The notes below the pieces were generated by a model. The model was not told the DNA's origin. It ran no database searches and saw only the letters and a list, made by a program, of their open reading frames with translations. Positions 1 to 37,373 of a stretch of DNA of 37,373 bases are shown here, one piece after another (within the stretch, counting starts at the first letter, position 1; each line of letters begins with the position of its first letter). Source of the stretch: Trichosphaerium sp. ATCC 40318 (taxonomy: Eukaryota > Protista > Tubulinea). Position numbers and translations under genes: made by a program. The stretch is from positions 1 to 37,373 of the forward strand of contig JALMLS010000226.1 of the NCBI GenBank assembly GCA_038496445.1, written 5' to 3'.

Positions 1-306
1 TTATAAGTATTACCACCAGCAAAGCATTTAATGAAGACAAGTATGAAGCTATTATACATTCTCTTTAAATATTTTTCAGGTGTCCCTAGTGTAAATACGG
101 AGAAACTTATAGTATAGTAGAGCACCTAAAGGTGAATTGGTGTATTTTTAAAATCAAATGGATCTACAAGCCGGTGAGATGTCGAATAAAATCACCAGGT
201 TTTTACACCTTCAGGCATTAGATTCTTTATCTAGCATGGTATGTTAGCAGATATGGTTGCCGTAGTAGGATCTTTAGATTTAGTTTTTGGAGAAATTGAT
301 AGATAA
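1..306 (+). CDS. nad7: NADH dehydrogenase subunit 7, 3' part (duplicate copy; frameshifted cryptogene)
   Basis: Motifs APKGE, RCRIKSPGF and MLADMVAVVGSLDLVFGEIDR* are readable in shifting frames; TAA at 304-306. Inverse of 17492-17795. Confidence 0.93.
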
Positions 307-389
307 GAATTTAAAAAAAATTATTATTGAATTTATATAGTTTAGAAAAAAGAGTAATAAAAAAAAAAAAAAAGTAAAAAAAAAAAAAA

Positions 390-627
390 ATGGAATGACA
401 AATAGTTATTAGCAGCAAAAGTATTAGCAGCAGGAGTATGTACTGTCGGTGTAGGAGGAGCAAGTATAGGTATAGGTATAGTTTTTGGAGGTTTATTAAT
501 AGCAGTAGTATCTAGAAATCCTGAATTAGAAGCTAATTTATTTAGAACAGCACTTTTAGGTTTTGCTTTATCTGAGGCGATGGGTTTATTAGTTTTAATG
601 ATGTCTTTTTTAATTATGTATACATAG
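390..627 (+). CDS. atp9: ATP synthase subunit 9 (duplicate copy)
   Basis: GVGGASIGIGIVFGG..SRNP..LGFALSEAMGL. Has 4 extra nt relative to the intact minus-strand copy, probably sequence errors. Confidence 0.95.
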
Positions 628-647
628 TAAAAAAGACATCATTAAAA
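593..647 (+). terminator. Hairpin with 20-bp arms spanning the atp9 stop codon (possible terminator or processing signal)
   Basis: ttttaatgatgtctttttta ... taaaaaagacatcattaaaa; also present at 17154-17208. Confidence 0.5.
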
Positions 648-852
648 GGATAGTTTATTTTTTATATTAGTAGATATCGCATATATTCTTTGTAGTTCTG
701 TTTTTTTTTTTTTTTTTTTCTATATAAAAAACATCTGTTAGTATAGGGGATTTTATTTTTTTTTTTTATTTAAATCTTTAAATTTTTTTATTAATTTAAA
801 GAGTAAAAAAAAGTAAAAAGTTTTCTATTAGAGTTTTTATTTTTATTATATA

Positions 853-3390
853 TTAAGTATTAAGGGGATTACTAGGTATCAAGAAAAAAGACGCTTTAAT
901 AAAGCGAAAACTTTAATTGAGTAGTACAATGCTATGATTTTTAGGTATCTTTTTAAATTTTTAAAATAGAAAAATAAAAATAGGGAAGTGAAACATCTCA
1001 GTACCTATAAAAAAAACATCGTGTAGAAACGTTAGTAGTGGTGACAAATGCGTTGAGTTCTTTTAAGTAGAGAAAATCGAATAGGCAGTGCCTGCTGCTA
1101 AAGTAAGAATTTTTTGATAACCGATAGTGTAAAAGTACTGTGAAGGAAGTTGAAAAAGATATCGTAGGGATAGTTGAAAAGAAATGAACTTAATACTTTA
1201 AACGGTTGGAGTATAAAAAAAGATATGACAGCGTACTTTTGTATAATGGGCCAATGAGTATATTTTTGAGCAAGCTTAACTTTAAGGGAGCGTAGTGAAA
1301 GCAAAGAGTAAATCTGTAAAAGTCTAAAAAATATGACCGAAACCAAGTGATCTAACAACACCAAGTTTTTGGCTGAAACGGTGTCTGTTGCAAGAGGCTC
1401 GATGAGTGTTGGTTAGGAGTGAAAGCTAATCAAACTTGGTGATAGTGGTTTTCTGCGAAACTTGTTTAAGCAAGCGTATTTTGATTTTGTAGAGTATGGC
1501 ACTAATATTATTCCGGAGTAACTAAGTTATTTACGGGTATAGTGAAACCAAGATGTTATAAAATAAAAAAGTATAGAAAGACTTAGGTGCGAAGATTCTA
1601 GTCGAGAGGGGAAAAAGCCCAGACTATAAGCTAAGCCCTTAAATAATAATCAACTGGAAAGACGTAATAAAAGCGGAGATGGGCTAGAAGCAGCCATTCT
1701 TTAAAGATGCGTAAAAGCTCACGTATTGTTTTTTAAGCGTCATGATGTAAGGGGTCTAAATTATTTGCGAAGCTATAGAATTAATTTGGTAGCAGATGTA
1801 TTGTATGTAAAAAACTGTACGTGAGTTTGGTTAAAATATCAATAGTATAAATGTTGCATGAGTAGCTTTATATGTAAAAACATTATTACGAAAGATTAAG
1901 GTTTCCTTATCTATGTTAAACAGATAAGGGTTAGCGGTCCTTAAGGGAATGTGTTTGTAAGATTCCGACTAAGGTTATATTAGTTATATTCAGAGCAATT
2001 TTATAGAAATTTAATTACAAAAAATAGTTATTGTAATCGTAAAATATCAATTTTTTTGTAACTTACAAGAAAAAAATAAAAAAAAAAACGTACCAATAAC
2101 CGACACAAGGTAATTAGTTGTAGAACAATAAGTAATAGAAGAATAATGCTTAAGGAACTCGCAAAATAACTCAGTAACTTCGGGAGATAGGTACCTAAAA
2201 TATTGTTTTTTAAAATAAATTAAAAGTGAAAATAATTTATTTTTAAGAAGTATTTTGGGGGAAGCGGAACAGAGAAGAGCGACTGTTTACTAAAAACACA
2301 GGACCCTGCTAAATAGTATATGAAGTATAGGTTCGATGCCTGCCCGTGCTGTATCGTGAAAAGGATTTGTTTAAAAGCAATGAATATAAGCAGCAGTAAA
2401 CGCGGCCGTAATCCTTGACGTCTTAAGGTAGCGAAATTCCTAGCTATTAATTGTAGTCCTGCATGAAGCGTAACGACTCTTCTACTGTCTCAAGTGTTAT
2501 TTTAGTGAATTGAAGTTTTCGTGAAGATGCGAAAAAATTGCAGCGGGACGGAAGACCCTGTGCACTTTACTAAAACCTTGTATGGGTTAAGGAAAGCAAA
2601 AAACAGTATAATCAAGAGGTATGATTTAATGGTTTAGGTCATTTAAGGAGCCGTCAGTGGATATTGATTTTTTGTTGGAAAATCTAATCTTAGTAGAAAA
2701 TTAAAAATGCATGGTGGATAGTTTGTCTGGGGCGAAGCTCCCTAAAAGGTAACGGAGTGTACAAAGGCTAATTCAGGACGTTAAAGTTCCGTAGTGCATA
2801 TGGTTTTTATTTTAGCTGACTGTAAGCTTGAAAGGGTTAACAGGGATTTAAAGTCGTCATAGTTTTCCGGATGCGCTTACAGGTAGGGCATCCGCAAACG
2901 GATAAAAGTACGCCAGGGATAACAGCTTATTGCCTTTGAGAGTTCTTATCTGCGAGCGGTTTGGCACCTCGATGTCGGCTCATCTCATCCTGGGGGAGTA
3001 GGCTCCCAAGGGTACGACTGTTCGTCGTTTAAAGAGGTACGTGAGCTGGTTTAGAACGTCGTGAGACAGTTTGCCCCTATCTGCTGTGATAAAAATTAAA
3101 ATTAGAGCCCAATGCAGTACGAGAGAGGCGTTATGGTAATAGGGTGCACCGCTTGTGGTAGCGTTATCGGTTTTACGTTCCGGTTGGCGTTAAAGCTACG
3201 TGCGAAAAAGGAACTGCTGATAACATATAAGTAGAATCTGCTAATTTTAATTTATATTTATGATTCAATATCAGGATTAAATATGGTAGTAAAAAAAATA
3301 TTGTAAAATAATGTTATATATATTTTTTTTACAACTGTAAAAAAAATATATATAAGGTAGTTTTTTTGACTAGATTCCATTAATTAAGTT
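853..3390 (+). rRNA. rnl: Mitochondrial LSU rRNA (duplicate copy)
   Basis: gaagtgaaacatctcagtacc, ccgatagtgtaaaagtactgtgaagga, gactgtttactaaaaacacagg, aaggtagcgaaattcc, ggcacctcgatgtcggctcat, tttagaacgtcgtgagacagtt. Ends approximate. Confidence 0.97.
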
Positions 3391-3452
3391 TTTATAAAAG
3401 TAGAGAAAAAAAGATTTTTAATAAATAAAAAGTATATTATAAATTAAAAATA

Positions 3453-4960
3453 ATGTATTTATTAAGTTTTTATCAATATTTATGTTACATTAAGAGTGGT
3501 CATGTTCAACAAATCATAAAGATATAGGATGCTATATATATGAGCAAGTTTTTTTGGAGGAGTATGGGAACTATATTATCATGATAATACGTATAGAGAA
3601 TTAGGAATGCCTGTCCGTTAATTTTGTTCAAGATAACAAGTTTATAATGTAATCGTAACAGCGCATGTCTATTAATGATTTTTTTTTTCGTTATGCCTTT
3701 ATTAATAGGGGTTTAGGTAATTTTATAGTTCATTAAGTTTAGGGGCCCGGAGATGCATTCCCAAGAGTAAATAATTTAGGTTTCTGATTATTGCGCCTTC
3801 TTTATTATTATTAATGTGATCTTTGTTATAGGAGATGGTGCAGAGCAGGATGAACTTTATATCCATTACTTTCTGTATTAAGGCTAGTCCTGGAATGTCA
3901 TAGATGCTTGTATTTTGAGTTGCATATAGCCGGAATTTCATCAATATCGGTGCAATAAATTTTATGGTAACTATAATGAATATGCGATTATGGATACTTA
4001 TAGAATTGGTTGTTTGCAGTATCATTTATATAACAGCGGTATTATTATTATTGACATTACCTGTTTTAGAGGAGCTTTAGTTATGTTAATAACAGATCGT
4101 ATTTTAATACAACATTTTTTGATCCACAGGAGTGAGATATCCTGTTTTATATCACATATTTTTGATTTTTTTGGACATCAGAGTTTATATATTAATATTA
4201 CCAGCTTTTGTATAACTAGTGTAGTAATTTCTGTTGAACTTATAAAGAGGTTTATGTCATGATTCTATGGTTTATGCATGGTATGTATAGCAGTTTTAGG
4301 ATCTATTGTATGAGTCATCATATGTTTACAGCGGGTTTAGATGATGATACGAGGTATATTTTTATGACAGTAACTATGATAATAGCAATGCCTTCAGGGT
4401 TAAAGTTTTTGGTTGTTATCAACAATAATGTTTGTATAGTAGAAATGAAGAGTTCCGCTATTTTATGCTGCAGATTTGTACTAATGTTTAGTTTTGGAGT
4501 GTAACTGGTATTATTTTAGCAAACGTGTTTTAGATATAGCATTGCATGATACATATTATGTGTTGCTCATTTTCATTATGTTTTATCTTTAGTTCTGTGT
4601 TTGGAATTTTTGCGGGTTTTATCATGGAAGTTCTTTAATGTTTGGAAAAAAATATCCGATTTTATAGGAAGATTACAAATTTTGGGAAATTTTATAGGAG
4701 TAAATATGACTTTTTTGCCAATGCATTTGTTAGGATGGCGGTATGCCCAGAAGGATAGTGATTATCCAGATGCTTATGTTGCTTTAAATTTTTGATGTTC
4801 TGTTGGGCGTTATTTACTATCTGTGTTTATTTTTATTTATTTTATGTTATATTTTATGTCTATAGGAGAGTTTTTATATTTTATATTGTATACTCTTATG
4901 AAGATGCCTATGAGATTTAGTTGAAGATTACTTTTTAACAAAAGAGAGATCTTATTTTTA
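3453..4960 (+). CDS. cox1: Cytochrome c oxidase subunit 1 (duplicate copy; cryptogene with about 40 single-base gaps)
   Basis: STNHKDIG, YNVIVTAH, FPRVNN, GWTLYP, WFFGH(P)EVY, HHMFT, LHDTYY, AHFHYVLS, GMPRR, DYPDAY. 3' end uncertain. Confidence 0.97.
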
Positions 4961-5179
4961 AAGATAATTATAATTTTGGTGAGGATAAAGTTAGAAGTTT
5001 AAATGGTGTATTAGTCTTTAACTGTTTTTATTTTTTCGTGTTAAATCCAAATACAGGAATTTGAGTGTGCAAGTATACCTTTGAATTATGTAAGAAAAGG
5101 ATTGATGGTGTATCTACTCATTATTTGGTGCTTATTAATTTAATGTTTATTTATCTAGAAAGTATAAGAGGTTTTTTTA

Positions 5180-5645
5180 AATGGTTTTGTAGTCATAGAT
5201 AGTTGAAGTTAAAAAAATTTGTATAGTGAAAATAGATAGAAATCTCTACGCTACTCTTCTTTGATTATTTAGTTTTTTAAATTTTATTACGTCTTTTTCT
5301 TTCGTTTTTATGATCTTATAAAGTTTTTATTTTAAATTTTATTTAAAAGGTTTATTTTAGAGTGCGTGTTTTTAAAACATTAAGAAATTACGTAGATAAA
5401 TTTATTTTTTAGGTCATTTTTTATATCTTTTTAGTATGATTAATTTATATAAAGTTTATTATAGAAAATTATAATATGTTTTAGTATATATCTTATATAC
5501 TAAATAATTTTGCGCATATTTTTTGCTTTATAAAAAGTTCATATTTATGGAAAATAGGATTGTGCATCCACAAATTTTAATGAACTAAAAAATAGGAAAA
5601 GTACGTGAAGAGAAGGAAAAAAGGATTACTTTATTATGATTAGTT
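5180..5645 (+). CDS. rpl6: Probable ribosomal protein L6 (duplicate copy; cryptogene)
   Basis: Weak motifs (FKFYLKG..FRVR, FLGH, GKVRE..KG) plus its position just before rps13. Confidence 0.45.
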
Positions 5646-6040
5646 ATGAAAAATTTTATTTTAGTTGGTGTAATATTAAAAGTAAGGAGCAATTTCAGTA
5701 AATTTATCTGCGTTAGGGGGCTTTGTAGACGAAGGGTAGTAGAATATGTTTTAACTTAGGTATATCCCTTGCGAAAATTTGAGCAATTGGAATTTTAGGA
5801 AAGGGATGATTTTAAAGTATTATATTTTTTCTAATTATTATTTAGGTGAAAGGTTATGTGAGAATTAAAAAATATATAGAAGATATACAGATCTTATAGT
5901 AATAGAGGTTAAGTTACTAAGTGGTTACCTGTAAATGTCAACGAAGTAAGACTTGGTTAAAACATCAAATCTTTTAAATTGTGAAGACAAAAGAATTTGG
6001 AACCAAAATTTCAGATGAAATTATAAATGGTAAAATAAAA
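5646..6040 (+). CDS. rps13: Ribosomal protein S13 (duplicate copy; cryptogene)
   Basis: GLPVN(G)QRSKT(N)GKT matches the S13 signature GLPVRGQRTRTNAR. Confidence 0.85.
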
Positions 6041-6117
6041 AATAAAAGAATAACTAAAGACGTTTAAGAAAAAAAAGAAAAGAAAAAAAGAAAAAATAAA
6101 TATATTTAAAGTATATA

Positions 6118-8657
6118 TGCAGCATAAAATAGCGGAATTCTTCATTCTACTATACAAAACATTATTTGTTGATAACAACCAAAACTTAACCCTGAAGGCA
6201 TTGCTATTATCTTAGTTACTGTCATAAAATATACCTCGTATCATCATCTAAACCCGCTGTAAACAATATGATGACTCATACAATTAGATCTAAAACTGCA
6301 TACATACCATGAATAAACCATTAGATTCAGACATAAACTCTTTTATAAGTTCAACAGAAATTACTACCATAGTTTTATAAAAAAGCTGGTAATATTAATA
6401 TATAACTTCTGATGTCCAAAAAAATCAAAAAATCTGTGATATAACATAAAACAGGATCTCACCTCCTGTGGATCAAAAAATGTTGTGATAAAATTTACGA
6501 TCTGTTATTAACATAACTTAAAGCTACCTCTAAAACAGGTATTTGTCAATATAATAATAACCGCTGTTATATAAATGTACTGCTAAACAACCAATTACTA
6601 TAGTATCATAATCGCATTTTCATTATAGTTACCATTAAATTTATTGCACGATATTTTGATGAAATTCCGGCTATAGCAAATCAAAATACAAGCATCTATG
6701 TACATTCCAGGACTAGCCTTAATACAGAAAGTAATGGATATAAATTCATCCTGCTCTGCACCATCTCCTATACAAAGATCACATTAATAATAATAAAGAA
6801 GGCGCAATAATCAGTAACCTAAATTATTTACTCTTGGGAATGCATCTACGGGGCCCATAACTTAATGAAACTATAAAATTACCATAATCCCCTATTAATA
6901 AAGGCATAACGAAAAAAAAATCAATAATAGCATGCGCTGTTACGATTACTTTATAAACTTGTTATCTTGAACCAAAATTAAAGGACAGGCATTCCTATTC
7001 TTATATACAGTATTATTCAGATATATAGTTCCCATACTCCTCCAAAAAAACTTGCTCATAAATATAGCATCCTATATCTTTATGAAATTTGTTGAACATG
7101 ACCACTCTTAATTGTAATCATAAATATTGATAAATACTTATTTAAAATACATTATTTTTAATTTATATTATACTTTTTATTTATTAAATTCTTTTTTTCT
7201 CTACTTTTATTAAAAACTTAAATAATGGAATTAGTCAAAAAAACTTCCTTTTATATATTTTTTTACAGTTGTAAAAAAATATATATAACATTATTTTACA
7301 ATATTTTTTTACTACCATATTTAATCCTGATATTTGAATCATAAATATAAATTAAAATTAGCAGATCCTTTTTTTAACTTATATGTTATCGCAGTTCCTT
7401 TTTCGCACGTAGCTTTAACGCCAACCGGAACGTAAAACCGATAACGCTACCACAAGCGGTGCACCCTATTACCATAAGCCTCTATTCGTACTGAATTGGG
7501 CTCTATTTTTAATTTTTATCACAGAAGATAGGGGCAAACTGTCTCACGACGTTCTAAACCAGCTCACGTACCTCTTTAAACGACGAACAGTCGTACCCTT
7601 GGGAGCATACTCCCCCAGGATGAGATGAGGCGACATCGAGGTGCCAAACCGCTCGCAGATAAGAACTTTCAAAGGCAATAAGCTGTTATCCCTGGCGTAC
7701 TTTTTATCCGTTTGCGGATGCCCTACTGTAAGCCATCCGGAAAAACTTGCGACTTTTAATAATGTTAACCCTTTCTAGCTTACAGTCAGCTAAAAATAAA
7801 AACCATATGCACTACGGAAACTTTAAAGTACTGAATTACCTTTGTACACTCGTGATTACCTTTTAGGGAGCTTTCGCCCCAGACAAAACTATCCACCATG
7901 CATTTTTAATTTTACTTAAGATTAGATTTTTCCAACAAAAAATCAATATTCACTGACGGCTCCTTAAATGACCTAAACCATTAAATCATACCTCTTGATT
8001 ATACGGTTTTTTGCTTTCCTTAACCATACAAGGTTTAGTAAAGTGCACAGGGTCTTCCGTACCCGCTGCAATTTTTTTCGCATCTTCACGAAAACTTCAT
8101 TTCACTAAAATAACACTTGAGACAAGTAGAAGAGTCGTTACGCATTCATGCAGGACTACAATTAATAGCTAGGATTTTCGCTAACCTTAAGACGTCAAGG
8201 ATTACGGCCGCGTTTACTGCTGCTTATATTTCATTGCTTTTAAACTAATCCTTTTCACGATACAGCACGGGCAGGCATCGAACCTATAATTAATTTATAT
8301 TTAGCAGGGTCCTGTGTTTTAGTAAACTGTCGCTATTCTCTGTTCCGCTTCCCCCAAATACTTCTTAAAAATAAATTATTTTACACATTTTATATTTATT
8401 TTAAAAAACAATATTTTAGGTACAATCTACCGAAGTTACTGAGTTATTTTGCGAGTTCCTTAAGCATTATTCTTCTTTACTTATTGTTCTACAACTAATT
8501 ACCTGTGTCGGTTATTGGTACGTTTTTTTTTTTTTTATTTTTTATCTTGTAAGTTACAAAAAATTGATTATTTTTAGGATTAAATAACTAATTTTTTGTA
8601 ATTTAATTTTAATAAAATTGGCTTGAATATAACTAATATAACATTAGTCGGAATCTT
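6118..8657 (-). repeat. Block B: error-rich inverted copy of about 1958-4473 (cox1 5' part and rnl 3' part)
   Basis: Reverse complement of cox1/rnl with scattered extra errors; the junction lies on the shared 5-mer tgcag at 6118-6122. Confidence 0.95.
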
Positions 8658-10850
8658 GAAACCAAGATGTTATAAAAGGAAAAAGTATAGAAAGACTTAG
8701 GTGTTTAAGTCGAGAGGAAAAAGCCCAGACTATAGCTAAGCCCTTAATGTTTTTCAACTGGAAAGACGTAATAAAAGCGGAGATGGGCTAGAAGCAGCCA
8801 TTCTTTAAAGATGCGTAAACTCACGTATTGTTTTTTAAGCGTCATGATGTAAGGGCTCTAAATTATTTGCGAAGCTATAGAATTAATTTGGTAGCAGATG
8901 TATTGTATGTAAAAAACTGTACGTGAGTTTGGTTAAAATATCAATAGTATAAATGTTGCATGAGTAGCTTATATGTAAAAACATTATTACGAAAGATTAA
9001 GGTTTCCTTATCTATGTTAAACAGATAAGGGTTAGCGGTCCTTAAGGGAATGTGTTTGTAAGATTCCGACTAAGGTTATATTAGTTATATTCAGAGCAAT
9101 TTTATAGAAATTTAATTACAAAAAATAGTTATTGTAATCGTAAAATATCAATTTTTTTGTAACTTACAAGAAAAAAATAAAAAAAAAAAACGTACCAATA
9201 ACCGACACAGGTAATTAGTTGTAGAACAATAAGTAATAGAAGAATAATGCTTAAGGAACTCGCAAAATAACTCAGTAACTTCGGGAGATAGGTACCTAAA
9301 ATATTGTTTTTTAAAATAAATTAAAAGTGAAAATAATTTATTTTTTAAGAAGTATTTTGGGGGAAGCGGAACAGAGAAGAGCGACTGTTTACTAAAACAC
9401 AGGACCCTGCTAAATAGTATATGAAGTATAGGTTCGATGCCTGCCCGTGCTGTATCGTGAAAAGGATTTGTTTAAAAGCAATGAATATAAGCAGCAGTAA
9501 ACGCGGCCGTAATCCTTGACGTCTTAAGGTAGCGAAATTCCTAGCTATTAATTGTAGTCCTGCATGAAGCGTAACGACTCTTCTACTGTCTCAAGTGTTA
9601 TTTTAGTGAATTGAAGTTTTCGTGAAGATGCGAAAAAATTGCAGCGGGACGGAAGACCCTGTGCACTTTACTAAAACCTTGTATGGGTTAAGGAAAGCAA
9701 AAACACAGTATAATCAAGAGGTATGATTTAATGGTTTAGGTCATTTAAGGAGCCGTCAGTGGATATTGATTTTTTGTTGGAAAAATCTAATCTTAGTAGA
9801 AATTAAAAATGCATGGTGGATAGTTTGTCTGGGGCGAAGCTCCCTAAAAGGTAACGGAGTGTACAAAGGCTAATTCAGGACGTTAAAGTTCCGTAGTGCA
9901 TATGGTTTTTATTTTAGCTGACTGTAAGCTTGAAAGGGTTAACAGGGATTTAAAGTCGTCATAGTTTTCCGGATGCGCTTACAGGTAGGGCATCCGCAAA
10001 CGGATAAAAGTACGCCAGGGATAACAGCTTATTGCCTTTGAGAGTTCTTATCTGCGAGCGGTTTGGCACCTCGATGTCGGCTCATCTCATCCTGGGGGAG
10101 TAGGCTCCCAAGGGTACGACTGTTCGTCGTTTAAAGAGGTACGTGAGCTGGTTTAGAACGTCGTGAGACAGTTTGCCCCTATCTGCTGTGATAAAAATTA
10201 AAATTAGAGCCCAATGCAGTACGAGAGAGGCGTTATGGTAATAGGGTGCACCGCTTGTGGTAGCGTTATCGGTTTTACGTTCCGGTTGGCGTTAAAGCTA
10301 CGTTTTAAAAAAAATCAAAGTTTTTTAAAAAGTCAAGTAAAAAATACTAATTTTAATTATATTTATGAAAATTTCAGGATTAAATATGGAAGTATAAAAA
10401 AAGTCTCCCCAAATAATGTTATATATATTTTTTCAAGAACAATTAAAAAAAAAGAATATAAAGTTTCTATAAAAAGATTCTCTTTCTTTTTCAAGCATGC
10501 TTATAATTTTATCTTTTCAAATTTCATTTTTACTATCTATTATAGTATATCAATCCATTAAAACAAGTTCATGTATTTTAATATCTTTTCATAAATTTTT
10601 AATAGTTACATTAAGAGTCTTCATGTTCAAAAAATCAAAAAGCATCATAGGATGCTATCATATATGAGCAAGTTTTTTTGGGGAGTATGGGAACTTTATT
10701 ATCATGATAATACGTATAGAATTAGGAAATCTGTCCGTTAATTTGGTTAAATATTAACAAGTTTATAATGATAATCAAAATAGCCATGTTTATTAATTAT
10801 TTTTTTTTTTCGTTATGCCTTTATTAATTTTTTTTTAGGTAATTTTTTAA
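8657..10850 (+). repeat. Block C: direct copy of about 1543-3730 (rnl and start of cox1), degrading after about 10300
   Basis: Starts tgaaaccaagatgttataaa as at 1543; near-identical up to about 10300, then a mosaic. Confidence 0.93.
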
Positions 10851-11619
10851 TTCTACTTTAAATTTACATTTTTTTCACTTATATCATAATTTTCAATTAT
10901 AAATTCTACTCAGCTTAAATTCTCAAACATAACTGACAAATTACTTTCTTATTATTATTCCTTCGTTTTCTAAAGTATAAGTTACAAAATTAAAAAAATC
11001 AGCATCTTGACTTTGCTCAATTTCACCTATATGATCTACTATTTTTTTTTTTTAAACTCTTTATCATTTTGCATAAATAGAATAAAATTATTTATTTCTT
11101 CTAAATTAAGCATAGAATTAATAAAAAAATGATAATAAATAGAACACATAACTAATCATAAGATCATAGAAGCAAACGCACTATAGCTTCAAGTTAAACT
11201 ATATCCTTGGCTAGCTAGTTGCGTATATAGATCTGCTACCACTGTTGGATCTATAGGTACTAAATTGTCTAACTTATCCACTATTTCTTCTCTGCTTTTT
11301 TCTTCATTAAAGAACGTTAAGGTTAAGCCTCCCCCTCGAAGCTTAACCATTCAAAAAAATGAACCCTCCCTTTCGCTAATAAAGCATAATTATTTATCAA
11401 ATCTTCTTTAAAAAAAGGATTATTATAAAATACTAATTCTTTACTAAATAAAAAATAAAATTTAAAAACACTTATAAAACACCCCGCCATGTAATGTATT
11501 GAATTCAATACAAACCAAAGAACCAAAAATGATAGGAGCTCACTTTTTACATATTTCTTTAATATTACAAAATTAAACATGATAATTTTTCTTCTTTTTT
11601 TATATTTTAAACTTAACAA
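10850..11619 (-). CDS. Unassigned ORF with hydrophobic segments, truncated at the fold-back junction
   Basis: Long open stretches (MFNFVILKK...FEGE; EEKSREEIVDKLDNLVPIDPTVVADLY; SAFASMILWLVMCSIYYHFF) with only a few frame breaks. Confidence 0.55.
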
Positions 11620-11749
11620 TACCTATATAAATTACTCTATTACACTACACAAAATACACTGCATATATACTTTAAATATATTTATTTTTCTTCTTTTTCT
11701 TTTTCTTTTTTTTTCTTAAACGTCTTTTAGTTATTCTTTTATTTTTTAT

Positions 11750-12144
11750 TTTACCATTTATAATTTCATCTGAAATTTTGGTTCCAAATTCTTTTGTCTT
11801 CACAATTTAAAAGATTTTGATGTTTTACCATAGTCTTACTTCGTTGACATTTACAGGTAAACCACTTAGTAACTTTAACCTCTATTACTATAAGATCTGT
11901 ATATCTTCTTATATATTTTTTAATTCTCACATAACCTTTCACCTAAATAATAATTAGAAAAAAGATAATACTTTAAAATCATCCCTTTCCTAAAATTCCA
12001 ATTGCTCAAATTTTCGCAAGGCGATATACCTAAGTTAAAACATATTCTACTACCCTTCGTCTACAAAGCCCCCTAACGCAGATAAATTTACTGAAATTGC
12101 TCCTTACTTTTTAATATTACACCAACTAAAATAAAATTTTTCAT
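11750..12144 (-). CDS. rps13: Ribosomal protein S13 (cryptogene)
   Basis: GLPVN(G)QRSKT(N)GKTSK at about 11815-11870; ATG at 12144. Confidence 0.85.
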
Positions 12145-12614
12145 AACTTAATCATAATAAAGTAATCCTTTTTTCCTTCTCTTCACGTACTTTTCCTATT
12201 TTTAGTTCATTAAAATTTGTGGATGCACAATCCTATTTTCCTATATATATGAACTTTTTATAAAGCAAAAAATATGCGCAAAATTATTTAGTATATAAGA
12301 TATATACTAAAACATATTATAATTTTCTATAATAAACTTTTATATAAATTAAATCATACTAAAAAGATATAAAAAATGACCTAAAAATAAATTTATCTAC
12401 GTAATTTCTTATATGTTTAAAAACACGCACTCTAAAACTAAACCTTTTAAATAAAATTTAAAATAAAAACTTTATAAGATCATAAAAACGAAAGAAAAAG
12501 ACGCTAATAAAATTTAAAAAAACTAAATAATCAAAGAAGAGTAGCGTAGAGATTTTCTATCTATTTTCACTATACAAATTTTTTTAACTTCAACTATCTA
12601 TGACTACAAAACCA
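12145..12614 (-). CDS. rpl6: Probable ribosomal protein L6 (cryptogene)
   Basis: Weak motifs plus rpl6-rps13 synteny. Confidence 0.45.
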
Positions 12615-12839
12615 TTTAAAAAAACCTCTTATACTTTCTAGATAAATATAACATTAAATTAATATTAGCACCAAATAATGAGTAGATACACCATCAATCC
12701 TTTTCTTACATAATTCAAAGGTATACTTGCACACTCAAAATTCCTGTATTTGGATTTAACACGAAAAAATAAAAACAGTTAAAGACTAATACACCATTTA
12801 AACTTCTAACTTTATCCTCACCAAAATTATAATTATCTT

Positions 12840-14346
12840 TAAAAATAAGATCTCTCTTTTGTTAAAAAGTAATCTTCAACTAAATCTCATAGGCATCTTC
12901 ATAAGAGTATACAATATAAAATATAAAAACTCTCCTATAGACATAAAATATAACATAAAATAAATAAAAATAAACACAGATAGTAAATAACGCCCAACAG
13001 AACATCAAAAATTTAAAGCAACATAAGCATCTGGATAATCACTATCCTTCTGGGCATACCCGCCATCCTAACAAATGCATTGGCAAAAAAGTCATATTTA
13101 CTCCTATAAAATTTCCCAAAATTGTAATCTTCCTATAAAATCGGATATTTTTTTCCAAACATTAAAGAACTTCAATGATAAAACCCGCAAAAATTCCAAA
13201 CACAGAACTAAAGATAAAACATAATGAAAATGAGCAACACATAATATGTATCATGCAATGCTATATCTAAAACACGTTTGCTAAAATAATACCAGTTACA
13301 CTCCAAAACTAAACATTAGTACAAATCTGCAGCATAAAATAGCGGAACTCTTCATTCTACTATACAAACATTATTGTTGATAACAACCAAAAACTTTAAC
13401 CCTGAAGGCATTGCTATTATCATAGTTACTGTCATAAAATATACCTCGTATCATCATCTAAACCCGCTGTAAACATATGATGACTCATACAATAGATCCT
13501 AAAACTGCTATACATACCATGCATAAACCATAGAATCATGACATAAACCTCTTTATAAGTTCAACAGAAATTACTACACTAGTTATACAAAAGCTGGTAA
13601 TATTAATATATAAACTTCTGATGTCCAAAAAATCAAAAAATATGTGATATAAAACAGGATCTCCACCTCCTGTGGATCAAAAAATGTTGTATTAAAATAC
13701 GATCTGTTATTAACATAACTAAAGCTCCTCTAAAACAGGTAATGTCAATAATAATAATACCGCTGTTATATAAATGATACTGCAAACAACCAATTCTATA
13801 AGTATCCATAATCGCATATTCATTATAGTTACCATAAAATTTATTGCACCGATATTGATGAAATTCCGGCTATATGCAACTCAAAATACAAGCATCTATG
13901 ACATTCCAGGACTAGCCTTAATACAGAAAGTAATGGATATAAAGTTCATCCTGCTCTGCACCATCTCCTATAACAAAGATCACATTAATAATAATAAAGA
14001 AGGCGCAATAATCAGAAACCTAAATTATTTACTCTTGGGAATGCATCTCCGGGGCCCCTAAACTTAATGAACTATAAAATTACCTAAACCCCTATTAATA
14101 AAGGCATAACGAAAAAAAAAATCATTAATAGACATGCGCTGTTACGATTACATTATAAACTTGTTATCTTGAACCAAAATTAACGGACAGGCATTCCTAA
14201 TTCTATACGTATTATCATGATAATATAGTTCCCATACTCCTCCAAAAAAACTTGCTCATATATATAGCATCCTATATCTTTATGATTTGTTGAACATGAC
14301 CACTCTTAATGTAACATAAATATTGATAAAAACTTAATAAATACAT
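12840..14346 (-). CDS. cox1: Cytochrome c oxidase subunit 1 (cryptogene)
   Basis: Canonical cox1 motifs in shifting frames; ATG at 14346; 3' end approximate. Confidence 0.97.
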
Positions 14347-14409
14347 TATTTTTAATTTATAATATACTTTTTATTTATTAAAAATCTTTTTTTTCTCTAC
14401 TTTTATTAA

Positions 14410-16945
14410 AAACTTAATTAATGGAATCTAGTCAAAAAACTACCTTATATATATTTTTTTTACAGTTGTAAAAAAAATATATATAACATTATTTTACAAT
14501 ATTTTTTTTACTACCATATTTAATCCTGATATTGAATCATAAATATAAATTAAAATTAGCAGATTCTACTTATATGTTATCAGCAGTTCCTTTTTCGCAC
14601 GTAGCTTTAACGCCAACCGGAACGTAAAACCGATAACGCTACCACAAGCGGTGCACCCTATTACCATAACGCCTCTCTCGTACTGCATTGGGCTCTAATT
14701 TTAATTTTTATCACAGCAGATAGGGGCAAACTGTCTCACGACGTTCTAAACCAGCTCACGTACCTCTTTAAACGACGAACAGTCGTACCCTTGGGAGCCT
14801 ACTCCCCCAGGATGAGATGAGCCGACATCGAGGTGCCAAACCGCTCGCAGATAAGAACTCTCAAAGGCAATAAGCTGTTATCCCTGGCGTACTTTTATCC
14901 GTTTGCGGATGCCCTACCTGTAAGCGCATCCGGAAAACTATGACGACTTTAAATCCCTGTTAACCCTTTCAAGCTTACAGTCAGCTAAAATAAAAACCAT
15001 ATGCACTACGGAACTTTAACGTCCTGAATTAGCCTTTGTACACTCCGTTACCTTTTAGGGAGCTTCGCCCCAGACAAACTATCCACCATGCATTTTTAAT
15101 TTCTACTAAGATTAGATTTTTCCAACAAAAAATCAATATCCACTGACGGCTCCTTAAATGACCTAAACCATTAAATCATACCTCTTGATTATACTGTGTT
15201 TTTGCTTTCCTTAACCCATACAAGGTTTTAGTAAAGTGCACAGGGTCTTCCGTCCCGCTGCAATTTTTTCGCATCTTCACGAAAACTTCAATTCACTAAA
15301 ATAACACTTGAGACAGTAGAAGAGTCGTTACGCTTCATGCAGGACTACAATTAATAGCTAGGAATTTCGCTACCTTAAGACGTCAAGGATTACGGCCGCG
15401 TTTACTGCTGCTTATATTCATTGCTTTTAAACAAATCCTTTTCACGATACAGCACGGGCAGGCATCGAACCTATACTTCATATACTATTTAGCAGGGTCC
15501 TGTGTTTTAGTAAACAGTCGCTCTTCTCTGTTCCGCTTCCCCCAAAATACTTCTTAAAAATAAATTATTTTCACTTTTAATTTATTTTAAAAAACAATAT
15601 TTTAGGTACCTATCTCCCGAAGTTACTGAGTTATTTTGCGAGTTCCTTAAGCATTATTCTTCTATTACTTATTGTTCTACAACTAATTACCTGTGTCGGT
15701 TATTGGTACGTTTTTTTTTTTTATTTTTTTCTTGTAAGTTACAAAAAAATTGATATTTTACGATTACAATAACTATTTTTTGTAATTAAATTTCTATAAA
15801 ATTGCTCTGAATATAACTAATATAACCTTAGTCGGAATCTTACAAACACATTCCCTTAAGGACCGCTAACCCTTATCTGTTTAACATAGATAAGGAAACC
15901 TTAATCTTTCGTAATAATGTTTTTACATATAAAGCTACTCATGCAACATTTATACTATTGATATTTTAACCAAACTCACGTACAGTTTTTTACATACAAT
16001 ACATCTGCTACCAAATTAATTCTATAGCTTCGCAAATAATTTAGAGCCCCTTACATCATGACGCTTAAAAAACAATACGTGAGCTTTTACGCATCTTTAA
16101 AGAATGGCTGCTTCTAGCCCATCTCCGCTTTTATTACGTCTTTCCAGTTGATTATTATTTAAGGGCTTAGCTTATAGTCTGGGCTTTTTCCCTCTCGACT
16201 AGAATCTTCGCACCTAAGTCTTTCTATACTTTTTTATTTTTATAACATCTTGGTTTCACTATACCCGTAAATAACTTAGTTACTCCGGAATAATATTAGT
16301 GCCATACTCTACAAAATCAAAATACGCTTGCTTAAACAAGTTTCGCAGAAAACCAGCTATCACCAAGTTTGATTAGCTTTCACTCCTAACCAACACTCAT
16401 CGAGCCTCTTGCAACAGACACCGGTTCAGCCAAAAACTTGGTGTTGTTAGATCACTTGGTTTCGGTCATATTTTTTAGACTTTACAGATTTACTCTTTGC
16501 TTTCACTACGCCTCCCTTAAAGTTAAGCTTGCTCAAAAATATACTCATTGGCCCATTATACAAAAGTACGCTGTCATATCTTTTTTATACTCCAACCGTT
16601 AAAGTATTAAGTTCATTTCTTTTCAACTATCCCTACGATATCTTTTTCAACTTCCTTCACAGTACTTTTACACTATCGGTTATCAAAAAATTCTTACTTT
16701 AGCAGCAGGCACTGCCTATTCGATTTTCTCTACTTAAAAGAACTCAACGCATTTGTCACCACTACTAACGTTTCTACACGATGTTTTTTTTATAGGTACT
16801 GAGATGTTTCACTTCCCTATTTTTATTTTTCTATTTTAAAAATTTAAAAAGATACCTAAAAATCATAGCATTGTACTACTCAATTAAAGTTTTCGCTTTA
16901 TTAAAGCGTCTTTTTTCTTGATACCTAGTAATCCCCTTAATACTT
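14410..16945 (-). rRNA. rnl: Mitochondrial LSU rRNA
   Basis: Universal LSU motifs of domains I-VI; ends approximate. Confidence 0.97.
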
Positions 16946-17173
16946 AATATATAATAAAAGTAAAAACTCTAATAGAAAACTTTTACTTTTTTTTACTCTT
17001 TAAATTAATAAAAAAATTTAAAGATTTAAATAAAAAAAAAAAATAAAATCCCCTATACTAACAGATGTTTTTTATATAGAAAAAAAAAAAAAAAAAAAAC
17101 AGAACTACAAAGAATATATGCGATATTCTACTAATATAAAAAATAAACTATCCTTTTAATGATGTCTTTTTTA

Positions 17174-17407
17174 CTATGTATACATAATTAAAAAAGACAT
17201 CATTAAAACTAATAAACCCATCGCCTCAGATAAAGCAAAACCTAAAAGTGCTGTTCTAAATAAATTAGCTTCTAATTCAGGATTTCTAGATACTGCTATT
17301 AATAAACCTCCAAAAACTATACCTATACCTATACTTGCTCCTCCTACACCGACAGTACATACTCCTGCTGCTAATACTTTTGCTGCTAATACTATTTGTC
17401 ATTCCAT
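17174..17407 (-). CDS. atp9: ATP synthase subunit 9, intact 77 aa
   Basis: 234-nt uninterrupted frame with TGA=W: MEWQIVLAAKVLAAGVCTVGVGGASIGIGIVFGGLLIAVSRNPELEANLFRTALLGFALSEAMGLLVLMMSFLIMYT*. Confidence 0.97.
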
Positions 17408-17491
17408 TTTTTTTTTTTTTTTACTTTTTTTTTTTTTTTATTACTCTTTTTTCTAAACTATATAAATTTCAATAATAATTTTTTTAAATTC

Positions 17492-18726
17492 TTATCTATC
17501 AATTTCTCCAAAAACTAAATCTAAAGATCCTACTACGGCAACCATATCTGCTAACATACCATGCTAGATAAAGAATCTAATGCCTGAAGGTGTAAAAACC
17601 TGGTGATTTTATTCGACATCTCACCGGCTTGTAGATCCATTTGATTTTAAAAATACACCAATTCACCTTTAGGTGCTCTACTATACTATAAGTTTCTCCG
17701 TATTTACACTAGGACACCTGAAAAATATTTAAAGAAATGTATTATAGCTTCATACTTGTCTTCATTAAATGCTTTGCTGGTGGTAATACTTATAATTATT
17801 TACTTTAACACTTTGTAATTTAAATTTTACATATATATTAAACACTGCTTAATTATCTTACGCTTTCTTTCATTTCCAAAATACGCAACATAAAACGATC
17901 ATACAATCACCATAAACTCCACAGGTATTTTAAACTTAAGTAAGTTATACACTCGTAAGGTTGCATGATTCTTAAATCTCAACAAAAACCAACGGACTTA
18001 AAATAACTCCAGAAAACCATAATCAACTGCCATCCTAAAAGGTGCTATAGCTATATTTACTAAACGCTGCTAAATATTCTATTATCTCTTATTAAATCTT
18101 CTAATCAAAAATTCTATATATAAATGATTCAAAAAAGATCCTATATCAGATATTAGTGTTGGTGTATATCGTTCACTAAACGCCAGGTCTAAAATATGCT
18201 GCATGAAACCTCGCACTGATACTCTTTCATAAAATTCCAACACCTTTTCCCTTCTTCAAACGCTCAGAGAAAAGGTGTTAATGCACAAGATCTAACGCAT
18301 GTGTTGTTAGAGCAATAAATGATTTAAAATACGTGTTAATCCATAAAAATAACGCGTATACTTTTGCACGTAACGGATACTCACTCCTAATAAATTTCAA
18401 CTGCTTTAACATAAACTTGTTCTTGACCATCATAGATACATATCTAACCTATCAAAATAAGGCAAACTTTGCAAGTAGGTTTATACTCTATTAACTTTTC
18501 AGTACCTCTATGCAATAACCTATATGAGTATCTATTTCAATAACAGTTTCCCATATAATTTTACTACTAGTCTTAATACACCATGAGCTGCTGATGCTGC
18601 GGACCAAAATTTAGTGTTAAAATAGCTACTTTAAAAAAAACACTTGCAAAAACTTGTTTTTTAACGACCCCACATTACTTTAATTTTTCTTGAGTTACGT
18701 AAATAACGTCAAATAAACGTATTCAT
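17492..18726 (-). CDS. nad7: NADH dehydrogenase subunit 7 (cryptogene)
   Basis: LTLNFGPQH(P)AAHGVLRLV, LHRGTEKL, LPYFDRLDYVSM, DLVFGEIDR*. Start approximate. Confidence 0.95.
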
Positions 18727-18749
18727 TTCAAAACAGTTATTTTTAGCTA

Positions 18750-19146
18750 CACTATAACATTTAAACTAATTTTTAATAACACTCTCCACCTATTCTTTTA
18801 TATTTTTTATAGGTAAAAATCATTACTACTTATTCACCATTTGATATAGATATTATAAATAAACAAAATATACTCTTTTTTTGAAAAAAAAACGTTCAAA
18901 TGAATAAAAGACATAAACTCTCGCTTCCTGGCGTACTAACTAGCGCATTGTTTTTATTATCGGTGTTACTCCAATGTACTTAAAAAAACCTTTATCTGAT
19001 GTTATGTAAAACATATAACATAATGCAACTTCTATTTTAAATAGATGTAGTAATTTAAAACTTTTTTATTAAAGATAAATATACATACTATGCCTATAAA
19101 GTAAACTACACGTATATTAGATACAGCAAAAGCCAAAGATAAAACA
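18750..19146 (-). CDS. rps8: Ribosomal protein S8 (cryptogene)
   Basis: LAFAVSNIR, LKYIG..PIIK, LVSTPG..RVY, IGGE; follows rps14. Confidence 0.8.
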
Positions 19147-19530
19147 CTATCAACTTGATTAGATATTCCTGCAAATAACTAAACGATGCAAAATTTTTAA
19201 ATTCATGACGTGACATTTAGCAAATCTTACTACCGATCTGCTCGACCTGTTATATGACACCAATTTTAACTAAAGTAAAACCTCTAAGTTTCGCATATGA
19301 GCTATTATATTTAAAAATAAAGCCGCTTTAATCTATATTTTATTGTTTTTTGACTATTTAGAAATGTATATAATATTTTTTATTTCATTTATTTTTAATA
19401 ATTTCTTTTTAAATATTCTAAATGAAGCTTTAGCTTATATGACTATTATATTTATTTTTAGCTATAAACATTATTTTTTTTATTTTAAAAACTTTTCTAG
19501 ATTATGATCAAATAATTGCTTATTACTCAT
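19147..19530 (-). CDS. rps14: Ribosomal protein S14 (cryptogene)
   Basis: CHITGRA, MSRHEFK, C-terminal SSW*. Confidence 0.85.
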
Positions 19531-19534
19531 ATAT

Positions 19535-20070
19535 AACTTAAAAACAAATAGTATAAAAAAAAAATTCTTTTGAAAAAATTAATCAAAATAAAGAGGCGCT
19601 TCCCAACCAGAAAACCTAATAATTGTGTTCATCGAATAAATATTTAACATCGTAAACTTTAAGATTAAACGAAACCTTTTGTCAACTTTATTTTTTTTAT
19701 AGATCATTTATACTTCATCAATTTATTACTTTTTCCTTGAAAAAGAATGCATAAAGACTTCCGCTATAGGATCCTTTAAAAATATACTATTTTTGTTTGA
19801 TAAGACTATCTCCTGTATAACTATTTAATAAAAAACCAACCTATATAAAGCAGCTGGTTTATTGCTTCACCAAAATCAAAGTTAAACCGCCACCGACGAA
19901 TGTATATATCATGATTATAAAATTCATTAAAAAAAACTCTGTAAAGTGTTTAAAATATAATGTTGCAAAAAACATTGATCTTTTTTTTTATTTAAATTTC
20001 TTTAATTTGCTTATCTATAAGTAAACAGCAAACACAAAACTAAATCTCTTTACTTTAAATTATTTTTCAT
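19535..20070 (-). CDS. rpl5: Probable ribosomal protein L5 (cryptogene)
   Basis: Mainly synteny (between rpl14 and rps14) and size; ATG abuts the rpl14 stop; no strong motif seen. Confidence 0.5.
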
Positions 20071-20433
20071 TTATACACACCATTATTAACAGAACCTACG
20101 TAAACATAAACCATCCTATTTCTTGAGGCATTGACCTTCTAAACGACGTCCTATAGAGATCATTTTTTATTGACAAAACTATAGAATTTTCTTTAAATCT
20201 TAATCTTGTATGTGTAACTTACGCCTACACAACCTTTAGTACGCACAATAAACCACGCATTAATTTTCTTTAGGTATTAAAATTTGTTGTGTTATAACAC
20301 CTTTGTAACACAATTATTAATTTATCTCCTATTTGCCCATACTTTTTTTTCCCGCACCTACTATTCTTAAGCACGCGCTTCTATTGCGGTAGTATATCCA
20401 TAACACCTACATTACTACCATCTGTATTCCCAT
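20071..20433 (-). CDS. rpl14: Ribosomal protein L14 (cryptogene)
   Basis: MGIQ..GVMD..AIEA.CLRIVG..GQIGDKLII; LIVRTK; FKENSIVL; GRRLEG. Confidence 0.85.
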
Positions 20434-20439
20434 TTTTTT

Positions 20440-21045
20440 ATTTAATTAACTTAAAAAAATTAAATTTAATCTTCCTGAAATCCTTCTTTTATTTTACTAA
20501 AAACAATTAATGTTTTCATATTTTAGGTACATTATTTAATCCTGTTTCACACACTTGAAAAAATATGCTACACATCAAATTGGCGATTTTCAACGCTAAA
20601 TTTACCTTTACCTTTTCCATTCTTACTAATTTAGACCTTTTAGTAAATGTAAATAACATATTAAATGCGTCGTAATCTTCCTAAACGTCGCTTTCTATTC
20701 CTACGACGAATTCTTCTTACATATTTAAAAATTTATTATTATAAGGTGTTTTTCTTTTTTCTCAAAAAAGAAAAAAGAAAAACGTCGTTTTCTCGACTTG
20801 ATAAACGACGTTTATTTTTTAATTTTTAAATTTTTGCTTTATTATAAATGTATTTTATTTAATTAGATGGACTTATCAACCTAAAGTTAAACTTTTAATA
20901 GCAACACTTGCGATCCTACATTCAATGTCACTTTTCTACCTTTGCTTTATATTTTATTTTATATTTAAATCTTTTCTAAATGCATATATTTTTCTTGGAT
21001 GTATACCATATTTGCACTTAAACACACTGGTTGTAAACAACCATC
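20440..21045 (-). CDS. rpl16: Ribosomal protein L16 with a basic insertion (cryptogene)
   Basis: HPRK..FRK, AIKSLTLG, FTKRSKLVRM(G)KGKGK. Confidence 0.85.
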
Positions 21046-21049
21046 CTAT

Positions 21050-21950
21050 AAGGTTTATTCATCAAATTTTAACACCCATTATACTAAATTTTAAAGGCAA
21101 ATAATTAAACCATAATCTATATAGCCTGTAACAGTACTTAATGTAATTTACCTTCAAAAAACATAAATTCACTTTTTTTTGACGTCTTTTAAAACGACCT
21201 TTAAATTAAATTTAAAACCTTCTATAATCCTCAATTAAACATTAACCTAAAACATTCCCTTTCATAGTACTCAACATTTCTTATAACTATATTTTTGATC
21301 AAAACGCTTTACCATAAACACGACATAAATCTTGCACTTACGCTTTGTTATCCAAAAAATCAACTTTAAACTTACTTTTTTGGATAACAAAGCACGAGAA
21401 AAAAACTACAAAATTTAACCATAAAAAAATTTCACCAATAAAATCATATCCCCATACACTCGCCTTGCTTCTATACTTCACATCATTAATTGTAAACTCT
21501 ATAAATAGTAACTAGCTTCGCCTTTTCCCTAATGCTTTTTTACTGCTGCTTTAATTAAATTCTTATAAAAATACGTAATTTAAAGTACCTGATCATTTTA
21601 CTTCTTTTAAAAATAACGTCAGCAAAAAGATCTTAAATAACGCATACAAGCTTTATATCTCATAAAAATCGTACACGATTTTTAACCGCCGAAGACATCA
21701 TGTCATATAAGACCATGATAACAATAACAACACCTATTAATTTATTATCACTTGATTATAAACAATATTTATATTATCTATAATCAACCTCTACCACGCT
21801 GCCAATCTCACTTAATATTGTTTTTACAAAGTTTCGAGCCGCAAACAACTATAAAACAAATTGCATAATGTATATCTTAACGTAATAAACATCATCTCAA
21901 GTAATCAAAAATTGGATCTAAAACACAGAGGATTACTAAACGACCTCTTC
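21050..21950 (-). CDS. rps3: Ribosomal protein S3 (cryptogene)
   Basis: N-terminal GRLV(N)PLCFR; C-terminal FKGRF, YIDYG, MGVKIW. Confidence 0.85.
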
Positions 21951-22228
21951 TTTTTACTTTCCCTTACTGGATTTTTTATCTTCTTTTTATGTATTCTAGA
22001 ACCTCACTTTTTGTAAAGAAGAAATCACGATATTTAAACCATACATATTTGGTTTAACAAATATATAATAAACTTTTGTCCTGTATAACACTATAATAAT
22101 TACCAATAAGCACTTAAAAATAATAATATTTCTATAAAAACATAATTAAATTTTTCGCTTTATGTATACTTTTTTTTAAAATCTTAAGATCTTTAACTTA
22201 AAAAACGGAATTTTTTTGGGGATCTCAT
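21951..22228 (-). CDS. rps19: Ribosomal protein S19 (cryptogene)
   Basis: MRSPKK.PF, YTGQKF, FVKPNMYG, DFFFTK. Confidence 0.8.
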
Positions 22229-22261
22229 TATTTTTTTTTTTCTTCTTTATTTCTTCTTTCT

Positions 22262-22846
22262 TAAAAGTTAAAACATCCCTCTACGTTCTATATACTTCAG
22301 GCAAATTCATTATTATTATAATATTAGGTTTATTATTAAAAACTAATGAAATGGTACAATAATACCTATTAATAAAATTAAACCACCTATTAAACATAAA
22401 AAGTAAAAAAACTAAATAAATTTTCACTAGTTGCAAAGATTTATTTAAGTTTCAGTAGATACTTCTTGAGCTGCAACCCTACAACTTGTTGAAGCTCTTC
22501 TTCTATAAAACGTATACAGAAATTAATCCTTATAATTTATAAAAGCAACACAAATTAATAATAATATATAAATAAAATTAAACAAACAAAAGTTTACTAT
22601 ATATTTCACCATATATACGAGTAACTTATCATAAATTGTTATTATAGCAAAAATAAAAAGATACAAATAGCGCCTATATATACGACCCTAACACAAGTCC
22701 AAAAAAACTAAATCATTAACTAATAACCATATAACTACACTACATAAAATAAAATTAAATTAATTAACCTTAACACGCTGTACTTATAAACATCATACTA
22801 CAAATGGTATAAAAAAAACTATAAACCAAATAAAATTATCTAACAT
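22262..22846 (-). CDS. nad6: NADH dehydrogenase subunit 6 (cryptogene)
   Basis: VVYIGAI motif, hydrophobic, about 190 codons. Confidence 0.85.
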
Positions 22847-22875
22847 ATTAATTCTTTTTATACTTTTTTTTATAT

Positions 22876-23217
22876 TTACCATCTATTGCAGACATTAATC
22901 ATTCATATCATAACCTAAGAATAAAAGTAAGATAAATTCAAGTAAACTATATAACCTCAAAAGTCATAACTTAAAATCCTAATACACTAGGTAACAACAA
23001 TACTATTTCTAAATCATGATTAAAAATAATAATGCTACCACAAAAAATCTAATTTCAAATTTACCCGTGGTTTTTTATTCATTAAAAACCGCATTCATAC
23101 GGAGATAATTTTGCTTTACTATAACTCTATAAACCAATATATATGAACATCCATATAGTAATATAACTCAAAAAAAAGCACTCCTAACACAAATAAACTT
23201 ATATAAAATGAATACAT
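22876..23217 (-). CDS. nad3: NADH dehydrogenase subunit 3 (cryptogene)
   Basis: KLSPYECGF, FFVVALLFLI.DLEIVLLLP, YEW..AID(W)*. Confidence 0.93.
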
Positions 23218-23276
23218 TTTATTTATTATTGCATCTTTTATATTTAAAATTACTAGAAAACAAAAAATATAAAATT

Positions 23277-23393
23277 TAAAGAACTTAATTTATTTTTAAT
23301 TTCGCTTCTTCCCTTGAAACTATAAAAAATTATAAACAAATAACTATCCTTTTTAGATATTCATTTATAATACAAGTAACATTCTCTTTTTTT
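23277..23393. repeat. 117-bp intergenic direct repeat, copy 1 (upstream of nad3)
   Basis: Matches 30351-30467 with 3 substitutions. Confidence 0.92.
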
Positions 23394-23399
23394 TTCACA

Positions 23400-23712
23400 T
23401 TTTTTTTACTTTTCTGGAATAAATCTTTTAAAACAAAAGATAAATGTCAATTATTTATACACTTGATTTACTTAAGCTATCAAAGAAAAAAATTAAATGC
23501 TCAGATTTACTAAACTTCACGTCTCTTTATTTATATAAAAATTTACACATAATCTTGTATAGGCCTCTTATACCACATGCCCTGAATTTCAAAATATACC
23601 TAATACACGCCCCGTATCGTTCAATCTCATTGATTTTACCTATAAAAAACTTCTTTTTTCAAATCATTTTAAATCTCTTTTTGACGTAAAAATTTAAACG
23701 ATAATTTGCATT
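23400..23712 (-). CDS. Possible ribosomal protein S10 (cryptogene)
   Basis: GIFWNSGHV resembles S10 TVLRSPHV; size fits; weak. Confidence 0.35.
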
Positions 23713-23719
23713 ATTTTTA

Positions 23720-24361
23720 TATTTATATCTCGATTAAATTTAAAAACTCCTCTCATATAAAATTATAAAAAACAAATTTTAACGTCGGTTCTTATGATTT
23801 CTTTCCTAAATAAAGTACTAAATGAAAACAATTTATAACGCAATAATACTCAACTATACCAGCATTTAAAGATAAAGATAGCCTATTTTAAATTTAAATA
23901 AGCTCATAAATTACTTATATATATTTTCTTTTTTAAATATAATTTAGAAATATATACAATTTATTACCTTCCTTATAATAAAAACACCAAATTAATTTAA
24001 ATTTATTATTTATTAGTTTTGTTTCTTATATTTTTGAAGATCTATACATGAAAAACAAACCCACTTCAACCTAATACATATAACTATATAGATCTTCAAA
24101 AATATAAGAAACAAAACTAACAATAAAACAAATCAATTTATACTTTATTTATATATAAATAGTACGTATTCACATAAAAATCGTGTCTTATGTCGTTATA
24201 AAAAAAATCACCATATTAATTCATTTTACATTTTTTCAGTCTATATATTTATATCATAAACACTAACCTTAAGTTTCTTCAAAAAGAATTAAAAAATAAA
24301 TACAACCCTTTCCTAAATTAAAATCACCTTTATATATTTTTTTAAATTGAACTAGTTTCAT
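23720..24361 (-). CDS. Possible ribosomal protein S2 (cryptogene)
   Basis: MKLVQFKKIYKGDFNLGKG start, VYDINID and a C-terminal segment loosely like S2; weak. Confidence 0.3.
24013..24120. repeat. Inverted repeat with about 34-bp arms
   Basis: ttagttttgtttcttatatttttgaagatctata ... tatagatcttcaaaaatataagaaacaaaactaa. Confidence 0.9.
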
Positions 24362-24367
24362 TTTTAA

Positions 24368-24571
24368 AGACAATTGCTCGGCTTAATCAGCTTTTGCTAT
24401 AAATAGAAATAGATTATTTACTAGCTTTTTATTCATAATCTATTTCTATTTATAGCAAAAGCTGATTAAGCCGAGCAATTGTCTTCATGATTTTAAAACC
24501 TGGTTTTTTACATGTAAAAAACCAGGTTTTAAAATCATGAAGACAATTGCTCGGCTTAATCAGCTTTTGCT
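24368..24571. repeat. Nested palindromes / inverted triplication
   Basis: aagacaattgctcggcttaatcagcttttgct occurs in +,-,+ orientation. Confidence 0.92.
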
Positions 24572-27500
24572 TTTCTTCTTTTTTTTTTTTTCCTCCCGTT
24601 TCAATCACATTCAAAATTTTCTAGAAAAACCTTGCGTAAAGAAATTAAGAACATAAGCCTGCTATGTTCAAAACCTTCACTTAAAACTAAACGATAATTT
24701 CTAAAATCATTTAAAGTATTTATATAAGAAAACCTTGGTGAATTAGCTTTAAAAATTGGTTGTGTATTATCCTTAAAATCTAAACGAGCACGTAAATCAC
24801 GTAGAAAGCTTTTACGTAAATTTTTAGCTAAAGTAGCTCGTCTATCAGATAGACGAGCTACTTTAGCTAAAAATTTACGTAAAAGCTTTCTACGTGATTT
24901 ACGTGCTCGTTTAGATTTTAAGGATAATACACAACCAATTTTTAAAGCTAATTCACGCTTCTTTTTAGTTATATCTGAAAATATACCTTTTTTCAATAGA
25001 TAAGATATATAATTATAATAATATACCTTATCATATTTTTTCTTTTTTTTTTTCCTTTTTTTTTCTTTTTTTTTTTTTAGTTTTTTTCTAATAAGATTAT
25101 ATATCTTTAATATTTTCTTAAAAGACCTTATTTTATATACCTTTCCTTTTTTTATTATTTTTTTTTTTTTTTTTTTTTTTTCCTTTTTTTTTAATTTATA
25201 AATTAACTTTTTATCTTTTATACGAAATTTTCTTCATCTTTTCCCATAACCTCTCCTATTATTTCTCTTTTTTTTTATTTTTGCTCATTTTCATGCTTTT
25301 ATTTGACTTTTTTTGAAATAATTATTTTTTTTTCCTCTTTTTAAACTTTTAGTTTTTTTTAAAGTAAACCTTTTTTTATTATTTAAATAATTATTTCAAA
25401 AAAATGATTTAAATAATCTCCCATTAAACGTTTTCTCTATAAAGTTAATACGTCTATTTCTTAATTTTTTTAAATATATAGTTCTTATCTTCTTTTCGTT
25501 TCATTTTTTTCCTTTGTTATATTTTAATCAAAGATTATATTTAATTTTTCTCGATAGTTTTCCACTTTTATCTAAACTTCAAATTAATTTATTATAATAT
25601 AAGCTGTCCCTCGCTAAAAGAGTAGAACGTATTAATATATTCATCATATTATTAAAACCTAGATTATTTGTTGTAACTTTTTTGGTCTTTTTATTTTTCA
25701 TTTGAACCATTGTTTAATAAATCTTATTTCCTTACGTTTACCTTCTTTTTCTCTAAAAGCATTTAATTTTATTTTTTTTATAAGTCTTCATAAACCATAA
25801 ATATCTATACTATGTTTATATTTACGACGTATTAACTGCAATAGTTTGGCTCTACCTTTATTTTTAAATATTATTCAATGACGCCATACTCAAAATAATC
25901 TATCTTTACGATCCTCACCATAAATATATCTTAATTTTCTATAAAATTCTTTTCATTTTTTTTTTTCATTAAAAAACAATCAATTTTTTCCAAATGATTT
26001 TAATTTTAACTATTAGGTAGAAATCATCTTACATTTCTATTTTTTTTAAAATTTACACATTGATTTTTGCTACCAAATAATCATTTTTTATAAAATTTTT
26101 TATTTTGTCACCGTCTTTTTGATATAAATTTTTTAAATTTTACAAAATTTCCTTTTCAAAGGTATGCTAAGTTATTTCGTAATTTAAATAACCAGTTTTT
26201 TTACGCATACGTTTGACAATACGTTGCATAAAAGATCGTGCTGCATTTCTAATGCAGCACGATCTTTTATGCAACGTATTGTCAAACGTATGCGTAAAGC
26301 TTTGACTATTTAACAAAATCCCCCAGCTTTTTTACGTTTTGAGAAATCGACTTTATTATAATAAAGTCGATTTCTCAAAATAAAATTTTTAAAAGATAAC
26401 CTTGTGTTTAAATCAAAAGGTTTATGGAATCGTAAAACGTTTCGCTAGACGCTTTTCCTAAAATTTAGGAAAAGCGTCTAGCGAAACGTTTTACGATTCC
26501 ATAAACCTTTTGATTTAAACGTATTTAATTTTATTTGACAAGATTTAGTTGCTTTGTTTTTAAATAAATTTTGCTTTCAAAATTTATTTATTTTTTTATT
26601 AACCTTTTCCAACATAGCAAAACGCTTCTTTCTACTAATATATTTATACTTTCTCCACTTTTTTTTTCTTTTTTTATATACATTCTTATTTAATACCTTA
26701 TTTTTCTTTATTTTTAATAAACGTTTTTTTTTTAACAATCGTTTTTTCTTTAAAAATCTAATATATTTTTTTTTATTATCTATTATTTTATACTTTATTT
26801 TACCTCACTTTTTTTTTATTAAAACTCATGCTTGTAATCTTCTATTTCTATTTTTTGATTTTTTTTTTTCTTTTTTTTTTAATTTTAATCTTTTACGCCA
26901 TTTTGTACCTAAAATATATCCTCATTCTTTTTTTTTTTTTGCTTTTTTTTTTTTTAGTATTTTACGTATCCCATATCAAAACCATTCTTTTTCTAAATTT
27001 TTTTTTAAACTAACACTTTTTTTTTCTTTTTCATTCTTTTTTTTCCGTTTCATTCTTTTTTTGTTTGCTTTTAAAATTCATCCTTTATAAAAACTATTAT
27101 AATAATTTTTATAAATTTTTCTATATATATTTTTTTTTTCTTCTTTTACTTTTTTCCCTCTTTTTTTATAAATTAAATTTCTTAAGCTTTCTAATTTTTT
27201 TTTTTTTTCTTTTTTTTTTTTTAAGTATAAAAATCTCATTAAATTTTTATACTTAGTTTGTTCTACGTTTTTTCTTTTATTTTTCAATTTAACATAATAA
27301 AAAAAAAGAAGAGATTTTATATTAAATTTGATTCTTCTTTTTTTTCTAATAACTAAAAATTTAAAAAACTTATGATTAAAATTTTTAATCATTTTAATCA
27401 TTTTATTTTTTAATATTAATATCATAAGTTTATTTAACTTATATTTTCTTTTTATTTTCTTAATCTCTTTTTTATATCTTTTTTTTTGCTTTATTATTTT

Positions 27501-28451
27501 TTTAATCTCTTTTTTTATTGCTTTTTTTTTTTTCCTAAGTTTTTTAAAAAATTTTTTTCTTTTTTTTTTAATCTCTTCTTTTTTTTCAATTTTTTTTTGT
27601 TTTATTCTTTCTTGCCTGCGATCTCATGCTCTTTTTTTTCTAAAATAACCTTTTGTATATCTACCTACTAAAAATTTTAATACCTTTTTTTTTTTTTTCT
27701 TTTTTTTTAATATTCTTTTTATTTTATTACCTTGACTTTTTTTGGTTTTTAAAATTTTTATTTTAGAATTAAAAATTTTTATTTTATATTTTACATTAAA
27801 TTTAAATTTTTTCAGAAGCTTCTGAAAAAATTTAAATTTAATGTATTTTTTTTTATAATGTTCTTTTTTTATCTTTTTTATTTTTTCTTTCCTTTTTTTT
27901 GTTTTTTTTTTTCTTTCCTTTCTAAAATATAAAAAATACTGACGTCGTAAGTATTTTTTATATATTTTACTTGGTTTTTTTACTATTCTTTTTATTTTTT
28001 TTAATAAAAACCTTTTTCTAATGTAACGTTTATGAAAAAACAATGAAGGTTTTAAAATTATATTTTTTACGTGATATTTTATTAAGTCAAAGTTTTCTTT
28101 CTTTTTTAGATAGTCAATACACGTTGGACGTACGTCCAACGTGTATTGACTATCTAAAAAAGAAAGAAAACTTTGACTTAATAAAATATCACGTAAAAAA
28201 TATAATTTTAAATTACTTTCTTTAATTTTACTTTTAATTTTACCTACTAAATCAATATTAAAACTAACTTCTTTTCTTTCTTTTAAACATGTATTTATAC
28301 CTTCACTTTTATTTGTTTCTTTTAGATATGTATTTATACCTTCACTTTTATTTGTTTCTTTAAAAAAGATCCTATCGCGATTTTTTAAAGAAATATCCAG
28401 GTTTTTTCTTACTAGTAAAATTAAAGAGACCCAAAGGTTGTTTTTTTTCAC
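24555..28451 (-). CDS. Giant Lys/Arg-rich unassigned ORF (may extend to about 28860)
   Basis: ORF-track pieces 27624-28451, 27078-27425 and 24601-24996 are linked by long stretches that are open when TGA=W; the breaks I saw are few and mostly at homopolymers. Confidence 0.6.
24738..24956. repeat. 219-bp palindrome (109-bp arms, 1-nt loop)
   Basis: Centre ...gtctatc a gatagac... at 24847. Confidence 0.95.
26200..26520. repeat. Three adjacent palindromes: 26200-26298, 26337-26380, 26406-26520
   Basis: Arms of 48, 22 and 57 bp with loops of 3, 0 and 1 nt. Confidence 0.93.
27792..27845. repeat. 54-bp perfect palindrome
   Basis: Centred on cagaag|cttctg. Confidence 0.9.
28051..28212. repeat. 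162-bp perfect palindrome with no loop
   Basis: Centred on ggacgt|acgtcc; the same peptide appears on both strands in the ORF track. Confidence 0.96.
28282..28362. repeat. 39-bp in-frame tandem duplication
   Basis: KETNKSEGINTYL / KETNKSEGINTCL on the minus strand. Confidence 0.9.
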
Positions 28452-28815
28452 AAATAACCTTTGGGTCTCTTTAATTTTACTAGTAAGAAAAAACCTGGAT
28501 ATTTCTTACTAAGGTTATCTAATATTATTTCTTCGCTGGTATACTTAATTTTAAATTAATTTAAAATTAAGTATACCAGCGAAGAAATAATATTAGATAA
28601 CCTTAGTAAGAAATATCCAGGTTTTTTCTTACTAGTAAAATTAAAGAGACCCAAAATTAATGACTTAATTACTATTAAATTTTTATCGATAGGTAAGCGG
28701 GATATAAAGTTTACGTCTCTCTTTTAGTTAACTAAACAAAGACGTAAACTTTATATCCCGCTTACCTATCGATAAAAATTTAATAAAGCGGGATATAAAG
28801 TTTACGTCTTTGTTT
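28388..28815. repeat. Two inverted triplications (about 28388-28654 and 28674-28815)
   Basis: aagaaatatccaggttttttcttactagtaaaattaaagagacccaaa occurs +,-,+; aagcgggatataaagtttacgtct occurs +,-,+. Confidence 0.92.
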
Positions 28816-29646
28816 TTAAAACGCCGTTTTTTTTTTTTTTCTTTTTTTTTTCTATTCAATATTTTTATTTAAATTTACAAAATTAATAAACTTAATTTAT
28901 TTTTAAAATAAGTTTATTTTTTATAGGCAATTTTACCTTCTATAACGTCCACTAATATGTAATTTATTTAATTTATTGCTTATTTTTTCTGGTTTCTTAT
29001 TTCACGATATAATACAAAATTTGCTTACTATTAAGATATTTTCTTAAAATTAATTACGCTTACCTTTTCATAAAGTTTTTCAAAAAGATTACTACGACGT
29101 GGTATAAACTTCTAAACACTTTTACATAAAAATATAAACACGTATAAAAAAACTTAAAATATCAAAAAATAAACCGAAAACGAATGATTTAAATTTTCCA
29201 TTTTACCAACCCTAATCTAACTAAATTATTCCTATTTTTTCAAAATATAATACAAAATTTAGCAAAACAAAATATAAAACTTTGCTATTTTAAAAAACGC
29301 CTCAATTAACACCTAAAAACCACCCTTACGTAAAAACTTATAATTAATATAAAAACTCTAAATTTCTTGCACAAAATTCTTAATTTATAAACATAACCAA
29401 GTTTATAGAAGCTTTTCTTCCTTCATATAAGTTAACTTAAACCTCACATTTGATCTATTTTGGCTAATTTTTGTTTATTAAATTGATCTCCATAAAACGA
29501 GAACACTATAAAACACACATTACGACTACTATAACAAGTATATAACCAAGTTTTACAAAACAACTATATATCACCATTGATCATAAACATATCAAGGCAT
29601 ATTCATACCTTAAATCAGCTAAACCCCTATTAAATAATAAATAAAC

Positions 29647-29820
29647 TGTGTTGGAGGATAACGAACAAAAAAAGATTTAAGGGAATGATTTTAAAACTAA
29701 CATATTTAAATATCGCTTATTTTTAGGTTGTTTAAACAACCTAAAAATAAGCGATATTTAAATATGTTAGTTTTAAAATCATTCCCTTAAATCTTTTTTT
29801 GTTCGTTATCCTCCAACACA
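29647..29820. repeat. 174-bp perfect palindrome
   Basis: Centred on ggttgttt|aaacaacc. Confidence 0.95.
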
Positions 29821-29864
29821 TAAATAACCTTTTAAAAAACTTTAATATCTAGATGATTACTCTG

Positions 29865-29936
29865 TATTTTTTTAGAGAATTGTTGCGTTACCAAAAAATT
29901 AATTTTTTGGTAACGCAACAATTCTCTAAAAAAATA
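29865..29936. repeat. 72-bp perfect palindrome
   Basis: Centred on ccaaaaaatt|aattttttgg. Confidence 0.93.
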
Positions 29937-30350
29937 TCACTAGTTAGTAATTCAAAACTAAATTTCTTTTTTTCAAAACATAAAGAAACCTTTTGTTATA
30001 GCAACTCAGTAAAACCATCACTTCAGCATTACAATTAAAACTATAATTATTACCACTTAGCTATACCATTTATCCAAATACATCCACCTACATAACCATC
30101 CATGTAGTCATACCTACACAATATCTGTTTGACACACTAAAGATGCCCTATTAAAATTATATGCTTCATTATAACACGTAAACCGTCGTAACCTAATCAC
30201 AAAGAATAAAAACAATAGGTCTTACTCTTTTTTTAAAATGTAAACTATATTATTAAAATCTTCTTTTAACCAACCTACAATGCTAAACCTAAAAACACTT
30301 AAATATAAAAAAAAAAATAAAAGCTATCTAAAAAACAAAAAAAAATAAAA

Positions 30351-30467
30351 TAAAGAACTTAATTTATTTTTAATTTCGCTTCTTCCCTTGAAACTATAAA
30401 AAATTATAAACAAATAACTATCTTTTTTAAATATTCATTTATAATACAAATAACATTCTCTTTTTTT
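30351..30467. repeat. 117-bp intergenic direct repeat, copy 2
   Basis: Matches 23277-23393. Confidence 0.92.
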
Positions 30468-30491
30468 AAATAAAAAATATAAAATAAAATA

Positions 30492-31514
30492 TTAAAAAAA
30501 AATAGATATTAAAAAATATATAACTTTTTTTAATATTTCAACAAATAAAAAAAAATCATTATCCATATCTAAAAAAATCTGAGTAGTTTCATTTAAACAA
30601 TCATAACAACCTACCATATTTTCTTCATAACTACAATATAAATTTCCATCAATATTTTCACCAATTTCCCTTACCAGTTGATTTTCTCCGGGAAACACTA
30701 TGTCAATTCCTTCTAAAGTATCTTTTCCTCCATAATCTTCTTCCTCAAAAGTCACAATATTCTCAAAAATTTCATTTGAACCATCAGATGCAATAGCTTC
30801 ATCTAAATTTAATGTATCTGATGAACTATCATCTAGTTCATCAGATACATTAAATTTAGATGAAGCTATTGCATCTGACAATAACTCATCTAAATTTGGA
30901 TTATTATATCCTTGAAAATTTTCTGTCCCTTGATAAGTAGGTTCATCTTCGATATTTACTATATTTTCTCTATAATTACCTCAATTGTAAGACTCTAAAG
31001 CTTGCTCCATTATTTTTACTGTTTCACTTGCAACGTCTAACTCTACCTCTACTTTTGGTATTTGTTGCTGCAATTCTAAAATTCCCTCAATTATTTTTTC
31101 GTCTAAATCTAAATCTGGATCTTCAAATTCAAAAGCTGGTAATATTAATATATTTTGCGGTTCAAAATATGCTTCACAATTCTCAAGATTCACATCGTTT
31201 TTTAAATTTTTATACCCTAAATTATAGCGAAGCACCTGATCAATACAGTCCATATCTACAGAGATTATATGATTATTACTATTATAATAAAAACCTGCAG
31301 CAAAACCTAAACAAACTATAAATAATACACTTGTTACTCCTAATAAAATGAACCTATTATGTATAACCTCCTCTAAATTTTGAGGTTCTAATATCAATCC
31401 TGGTATAGACACGTAGGCCCCTTTGCTTTTTTTGCTTTTTAGGCAATTAAAAAAAACAAAAAAAAAACGTGCCATTTTTTCCATTATTTCATCAACAATT
31501 TTAGAATTTTCCAT
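30492..31514 (-). CDS. Unassigned 340-aa acidic protein with a putative transmembrane helix
   Basis: Track ORFs 30981-31514 and 30492-30881 are in the same frame and join through TGA=W (1023 nt); hydrophobic stretch FILLGVTSVLFIVCLGFAAGFYY; D/E-rich remainder. Confidence 0.8.
30784..30878. repeat. 95-bp hairpin (45-bp arms, 5-nt loop) inside ORF340
   Basis: tcagatgcaatagcttcatc...gatgaagctattgcatctga. Confidence 0.93.
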
Positions 31515-31529
31515 GATAAGTAAGCTTAT

Positions 31530-32887
31530 TTATTCTGTTAGTAGTATAAAATGACCAACGCTGAATTCCCAAACCATGGTAATATTCCTAATATTACACG
31601 GTACATAATAAAAAGCATAAAATATTAATTCACGCCAAGTTAAATCTGTACGACCATACGTACTAATCAACCAACCTCTACTACTCCCATTAATCTTCAA
31701 TTTTTTTCTCTTTGACTTCTTTTCAAACCTTTTTTAATATGCCTTCGTATTTAACTTCCCAAAAACTATCCTATTATACATTCATACACTAGCCCCTGTA
31801 GATATAACATACCTAAACATAAAAAAAAACTTAATAAAAAACTATATAAAGACAAGAAAAAAAAATTAAAAGTTCTCCACAAAATTTAAAAAACAGGAAA
31901 ACCAAAATTAGCAAAAATAAACATAAAATAAAATAATGCCATAATGGCATTATTTGACTTATACTCCATAATAAAAAATAACACGAGTTTTAAACTATCA
32001 TATAAAATACCTACTAAAATAAATAACCACTCGATACTAACCATGTCCTACTAATAAATAAATGCATCTTGCACACCTACTATATTTAACGAAAACAAAC
32101 CAATCAAACTAAAATCATATGTGCTATAGACATATAAGCTATGCTTTTTTAACATCACATGTCTACACGATAAACATACACTATGTAAAATACAATTATT
32201 ATAATTACAAAAAATAAAGGCGCATATATTTTATAGATTCAAAAAACAAAGAATAACAAATCTACACAGCCCATACAAGCTAATTTTAAAATCAAGCTGC
32301 TAAAATAACCGAACCTACTGTTGTTGCCTCTACATGTGCTTCGGGTAACATAAATGAAATGGATACATGGGTGTTTAACAGCAAATGCTGTTAAAAATAA
32401 AATACATGTACCTAATCTCGCTGAAAACTATTATTATATAAAATAAGGTATACAGATCAAATGTACCACTTGAGAATATAAAGACATTAACCTATAAGCA
32501 TAGAAAAAGATCCTAATACGTATATAAAAATAATTTAAAGGATGCTATTACCGTCGCTTTTTAGTACCTCAAATACCTATAAAAAAAAAAAGAGGTATTA
32601 AAAAAACTCAAAAATAATATAAAAAAAAATAAGATCATATACTAAAAAAGCACCTGCGCACAACAAGTTATGCTAAAAGCATAAAAATAAAACTATTATT
32701 CTATACTTGCGATCCCAATTAAGGAGCTTACCTATATAAACAAACTGCTGCTTAAAATATGAAAAGATAAGACAAACGTCACATCCAATCCTCTGTTCCT
32801 CCTAAAAAAATTACCTATGTAACTAAAAATATAAAATAACTCAGTATCACAAAAAAATAAAATAAAAAAAGCCAACTAATATAACAT
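31530..32887 (-). CDS. nad4: NADH dehydrogenase subunit 4 (cryptogene)
   Basis: FYIIFE, FIGIWG, FKLFLYT, PMYPFHL.LPEAHVEATTVGS, AYMS.AHM, DLTWRE. Confidence 0.93.
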
Positions 32888-34329
32888 TTATATATACTAA
32901 AAAAATAACACGCAATCCCTATTACCCAAAATTAAAAGTCAATTTGTCATTAATTTAAATTAAATTAACATATCTATATCAATAAAAATAAAACATCATA
33001 ATTAAAATAAATAAAATATTAGCCATAAAAAAAAAGCTAACATATAATAAATATTTCGTCTCGCCTTATATATAAGCCTCATCCTCAAAATTTACCAAAC
33101 AGGAATCCTTGAAAACGTTTAAATAAAACTTAATGCAAAAATACGACTAAAATGCAAAATATAGCAAGTAATCAATCACTACCGCTAATAAACTCGATAT
33201 TAACAAAAATTTAGAAAAAAAGCCATTAGCGGAGGTAATCCTGCTACAGATAAAAAACTTAATCAAAAAAATATACTTCACGAAACGCTATATGATTAAA
33301 TTTAAAAAATCTAACATATTTACTATACTCTATTTTGTAAATGACTTAACAAAATAAACAAATTAAAAAAAAACCCATGCTTACAAGCATATAAATACCA
33401 AATAAATTAAAATACATAAAAAACTAAATGAGATGCAGTATTACATGCTAATAATAAATAACTTAAATTTACACTGAGCTATACGCTCAAATTCTTCTAA
33501 TCTTATTTGACTAACACCTAAAAATACAAAAACCACATGCTAATAACTGAAAATACTGTTATTATTGACTTATTTCTTCAATTTGTATCAATACAAAAAA
33601 TACTTTCAAAAAAACATCAAGGTCACTATTTTACTTACTACTGTTAAAATACTTAAAGCCCCAAAGAACCTGCCTCATAGCTATCAACAATCAAAAATTA
33701 AACGGAAATATCCCTAATTTTATAAATAAACACATAAAAATAGAGATAACCCTACGATAATAAACCATCCAAATATAAAAATCCACACCCACTCTATAAA
33801 CTTATACGACCACATGAACTCTTAAGTCAAAAAATAACACAACCTATAAAAATAAATCCTGAGCTAATTTATTAAAAATTAAATATTTTAGGGCTGCTCA
33901 GATTTAGAAACTTTATTCGACCTACACTTAATAAAATATAGAAACAAATTCTAATAATTCTAAAACAACTCAACAACACAACAACTCGAAAACGATAATA
34001 TTAAAAAACTACATAACATATACATAAATTAAGTAAACACCATTGTAGGAATCACTTTCCTCATAGAAGTCAAAAAAAAAAAGAAGCACACTATAACACT
34101 TTTAAATAGATACAACCGAAGCATCAAAATAAGTTTGATCCAGTCATATCACTGCATTAACGCGCACAACTAAAGCTTAAAATTGAAAAACAAAACATAA
34201 TAATCCTAAATCTTTTGCAAGAATCCTGCACTTTTTCCTCAAATTTGTAAACTAGTACCAAAAATTAATCACCAAATAAAAATAAAATAAGAATCTCTCT
34301 TCTAAATAAAAATAAAATAGATTAGCCAT
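32888..34329 (-). CDS. nad2: NADH dehydrogenase subunit 2 (cryptogene)
   Basis: SE(A)ALKYL, IKLGIFPFNFW, IRRIWAYSSV, LSVAGLPPL.GFFSK. Confidence 0.9.
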
Positions 34330-34403
34330 CTTATATATAAGTCTATATTAATACTTTTTTTTACTTATATATATTATAACTATTCGAATAGCGATACTTG
34401 CCG

Positions 34404-34713
34404 TAGGCGGAAAAAACTTAAATAAATAGTGGTATAATAATAGAAAATATACCACTATTTATTTAAGTTTTTTCCGCCTAGGGTGGGGAATTTTATTCTT
34501 TAGGCTTTTTTCTTCTCATAAATTATCTATTTTGTTTTTTTTTTATACCAAAAAAACAAAATTCCCCACCCTACACAGTGTTTTTTACATACCAAAAAAA
34601 CAAAAAAAAAAACAAGAGCCTAAAGAATAAATGTGCCAATAAAATAAAATAAAAAGTTAACTATTTATTTTATTTTATTGGCACATTTATTCTTTAGGCT
34701 CTTGTTTTTTTTT
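34404..34713. repeat. Cluster of intergenic hairpins
   Basis: taggcggaaaaaactta.../...taagttttttccgccta; tagggtggggaatttt/aaaattccccacccta; caagagcctaaagaataaatgtgccaat.../...attggcacatttattctttaggctcttg. Confidence 0.88.
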
Positions 34714-37373
34714 TTCCCATAAATTATCTCACTCTATTTCTTTTTTTTTTCTTCAAACCTCGTCAAACTCAGCCTCTGGCTTTTCTTCTATTTTAACTTT
34801 TCTTTGAGATACTTCATCAAAATAAGCAGCTCATCTTGTTCGCAACCTTGTTATAAAGTTATTACTCTTACCTCCTAAATTTTCTTCATTTAATTCTCTT
34901 AATGCTTCAGCTTCTATGGTAAGTTGATGATAAAAATCCTCTTTTCATGGATAATAAGTATCTTCTTTAAAATCATTGAATTTTATTACCATATCTTCAT
35001 AAAAATTATCTCATAACTCTTTTATAGGTTCTACTATAACATCTTTAAAAAAACTCCACTTAGACGGTGTTTTTTTAAAGACTCAAATAAAAAAATTACC
35101 TCGTTTTTTATTTCATTTTTTAATATAAAAATCATTACCAAATAAGGTATTTATCTTATTTCTTTTTAATGTTCAATTAATATTTTTTTTTTGAAATTTT
35201 TTTTTTTTTTTAATCTTTTGCCCAAATCTCTTCAAATAATTTCTAAACTTTTCTCATTTTTTTTACTTAGATTATTAGAGCTTCTTAACTTTTTATTTTC
35301 ATCAATTTCCGGAAACATTTTATATTCAATTTCAGATATACCTTCTCTATATCTTAAATCTATATTAAAAACCCTTCTATATAAACGTCTTTCTAATTCT
35401 TGCTGATCTCTTCTTAAATGAAAAAATAAATCAAACATTTTCCCATAATGCATTACAAATTTTATTTTACTTTCTTTCTTATAACTTAAACCTAATAAAT
35501 AAAATTTTTTAAGCATCAATTTCTGAATTTTATATTCAAAATAATCCAAAACTAGCAACTCATAATTATTTAAAGTATAAATATCTTTTTTAAAATTCAT
35601 TATATCTCTAAATTTTCTTTTTTTATTATTATATGTATTTAAAATTTTTCATAAAATATAAAGATCTTTAGTTAGAATTTTTTGCGTTTTTTTTTCTAAT
35701 TTTCTTGCTATAGCTTTCCTTTTTTCTTCATATGTCTCATCTAAAATATCTATATTGTTTTCTTTTATTCATTCTTTTTCATATTTTTTTAATATTTTCA
35801 TTTGCTCCTTGTTTTTTTTTTCTTCTATTTCTTTAATAAAAAATTTAGGTGACGTCACCTCGCTTCATTTTCTTGCTTTTTCTTTTATATAATTTATATT
35901 ATTTATTTTTGAATTTCTAATTTTTACTATGGAATCACCCAAAAAATTAAATAAATCAGGTATTTCTTTTAAAAATAAATCTGTCGATCTAATCAATTTT
36001 GTCTCTTTTTTTATTTTTTCTATATATAATTTATATTTTTGATCTTCTTTTAAATTTTTAAATTCTTTTTTATTTAAATTTGATTCTTTTTTTAAATAAA
36101 ACTCTCATCAATAACTTAATCTATTTATTTTTATATTTTTTTTTTTTTTTCCTTTTCAAAATCGATTTAAATTTAAATTTTCTCTAGCATATACTACACG
36201 ATGATATGGAAAATTCATAAGTTTTCTATAATAATAAGAATATACCACACTATAATCTCCCAATAACCTTAAACTATATAAACCAAACACATTAGCATCA
36301 TCGGTTGTTCTCATAAATGATCTATAATAATCTATTCATGTGTATCTTACTGGATAATAATATTTGAACAGTAATCATCATTTTGCACCATATTGTCTAT
36401 AACGATTTCAATCTGCTGGAATAAAACAATAATCTCACACATAAGCCAACTCTCCTAATTGTTCCGATTTTTTATAACGAGCTTCTTTTCCACAACCACG
36501 TAACCCAAAAAGAATAAAAAAAGATCTATGTCATCTTTTTTTATCGTTAGACATAATCTTATTTCTAAAAAAATTAGTTTGTCTTTTTTGAAATAAATAT
36601 CAATAATTTCTTCACATACCCATTGATCAACAAACCGCAATGTATTCATCTATTTATTCTTATCTTTAATTTAACTCCATCGCTGTATATTTGCTTCTGT
36701 AAAATTCCAATTTTTTTCCATTTTATATTCTGGTATAGACCATATTGCTTTCATCAGTTGTTCATTCAACAAACGTGAACCTTTCTTATACGGAGTATAC
36801 ATGCTTTTAATGTCCTATAACCTTCTCCTACACCCAGCATTGCTAATTTTCTCATAGGATATTCGCTACGTGTTAAATGTATTCAATTTCAACCAAAATG
36901 ATTAAGATTTCAATACATTTTTCCAAAATTAAAAAAAAATTCACTACGTGAAACTGGTTCAGCATCGTTCTCTAAATCTTTTTCATATCTTTTTTTTGGT
37001 GGCGAAATTGCAAACTCTTCACCTCTTTCTTTAGCAATAATATCTTGTTTAAACTCCTCACTTTTTATTAAAGACATTTCTAAATATTTATATACATTTT
37101 CATCTTTACATCATTTATCTAATGCACCAGGACCTAGTTTAAAATTTCTAAAAGATCTGTTGGATACTTTTTGTTTATATATATAATTTCTTCCCTTTGT
37201 ATAGTATCTTTTGGCTTTAATATAATTTAATAAATATTTATCTCTCAATTTTTTTATCTCTTTTTAATTTAAAATTAATTCTATTCATTAATTTACCTAA
37301 TTTTGTTAATTTTTTCTTTTGTTTTTTTGAGTCCTCTCAACTTATACCATGTACTTTTTCATAATTTAATTGC
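34687..37373 (-). CDS. Large unassigned Lys-rich ORF (5' end outside the window)
   Basis: With TGA=W the frame reads essentially open from about 36650 to TAA at 34687, apart from homopolymer-length ambiguities; several breaks occur in the last 700 nt of the window. Confidence 0.7.

Follow-up and report, generated by a model that had tools for sequence, protein, structure and literature searches.

The mitochondrial large-subunit rRNA gene (rnl) of Trichosphaerium sp. ATCC 40318 is a cryptogene: its DNA lacks some 55-60 individual nucleotides on which the ribosome depends, among them ones in the peptidyl-transferase loop, and these are very probably supplied by insertional editing at the RNA level. 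Any repair must take place in RNA, because the ribosome cannot repair rRNA. It would be a second and denser case of a type of editing known so far only from the amoeba BB2, in an apparently unrelated host.

Single-base gaps in the rnl DNA

We analyzed a 37,373-nt stretch of DNA, referred to here as the window. It is mitochondrial genome DNA, AT-rich (GC 14-37% per kb) and with a marked strand-specific GC skew. Rfam identified a bacterial-type LSU rRNA gene in two full-length and two partial copies, which are arranged as nested inverted repeats. Copy A, the full-length mitochondrial LSU rRNA cryptogene, lies at 841..3296 on the plus strand (Rfam RF02541, 873 bits, model positions 1-2925), and copy B, also full length, lies inside the inverted repeat at 14504..16959 on the minus strand (Rfam, 899 bits). 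Copy C (8987..10193, plus strand; Rfam) is a partial copy comprising the 3' half. Copy D (7518..8473, minus strand; two Rfam hits, at 7518-8093 and 8110-8473) is partial and degenerate, with extra T's and G>T changes. Upstream of copy A is atp9 (406..624, plus strand; Pfam ATP-synt_C), and downstream is a fragmented cox1 cryptogene (3453..5100, plus strand) with a Pfam COX1 fragment at 4259-4504. The other repeat copy of atp9 (17177-17437, minus strand) reads through in translation without any insertion when TGA is taken as Trp, a reading that the translations of atp9 and of the long open reading frames (ORFs) require. COX1 and ATP-synt_C were the only Pfam matches among the long ORFs of the window. 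The best match in a database search with atp9 was 96% identical; its contigs (L004 and L005) stop before rnl and have an extra ORF instead.

A first-pass annotation of this DNA had claimed that five conserved motifs of the LSU rRNA each lack a single G in all four rnl copies. All five motifs are where it had placed them, and an exact-string search of the window gave four occurrences of each, one in every rnl copy and two per strand. Running the check that it had proposed, we aligned the DNA to an LSU covariance model (Rfam LSU_rRNA_bacteria) and listed the single-base deletions; a one-base gap appeared at every one of the five sites, within otherwise perfectly matched universal motifs. All sites are given on the plus strand of copy A. 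At 2161 (site 1; E. coli ~1673/4), the alignment reads AAGGAACUC-GCAAAA, with a lone G against CUCGGCAAA in the consensus. At 2346 (site 2; E. coli 1839), it reads CCUG-CCCGUGC, with a lone G against the consensus CCCGGUGC, and at 2402 (site 3; E. coli 1903), AAACG-CGGCCG, with a lone G against AAACGGCGGCC. Site 4, at 2925, reads GAUAACA-GCU, a lone G against the consensus GAUAACAGGCU, and site 5, at 3048..3049, reads GAGCU-GGUU, with GG in place of the GGG of the consensus GAGCUGGGUU. The last two had been described as adjoining the peptidyl-transferase residues A2451 and U2585, which is right: site 4 corresponds to E. coli G2454/G2455, adjoining A2451, and site 5 to G2581-2583, adjoining U2584/U2585. 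In a four-copy alignment the copies are alike at all five sites; copy C is identical to copies A and B there, and copy D still shows the unedited state.

The five sites are real, but they are only a subset. By eye, we counted about 25 one-base gaps in the interval 2140-3075, and the losses extend to A, C and probably U, so the description of the gene as missing one G per conserved run holds for the five sites and is too narrow for the rest.

We compared the number of such gaps with that expected by chance. Briefly, rnl copies A and B were aligned to the E. coli 23S gene (L001), and isolated one-base indels were counted where the 8-nt flanks were at least 5/8 identical on each side. Bacterial 23S genes served as the control, as the contigs around more distant atp9 relatives yielded no rnl; 120 bacterial 23S loci were fetched, and the 54 complete ones, a diverse set, were processed identically. 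Copy A has 36 isolated one-base deletions relative to E. coli, and 34 of the 36 sites are common to copy B. At this threshold, the common sites of the two copies comprise 34 deletions versus 6 insertions, compared with a mean of 5.9 deletions (maximum 13) and 6.6 insertions among the 54 controls. With flanks at least 6/8 identical, copies A and B have 18 and 17 deletions, respectively, and 3 insertions each, against control means of 2.6 deletions (maximum 7) and 3.0 insertions. The deletions in the window rnl are thus three to six times the control average and strongly one-sided, despite fewer alignable columns. An independent MAFFT alignment gave deletions versus insertions of 13 versus 0 (strict) and 19 versus 2 (loose). 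The one-base deletion pattern of rnl therefore exceeds chance.

By the E. coli base, the 34 common deletion sites comprise 14 G, 9 C, 7 A and 4 T. Seventeen of the 34 missing bases fall in runs, against a background of 0.48, a comparison that is uninformative about base doubling because E. coli cannot tell the added base where the window has diverged.

Inserted nucleotides in RNA-labelled contigs

Logan short-read contigs from four public sequencing runs (X1, X3, X4 and X11) were placed on the window; such contigs omit minor variants, and their depths are means per contig. X11 is labelled TRANSCRIPTOMIC RNA-Seq cDNA, and its depth is RNA-like and fits the label (rnl 100-500, cox1 5-16, spacer near 0). 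X3 and X4 are tagged 'DNA?' by a guess of the placement tool, and both runs carry strains 2-8% diverged from the window. The depth of X3 is flat and DNA-like, at 30-50 across rnl, spacer and cox1; that of X4 is patchier, with none over the spacer and little over cox1. X1, a run of unstated kind, holds both edited and unedited forms.

The X11 rnl contigs differ from the window by only 0-1 substitutions per 300-460 nt, but each has 6-15 gap letters. Summed over 1755 nt of rnl, their net gain is 42 letters, or one extra letter in about 42 nt (2.4%). The same is seen in a protein gene: a cox1 mRNA contig (X11 record 16, covering 4191-5062) has 31 gap letters and, across these 872 nt, comes out a net 27 letters longer (about 1 per 32 nt; 3.1%). 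Because this mRNA contig holds those 31 gap letters, the frameshifts of coding genes, seen here for cox1, are also repaired in RNA.

We read single-letter insertions from the indel table, of which 12 of 149 rows were listed. The listed insertions, with the letter added behind the given plus-strand position, are 1473 G, 1706 A, 1750 G, 1795 A, 1855 G, 1871 A, 1888 C, 1934 C, 1956 G and 1985 A, that is, 4 G, 4 A and 2 C. Ten of ten are present in X11 and X1 and absent from X3. X4 is without the insertion at nine of the ten places; at 1750, part of X4 has the G. All insertion rows listed are single letters, with no dinucleotide insertion among them. The DNA-like runs share the rows in which a letter is left out (1215 and 1608) as well as the substitutions at 1378 and 2602, and for this reason we attribute these to assembly or strain differences.

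In each of the ten listed insertions, the inserted letter equals the next window letter, for which the chance is roughly 0.5 per site. The first-pass annotation had its sites, all of them G, follow such a doubling rule; the doubling stands in 10/10 among the 12 of 149 rows listed, and the inserted bases are not G alone. No shared upstream motif was found among the listed sites. The base after the doubled one is usually of a different class at these sites (G|GC, A|AU, C|CG), and many identical GC, AT and CG dinucleotides remain without an insertion.

At least six of the ten listed insertions (1473, 1706, 1795, 1855, 1888 and 1934) fall on one-base model gaps in the covariance alignment of 1440-2130. 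Model gaps are therefore a valid predictor of insertion sites, including the five named sites.

The RNA rows for the five named sites lie outside the 12 of 149 listed, and we deduced their state from contig-length bookkeeping rather than direct reads, corrected for the differences of copy A from copy B at 2077, 2107, 2292, 2602, 2678 and 2697. All five sites are unedited in short-read, DNA-like contigs. X1 contig 4 (2089-2402, no substitution) has only two gaps, which are the extra A's of copy A at 2107 and 2292, and is thus unedited at 2161 and 2346; X1 contig 6 (2373-2497) has 125 letters and 0 gaps and is unedited at 2402. X4 contig 30 (2516-2986) has three gaps, exactly the copy-A-specific ones, and is unedited at 2925, as is X3 contig 21 (2966-3140, 0 gaps) at 3048.

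An edited form over 2402 is indicated by X1 contig 5, which spans the same 2373-2497 with 129 letters and 4 insertions, where the model predicts 4-5 sites, 2402 among them. X11 record 13 (2552-2925) has about 9 letters more than the copy-A differences explain, against eight to ten sites predicted by the model. Its alignment ends precisely at 2925 with a remainder of eight letters, which is what a base inserted there would produce. Similarly, the alignment of an X1 contig begins exactly at 3048 with six loose letters ahead of it. These observations indicate insertions in RNA at or around 2402, 2925 and 3048. X11 record 12, which extends across 2161, exceeds the window by a net 10 letters. The contigs listed for X11 include none over 2346, where the edited state is predicted from the model gap. 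From the combined evidence, we infer that the five named sites belong to the edited set.

Alternative explanations and the source of the added nucleotides

We propose that the missing nucleotides would be added to the RNA at fixed sites, each as a copy of the adjacent templated one, and that insertion may take place during transcription, through a precise one-step stutter in which the mitochondrial RNA polymerase, at marked positions, copies the same template base a second time. Such a stutter is the simplest model because the inserted base always equals its neighbor, and it has been proposed for BB2; within the RNA-level reading, we consider the case for this step to be evenly balanced.

A separate machinery that cleaves the transcript, adds a nucleotide and ligates the ends, guided by RNAs or proteins and involving no stutter, is an improbable alternative. 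It would fit the presence in X1 of unedited next to apparently partly edited contigs; for example, X1 record 7 has about 3 unexplained insertions over 2468-2856, versus about 9 in X11 over the overlapping 2552-2925. However, these mixed contigs are explicable by carry-over of mtDNA in the library together with chimeric unitig paths, and the neighbor-copy rule is most simply a re-reading of the template. The study of BB2 found no guides, and unedited reads amounted to 0.33% there (PMC5421314). Neither strand of the window contains a stretch that agrees with the edited sequence across one of the five sites, a weak negative as it covers 37 kb only; short guide-like matches elsewhere in the window are chance or the hairpin of the site itself.

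The four rnl copies might instead be pseudogenes, with the RNA coming from an intact rnl elsewhere, on another mitochondrial molecule or in the nucleus. Copy D is indeed plainly degenerate. We nonetheless regard this as very unlikely: apart from the extra letters, the RNA contigs match copies A and B with 0-1 substitutions, the DNA-like runs show no contig with the inserted letters at nine of the ten listed sites, and the same syndrome in cox1 would require a whole second genome.

An assembly artefact, in which long-read assembly collapsed GG to G and the true DNA has the bases, deserves attention since residual one-nucleotide indel errors are present in the assembly. Over 5 kb, repeat copies A and B differ by 37 indels of one or a few bases, mostly a single A or T in a run, and within rnl the two copies differ by 14 one-base indels, mainly in A runs, and one substitution (1378). 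At 1215, 1378 and 2602, none of the four runs agrees with the window. Some gaps found in a single copy are assembly errors and are not countable as editing sites; the missing C at 1445 (E. coli 806), in copy A only, is one of these. If the window comes from the published Trichosphaerium assembly, residual indels are in keeping with how that was made: Canu assembled Nanopore and PacBio reads, and Pilon polished the result with Illumina reads (PMC10521059). Polishing performs badly in repeats. Noise of this kind cannot account for the five sites, because they are the same in four copies, where random errors would differ among copies, and are unedited by gap bookkeeping in the short-read contigs of other samples (X1, X3 and X4). 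Furthermore, the five sites are not homopolymers, the excess is one-sided toward deletions, and the DNA-like runs are without the insertion at nine of the ten listed sites. We therefore give the artefact almost no credence.

It is no more credible that the loss is tolerated, such that the rRNA functions without these bases, the gaps are lineage-specific deletions, and the RNA insertions lie only elsewhere in rnl. Mitochondrial rRNAs are known to endure large reductions, and the state of the five sites in RNA is known by bookkeeping, not individually, with 12 of the 149 rows listed. Yet the sites are part of single-stranded cores whose conservation is universal (G2454/5 beside A2451, and G2581-83 beside U2585), the net gains of the RNA contigs match the model gap counts in 2373-2497 and 2552-2925, and alignments break exactly at 2925 and 3048.

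Programmed ribosomal frameshifting was rejected, in line with the first-pass annotation: programmed +1 frameshifting and translational bypassing in mitochondrial genes likewise involve frameshifted protein genes in the DNA, but here the same defect affects an rRNA, which is not translated, and the extra letters are in the RNA itself, in RNA-labelled contigs.

Comparison with known editing systems and implications

The closest parallel to this RNA-level editing is BB2 (Heterolobosea), for which Yang et al. (2017) described 475 mononucleotide insertions in mRNA, rRNA and tRNA, each the same as its neighbor (PMC5421314). Of these, 84% are G overall; the rRNAs account for 40 of the sites, with G at 35, and the LSU for about 22 of those 40 (PMC5421314). 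Unedited reads were so few that co-transcriptional polymerase stutter was proposed, with no motif and no guides (PMC5421314). As in BB2, the insertions listed for Trichosphaerium are single nucleotides that copy the adjacent base (10/10 among the 12 of 149 rows listed), and both rRNA and mRNA are affected. What the consensus has in addition at the five named sites is a G adjoining another G, in keeping with the BB2 rule. Other features in common with BB2 are the frequent insertion of G, an AT-rich mitochondrial genome that has large inverted repeats, and the lack of an evident motif around the sites. The two differ in density, as rnl has about 1 site per 42 nt, or roughly 58, making it about three times denser than the ~22 LSU sites of BB2. 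They also differ in base spectrum, which is mixed here (4 G, 4 A and 2 C among the 12 of 149 rows listed), as it also is at the 34 deletion sites common to copies A and B, 14 of them G. BB2 has 24 recognizable tRNA genes, whereas ARAGORN found none in the 37-kb window. Trichosphaerium is an amoebozoan and BB2 a discobid, so the system probably arose independently.

Physarum polycephalum, also a member of Amoebozoa, offers a parallel in density. Residues added co-transcriptionally make up ~4% of its mRNA and ~2% of its rRNA (PMC5192504), with all RNA classes affected (PMC3152335, PMC5192504); our estimates of 3.1% in cox1 and 2.4% in rnl are similar to these figures. Physarum adds mainly C, with some U and dinucleotides, and insertions that are usually not neighbor copies (PMC3152335, PMC5192504). 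In contrast, only 2 of the 10 listed insertions in Trichosphaerium are C, all 10 equal the next base, and no dinucleotide occurs among the rows listed. Paramyxovirus P genes also gain an extra G by re-reading of the template, at a slippery A(n)G(n) tract that gives a mix of +1 and +n products (PMC5421314); unlike these, most sites here are single bases in a non-repetitive context to which exactly one base is added.

We also searched JGI metagenomes for related sequences. A 33-nt stretch around 2925, with the G optional, gave 0 matches. No relative of the window came out of a signature scan of these metagenomes that required both missing Gs, at E. coli 1839 and 1903. The scan did return two GC-rich soil rnl genes (L002 and L003; 52-55% GC), with 36 isolated one-base deletions in 1.1 kb of L002 and 33 in 2.3 kb of L003. 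L002 runs on into an apparent intron with a LAGLIDADG-type motif. The same missing-base syndrome in these genes suggests that they may represent further, so far unrecognized lineages with insertional editing. The window and L002 have three sites in common beyond the two selected for, where ~0.9 would be expected, which is too weak to indicate common descent.

Our literature search found no paper on the mitochondrial genome of Trichosphaerium or its editing, and the Trichosphaerium genome paper contains no mention of mitochondria (PMC10521059). Gene finders, tRNA finders and barcoding with COI or rRNA fail or mislead on this mitochondrial genome unless editing is modelled. The cleanest proof of repair in RNA comes from the rRNA sites, above all from those next to A2451 and U2585.

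To our knowledge, the choice of sites in co-transcriptional insertional editing has remained unsolved through 30 years of work on Physarum and, since 2017, on BB2. A second organism with a clean neighbor-copy rule would offer hundreds of sites, several diverged public strains and a draft nuclear genome. It would enable conserved and lost sites to be compared among strains, and the polymerase and its accessory factors to be compared between two lineages. We consider it doubtful, though worth stating, that template-doubling editing, rather than being an oddity of BB2, recurs in mitochondrial transcription or is an ancient amoebozoan feature of it. If this were true, such editing would have arisen or persisted in a marine amoeba for which a nuclear draft genome and cultures exist, and its Physarum-like density would raise the possibility that the same machinery underlies myxomycete editing, with a different rule for the choice of nucleotide.

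Repeat copies and the rnl hairpin

We compared the two copies of the inverted repeat (85-5062 versus 12738-17713) and found 37 short indels and four substitutions between them. Most of these indels are single bases, chiefly within A/T runs, and some occur at doublets (1289 G, 1445 C, 1754 C, 3625 G, 4131 G, and 4739 G). The differences are probably unpolished long-read error in repeats. Gaps found in one copy alone are therefore untrustworthy as editing sites. The start of atp9 (390-410 versus 17415-17437) also differs by a single base: the minus-strand copy is open from Met (MEWQIV..., with TGA read as Trp), and in the plus-strand copy the reading frame shifts after six codons. The partial copy D of the mitochondrial LSU rRNA gene, rnl (7518-8473, minus strand), is degenerate: compared with the remaining three copies it has gained numerous T's and shows many G>T changes. 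Copy D is a pseudogene or else a repeat that was poorly polished. Within rnl, insertion of an A in the RNA behind position 1706 converts 1695-1709 into a perfect 16-nt palindrome, CATTCTTTAAAGAATG, and re-forms one base pair in a conserved hairpin of the rRNA.

tRNA genes, long ORFs, and marine relatives

ARAGORN identified no tRNA genes across the window (1-37373, 37 kb of mitochondrial DNA); they may exist in cryptic (edited) form, lie on other contigs, or have been lost. Long lysine-rich ORFs of 385, 675, 345, and 495 codons lie on the minus strand in 24559-28505, 30495-31529, and 35169-36653, and stay open solely when TGA encodes Trp. In Pfam, their TGA-free parts had no matches. These ORFs lie uninterrupted in the midst of cryptogenes. 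Two marine-metagenome contigs, L004 and L005, are relatives (atp9 96% identical, ~80-84% nucleotide identity). In both, the interval separating the upstream gene's end from atp9 contains an extra ORF of 301-427 codons (L004:611-1698 and L005:233-1516), which is absent from the window.

Soil LSU rRNA genes with missing bases

By demanding the absence of both Gs (E. coli 1839 and 1903), we retrieved two LSU rRNA genes from the soil metagenomes Ga0137417 and Ga0179591: L002 (380-1473, minus strand) and L003 (1-2311, plus strand). Both are GC-rich (52-55%). The rRNA match of L002 ends near model position 2000, and a LAGLIDADG-like motif, 'GFVDGE', is encoded immediately after it (L002:1-380, minus strand). 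Group I introns with a homing-endonuclease ORF are typical of organellar rnl genes, and the motif suggests such an intron here. Both show the missing-base syndrome of the window rnl: compared with E. coli, isolated 1-nt deletions number 36 over 1.1 kb in L002 and 33 over 2.3 kb in L003. L002 and L003 are candidates for further lineages with insertional editing.

Follow-up and report, generated by a model that had tools for sequence, protein, structure and literature searches.

The window, by which we mean the whole stretch of DNA that was analysed (37,373 nucleotides), consists of AT-rich mitochondrial DNA and carries the LSU rRNA, cox1, atp9 and several nad genes. Its first 17.8 kb (positions 1-17795) are composed of one region that occurs four times, in alternating orientation and with unequal error rates. 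Copies A (1-6122) and D (11659-17795) are 98.7% identical and lie 63 gap letters apart. Copies B (6115-8657) and C (8657-10853) are each about 92% identical to A. The contig of public run X1 differs from the cox1 of copy A by 8 substitutions and 12 gap letters, and copy D agrees with it at every one of them. The four copies are probably amplification chimeras within an error-prone assembly. For this reason, the recurrence of the same gaps in copies A, B and C carries little weight by itself, and sequencing error is the first rival to be tested.

Beyond this region, the window is rich in perfect fold-backs that lack a spacer. The interval 23990-34720 contains at least 12 fold-backs, perfect or nearly so, that measure 27-109 bp and have spacers of 0-17 nt, several of them within open reading frames; these are likely amplification artefacts. 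A search of the whole window detected no tRNA or SSU rRNA genes, although edited tRNA genes could escape such detection. Every Rfam match in 17000-37373 fell under the gathering score, and most of these lay on fold-backs.

The cox1 cryptogene in short and long form

Each copy of the repeated region contains at least part of cox1. The gene lies on the forward strand in copy A (3453-5138, end approximate) and on the reverse strand in copy D (12659-14346), accompanied by a noisy partial gene on the reverse strand of copy B (6115-7150, start approximate; about 92% identical to A) and a noisy 5' piece on the forward strand of copy C (10570-10853, start approximate). Copy D is the accurate copy and matches the X1 contig; the 12 gap letters and 8 substitutions are errors of copy A. 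Read from position 3453 on the forward strand, cox1 splits into short in-frame pieces. The reference for its reconstruction was P0001, the full-length Cox1 of a relative, which is encoded on a 1788-nt contig and was retrieved with a mixed-frame piece of cox1. A frameshift-aware alignment of copy D with P0001 covers all 581 residues and requires 58 single-base insertions, zero deletions and no amino-acid gap, taking the gene from 1688 nt of DNA to 1746 nt in its edited form. The resulting protein is identical to P0001 at 518 of 581 residues (89%).

The original prediction had described cox1 as a cryptogene in need of about 40 single-base insertions between 3453 and 4800, and 44 of the 58 sites indeed fall within this interval; the gene itself continues to about 5138. 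The recurrence of gaps that it reported for blocks A, B and D is likewise borne out. The predicted base is missing from copy A at all 57 sites tested, from copy B at 33 of 34 and from copy C at all 8, and the accurate copy D needs all 58.

TGA encodes tryptophan at 10 of the 14 Trp codons of cox1. At its C-terminus the protein is extended by about 90 residues (4900-5138), a stretch that is conserved in P0001 and shows the same editing density. In the G.PD motif (14060-14040 in copy D, approximately 3740-3760 in copy A), a glutamate common to Cox1 and P0001 replaces the aspartate found in 140 of the 142 sequences compared, one of which lacks the motif; we take this aspartate to be the D-channel entry residue. 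A metagenome scan with P0001 revealed no close relative, the best 80 of 599 loci all being 45-55% identical. Searches of the PDB returned no close relative either, the Atlas yielded only COX1 clusters of a generic kind, and tblastn in phages found nothing.

The restored sequence was compared with the assembled contigs of four of 21 listed public runs. X1 and X7 derive from one sample; X5 comes from a different study and X2 from yet another, the material of X2 being DNA only by our guess. Among the remaining listed runs, three carry the label marine metagenome, each with a small share, a mere hint that the organism may be marine. The X1 contig crosses the stretch as a single piece at a depth of 731 and has the short form; the bases that the original prediction took to be missing from the DNA are absent from it. 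Over 3406-5147, X1 measures 1744 nt and X7 1802 nt, so that X7 exceeds X1 by exactly 58. The seven other letters of X7 consist of five copy-A errors and one inserted G that appears as two substitutions; with these accounted for, no substitution editing is needed. In all four long-form records the extra bases coincide with predicted sites, namely 58/58 in X7 and 23/23, 13/13 and 20/20 in three pieces of X5. Conversely, X2 supplies three near-exact pieces, which cover 6, 6 and 10 sites and contain zero extra bases. X2 also holds a relative of about 86% identity, with one additional base over 16 sites. Given that the window, an assembly, shows the short form, and that a whole protein is encoded by the long one, the latter is most likely RNA, X5 being assigned to RNA only by our guess. 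The gene 3' of cox1 (approximately 5140-5200) also gains a G in X7, near 5171.

Identity and spacing of the inserted bases

Inserted bases could be read directly from 12 of 74 indel rows together with the substitution and loose-end tables. All five bases read in this way, four of the 58 in cox1 and one in the next gene, double a neighbour: G at 3495, A at 4153, C at 4179 (within His-Pro-Glu), G at 4686 and G near 5171. Position 4686 was read as a doubling although P0001 had favoured a non-doubling base. Across cox1, no insertion outscores a doubling at 51 of 58 sites (42 of 44 within 3453-4800), compared with 33.9±3.7 and a maximum of 44 in 200 runs of a random-deletion null, which is conservative because it is built on the doubling-filled mRNA. 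At sites with a single best answer, 23 of 29 are doublings, against 23% under a uniform null or 32% under a G/A-weighted one. Doubling in cox1 thus exceeds chance, and the duplication of a neighbouring base proposed by the original prediction stands above what random deletion yields. We infer that all sites obey this rule. P0001 prefers a non-doubling base at six further cox1 sites (4025, 4845, 4877, 4938, 4955 and 5105), and five of these six remaining exceptions fall in the divergent C-terminal part.

Among the 37 unambiguous cox1 sites, 27 gain G (73%), five A, four C and one T. Insertions of G, A and C are represented among the bases read directly; U would be inserted at a single site, deduced from the alignment. 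For the 44 sites within 3453-4800, the added base comes out as G at 24, C at 3, A at 2 and T at 1, with 14 two- or three-way ambiguities; this preserves the G-richness of the earlier count but does not bear out its 14 A. Two individual assignments changed. The site at 4069, previously thought to receive a non-doubling C and to encode alanine, resolves to a G doubling that encodes glycine as in P0001, and at 3791 the relative favours G (LAP) over the proposed C (LPP).

The DNA offers a lone base at 31 of the 37 unambiguous sites, and the runs of at least three T, 80 in number, include no unambiguous site. Inspection of flanking base frequencies at 27 edited and 168 unedited G runs disclosed no motif beyond the GGT glycine codon, and the heterolobosean leader decamer is not enriched (10 matches versus 17.9 expected).

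The cox1 sites are evenly distributed, with a mean spacing of 29 nt, smallest gaps of 13-16, largest gaps of 49-51 and a coefficient of variation of 0.28-0.31. Random placement gives a coefficient of 0.93, and the observed evenness was reached in 0 of 5000 random runs. Since the segment totals match, hidden cox1 sites are ruled out. In nad7, the smallest gap between sites is 16. Random filling with an exclusion of 9 or 13 nt never attains the observed evenness, an exclusion of 15 nt does so in <0.1% of runs and one of 17 nt in 2-3%. An exclusion of approximately 16-17 nt therefore accounts for most of the evenness in cox1. A counting mechanism with an upper limit was also considered and is not established, exclusion alone being nearly enough.

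Probably edited and apparently unedited genes along the window

The LSU rRNA gene (841-3296, forward strand; 14504-16959, reverse strand, in copy D) lacks single bases at conserved positions. Relative to E. coli 23S, its well-aligned stretches have 17 single bases missing and 4 extra; doubling could restore 13 of the 17 and not the other four, in a sequence in which 48% of bases lie in runs. These gaps suggest that the LSU rRNA is edited too. On the reverse strand at 17494-18661, a nad7 cryptogene aligned with a profile of 120 homologues calls for 33 insertions and three four-base steps. Thirty of the 33 insertions permit doubling, and at three the reference prefers a non-doubling base; in the clean part of the gene, doubling fits 24 of 26 sites versus 12.0±2.5 (maximum 18) in 150 null runs. 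The three four-base steps are confined to a divergent part (17700-17840) and may represent insertion pairs or assembly errors.

Directly beside nad7, the atp9 gene (17174-17407, reverse strand) is open and apparently unedited. It encodes 77 amino acids and has about 12 GG runs intact. At the rate seen in cox1, the chance of zero sites in atp9 is 0.0003. The identical protein is recorded from three sources, with five close variants besides; scans for atp9 gave no match in viral contigs and, in genome contigs, 10 distant ones (41-50%).

Towards the end of the window, all on the reverse strand, lie a frameshifted nad4 core (31743-32789; 33-39 insertions against distant references) and a frameshifted nad2 core (33114-33897; 26 insertions against E. 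coli NuoN, a rough count). At 34687-36653 lies a conserved open reading frame, 61% identical to the 638-aa protein P0358. This frame of about 1.9 kb is rich in Trp and Lys and essentially unedited, with 0-1 insertion, its single break lying in an A run. It has three relatives among 4 matches (54-61% identical) and no match in Pfam. Long open frames (385 and 675 codons) that are rich in Lys, free of frameshifts and without a Pfam match occupy 24556-28505 on the reverse strand; they possibly encode divergent ribosomal proteins and are apparently lightly edited or unedited. An acidic ORF of 345 codons at 30492-31529 (reverse strand) has one fold-back inside and no Pfam match. Calls of rps19, rps3, rpl14, rps13 and nad3 are tentative, their scores of 53-64 standing against a background of up to about 57. 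Editing across the whole genome, as first proposed, is thus upheld for genes beyond cox1 and by the gaps in the LSU rRNA gene, and fails for atp9 and the 638-codon frame, which need 0-1 insertion.

Proposed mechanism and comparison with known systems

We postulate that the 58 bases missing from mitochondrial cox1 likely enter the transcript as it is made, through a polymerase that would read one marked template base twice. While transcribing, the enzyme would re-use a single template base once at each fixed site. Because 31 of the 37 unambiguous sites are lone bases, this re-use would need to proceed through a one-base bulge or failed translocation, as opposed to sliding on a homopolymer. No second site could fall within a stretch of about 16 nt around each site, and the exclusion zone suggests that the elongation complex may need an unedited stretch, reminiscent of Physarum. 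Neither the site signal nor the polymerase was found.

In an unlikely alternative, bases would be added co-transcriptionally without a template, as in Physarum, with doubling a strong bias and not a rule. According to the consulted portions of the Physarum literature (PMC3152335, PMC10048350, PMC5192504), editing there inserts approximately 94% C, includes dinucleotide insertions, keeps a minimum spacing of 9 nt and needs about 9 bp on each side of a site. The density of one site per 30 nt and the minimum distance seen here resemble the 25-nt mean and 9-nt minimum of that system, in which non-C insertions often adjoin an identical base, and six cox1 and three nad7 sites score better without doubling. 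On the other hand, the bases read directly double in five out of five cases, one predicted exception included. Moreover, 875 of 1255 C insertions in the Physarum data consulted are not beside a C, and here G dominates.

Post-transcriptional insertion by guide RNAs or site-specific proteins appears less probable still. The lack of an evident site motif and the skipping of whole genes are compatible with information supplied in trans. However, guides could specify any base and would leave strict doubling and even spacing unexplained; every predicted site is present in the long-form contigs, though contigs lose rare forms; and the portions consulted of the report on the heterolobosean amoeba BB2 (PMC5421314) state that no guides were found there.

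It is very improbable that the long form is itself DNA, from an intact allele, strain or nuclear copy, and that the window holds a decayed copy. X5 may be DNA and the library type of X7 is without record, yet decay would not yield 58 evenly spaced single deletions without substitutions, would not spare atp9 and the 1.9-kb frame, and would not turn up again, with a similar count, in a relative of 86% identity. Systematic shortening of homopolymers in long reads is largely refuted. The window is error-prone and probably chimeric, as the gap letters between A and D and the divergence of B and C indicate, but the same bases are missing from X1 and from the exact X2 pieces of another study, the unambiguous sites are mostly lone bases and never T runs of three or more, and the intactness of atp9 and the long frame speaks against an error of the sequencing platform. 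Translational frameshifting occurs in some protist cox1 genes, but ribosomal frameshifting at every site in place of editing has next to no probability here, since the full-length form is found in sequence data (X7, X5 and the P0001 contig) and the rRNA has the same gaps.

Template re-use by the polymerase, the reading we prefer, can be set beside several known systems, each described here from the portions of the cited reports that were consulted. As in the MICOTREM editing of Physarum, sites are dense (29-30 nt here, 25 there) and separated by a minimum distance, some ORFs are unedited, and the rRNA, edited in Physarum, is probably edited here. In contrast to the mostly C insertions of Physarum, the majority of which do not adjoin an identical base, the present case features G-rich doubling, C at only 4 of 37 unambiguous sites and a minimum of about 16 nt. 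Single-base gaps in cox1 DNA were also read as editing in Arcellinida, where they are clade-specific (Oliverio et al. 2015, PMC4807447). This lead from the original prediction holds in that respect and concerns a different kind of gap, as seven points in 669 bp with inferred C or T compare with 58 G-rich gaps here, and the text consulted describes no doubling rule. Paramyxovirus P-gene stutter shares the re-copying of a template base and the addition of G beside G (PMC5421314). It differs in using a slippery AnGn tract and adding one or more Gs, whereas here exactly one base is added beside lone bases at many sites. Kinetoplastid guide-RNA editing likewise restores cryptogenes via insertion (PMC5421314), but is post-transcriptional, restricted to U and comprises both insertions and deletions, in contrast to the G, A and C inserted here.

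The closest parallel is BB2 (Yang et al. 2017, PMC5421314). The consulted text of that report describes 475 single insertions, all beside an identical base and 84% of them G, in mRNA, rRNA and tRNA and in 43 of 44 genes. It proposes stutter by template re-use, and 0.33% of reads without the inserted base suggest co-transcriptional action. The claim of a new type of editing in the original prediction is therefore superseded, since the same rule and the stutter proposal were published in 2017. Both cases display only single-base insertions that are mostly G and have no flanking motif; in BB2 they all adjoin an identical encoded base, and here they probably do. mRNAs are affected in both, and rRNA presumably so here. 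By the same portions of the BB2 report, they differ in extent. In cox1, 58 sites in 1746 nt compare with 27 in 2016 nt in BB2, that is, one per 30 nt versus one per 75 (about 2.5-fold), and nad7 has at least 33 sites versus 14. Conversely, atp9 has 0 versus 2, and the large ORF 0-1 in 1.9 kb versus 88 in 10.9 kb. The share of G is 73% here (27 of 37) and 84% there. A spacing rule was measured here, and none is reported in the text consulted for BB2. Gene order is shared in that nad2 precedes nad4. TGA encodes Trp here, and the BB2 text lists only trnW(cca). Identity of the source organism with BB2 was ruled out by the differing gene lengths and site counts.

Pleurostomum and its close relatives among the heteroloboseans are cited as using the universal code, and the use of TGA for Trp disagrees with the code cited for other heteroloboseans. 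In trees of cox1 and nad7, the sequences form a long branch, with BB2 not among the named matches, and both genes branch beside groups, each of which has a member on a contig of 59,819 nt where reading frames are open. FastTree supports are 0.947 and 0.901, on long branches; IQ-TREE recovers the same neighbours with no support value at the node. The best named match of nad7, Vermamoeba (65-66% identical), lies in another branch. It may tentatively be suggested, with slightly less than even weight, that base doubling arose a second, independent time in a protist lineage unrelated to BB2. There it would operate at near-saturating density, re-copy at sites at least about 16 nt apart, be switched off for whole genes such as atp9, and be shared by several relatives, so that the birth and loss of sites could be traced. 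If the lineage is not that of BB2, phage-type mitochondrial polymerases would have evolved programmed re-copying twice.

A literature search that extended outside subscription journals and preprint supplements found no description of editing in this organism, and among the papers retrieved a single organism stands behind doubling-type editing. For the present case, both forms are available from one sample, further data come from a second study, and there are relatives to compare: a contig of 86% identity that has about as many gaps, a Cox1 of 89% identity and six variants of atp9. With these relatives, a measurable spacing rule, and edited and unedited genes that adjoin (nad7, atp9, rnl), site recognition and turnover become testable by comparison. 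Genes edited in the manner of cox1 are invisible to gene callers and resemble long-read errors. As a whole, the kind of editing is already known from BB2, and the case described here is a denser, evenly spaced form of it.

What the first reader, a model, noticed from the sequence alone, without database searches (positions are those of the whole stretch)
3520..4760. Inferred editing sites are evenly spaced
Approximate cox1 sites at 3529, 3563, 3580, 3613, 3636, 3667, 3711, 3731, 3755, 3794, 3828, 3843, 3880, 3900, 3920, 3946 and onward give gaps of mostly 15-45 nt and no tight clusters. All consensus defects are single-base losses. Random error or pseudogene decay would give clustered, mixed indels and nonsense codons. 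A minimum spacing suggests a polymerase-footprint or RNA-DNA hybrid constraint (inference; Physarum sites also have a minimum spacing).
Basis: partly seen in the sequence, partly recalled or inferred. Interest (0 to 1): 0.7.

Follow-up and report, generated by a model that had tools for sequence, protein, structure and literature searches.

The report
Evenly spaced base-doubling RNA editing
This mitochondrial cox1 gene of an unidentified, probably marine protist lacks one base about every 30 bases (never closer than about 15), and matching RNA carries those bases as doubled copies of a neighbour; the even spacing likely comes from a polymerase-stutter editing system that cannot act twice within a short stretch and has likely filled the gene almost to capacity.

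Summary
The window is an error-prone assembly with repeated cox1 copies. The quoted copy (3453 onward) has 14 indel differences from a clean copy at 14346-12660 (-). The clean copy needs 55 single-base insertions over 561 codons (about 2 more near the end) and no deletions. RNA-run contigs match the predicted edited length in 9 of 11 pieces compared, and all 9 sites read directly double the adjacent base (5 G, 2 A, 2 C). Gaps are 15-49 nt, mean 29.2, CV 0.295. Poisson is rejected (0 of 20,000 simulations), and so is a fixed minimum plus random gaps (p about 0.002). A post-hoc model with a soft 16-26 nt exclusion zone filled near saturation fits. nad7 shows a similar pattern (penalty-dependent), the LSU rRNA has similar gaps, and atp9 is unedited. 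No motif, helical phase or hybrid-stability signal was found. Density is about 2.5 times that of BB2 cox1, and the floor exceeds Physarum's 9 nt. No DNA run was laid, and the lineage is unknown.

The parts
3453..5140 (+). cox1 cryptogene, copy A (the copy in the finding; carries private assembly errors). Inferred insertion sites in these coordinates: 3496, 3527, 3562, 3580, 3613, 3637, 3667, 3708, 3731, 3755, 3793, 3825, 3843, 3875, 3899, 3920, 3948, 3986, 4008, 4023, 4069, 4101, 4124, 4154, 4179, 4210, 4233, 4256, 4277, 4314, 4353, 4397, 4415, 4434, 4473, 4499, 4525, 4561, 4592, 4613, 4656, 4684, 4733, 4756, 4805, 4825, 4844, 4876, 4915, 4939, 4960, 4994, 5014, 5037, 5074, plus about 2 near 5105-5120. 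The stop codon is not fixed.
   Evidence: RNA contigs
12660..14346 (-). cox1 cryptogene, copy B (clean copy used for all spacing statistics): 561 codons, TGA=Trp, 55 single-base insertions in codons 15-559, no deletions; restored protein 499/561 identical to P0001 with no stop
6115..7302 (-). partial, noisier third copy of cox1 (covers A 3300-4475); lacks the base at all 34 sites it covers
10560..10853 (+). partial, noisy fourth copy of the cox1 5' end; lacks the base at all 8 sites it covers
17495..18640 (-). nad7 cryptogene: 36 inferred doubling insertions, gaps 15-53 nt, mean 30.2, CV 0.33 at insertion penalty 8 (39 sites, CV 0.40 at penalty 6; 55 sites, CV 0.70 at penalty 4); not checked against RNA
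17174..17407 (-). atp9, intact 77-codon ORF with 12 GG runs and no insertion needed (internal control; shows there is no obligatory maximum gap)
14504..16959 (-). LSU rRNA gene (copy at 841-3296, +); its 3' part shows single-base gaps against the Rfam consensus about every 25-47 nt, several next to an identical base; editing inferred only

Best explanation
This is a protist mitochondrial cox1 gene whose RNA gains about 57 single bases that are absent from the DNA, each one a doubling of the neighbouring base (read directly at 9 sites, inferred at the rest), likely added while the RNA is being made by a polymerase that reads one template base twice. The sites are evenly spaced likely because the editing complex cannot edit again within about 15 nt and only reluctantly up to about 25 nt, and because sites (DNA deletions rescued by editing) have likely accumulated in evolution until almost no free room is left, which removes long gaps as well. 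Shown: the insertions, their doubling character at the sites read, and the spacing statistics. Inferred: co-transcriptional stutter (by analogy with BB2), the footprint cause of the exclusion, and saturation.
For: RNA contigs (X8 and X14 recorded as RNA-seq; X6 and X11 guessed as RNA) carry the bases. 9 of 9 sites read directly double a neighbour (tables 3, 4, 7); the chance is about 1e-3. One of them (codon 424) is a site where the unconstrained alignment preferred a non-doubling C. In those pieces the remaining mismatches are explained by copy-A errors. 49 of 55 sites have a doubling among the best insertions, and 21 of 26 sites with a unique best insertion are doublings (p=0.001). All four window copies lack the base at every site covered (55/55, 55/55, 34/34, 8/8). 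43 of 55 sites are 1-to-2 runs while 17 runs of 5-10 T or A are correct, and atp9 is intact. Spacing: CV 0.295, 0.26-0.34 over placement uncertainty. An independent guide profile without P0001 puts its 45 sites within 0-7 nt of the same places. Random filling with a hard 20-22 nt exclusion jams at 54-63 sites against 55 observed. A soft 16-26 or 16-32 nt exclusion reproduces CV, minimum, maximum and the number of gaps under 20. The same exclusion-plus-saturation logic is published for Physarum with 9 nt (PMC10048350, section 6).
Against: No DNA run was laid, so the DNA state rests on the window's copies and on word shares (X1 0.78 against 0.80 expected for the unedited form and 0.146 for the edited form). 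Runs guessed as DNA (X3, X4, X9, X10) have shares of 0.11-0.16, which fits the filled-in form or partial coverage; this is unresolved. Only 9 of 55 sites were read letter by letter (67 table rows were not shown). 6 of 55 sites score 1-4 points better with a non-doubling base (one of them overturned by RNA). The exclusion model was fitted after the fact (6 soft or hard settings, 10), with weights from the same data. It does not reproduce the lag-1 gap correlation of -0.225 (P 0.01-0.04), which is itself weak (permutation p=0.06) and absent in nad7 (-0.05). Contigs say nothing about timing, so co-transcriptional action is untested. No polymerase or editing factor is in the window. What marks a site is unexplained: no motif (best flank p=0.009 uncorrected).
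Confidence: 0.62

Rival explanations
1. Editing is real, but sites are specified by a templating molecule (the mature RNA annealed to DNA, or guide RNAs or proteins). The floor is the anchor length needed between bulges, not a polymerase footprint.
For: No local motif exists, so the information must come from elsewhere. A mature-RNA/DNA duplex model is proposed for Physarum (PMC10048350, section 6). An AT-rich anchor of 15-20 nt is plausible (inference).
Against: Short gaps are not GC-richer (Spearman 0.18, p=0.19), and segment hybrid energy is no more uniform than in permuted controls (P=0.81; weakest segment weaker than usual). No edited-form 6-8 nt-flank word occurs elsewhere in the window (only part of the genome). 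A templated system need not be limited to doublings.
Confidence: 0.17
2. An active ruler or timer in the elongation complex (a refractory period, then a rising probability of stutter) sets the spacing directly, rather than evolutionary filling.
For: The chance of the next site rises with distance. Sums of three or four successive gaps vary less than permuted ones (p=0.02-0.03). Mean gap is the same in cox1 and nad7 (29.2 and 30.2, KS p=0.52).
Against: atp9 (234 nt) and ORFs of 345-675 codons need no insertion. There is no period, helical phase or lattice (p=0.18-0.70). The serial correlation is absent in nad7.
Confidence: 0.13
3. The missing bases are systematic long-read assembly errors, or this is a dead copy of a gene that is intact elsewhere in the DNA; the RNA is simply the true sequence.
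For: The window is an error-prone assembly with inverted duplications. No DNA run was laid. Four runs guessed as DNA have word shares that fit the filled-in form.
Against: The same bases are missing in all copies although their private errors differ. Losses are mostly GG to G while long homopolymers and atp9 are right. Errors or decay would not keep 15 nt apart, and the real errors in copy A do cluster. Decay would add substitutions, and none remain against the RNA contigs beyond copy-A errors.
Confidence: 0.05
4. No editing: ribosomes frameshift at each site.
For: All defects are one-base losses in the clean copy.
Against: The RNA contigs physically contain the bases, and the rRNA gene shows similar gaps.
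Confidence: 0.01

Closest known systems
Amoeba BB2 (Heterolobosea) mitochondrial mononucleotide insertion editing (PMC5421314; abstract, sections 14 and 17, part of 10, passages, supplement 1 read)
   Same: Single-base insertions next to an identical base; G commonest; several bases used; no motif; no deletions or substitutions seen; rRNA apparently affected.
   Different: cox1 has 55-57 sites in about 1690 nt here against 27 in 2016 nt. nad7 has about 36 against 14. atp9 has 0 against 2. G share is about 58% (32/55, third-position identities uncertain) against 84%. The BB2 main text has no occurrence of 'spacing', 'distance' or 'evenly'. Gene lengths differ, so this is not BB2; relatedness is untested.
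Myxomycete (Physarum, Didymium) co-transcriptional insertion editing, MICOTREM (PMC10048350 section 6 and passages; PMC3152335 passages and section 29; PMC3285571 abstract and passages)
   Same: Dense insertions (about every 25 nt there, 29 here), a minimum spacing, a published model of random accumulation to saturation (Krishnan et al., seen only as summarised in PMC10048350), some genes unedited, no sufficient motif.
   Different: Physarum inserts mainly C (1255 of 1333 events), 875 of them not next to a C, plus dinucleotides and C-to-U changes; its floor is 9 nt and the distribution is called essentially random above it. Here insertions are doublings, mainly G, the floor is about 15 nt, and gaps are narrower than floor-plus-random.
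Arcellinid (Hyalospheniidae) COI single-base deletions (PMC4807447, passages)
   Same: Mitochondrial cox1 DNA lacking single bases, read as insertional editing.
   Different: Seven positions in a 669-bp alignment, inferred as C or T, no RNA evidence in the passage seen; far sparser and not G-dominated.
Paramyxovirus P-gene polymerase stuttering (as described in PMC5421314, section 17)
   Same: G added next to G by template re-reading.
   Different: There it occurs at a homopolymer slippery tract; here 43 of 55 sites are lone bases with no slippery motif.

Membership tests
BB2-type duplicating insertion editing | Only single-nucleotide insertions in RNA relative to mtDNA, no deletions or substitutions | tested here: met
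BB2-type duplicating insertion editing | Inserted base always identical to an adjacent encoded base | tested here: met
   9 of 9 read from RNA; all 55 compatible, 49 optimal; 46 not read directly
BB2-type duplicating insertion editing | G predominant | tested here: met
   32 of 55 inferred, 17 of 22 doubling-only sites, 5 of 9 read; lower than BB2's 84%
BB2-type duplicating insertion editing | mRNAs, rRNAs and tRNAs all edited | tested here: inconclusive
   nad7 and LSU inferred from DNA only; no tRNA found
BB2-type duplicating insertion editing | Near-complete editing in reads (co-transcriptional) | not testable with these tools
   Only contigs were available
BB2-type duplicating insertion editing | Homology: organism belongs to the BB2 lineage of Heterolobosea | tested here: inconclusive
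   No named eukaryotic relative found; gene sizes and site counts differ from BB2
Myxomycete MICOTREM | Mostly C insertions, most not next to an encoded C | tested here: not met
   C among best insertions at 26 of 55 sites; RNA shows G and A doublings
Myxomycete MICOTREM | Minimum spacing of 9 nt, otherwise essentially random | tested here: not met
   Floor 15; a 9-nt floor gives CV about 0.7, 0 of 20,000 reach the observed value
Myxomycete MICOTREM | About 4% of mRNA bases non-templated, some genes unedited | tested here: met
   55 of 1683 = 3.3%; atp9 unedited
Kinetoplastid U insertion/deletion editing | Only U inserted or deleted, guide-RNA directed | tested here: not met
   Inserted bases read from RNA are G, A and C

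The most novel reading that the evidence does not exclude
An independent origin of polymerase-stutter RNA editing in a widespread marine protist, at more than twice the density of BB2. Site positions obey a measurable 15-25 nt refractory distance and edited genes are packed to jamming, so that spacing, not local sequence, carries part of the site-selection rule and reads out the footprint of the editing polymerase.
Probability: 0.35. Interest if true: 0.85.

Novelty: new variant of a known kind. Interest (0 to 1): 0.68.

Why it matters
How co-transcriptional insertion editing picks its sites is a long-open question in Physarum and BB2 (PMC10048350, PMC5421314: no motif, no guides). Here the inserted base appears fixed by its neighbour, so only position needs explaining. 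Position shows a sharp quantitative rule: no gap under about 15 nt, depleted long gaps, and all-or-none editing by gene. That gives a number to test against polymerase footprints and a system to compare across relatives (P0001 is 89% identical). RNA runs from two studies hold the same cox1 sequence, so material is within reach. It also warns that such genomes look like broken assemblies and are missed by gene callers.

Tried and rejected
No whole genome is held. No DNA run was laid on the locus, which leaves DNA confirmation indirect. Two exact-pattern scans of metagenome contigs (cox1, atp9) found 0 loci. Lineage placement failed: the best homologues after P0001 are about 49-63% identical and carry no organism names in the ten clusters looked up; PDB and Atlas hits are generic COX1. 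Small word shares of unlaid runs were not used as habitat evidence; 'marine' rests only on run labels and is weak. The 4564 row was dropped: it comes from a short, very deep contig with 5 other letters in 53 nt, taken as another organism. Rejected models: Poisson; random choice among homopolymer runs; hard minimum of 9-19 nt plus random gaps (P 0-0.02); helical 10-11 nt phase; fixed lattice; hybrid-stability floor; flanking motif; edited-form templates inside the window. Ribosomal-protein genes aligned to Sinorhizobium guides were too divergent to place sites (5 of 14 guides scored above 30 or so at best; gaps unreliable) and were left out of all counts. One search crashed part-way and was completed. 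Earlier scan notes: nothing for this genome or sequence; one unrelated trypanosomatid note. Literature: 10 searches showed no report of dense G-doubling editing other than BB2 and none on its spacing. Passages of PMC12328842, PMC12079164, PMC8589990, PMC6492006, PMC12566451 and PMC10389689 added nothing on this system. Subscription journals, where many protist mitogenomes appear (recalled), are not covered, so prior description of this organism cannot be excluded.

Full report
What the window is. It is part of an AT-rich mitochondrial genome read with TGA as Trp (10 of 10 TGA codons align to Trp in P0001). It holds LSU rRNA copies, cox1, nad7, atp9 and further frameshifted genes. It is an error-prone assembly with inverted duplications: 1-6122 recurs inverted at 17795-11659 at 98.7% identity, and partial copies recur at about 92%. 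cox1 therefore occurs as copy A (the finding), copy B (14346-12660, -) and two partial copies. No genome is held.

Cleaning the observation. Copies A and B differ by 14 indel events and 2 mismatches in the CDS. Where RNA-contig letters are shown, they side with B: extra T at 3361, missing A at 3393 and 3405, extra two bases at 3595, missing G at 3625, substitution at 4626. Copy B aligned to its closest intact protein P0001 (581 aa; 499/561 identical) is collinear. It needs 55 one-base insertions in codons 15-559, about two more near the C-terminus, and no deletion.

It is RNA editing. Contigs from X8 and X14 (RNA-seq on record, one sample) and X6 and X11 (guessed RNA) contain the missing bases. 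Of the 12 indel rows shown (67 were not shown), 6 are edits, 5 are copy-A errors and 1 is from a foreign contig. Three more edits can be read from the mismatch and loose-end tables. All 9 double a neighbour (5 G, 2 A, 2 C); the chance is about 1e-3. I compared 11 contig pieces with the predicted edited sequence. 9 match in length exactly (e.g. 899 nt, 31 gaps, 3 mismatches). One is 1 nt short, with a site 4 nt from its end. One runs beyond my model and implies about 3 further insertions in 5140-5242. This excludes hidden in-frame clusters within the matched pieces. The DNA side is indirect. All copies lack the base at every site covered. atp9 with 12 GG runs and 17 long T/A runs in cox1 are intact. 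Run X1 holds 0.78 of the words against 0.80 expected for the unedited form and 0.146 for the edited form.

Spacing. Genomic gaps are 15-49 nt, mean 29.2, SD 8.6, CV 0.295, n=54. With placement uncertainty the CV is 0.26-0.34 and the minimum 11-17. A profile of 116 other COX1 proteins finds 45 sites, each within 7 nt of a P0001-based site. Uniform placement gives CV 0.97 and placement among homopolymer runs 0.94; 0 of 20,000 reach the observed value. A hard floor with random gaps gives CV 0.69 (9 nt) to 0.37 (19 nt), P from 0 to 0.02. The shifted-exponential test gives p=0.0016. The chance of the next site per 5-nt bin rises 0, 0.11, 0.31, 0.21, 0.42, 0.60, 0.50, 1.0 from 10 to 49 nt. nad7, placed with a roughly 55%-identical bacterial profile, gives 36 sites, gaps 15-53, CV 0.33 at penalty 8. 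It gives 39 sites (CV 0.40) and 55 sites (CV 0.70) at penalties 6 and 4, so it is supporting, not independent proof. The LSU rRNA shows single-base gaps against the Rfam consensus about every 25-47 nt in its conserved 3' part.

What sets the spacing. No flanking motif was found; the best signal is T rather than A after edited GG (17/24 against 16/41, p=0.009 uncorrected), which partly reflects Gly codon use. There is no helical phase, period or lattice, no GC or hybrid-energy effect, and no edited-form template in the window. Random filling with exclusion does fit. A hard 20-22 nt exclusion jams at 54-63 sites against 55 observed, but cannot give the four mature-RNA gaps of 16-19 nt. A soft exclusion from 16 to 26 or 32 nt reproduces CV, minimum, maximum and short-gap count. 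The fit is post hoc. It does not reproduce the lag-1 correlation of -0.225, which is weak (p=0.06) and absent in nad7. Unedited atp9 and long open ORFs show that no maximum gap is enforced.

Mechanism. Shown: one-base doublings in RNA and their regular spacing. Inferred: the polymerase re-reads one template base (the model proposed for BB2, PMC5421314 section 17). After a stutter the complex would be unable to stutter again until the extra base has cleared it. A 15-25 nt zone is longer than an 8-9 bp hybrid and closer to hybrid plus exit path or a whole footprint (dimensions recalled, from no call). DNA deletions that such editing rescues would be fixed neutrally until room runs out, as modelled for Physarum (PMC10048350 section 6, citing Krishnan et al., which I did not read). 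What marks each site is unknown.

Comparison. It works like BB2 editing (doubling, G-dominant, no motif), but cox1 has 55-57 sites in about 1690 nt against 27 in 2016 nt, nad7 about 36 against 14, and atp9 0 against 2. The BB2 main text does not discuss spacing. It shares density, a floor and saturation logic with Physarum but fails its defining C-insertion and 9-nt features. Arcellinid COI has a few inferred C/T sites. The lineage could not be placed, so homology with BB2 versus an independent origin is open. Ten literature searches found no description of this dense, spaced form; subscription journals and bioRxiv supplements were not covered.

Verdict. Observation partly confirmed (spacing real and stronger; 'only losses' true only after removing assembly errors). 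Interpretation partly supported. New variant of a known kind; interest 0.68.

Noticed in passing
window 17174-17407 (-): atp9 needs no insertion although its neighbours nad7 and the LSU rRNA appear densely edited; editing looks all-or-none by gene (BB2 atp9 has 2 sites). The copy at 390 (+) has an assembly frameshift.
   Followed up: partly
window 24556-28505, 30492-31529, 34687-37263 (-): Long open, mostly lysine-rich ORFs (116-675 codons) with no Pfam match among 7 scanned; apparently unedited or nearly so.
   Followed up: partly
window 24367-24956, 26200-26520, 28036-28815, 29647-29936, 30784-30878, 34401-34715: Many near-perfect inverted repeats spanning 50-220 bp, several at the ends of the long ORFs; the miRNA-family Rfam hits there are below gathering scores.
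   Followed up: no
window 1-17795: Nested inverted duplications of the LSU-cox1 region at 87-99% identity, as expected from amplification chimeras or a long-read mis-assembly (inference); copy quality differs strongly.
   Followed up: yes
window 19150-23300 and 31600-34300 (-): Frameshifted ribosomal-protein genes (rps19, rpl16, rpl14, rps14 by weak alignment) and nad3-, nad6-, nad4- and nad2-like genes (read by eye from three-frame translations), at roughly similar frameshift density.
   Followed up: partly
window 5140-5242: RNA contig X11 record 8 implies about 3 more inserted bases past the P0001-equivalent end of cox1; the stop codon and the downstream gene (5200-6122) are unresolved.
   Followed up: no
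P0001: An intact 581-aa COX1 on a 1788-nt contig, 89% identical: a related species, either its edited mRNA or an unedited gene; useful for mapping site gain and loss.
   Followed up: partly
runs X3, X4, X9, X10: Guessed as DNA yet with word shares (0.11-0.16) equal to that expected of the edited form; could be mislabelled RNA, partial coverage, or a filled-in DNA form.
   Followed up: no
whole window: ARAGORN finds no tRNA gene in 37 kb; tRNAs may lie elsewhere or be hidden by editing as in BB2.
   Followed up: no

Follow-up and report, generated by a model that had tools for sequence, protein, structure and literature searches.

An atp9 that receives no insertions beside a heavily insertion-edited nad7 in the mitochondrial DNA of Trichosphaerium sp. 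ATCC 40318

Introduction

The closest described counterpart of the RNA editing considered here is found in the heteroloboseid amoeba BB2 (Yang et al. 2017), in which 43 of 44 mitochondrial protein genes are edited, the single exception being left unnamed in the main text (PMC5421314). In that system almost all genes receive single-nucleotide insertions in the RNA, each identical to an adjacent encoded nucleotide, no motif surrounds the sites (PMC5421314), and the mtDNA carries a large inverted repeat; all of these features recur at the locus described below. It was proposed for BB2 that one template base is read twice by the transcribing polymerase (PMC5421314), and by analogy the same would probably apply here. 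The two systems also differ in several respects. BB2 has 475 sites in a 119-kb genome, compared with about one per 33 nt in the nad7 gene of the present genome; and the four URFs of BB2 are edited, in contrast to the unbroken long orphan ORFs of the present genome. G accounts for 84% of the insertions in BB2, for 66% at the nad7 sites here and for 3 of 12 among the rnl sites listed.

Physarum and other myxomycetes (MICOTREM) provide a second point of comparison, with a transcriptome that is heavily insertion-edited at regular spacing and a few genes that remain unedited (PMC3152335, PMC10048350). Among the latter, php15 and php25 of Physarum and nad3 of Didymium are transcribed and unedited (PMC3152335). 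As in the present genome, many unassigned myxomycete ORFs are free of sites, and Physarum also has extragenic insertions in the 3′ UTR of atp9. In contrast, the letter inserted in myxomycetes is mostly C and need not copy its neighbor, and Physarum and Lycogala edit atp9 and leave unedited a set of genes different from that seen here (PMC10048350). A third process of relevance is retroprocessing, which removes editing sites in plant mitochondria: contiguous sites are lost when reverse-transcribed mature RNA recombines with the genome, and the loss is often localized within a gene or transcript (PMC4987113).

Here we analyze the atp9 locus of Trichosphaerium sp. ATCC 40318, in which a gene without any insertion follows an edited nad7. 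By the defining rule the editing is of the BB2 type, and the exemption of one short gene has the precedents given above; the value of the locus lies in the matched control that it provides and in a comparison across seven lineages.

Results

The atp9 frame and its neighbors

The stretch of DNA that was analyzed, referred to here as the window, comprises 37,373 nt (contig JALMLS010000226.1 of assembly GCA_038496445.1). The atp9 gene, which encodes subunit c of ATP synthase, occupies positions 17174–17407 on the minus strand, with its ATG at 17405–17407, 77 sense codons and a TAG stop at 17174–17176, and is encoded entirely in the DNA. An earlier reading, made from the sequence alone, had placed a perfect 77-codon frame between a broken nad7 and a broken rnl. 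The frame was confirmed in this position on the minus strand, the same strand as that of nad7 (17492–18649) and rnl (14504–16959), and it is open over all 77 codons; its perfection, however, depends on the reading of TGA at codon 3 (17399–17401, minus strand) as Trp, this codon being the sole flaw in the frame under the bacterial code. The assignment of TGA to Trp follows from three observations: TGA occupies the conserved Trp of the F-W-FFGHPEVY motif in cox1, the edited nad7 mRNA contains two TGA codons and no TGG, and the atp9 of one relative (L090) has TGG at codon 3.

The identity of the product is supported by a match to Pfam ATP-synt_C (PF00137) with E = 2.8e-12, which scores 47 bits where the cut-off is 24 and extends over all 60 positions of the profile. 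The same domain is carried by all 109 of the atp9 homologues retrieved. The translation includes a Gly-rich first helix, GVGGASIGIGIVFGG, and the motif FALSEAMG with the conserved carboxylate of the second helix, both of which are invariant in seven lineages; the Glu of the latter motif is the presumed proton-binding residue.

The same earlier reading had singled out atp9 as alone in needing no insertion. This holds among the recognizable conserved genes of the window, but long orphan ORFs are also unbroken. Under code 4 these comprise frames at 26478–28505 (676 codons), 35166–36653 (496), 24556–25713 (386), 30492–31529 (346), 36574–37263 (230) and 34687–35262 (192), each of them on the minus strand. 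They are A-rich, ten unbroken ORF pieces gave no Pfam match, and a word search with a 275-aa piece of the 676-codon ORF returned no relatives. Editing spares a whole class of ORFs and not only atp9.

RNA and DNA compared across nad7 and atp9

A public JGI contig of 1725 nt (L087), found by look-up of the exact atp9 protein, contains an intact nad7 of 397 residues (Pfam Complex1_49kDa, PF00346 on record) followed by atp9. We infer that this contig derives from RNA: it comes from the same strain, restores a canonical Nad7, and resembles the RNA runs and not the DNA run. Its positions 1–1725 align to 18782–17097 of the window, where a global alignment contains no substitutions and only differences in length. 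Thirty-six of these are single-nucleotide insertions within the coding sequence of nad7 (17492–18649, minus strand), a cryptogene that serves as the positive control on this contig; the edited ORF translates to the canonical 397-aa Nad7, and its 1194 nt carry one insertion per 33 nt. The entire set between 18757 and 17563 amounts to 38 single letters (25 G, 7 A, 3 C and 3 T in nad7 and just upstream), each of which adjoins an identical base (38 of 38), with a spacing of 16–52 nt over the 36 spacings measured. The last nad7 insertion, at 17563, is separated by 69 nt from the end of the final sense codon. Two G insertions, at 18757 and 18652, precede the called start of nad7; one lies within the end of an upstream ORF, and the second is 4 nt before the nad7 start of the public annotation.

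The nad7 density was taken from this direct alignment of RNA and DNA in place of a dynamic programme for stop avoidance, the results of which are lower bounds (at least 17 insertions in nad7 and at least 18 in cox1). For cox1, the shortfall in length relative to what we assume to be the usual length of the protein suggests about one site per 31 nt.

Over atp9 (positions 1414–1647 of the contig), 0 of 234 nucleotides differ from the window DNA. With no insertion in 234 coding nucleotides, the atp9 transcript is not a substrate of BB2-type editing. Two RNA runs (X16 and X17) also yielded atp9 contigs, which cover 17219–17395 with no gaps, compared with 12 gaps per 405 nt and 17 per 770 nt (one per 34–45 nt) in the rnl contigs of the same runs; for atp9 these runs provide gap counts per contig, and the site-level RNA evidence is that of L087. 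Since X16 holds rnl only in its edited form and has no coverage of nad7, the atp9 contigs of the two runs are not carry-over of DNA. The rnl gene (14504–16959, minus strand; Rfam LSU match), which lies downstream of atp9, follows the doubling rule in its own insertions: among the 12 of 48 indels listed, a neighboring single base is doubled in all 12. Only 3 of the 12 rnl sites listed received G on the sense strand, compared with 25 of 38 (66%) at the nad7 sites. A DNA run (X2), by comparison, has no gaps relative to the window in rnl, nad7 and the 3′ part of atp9, and matches 16984–17287 exactly. The gene is complete in the DNA and transcribed, and its RNA equals the DNA over the whole coding sequence, a result that we regard as virtually certain. 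The sequence-only reading had held that atp9 needs no insertion, and had pointed to a cDNA comparison by which this could be checked; the RNA in fact receives none, being identical to the DNA at 234 of 234 positions in L087 and free of gaps in X16 and X17.

One difference occurs in the 3′ flank, at 17125–17126 (minus strand), where the DNA has AA and the RNA contig AAA. This +A at 17125 is located 49 nt past the atp9 stop, and represents at most one insertion. At the same locus, one repeat copy (copy A) has a single A and the other (copy B) has two, and the relative L089 has AA. The additional letter may be an extragenic editing site, as in the atp9 3′ UTR of Physarum, or a strain difference.

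Determinants of site choice

Since one RNA contig is edited 36 times in nad7 and then not at all in atp9, insertion is decided locally, site by site, and not per transcript or promoter. Nor does the short sequence context decide insertion. Exact look-alikes of the edited nad7 sites occur in atp9 14 times as 5-mers and twice as 7-mers, none of them edited, and nad7 itself contains 35 5-mer and five 7-mer look-alikes that are unedited. The presence of nad7 and atp9 on one RNA contig constitutes a natural matched control for site choice in BB2-type editing, one that rules out a per-transcript or short-context rule, and a nad7 segment and atp9 form a clean pair of templates for tests of cis-determinants.

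Flanking elements of atp9

On the 5′ side, an A15-GT-A15 leader (17408–17439, minus strand) abuts the ATG, and all relatives have a purine-rich run in its place; here the RNA departs from the DNA only in the lengths of the A-runs (−1 A at 17425 and +1 A at 17406). On the 3′ side, a hairpin spans 17154–17208 (minus strand), with 20-nt arms at 17154–17173 and 17189–17208 that are 100% complementary. It covers the last 11 codons of atp9, the stop codon and 20 nt beyond, and is predicted to fold in RNA with −27.9 kcal/mol (z = −6.15). The inner 17 pairs are 100% paired in six lineages, and compensatory exchanges have altered two of them (UA to CG, AU to GC), such that a synonymous codon change is matched in the 3′ arm. 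Both the A-run leader and the 3′ hairpin had been anticipated from the sequence alone; both are present and conserved. Stem-loops at the 3′ ends of plant mitochondrial mRNAs, such as that of pea atp9, are thought to act as signals for processing and stability. The atp9 hairpin resembles these in being an inverted repeat at the 3′ end of the coding sequence that is conserved with compensatory changes, but differs in that one arm is inside the coding sequence, the stop codon is in the stem, and the RNA contig extends 57 nt past the hairpin. The contig continues for 78 nt past atp9, to a U-run, and since 57 nt of this lie beyond the hairpin, the latter is not an absolute RNA end.

Between atp9 and rnl, an element at 17037–17151 (minus strand) comprises a T-run, TATATAAAAAACA and GGGGATTTT, and is repeated at 34550–34664, with 76% identity over 116 nt. 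Both copies are preceded by an unbroken ORF and a hairpin and followed by an edited gene (rnl in one case, the nad4/nad2 block in the other). The element is a candidate promoter or processing signal.

Conservation across related lineages

Six further lineages were represented by DNA in metagenome contigs of protein-cluster members (L001/L002, L088, L089, L090, L091 and L092/L093), and these contigs are 77–89% identical to the window. In all seven lineages atp9 is co-linear, intact and without indels, despite differences at 14–43 of 234 nucleotides; third codon positions account for 57 of the 66 variable columns, and amino-acid changes number 0–1. Alongside this intact atp9, the nad7 of L001, L002 and L088–L091 lacks the same letters as the window DNA, and the 5′ part of rnl in L092 is DNA-like. 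The relatives’ contigs cover 11 of the nad7 sites, each site by 1–5 contigs, and reveal neither gain nor loss. Both the intact state of atp9 and the nad7 site positions are common to at least seven lineages with near-saturated synonymous sites, and are hence old and frozen. Seven lineages with frozen positions provide an initial picture of the evolution of such sites.

The sequence-only reading had proposed atp9 as an internal control against base-calling error, and had suggested that the gene be compared in related taxa. Both proposals were borne out, in that atp9 is intact next to unedited nad7 or rnl in the six relatives, and their short-read contigs agree with the window. The atp9 locus settles the concern that the apparent editing is an artifact of base calling. 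A scan of JGI metagenomes with atp9, which returned 80 loci, gave none above 64% identity outside the clade. The next-best atp9 hits (P0002 and P0005) were considered as members of the editing clade and rejected; both are ordinary unedited genomes with an intact rps13-rps11-atp9 arrangement.

Discussion

Proposed erasure of sites through cDNA

Why atp9 has no sites can be approached from the extent of the region that lacks them. The tract without insertions spans about 438 nt (17126–17562, minus strand) and takes in the final 69 nt of nad7 together with the spacer, atp9 and the hairpin; between positions 1257 and 1696 of the RNA contig there is no insertion outside homopolymers. The explanation that we tentatively prefer, while remaining some way from confident in it, is that a burst of site gain long ago was followed by recombination with a cDNA of the transcript 3′ end, through which the sites were lost. 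Specifically, the old gene set would have accumulated sites in an ancient burst, and a cDNA of the mature nad7-atp9 3′ end would later have recombined (retroprocessing), wiping out the sites over a 3′-terminal tract of ~440 nt. Site gain would since have practically stopped, such that atp9 remained clean, and the long orphan ORFs, which are also clean, would perhaps be younger than the burst.

Three features of the tract favor erasure. The site-free tail of nad7, at 69 nt, exceeds all 36 of the measured spacings (maximum 52); the site-free stretch extends to the 3′ hairpin; and G-runs have the same share in atp9 DNA (0.29) as in the edited nad7 mRNA (0.27), compared with 0.18 in nad7 DNA. It is this share of G-runs that discriminates between the two states, and not a depletion of GG in cryptogenes, the observed/expected ratio of GG being ~1 in all genes. 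With sites already missing from the 69 nt ahead of the nad7 stop, the evidence tilts slightly toward tract-wise erasure. That the ~438-nt tract is, specifically, the footprint of cDNA-mediated gene conversion is possible but somewhat doubtful. The tract is similar to those of plant retroprocessing, which differs in acting on C-to-U sites and in that loss was demonstrated against relatives that keep the sites; here, all six relatives share the site-free atp9.

Several considerations count against erasure. A site-free tail of 69 nt is only mildly unusual (e^−2.1 = 0.12, Poisson), and the spacer and UTR need no frame, so that missing sites there carry little weight. With edited atp9 absent from all six relatives compared, loss looks the same as never having gained sites, and one ancestral state in seven lineages amounts to a single evolutionary event. 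Moreover, should the +A at 17125 be genuine editing and lie within the mature RNA, the tract would stop short of the RNA 3′ end. If erasure through cDNA is nevertheless correct, it would be the first case of retroprocessing that erased insertional editing sites in a protist mitochondrion, and, together with the lack of site turnover and the site-free orphan ORFs, it would imply one ancient burst of sites, frozen since.

Purifying selection as an alternative

Alternatively, sites may never have been fixed in atp9, a short and extremely constrained gene whose product is present in many copies per ATP synthase ring, if deletions that depend on editing were purged by selection. We consider this unlikely, although it retains some appeal: the 0–1 amino-acid changes against 57 variable third positions across seven lineages attest to the constraint, and the assembly of only atp9 and rnl from this stretch in X16 and X17 fits an abundant mRNA. 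Contig depth, however, is not a measure of expression, and a frameshift would be equally lethal in nad7, the conserved C-terminus of which bears 11 sites in its last 400 nt. Furthermore, Physarum and Lycogala edit atp9 (PMC10048350), so that subunit c permits insertional editing. Selection also leaves unexplained the site-free tail of nad7 and the unbroken orphan ORFs.

Late arrival of the gene as an alternative

It is improbable that atp9 was instead replaced after the burst, by a copy from another mitochondrion, the nucleus or a plasmid, with a similar origin for the orphan ORFs. The unbroken state of those ORFs shows that site-free DNA entered or arose in this genome, and the spacer between nad7 and atp9 is a hot spot for insertion, as evidenced by a 427-codon ORF in L001 and L002; in addition, the nearest atp9 outside the clade, at 68% identity, comes from unedited genomes. 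The gene nevertheless uses TGA for Trp and has a base composition like that of its neighbors, and its divergence (14–43 of 234 nt) resembles that of the nad7 tail (~16%), as expected after long co-inheritance. No donor was identified, and a tree built on 77 residues would be unreliable. The 427-codon orphan ORF occupies L002:233–1516 and L001:611–1516, which represent one lineage, in place of the 85-nt spacer of the window; it has no counterpart in the window by tblastn and no Pfam hit on record.

A separate transcription unit as an alternative

A further suggestion of the sequence-only reading, that atp9 forms a separate transcription unit, is not supported by the RNA contig, which contains nad7, the spacer, atp9 and 78 nt beyond, although sequences joined in one contig need not come from one molecule. 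We consider it very improbable that atp9 is transcribed from its own promoter, in the A-run leader, by a non-editing complex or a different mode of the polymerase. The conserved A-rich leader at the ATG and the conserved 3′ hairpin would suit such a unit, as would the presence of atp9 without nad7 contigs in X16 and X17, but the A-runs by themselves could account for the recovery of atp9 RNA from poly(A)-selected libraries, and one RNA contig covers nad7, the leader, atp9 and the 3′ flank without a break. The need for editing is, moreover, a property of the DNA, for which a special polymerase is unnecessary.

Chance

That randomly falling sites simply missed a 234-nt gene is harder still to credit. 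At the nad7 density 7.06 sites are expected in 234 nt, in keeping with the 7–8 gaps estimated earlier from the DNA, and the Poisson probability of none is 8.6e-4; the nad7 sites are, in addition, spaced more evenly (16–52 nt) than random ones, and all 961 of the 234-nt intervals slid along the nad7 mRNA hold 6–9 insertions, never fewer than six. The G-runs point the same way. Nearly half of the 51 in nad7 mRNA contain an inserted G, whereas all 12 in atp9 are DNA-encoded, the chance of which is roughly 0.5^12 given the nad7 share. In favor of chance, atp9 is probably the shortest conserved protein gene, and unedited short genes occur in other systems, namely nad3 of Didymium, php15 and php25 of Physarum, and one of the 44 genes of BB2 (PMC3152335, PMC5421314).

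Assembly artifacts and repeats

An artifact, in which assembly from cDNA reads or selective polishing of the locus put the edited form in place of the DNA, has a negligible probability: the probable source sample (run X1) contains both edited and unedited contigs, and about 70 single-base indels separate the two repeat copies, but atp9 is intact beside unedited nad7 or rnl in the metagenome contigs of six lineages, the DNA run X2 is exact over 16984–17287, and selective polishing, named at the outset as a possible objection, is excluded by these independent contigs. Across 15800–19800 of the window, run X1 has edited and unedited contigs at high depth, and one of its contigs, of 2.2 kb, carries 11 of ~60 expected insertions and looks like a mosaic of RNA and DNA paths. 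Assemblies from the X1 sample could mix edited and unedited states.

The large inverted repeat pairs 1–6122 with 17795–11659 at 98.65% identity, with 85 differing columns that are mostly single-base indels, many of them outside long homopolymers. It includes a second copy of atp9 at about 390–627 (plus strand), in which the frame is broken by +T (406) and +AGT (504–506); these extra letters have no support in the RNA contigs, the DNA contigs or the six relatives compared. The X2 DNA contigs agree with the 11659–17795 copy wherever they overlap it. The repeat copy at the contig end is probably a noisy consensus of lower quality, and the broken atp9 within it assembly noise. The adjoining region, 6115–10853, has more copies of rnl and cox1 segments, 92–93% identical, rearranged and placed head to head at 8657, with Rfam rnl fragments at 7518–8473 and 8987–10193; it is either a real palindromic rearrangement or an assembly chimera. 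Within the single-copy region, a direct repeat of 142 nt occurs at 23253–23393 and 30328–30467, with 94% identity between the two copies.

Follow-up and report, generated by a model that had tools for sequence, protein, structure and literature searches.

Single missing bases in protist mitochondrial genes and their probable restoration by neighbour doubling in transcripts

In the DNA analysed here, a stretch of 37,373 nt referred to as the window, protist mitochondrial genes are short of roughly one base in every thirty. We propose, at a probability of about 0.72, that these bases are restored in the transcripts as single doublings of a neighbouring base, likely through stuttering of the polymerase. 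That the transcripts undergo insertion editing as such is highly probable and, given editing, stutter is its probable cause. Our results support the view that the genes of a cluster at 17492-23217 are functional cryptogenes restored by single-base doubling. An earlier note on this DNA had likewise taken them for functional genes and not for decayed copies, a view strengthened by the finding that the extra bases are present in contigs of probable RNA runs and absent from a probable DNA run.

Gene content of the nad3-nad7 cluster

The minus strand of 17492-23217 holds no long open reading frame (ORF) under code 4, and the period-3 signal is absent over the same region (0.4-1.2 times expectation, compared to 10.6 times for atp9), which bears out the earlier observation that 5.7 kb are devoid of ORFs. 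Pfam searches with 21 read-through frames and six long ORFs yielded only three sub-threshold chance matches and no real family. The order on the minus strand is nad3, nad6, rps19, rps3, rpl16, rpl14, an rpl5-sized slot, rps14, rps8 and nad7, and single missing bases break every gene. The order rps19-rps3-rpl16-rpl14-rpl5-rps14-rps8 is thus as claimed before, with the rpl5 slot assigned by position. In alignments of six genes, TGA was found at conserved tryptophan positions, indicating that it encodes Trp.

Genes were aligned with a frameshift-aware profile method that penalises missing and extra bases equally. In whole-gene mode, six of seven tested genes (nad3, rpl14, rps8, rps14, rps19 and nad6) scored above 40 shuffles. 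Of the about ten genes placed in the earlier note, nine of ten thus have homology support, while rpl5 did not rise above the shuffles (z = 0).

All cluster genes lie on the minus strand. For nad7 (17492..18676, start codon at 18676 or 18727), the frameshift-aware alignment suggested earlier as a check gave 36 modelled insertions and no deletions at a score of 1033, the best of 30 shuffles reaching 50. At the opposite end, nad3 (22876..23217) takes 7 insertions and 0 deletions by profile (about 9-10 insertions modelled; z = 20), followed by nad6 (22281..22846; 2 insertions, 0 deletions, z = 7) and rps19 (21965..22228, 3' end approximate; 3 insertions, 0 deletions, z = 7). In rps3 (21050..21960, ends approximate), for which no start codon was found, the C-terminal domain aligned at 21062-21225 with 4 insertions and 0 deletions (score 56.8 versus 28.7 for the best shuffle). 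The rpl16 gene (20466..21045, 5' end approximate) exceeds the usual length, and its conserved half (20549-20705) takes 5-6 insertions and 0 deletions. For rpl14 (20071..20433; z = 16), free mode gave 10 insertions and 3 deletions, with an insertion-only score of 93.8 versus a deletion-only score of 52.6. The next edited gene (19500..20070, 3' end approximate) occupies the rpl5 position by order and length (about 560 nt), and its ATG abuts the rpl14 stop codon; the rpl5 profile gave no signal in local or whole-gene mode. The rps14 gene (19147..19471; 4 insertions, 0 deletions, z = 7) ends with K-S-S-W, TGA being read as Trp, and rps8 (18747..19153, start approximate) reached z = 10 in whole-gene mode and was marginal in local mode. 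The earlier expectation of a deletion-free reconstruction hence agrees with nad7, nad3, rps14, rps19, the C-terminus of rps3 and the C-half of rpl16; it does not agree with the free-mode result for rpl14, the score of which is nearly unchanged when its 3 deletions are disallowed.

Protein alignment by itself hardly separates doubling from non-doubling insertions. The aligner includes a G bonus that was fitted to the 12 RNA rows described below (exact hits rose from 5 to 10 of 12), so that the modelled base counts do not bear independently on a G bias, and the nad3 and nad2 alignments score higher without the doubling rule. An unrestricted nad7 alignment contained four non-doubling insertions among 36, and the two of these with RNA rows are G doublings. 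Regarding four example repairs given in the earlier note, a C in nad7 and a G in rpl16 agree with our alignments; the rps3 example is ambiguous, as the unedited frame also reads N-P-L-C-F-R, and so is the one at the end of nad3, where A or G doublings fit as well as U.

Extra bases in contigs of public runs

Four of 21 listed public runs, none of the 21 being registered as RNA, were compared with the window on 17400-20740: X2, probably DNA, and X6, X8 and X18, probably RNA, the run types being guesses of the comparison tool. The comparison used contigs, in which strand, editing efficiency and partly edited molecules are not visible. X2, which may be the source of the window itself, matches it gap-free and with no other letters over five pieces comprising 1,474 nt (17552-17702, 17716-18025, 18063-18348, 18552-19106 in the rps8 region and 20505-20676 within rpl16). 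These pieces include 23 modelled nad7 sites; X2 spans nine of the 12 displayed insertion sites, and the extra base is absent at all nine.

The three probable RNA runs, which stem from two studies, yielded contigs almost identical to the window: substitutions are nearly absent, an additional base occurs every 30 nt, and the insertions stand at the same positions in both studies. The transcript check proposed earlier found insertions in all three runs. In nad7, contigs hold 31 extra bases in 1,007 nt (17455-18461) with 0-1 substitutions (31 extra letters each in X6 and X8, 27+10 in X18). The independent protein alignment predicts 31 sites in this interval and 27 in 17455-18377, matching the contig counts, which restore the nad7 frame exactly; each of the 12 displayed RNA rows has a predicted site no more than about 5 nt away. 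Since the gap count equals the surplus length in six RNA-like contigs (27, 10, 31, 31, 28 and 29), all of these gaps are insertions. X8 record 23 has 28 extra letters over 18442-19295, covering the rps8 region and the 3' part of rps14, and record 25 has 29 over 19556-20350, including 20071-20350 of rpl14 and insertions across the gene at the rpl5 position. RNA-like contig cover reaches 20350; nad3, nad6, rps19 and rps3 lie above this position and are probably edited likewise; extrapolated from the density measured, the 5.7 kb would hold about 190 sites.

The inserted base equals its encoded neighbour in 12 of 12 displayed rows, which the comparison tool selected from 89, so that the other 77 could include non-doublings. 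The earlier description of the repairs as doublings applies to each displayed row. Ten are G (nad7 positions 17563, 17598, 17627, 17657, 17675, 17697, 17714, 17750, 17788 and 17829), one is U (18441) and one is A (18479), the latter two also in nad7; judged from neighbour frequencies, the chance of 12 doublings in 12 rows is about 1e-5. A lone base is doubled in seven rows, and the 12 rows contain no C and no dinucleotide insertion, nor any deletion; C doubling is known from alignment only (nad7 His-Pro). Two clusters of 'other letters' in X8 could be reproduced letter for letter (4/4 and 5/5) as merged pairs of single doublings. They add four inferred sites (G at 19980, A at 19997-19999 and, in rps8, A at 19054-19056 and 19069-19070), so that all 16 sites with RNA support (12 displayed, four inferred) are doublings. 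Within three bases of modelled G sites no motif was seen beyond a slight lean to U on the 3' side (49/81 versus 180/405). None of 36 modelled edited 15-mers occurs on either strand of the window DNA, a weak search as it spans 37 kb.

X2 also contains a diverged haplotype with 50 substitutions in 242 nt. This haplotype aligns to the window gap-free, its length across rpl14 is unchanged, and it is therefore cryptic as well. Among 12 codon changes that could be read, six are synonymous and most of the remainder are conservative, in a small partial sample (26 of 60 X2 substitutions displayed).

Sites in nad7 are spaced 15-53 nt apart (mean 30, CV 0.35). Random placement gave a CV of 0.94, and none of 20,000 simulations was as narrow; the closest inferred pair of sites lies about 13-16 nt apart. 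Random accumulation under a strict exclusion zone describes these distances badly for 13-16 nt (P 0.0003-0.02); a zone of 18 nt fits, yet closer sites exist. The narrow spacing may have arisen from a soft lower limit of about 13-18 nt between sites, together with near-saturation over evolution. Beyond the earlier note, we observed a strong preference for G, narrowly spaced sites and an atp9 gene that apparently escapes editing.

The rest of the window

Adjacent to the cluster, atp9 (17174..17407, minus strand, 77 aa) is intact as DNA and apparently exempt from editing. Its protein has six cluster members in public assemblies; the best of the metagenome matches listed has 61% identity and none is a close relative, and viral contigs gave no match. 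Further loci that were retrieved were used solely as protein references. The large-subunit rRNA gene (14504..16959, minus strand) is predicted to be edited by the doubling rule: a DNA-only comparison with other mitochondrial rRNAs revealed 21 missing single bases at conserved places (some rows concern the same site) and two extra ones, and 16 of the 21 fit a doubling. Cryptogenes were also found, as aligned cores on the minus strand, for cox1 (12946..14313; 45 insertions, 0 deletions; one cox1 copy requires 4 deletions), nad4 (31746..32789; 27 insertions, 0 deletions over 31746-32654) and nad2 (33186..33747; 12 insertions, 1 deletion). The window contains a 6.1-kb inverted repeat, and a comparison of its two copies gave 71 indel letters, which are irregularly spaced (CV 1.34) and in 54 of 71 cases A or T.

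A by-eye guess of rps13 at 23400-23900 failed profile alignment, and rps13 aligns at 11815-11910. No gene was found at 23250-24450 and 28500-30500, and three spacers yielded no tRNA genes, either unedited or with up to two doublings, ARAGORN having been run as a control. Rfam matches in 17000-37373 were all below family thresholds and mostly located on palindromes. In a nad7 tree that included no named eukaryotes as references, the window sits on a long branch (0.87) and joins environmental sequences only.

Mechanism and comparison with known systems

We propose that the mitochondrial RNA polymerase, while transcribing, would copy a single template base twice at fixed positions; such a co-transcriptional stutter may be the work of a phage-type single-subunit enzyme. 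Homopolymer errors of a noisy long-read assembly, with the 'RNA' contigs representing the true gene, appear very improbable by comparison: the window is indeed noisy, as seen from the 71 indel letters between the inverted-repeat copies and the 4 deletions in one cox1 copy, but X2 matches the cryptic DNA gap-free over 1,474 nt and its diverged haplotype is cryptic too. Moreover, most of the lost bases are lone G and long runs of A/T have remained intact, the spacing is regular, and atp9 and neighbouring long ORFs are spared. One loose contig end looks like an Illumina adapter, which would also count against assembly errors. Decay of the window into a NUMT or pseudogene is very improbable, as is the reading that X6, X8 and X18 represent DNA of an intact second genome form. 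Run types are guessed, and the longest X6 and X8 records measure 34-44 kb, so that DNA may be present in these runs. Decay, however, predicts substitutions and mixed indels, while the two pieces of X18 differ from the window by 37 single-base gaps and no substitution, and the largely synonymous or conservative codon changes of the X2 haplotype, although a small partial sample, point the same way. Against a second form, each compared run shows a single form at the displayed rows, and a reverse-transcribed intact copy would itself require editing. Ribosomal frameshifting every ten codons on unedited mRNA, for which we found nothing in support, has hardly any chance of being correct, as the extra bases are present in nucleic-acid contigs and an untranslated rRNA gene is similarly short of bases.

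Editing might also be real but untemplated as in myxomycetes (MICOTREM), or post-transcriptional and directed by guide RNAs, with doubling as a strong bias only. The density of one site per 30 nt, the minimum distance and the unedited unassigned ORFs resemble Physarum as far as the available account goes (PMC10048350), and 77 insertion rows are undisplayed. We nevertheless consider this unlikely, because 16 of 16 RNA-supported sites are doublings and G dominates, not C; the absence of all 36 modelled edited 15-mers speaks, weakly and for 37 kb only, against guide RNAs. Polymerase stutter remains our preferred reading. As in kinetoplastids, mitochondrial cryptogenes would be restored by inserted bases. 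Kinetoplastid editing inserts only U, several at a time, also deletes, and is directed by guide RNAs; here, U appears in one of 12 displayed rows, bases are inserted singly and deletions are absent.

In the accessible literature, we found doubling-type editing described for one other amoeba only, BB2 (Heterolobosea; Yang et al. 2017), with 475 sites, 84% of them G, in mRNAs and rRNAs, and stutter as the proposed cause (PMC5421314). Going by the available part of that description, BB2 shares with the window single-nucleotide insertions only, placed beside an identical encoded base, mostly G and at motif-free sites (PMC5421314). The BB2 type is further characterised by edited tRNAs and by editing that is close to complete, accurate and coupled to transcription. 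By the same account, the 1,203-bp nad7 of BB2 is edited at 14 sites, compared to 36 here (about 2.6 times denser); editing in BB2 includes atp9 (2 sites) and its four URFs, while neither atp9 nor the long ORFs look edited here; rpl2 precedes rps19 and rpl6-rps13-rps11 follow rps8, in place of nad6 and nad7 in the window; and rps3 measures 3,030 bp instead of about 900 bp (PMC5421314). In addition, heteroloboseans related to BB2 use the universal code (PMC7900873), while TGA encodes Trp here. Because site density, edited-gene set, gene order, rps3 size and code differ from the published description, the window is not BB2. The narrow spacing seen here is not reported in the accessible part of the BB2 study (PMC5421314).

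Cryptogenes, dense sites with a minimum distance and unedited unassigned ORFs are shared with MICOTREM editing in Physarum polycephalum, as far as described in the available sections of PMC10048350 and PMC3152335. There, a site occurs about every 25 nt and none closer than 9 (PMC10048350). According to the same sections, however, Physarum inserts 1,255 C, 43 U, 2 G, 1 A and dinucleotides, which only in part adjoin an identical base, and edits its atp9 as well, whereas in the window G prevails, all supported sites are doublings and atp9 is apparently spared (PMC10048350, PMC3152335). The paramyxovirus P gene, as cited in the available text of PMC5421314, offers a likeness in that a stuttering polymerase adds G beside an encoded G, but it does so at one slippery AnGn tract and in variable number, in contrast to hundreds of sites here, with one base each and mostly at a lone base.

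According to the accessible accounts, what determines the insertion sites is an unsolved question in BB2 and Physarum alike (PMC5421314, PMC10048350). A second organism following the doubling rule, with denser sites, public DNA-like and RNA-like runs stemming from several studies, a diverged haplotype and edited genes beside unedited ones, makes site choice testable by comparison. We tentatively consider, as a rather doubtful extension, that doubling-type G-biased editing arose independently in a marine protist outside Heterolobosea, with sites about as dense as in Physarum and a polymerase that would meter 15-50 nt without a sequence signal and be switched off on atp9 and unassigned ORFs. Should the lineage have no relation to BB2, stutter editing with a G bias would have originated twice, which would point to a latent property of phage-type mitochondrial polymerases. 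Such mitogenomes escape ORF callers and Pfam, and reported 'gene losses' from protist mitochondria may conceal cryptogenes.

Gene content and interrupted reading frames

The window is AT-rich mitochondrial DNA carrying genes for large-subunit rRNA, atp9, cox1, nad2, nad4 and the nad3-to-nad7 cluster (17492..23217, minus strand); the gene order reads nad3-nad6-rps19-rps3-rpl16-rpl14-(rpl5)-rps14-rps8-nad7-atp9-rnl-cox1-rps13. An earlier note had regarded this cluster as cryptic, i.e. broken in frame in the DNA, and frameshift-aware protein-to-DNA alignment bore this out. We employed a custom aligner with equal penalties for missing and extra bases and profiles from mitochondrial and bacterial proteins. 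For nad7, 397 of 402 profile positions were aligned with 36 missing and no extra bases at penalties 6 and 8 (33 missing, one extra at 10 and 12), yielding a restored protein with up to 66% identity to intact homologues. Of 14 regions compared, 11 scored higher under an insertion-only than under a deletion-only model: nad7 (1033 vs. 512), nad4 (408 vs. 119), nad3 (130 vs. 61), rpl14 (94 vs. 53), nad2 (92 vs. 43), rps3 (57 vs. 27), nad6 (47 vs. 37), rpl16 (45 vs. 28), rps14 (41 vs. 21), rps19 (38 vs. 25) and, by a slight margin, rps8 (27 vs. 26; z = 10 in whole-gene mode). Of the two cox1 copies, the one on the same uninterrupted stretch as the cluster took 45 insertions and no deletions, the other copy 48 and four. 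Nine of the roughly ten genes claimed for the cluster could be aligned (nad3, nad6, rps19, rps3, rpl16, rpl14, rps14, rps8, nad7), while the rpl5 slot gave no signal in the model comparison and z = 0 in whole-gene mode. Two guessed genes upstream of nad3 gave no signal in the same profile alignment either. Since TGA sits at conserved tryptophans in the alignments of nad7 (2/2), nad3, nad4, rps3, rpl16 and rps14, the genetic code is table 4. Vannellid amoebae use this code as well.

In rpl16, an apparent Arg/Lys-rich insertion (20710-20880) separates the conserved halves, and the rps19-rps3 junction, lacking a clear start codon, may be a fusion or overlap. Six long minus-strand ORFs, lysine-rich or acidic (24556-25713, 26478-28505, 30492-31529, 34687-35262, 35166-36653, 36574-37263), are all open, five with a period-3 signal of 3.9-15.8, and had no real Pfam match. 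Neither gene nor tRNA was found at 23250-24450 and 28500-30500, even with doublings allowed; 23245-23393 recurs at 30318-30467 (93%). Near-perfect palindromes, at least ten in number and 50-220 bp long, lie within 24367-34715 (e.g. 24738-24956, 28460-28655, 29647-29820, 28051-28212), several within long ORFs whose frame continues across them; they are true repeats or artefacts.

Additional bases in RNA-like contigs

Of 21 public runs listed (10 studies), 20 contained part of the window, and assembled contigs of four were compared over 17400-20740: X2, probably DNA, and three runs that are probably RNA, of which X6 and X8 come from one study and X18 from a second. X2 matches the window in five pieces (1,474 nt in total) with no other letters or gaps, and 23 modelled nad7 sites fall within these pieces. 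The long contigs of X6, X8 and X18 exceed the window by exactly their gap count: 27 letters over 17455-18377 and 10 over 18359-18743 in X18, both with 0 substitutions; 31 over 17455-18461 in X6 and X8, with one synonymous substitution; 28 over 18442-19295 and 29 over 19556-20350 in X8. This amounts to one extra base per 30.2 nt. A protein model built without run data placed 31 sites in 17455-18461 and 27 in 17455-18377, equal to the contig surplus in nad7, the gene for which counts were compared.

The proposed repair by doubling of a neighbouring base held in the insertion rows listed for 17400-20740: all 12 (of 89) are doublings (10 G, 1 U and 1 A on the coding strand; seven adjoining a lone base), common to X6, X8 and X18 and absent from X2 at 9/9 covered positions. 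The last two are present in X18's own contig and also in other organisms' nad7 contigs in X6/X8. Modelling each of two apparent substitution clusters in X8 as a pair of single doublings that the aligner merged into one gap recovers its letters exactly, from which we infer four further doubling sites. Direct nucleic-acid evidence covers about half of the cluster.

X2 also contains a haplotype diverged by about 20% across rpl14-rpl16 with no gaps against the window; 6/12 readable codon changes are synonymous (frames read by eye, excluding 12 dense-cluster letters of unfixed frame). A 2.5-kb X2 contig at 19173-20699 (record 7) is near-identical to the window to about 20090, then 12-20% diverged and gapless, and is either a mosaic or a second mitochondrial haplotype.

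Sequencing error and decay as alternatives

The segment 11659-17795 recurs in inverted orientation at 1-6122 of the window, and 71 indel letters separate the copies. Part of the assembly is therefore noisy, so that sequencing or assembly error was taken as the first rival for the frameshifts. However, these repeat-copy errors are irregular (mean 87 nt, CV 1.34, range 1-667) and mostly A or T, whereas editing sites are regularly spaced (nad7: mean 30.2 nt, CV 0.35, range 15-53; cox1: mean 29.8, CV 0.32) and, at positions with RNA cover, predominantly G. Decay into non-functional copies is made unlikely by RNA-like contigs that carry the extra bases X2 lacks, with 0 substitutions in X18, in line with the earlier view of functional genes.

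Of the two copies, that at 1-6122 has the noisier cox1 and atp9. Further fold-back copies (88-93% identical), at 6115-10853, contain parts of the rRNA gene and of cox1, and together with the inverted duplication they look like long-read or amplification chimeras. The intact atp9 (17174-17407) is flanked by edited nad7 and predicted edited rRNA; its 234 nt without a site compare with a longest modelled nad7 gap of 53 nt. As atp9 and the long ORFs are open, not all of the window is cryptic.

Site spacing, mechanism and related systems

Random site placement was rejected, as was random waiting after a dead zone of fixed length (0 of 20,000 simulations). For sites accumulating at random under hard exclusion, an acceptable fit is obtained only with about 18 nt (P = 0.26) and a poor one with 13-16 nt; inferred site pairs lie 13-19 nt apart, with modelled positions subject to an error of a few bases. 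We prefer soft exclusion near the footprint of the elongation complex, with sites near saturation, as explanation of the spacing; a distance-metering polymerase would be a bolder account. An added base that always repeats its neighbour, whatever its identity, would require no guide. Polymerase stutter, in which the enzyme would step back by one base and transcribe it a second time, appears the simplest reading and was also proposed for the heterolobosean amoeba BB2 (PMC5421314).

Judged by the comparison literature (PMC5421314, PMC7900873, PMC12328842, PMC12710240, PMC3152335, PMC10048350, PMC7194472, PMC8589990, PMC10127745), editing in the window operates as in BB2 in every feature testable here. 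Site counts, gene order, rps3 length and genetic code differ, so the window is not BB2, and its long ORFs, unlike the situation in BB2, are open without editing. Physarum shares site density and minimum distance, and its unedited URFs parallel these ORFs, but its defining C bias is absent here. In Foraminifera, a single frameshift is present in cox1, and ribosomal protein genes are missing from retarians. Literature searches, covering chiefly papers outside subscription journals, revealed doubling-type insertion editing in no organism besides BB2. Mitochondrial contigs of eukaryotes also occur within bacterial MAGs or a viral collection (L062/L143/L144, G001:C26; L067/L145/L146, G002:C13; L147/L152, G004:C16; L055), G002:C13 being gene-rich by eye (nad8, nad10, sdh2, rps16).

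V. croatica is reported to have neither nad3 nor nad7 and none of the ribosomal protein genes (PMC7194472). A vannellid link is a lead, and an earlier description may exist in the Vannella mitogenome literature. The observation of a cryptic cluster is confirmed and its interpretation as functional genes supported; editing in the window belongs, as a variant, to an already described and very rare type.
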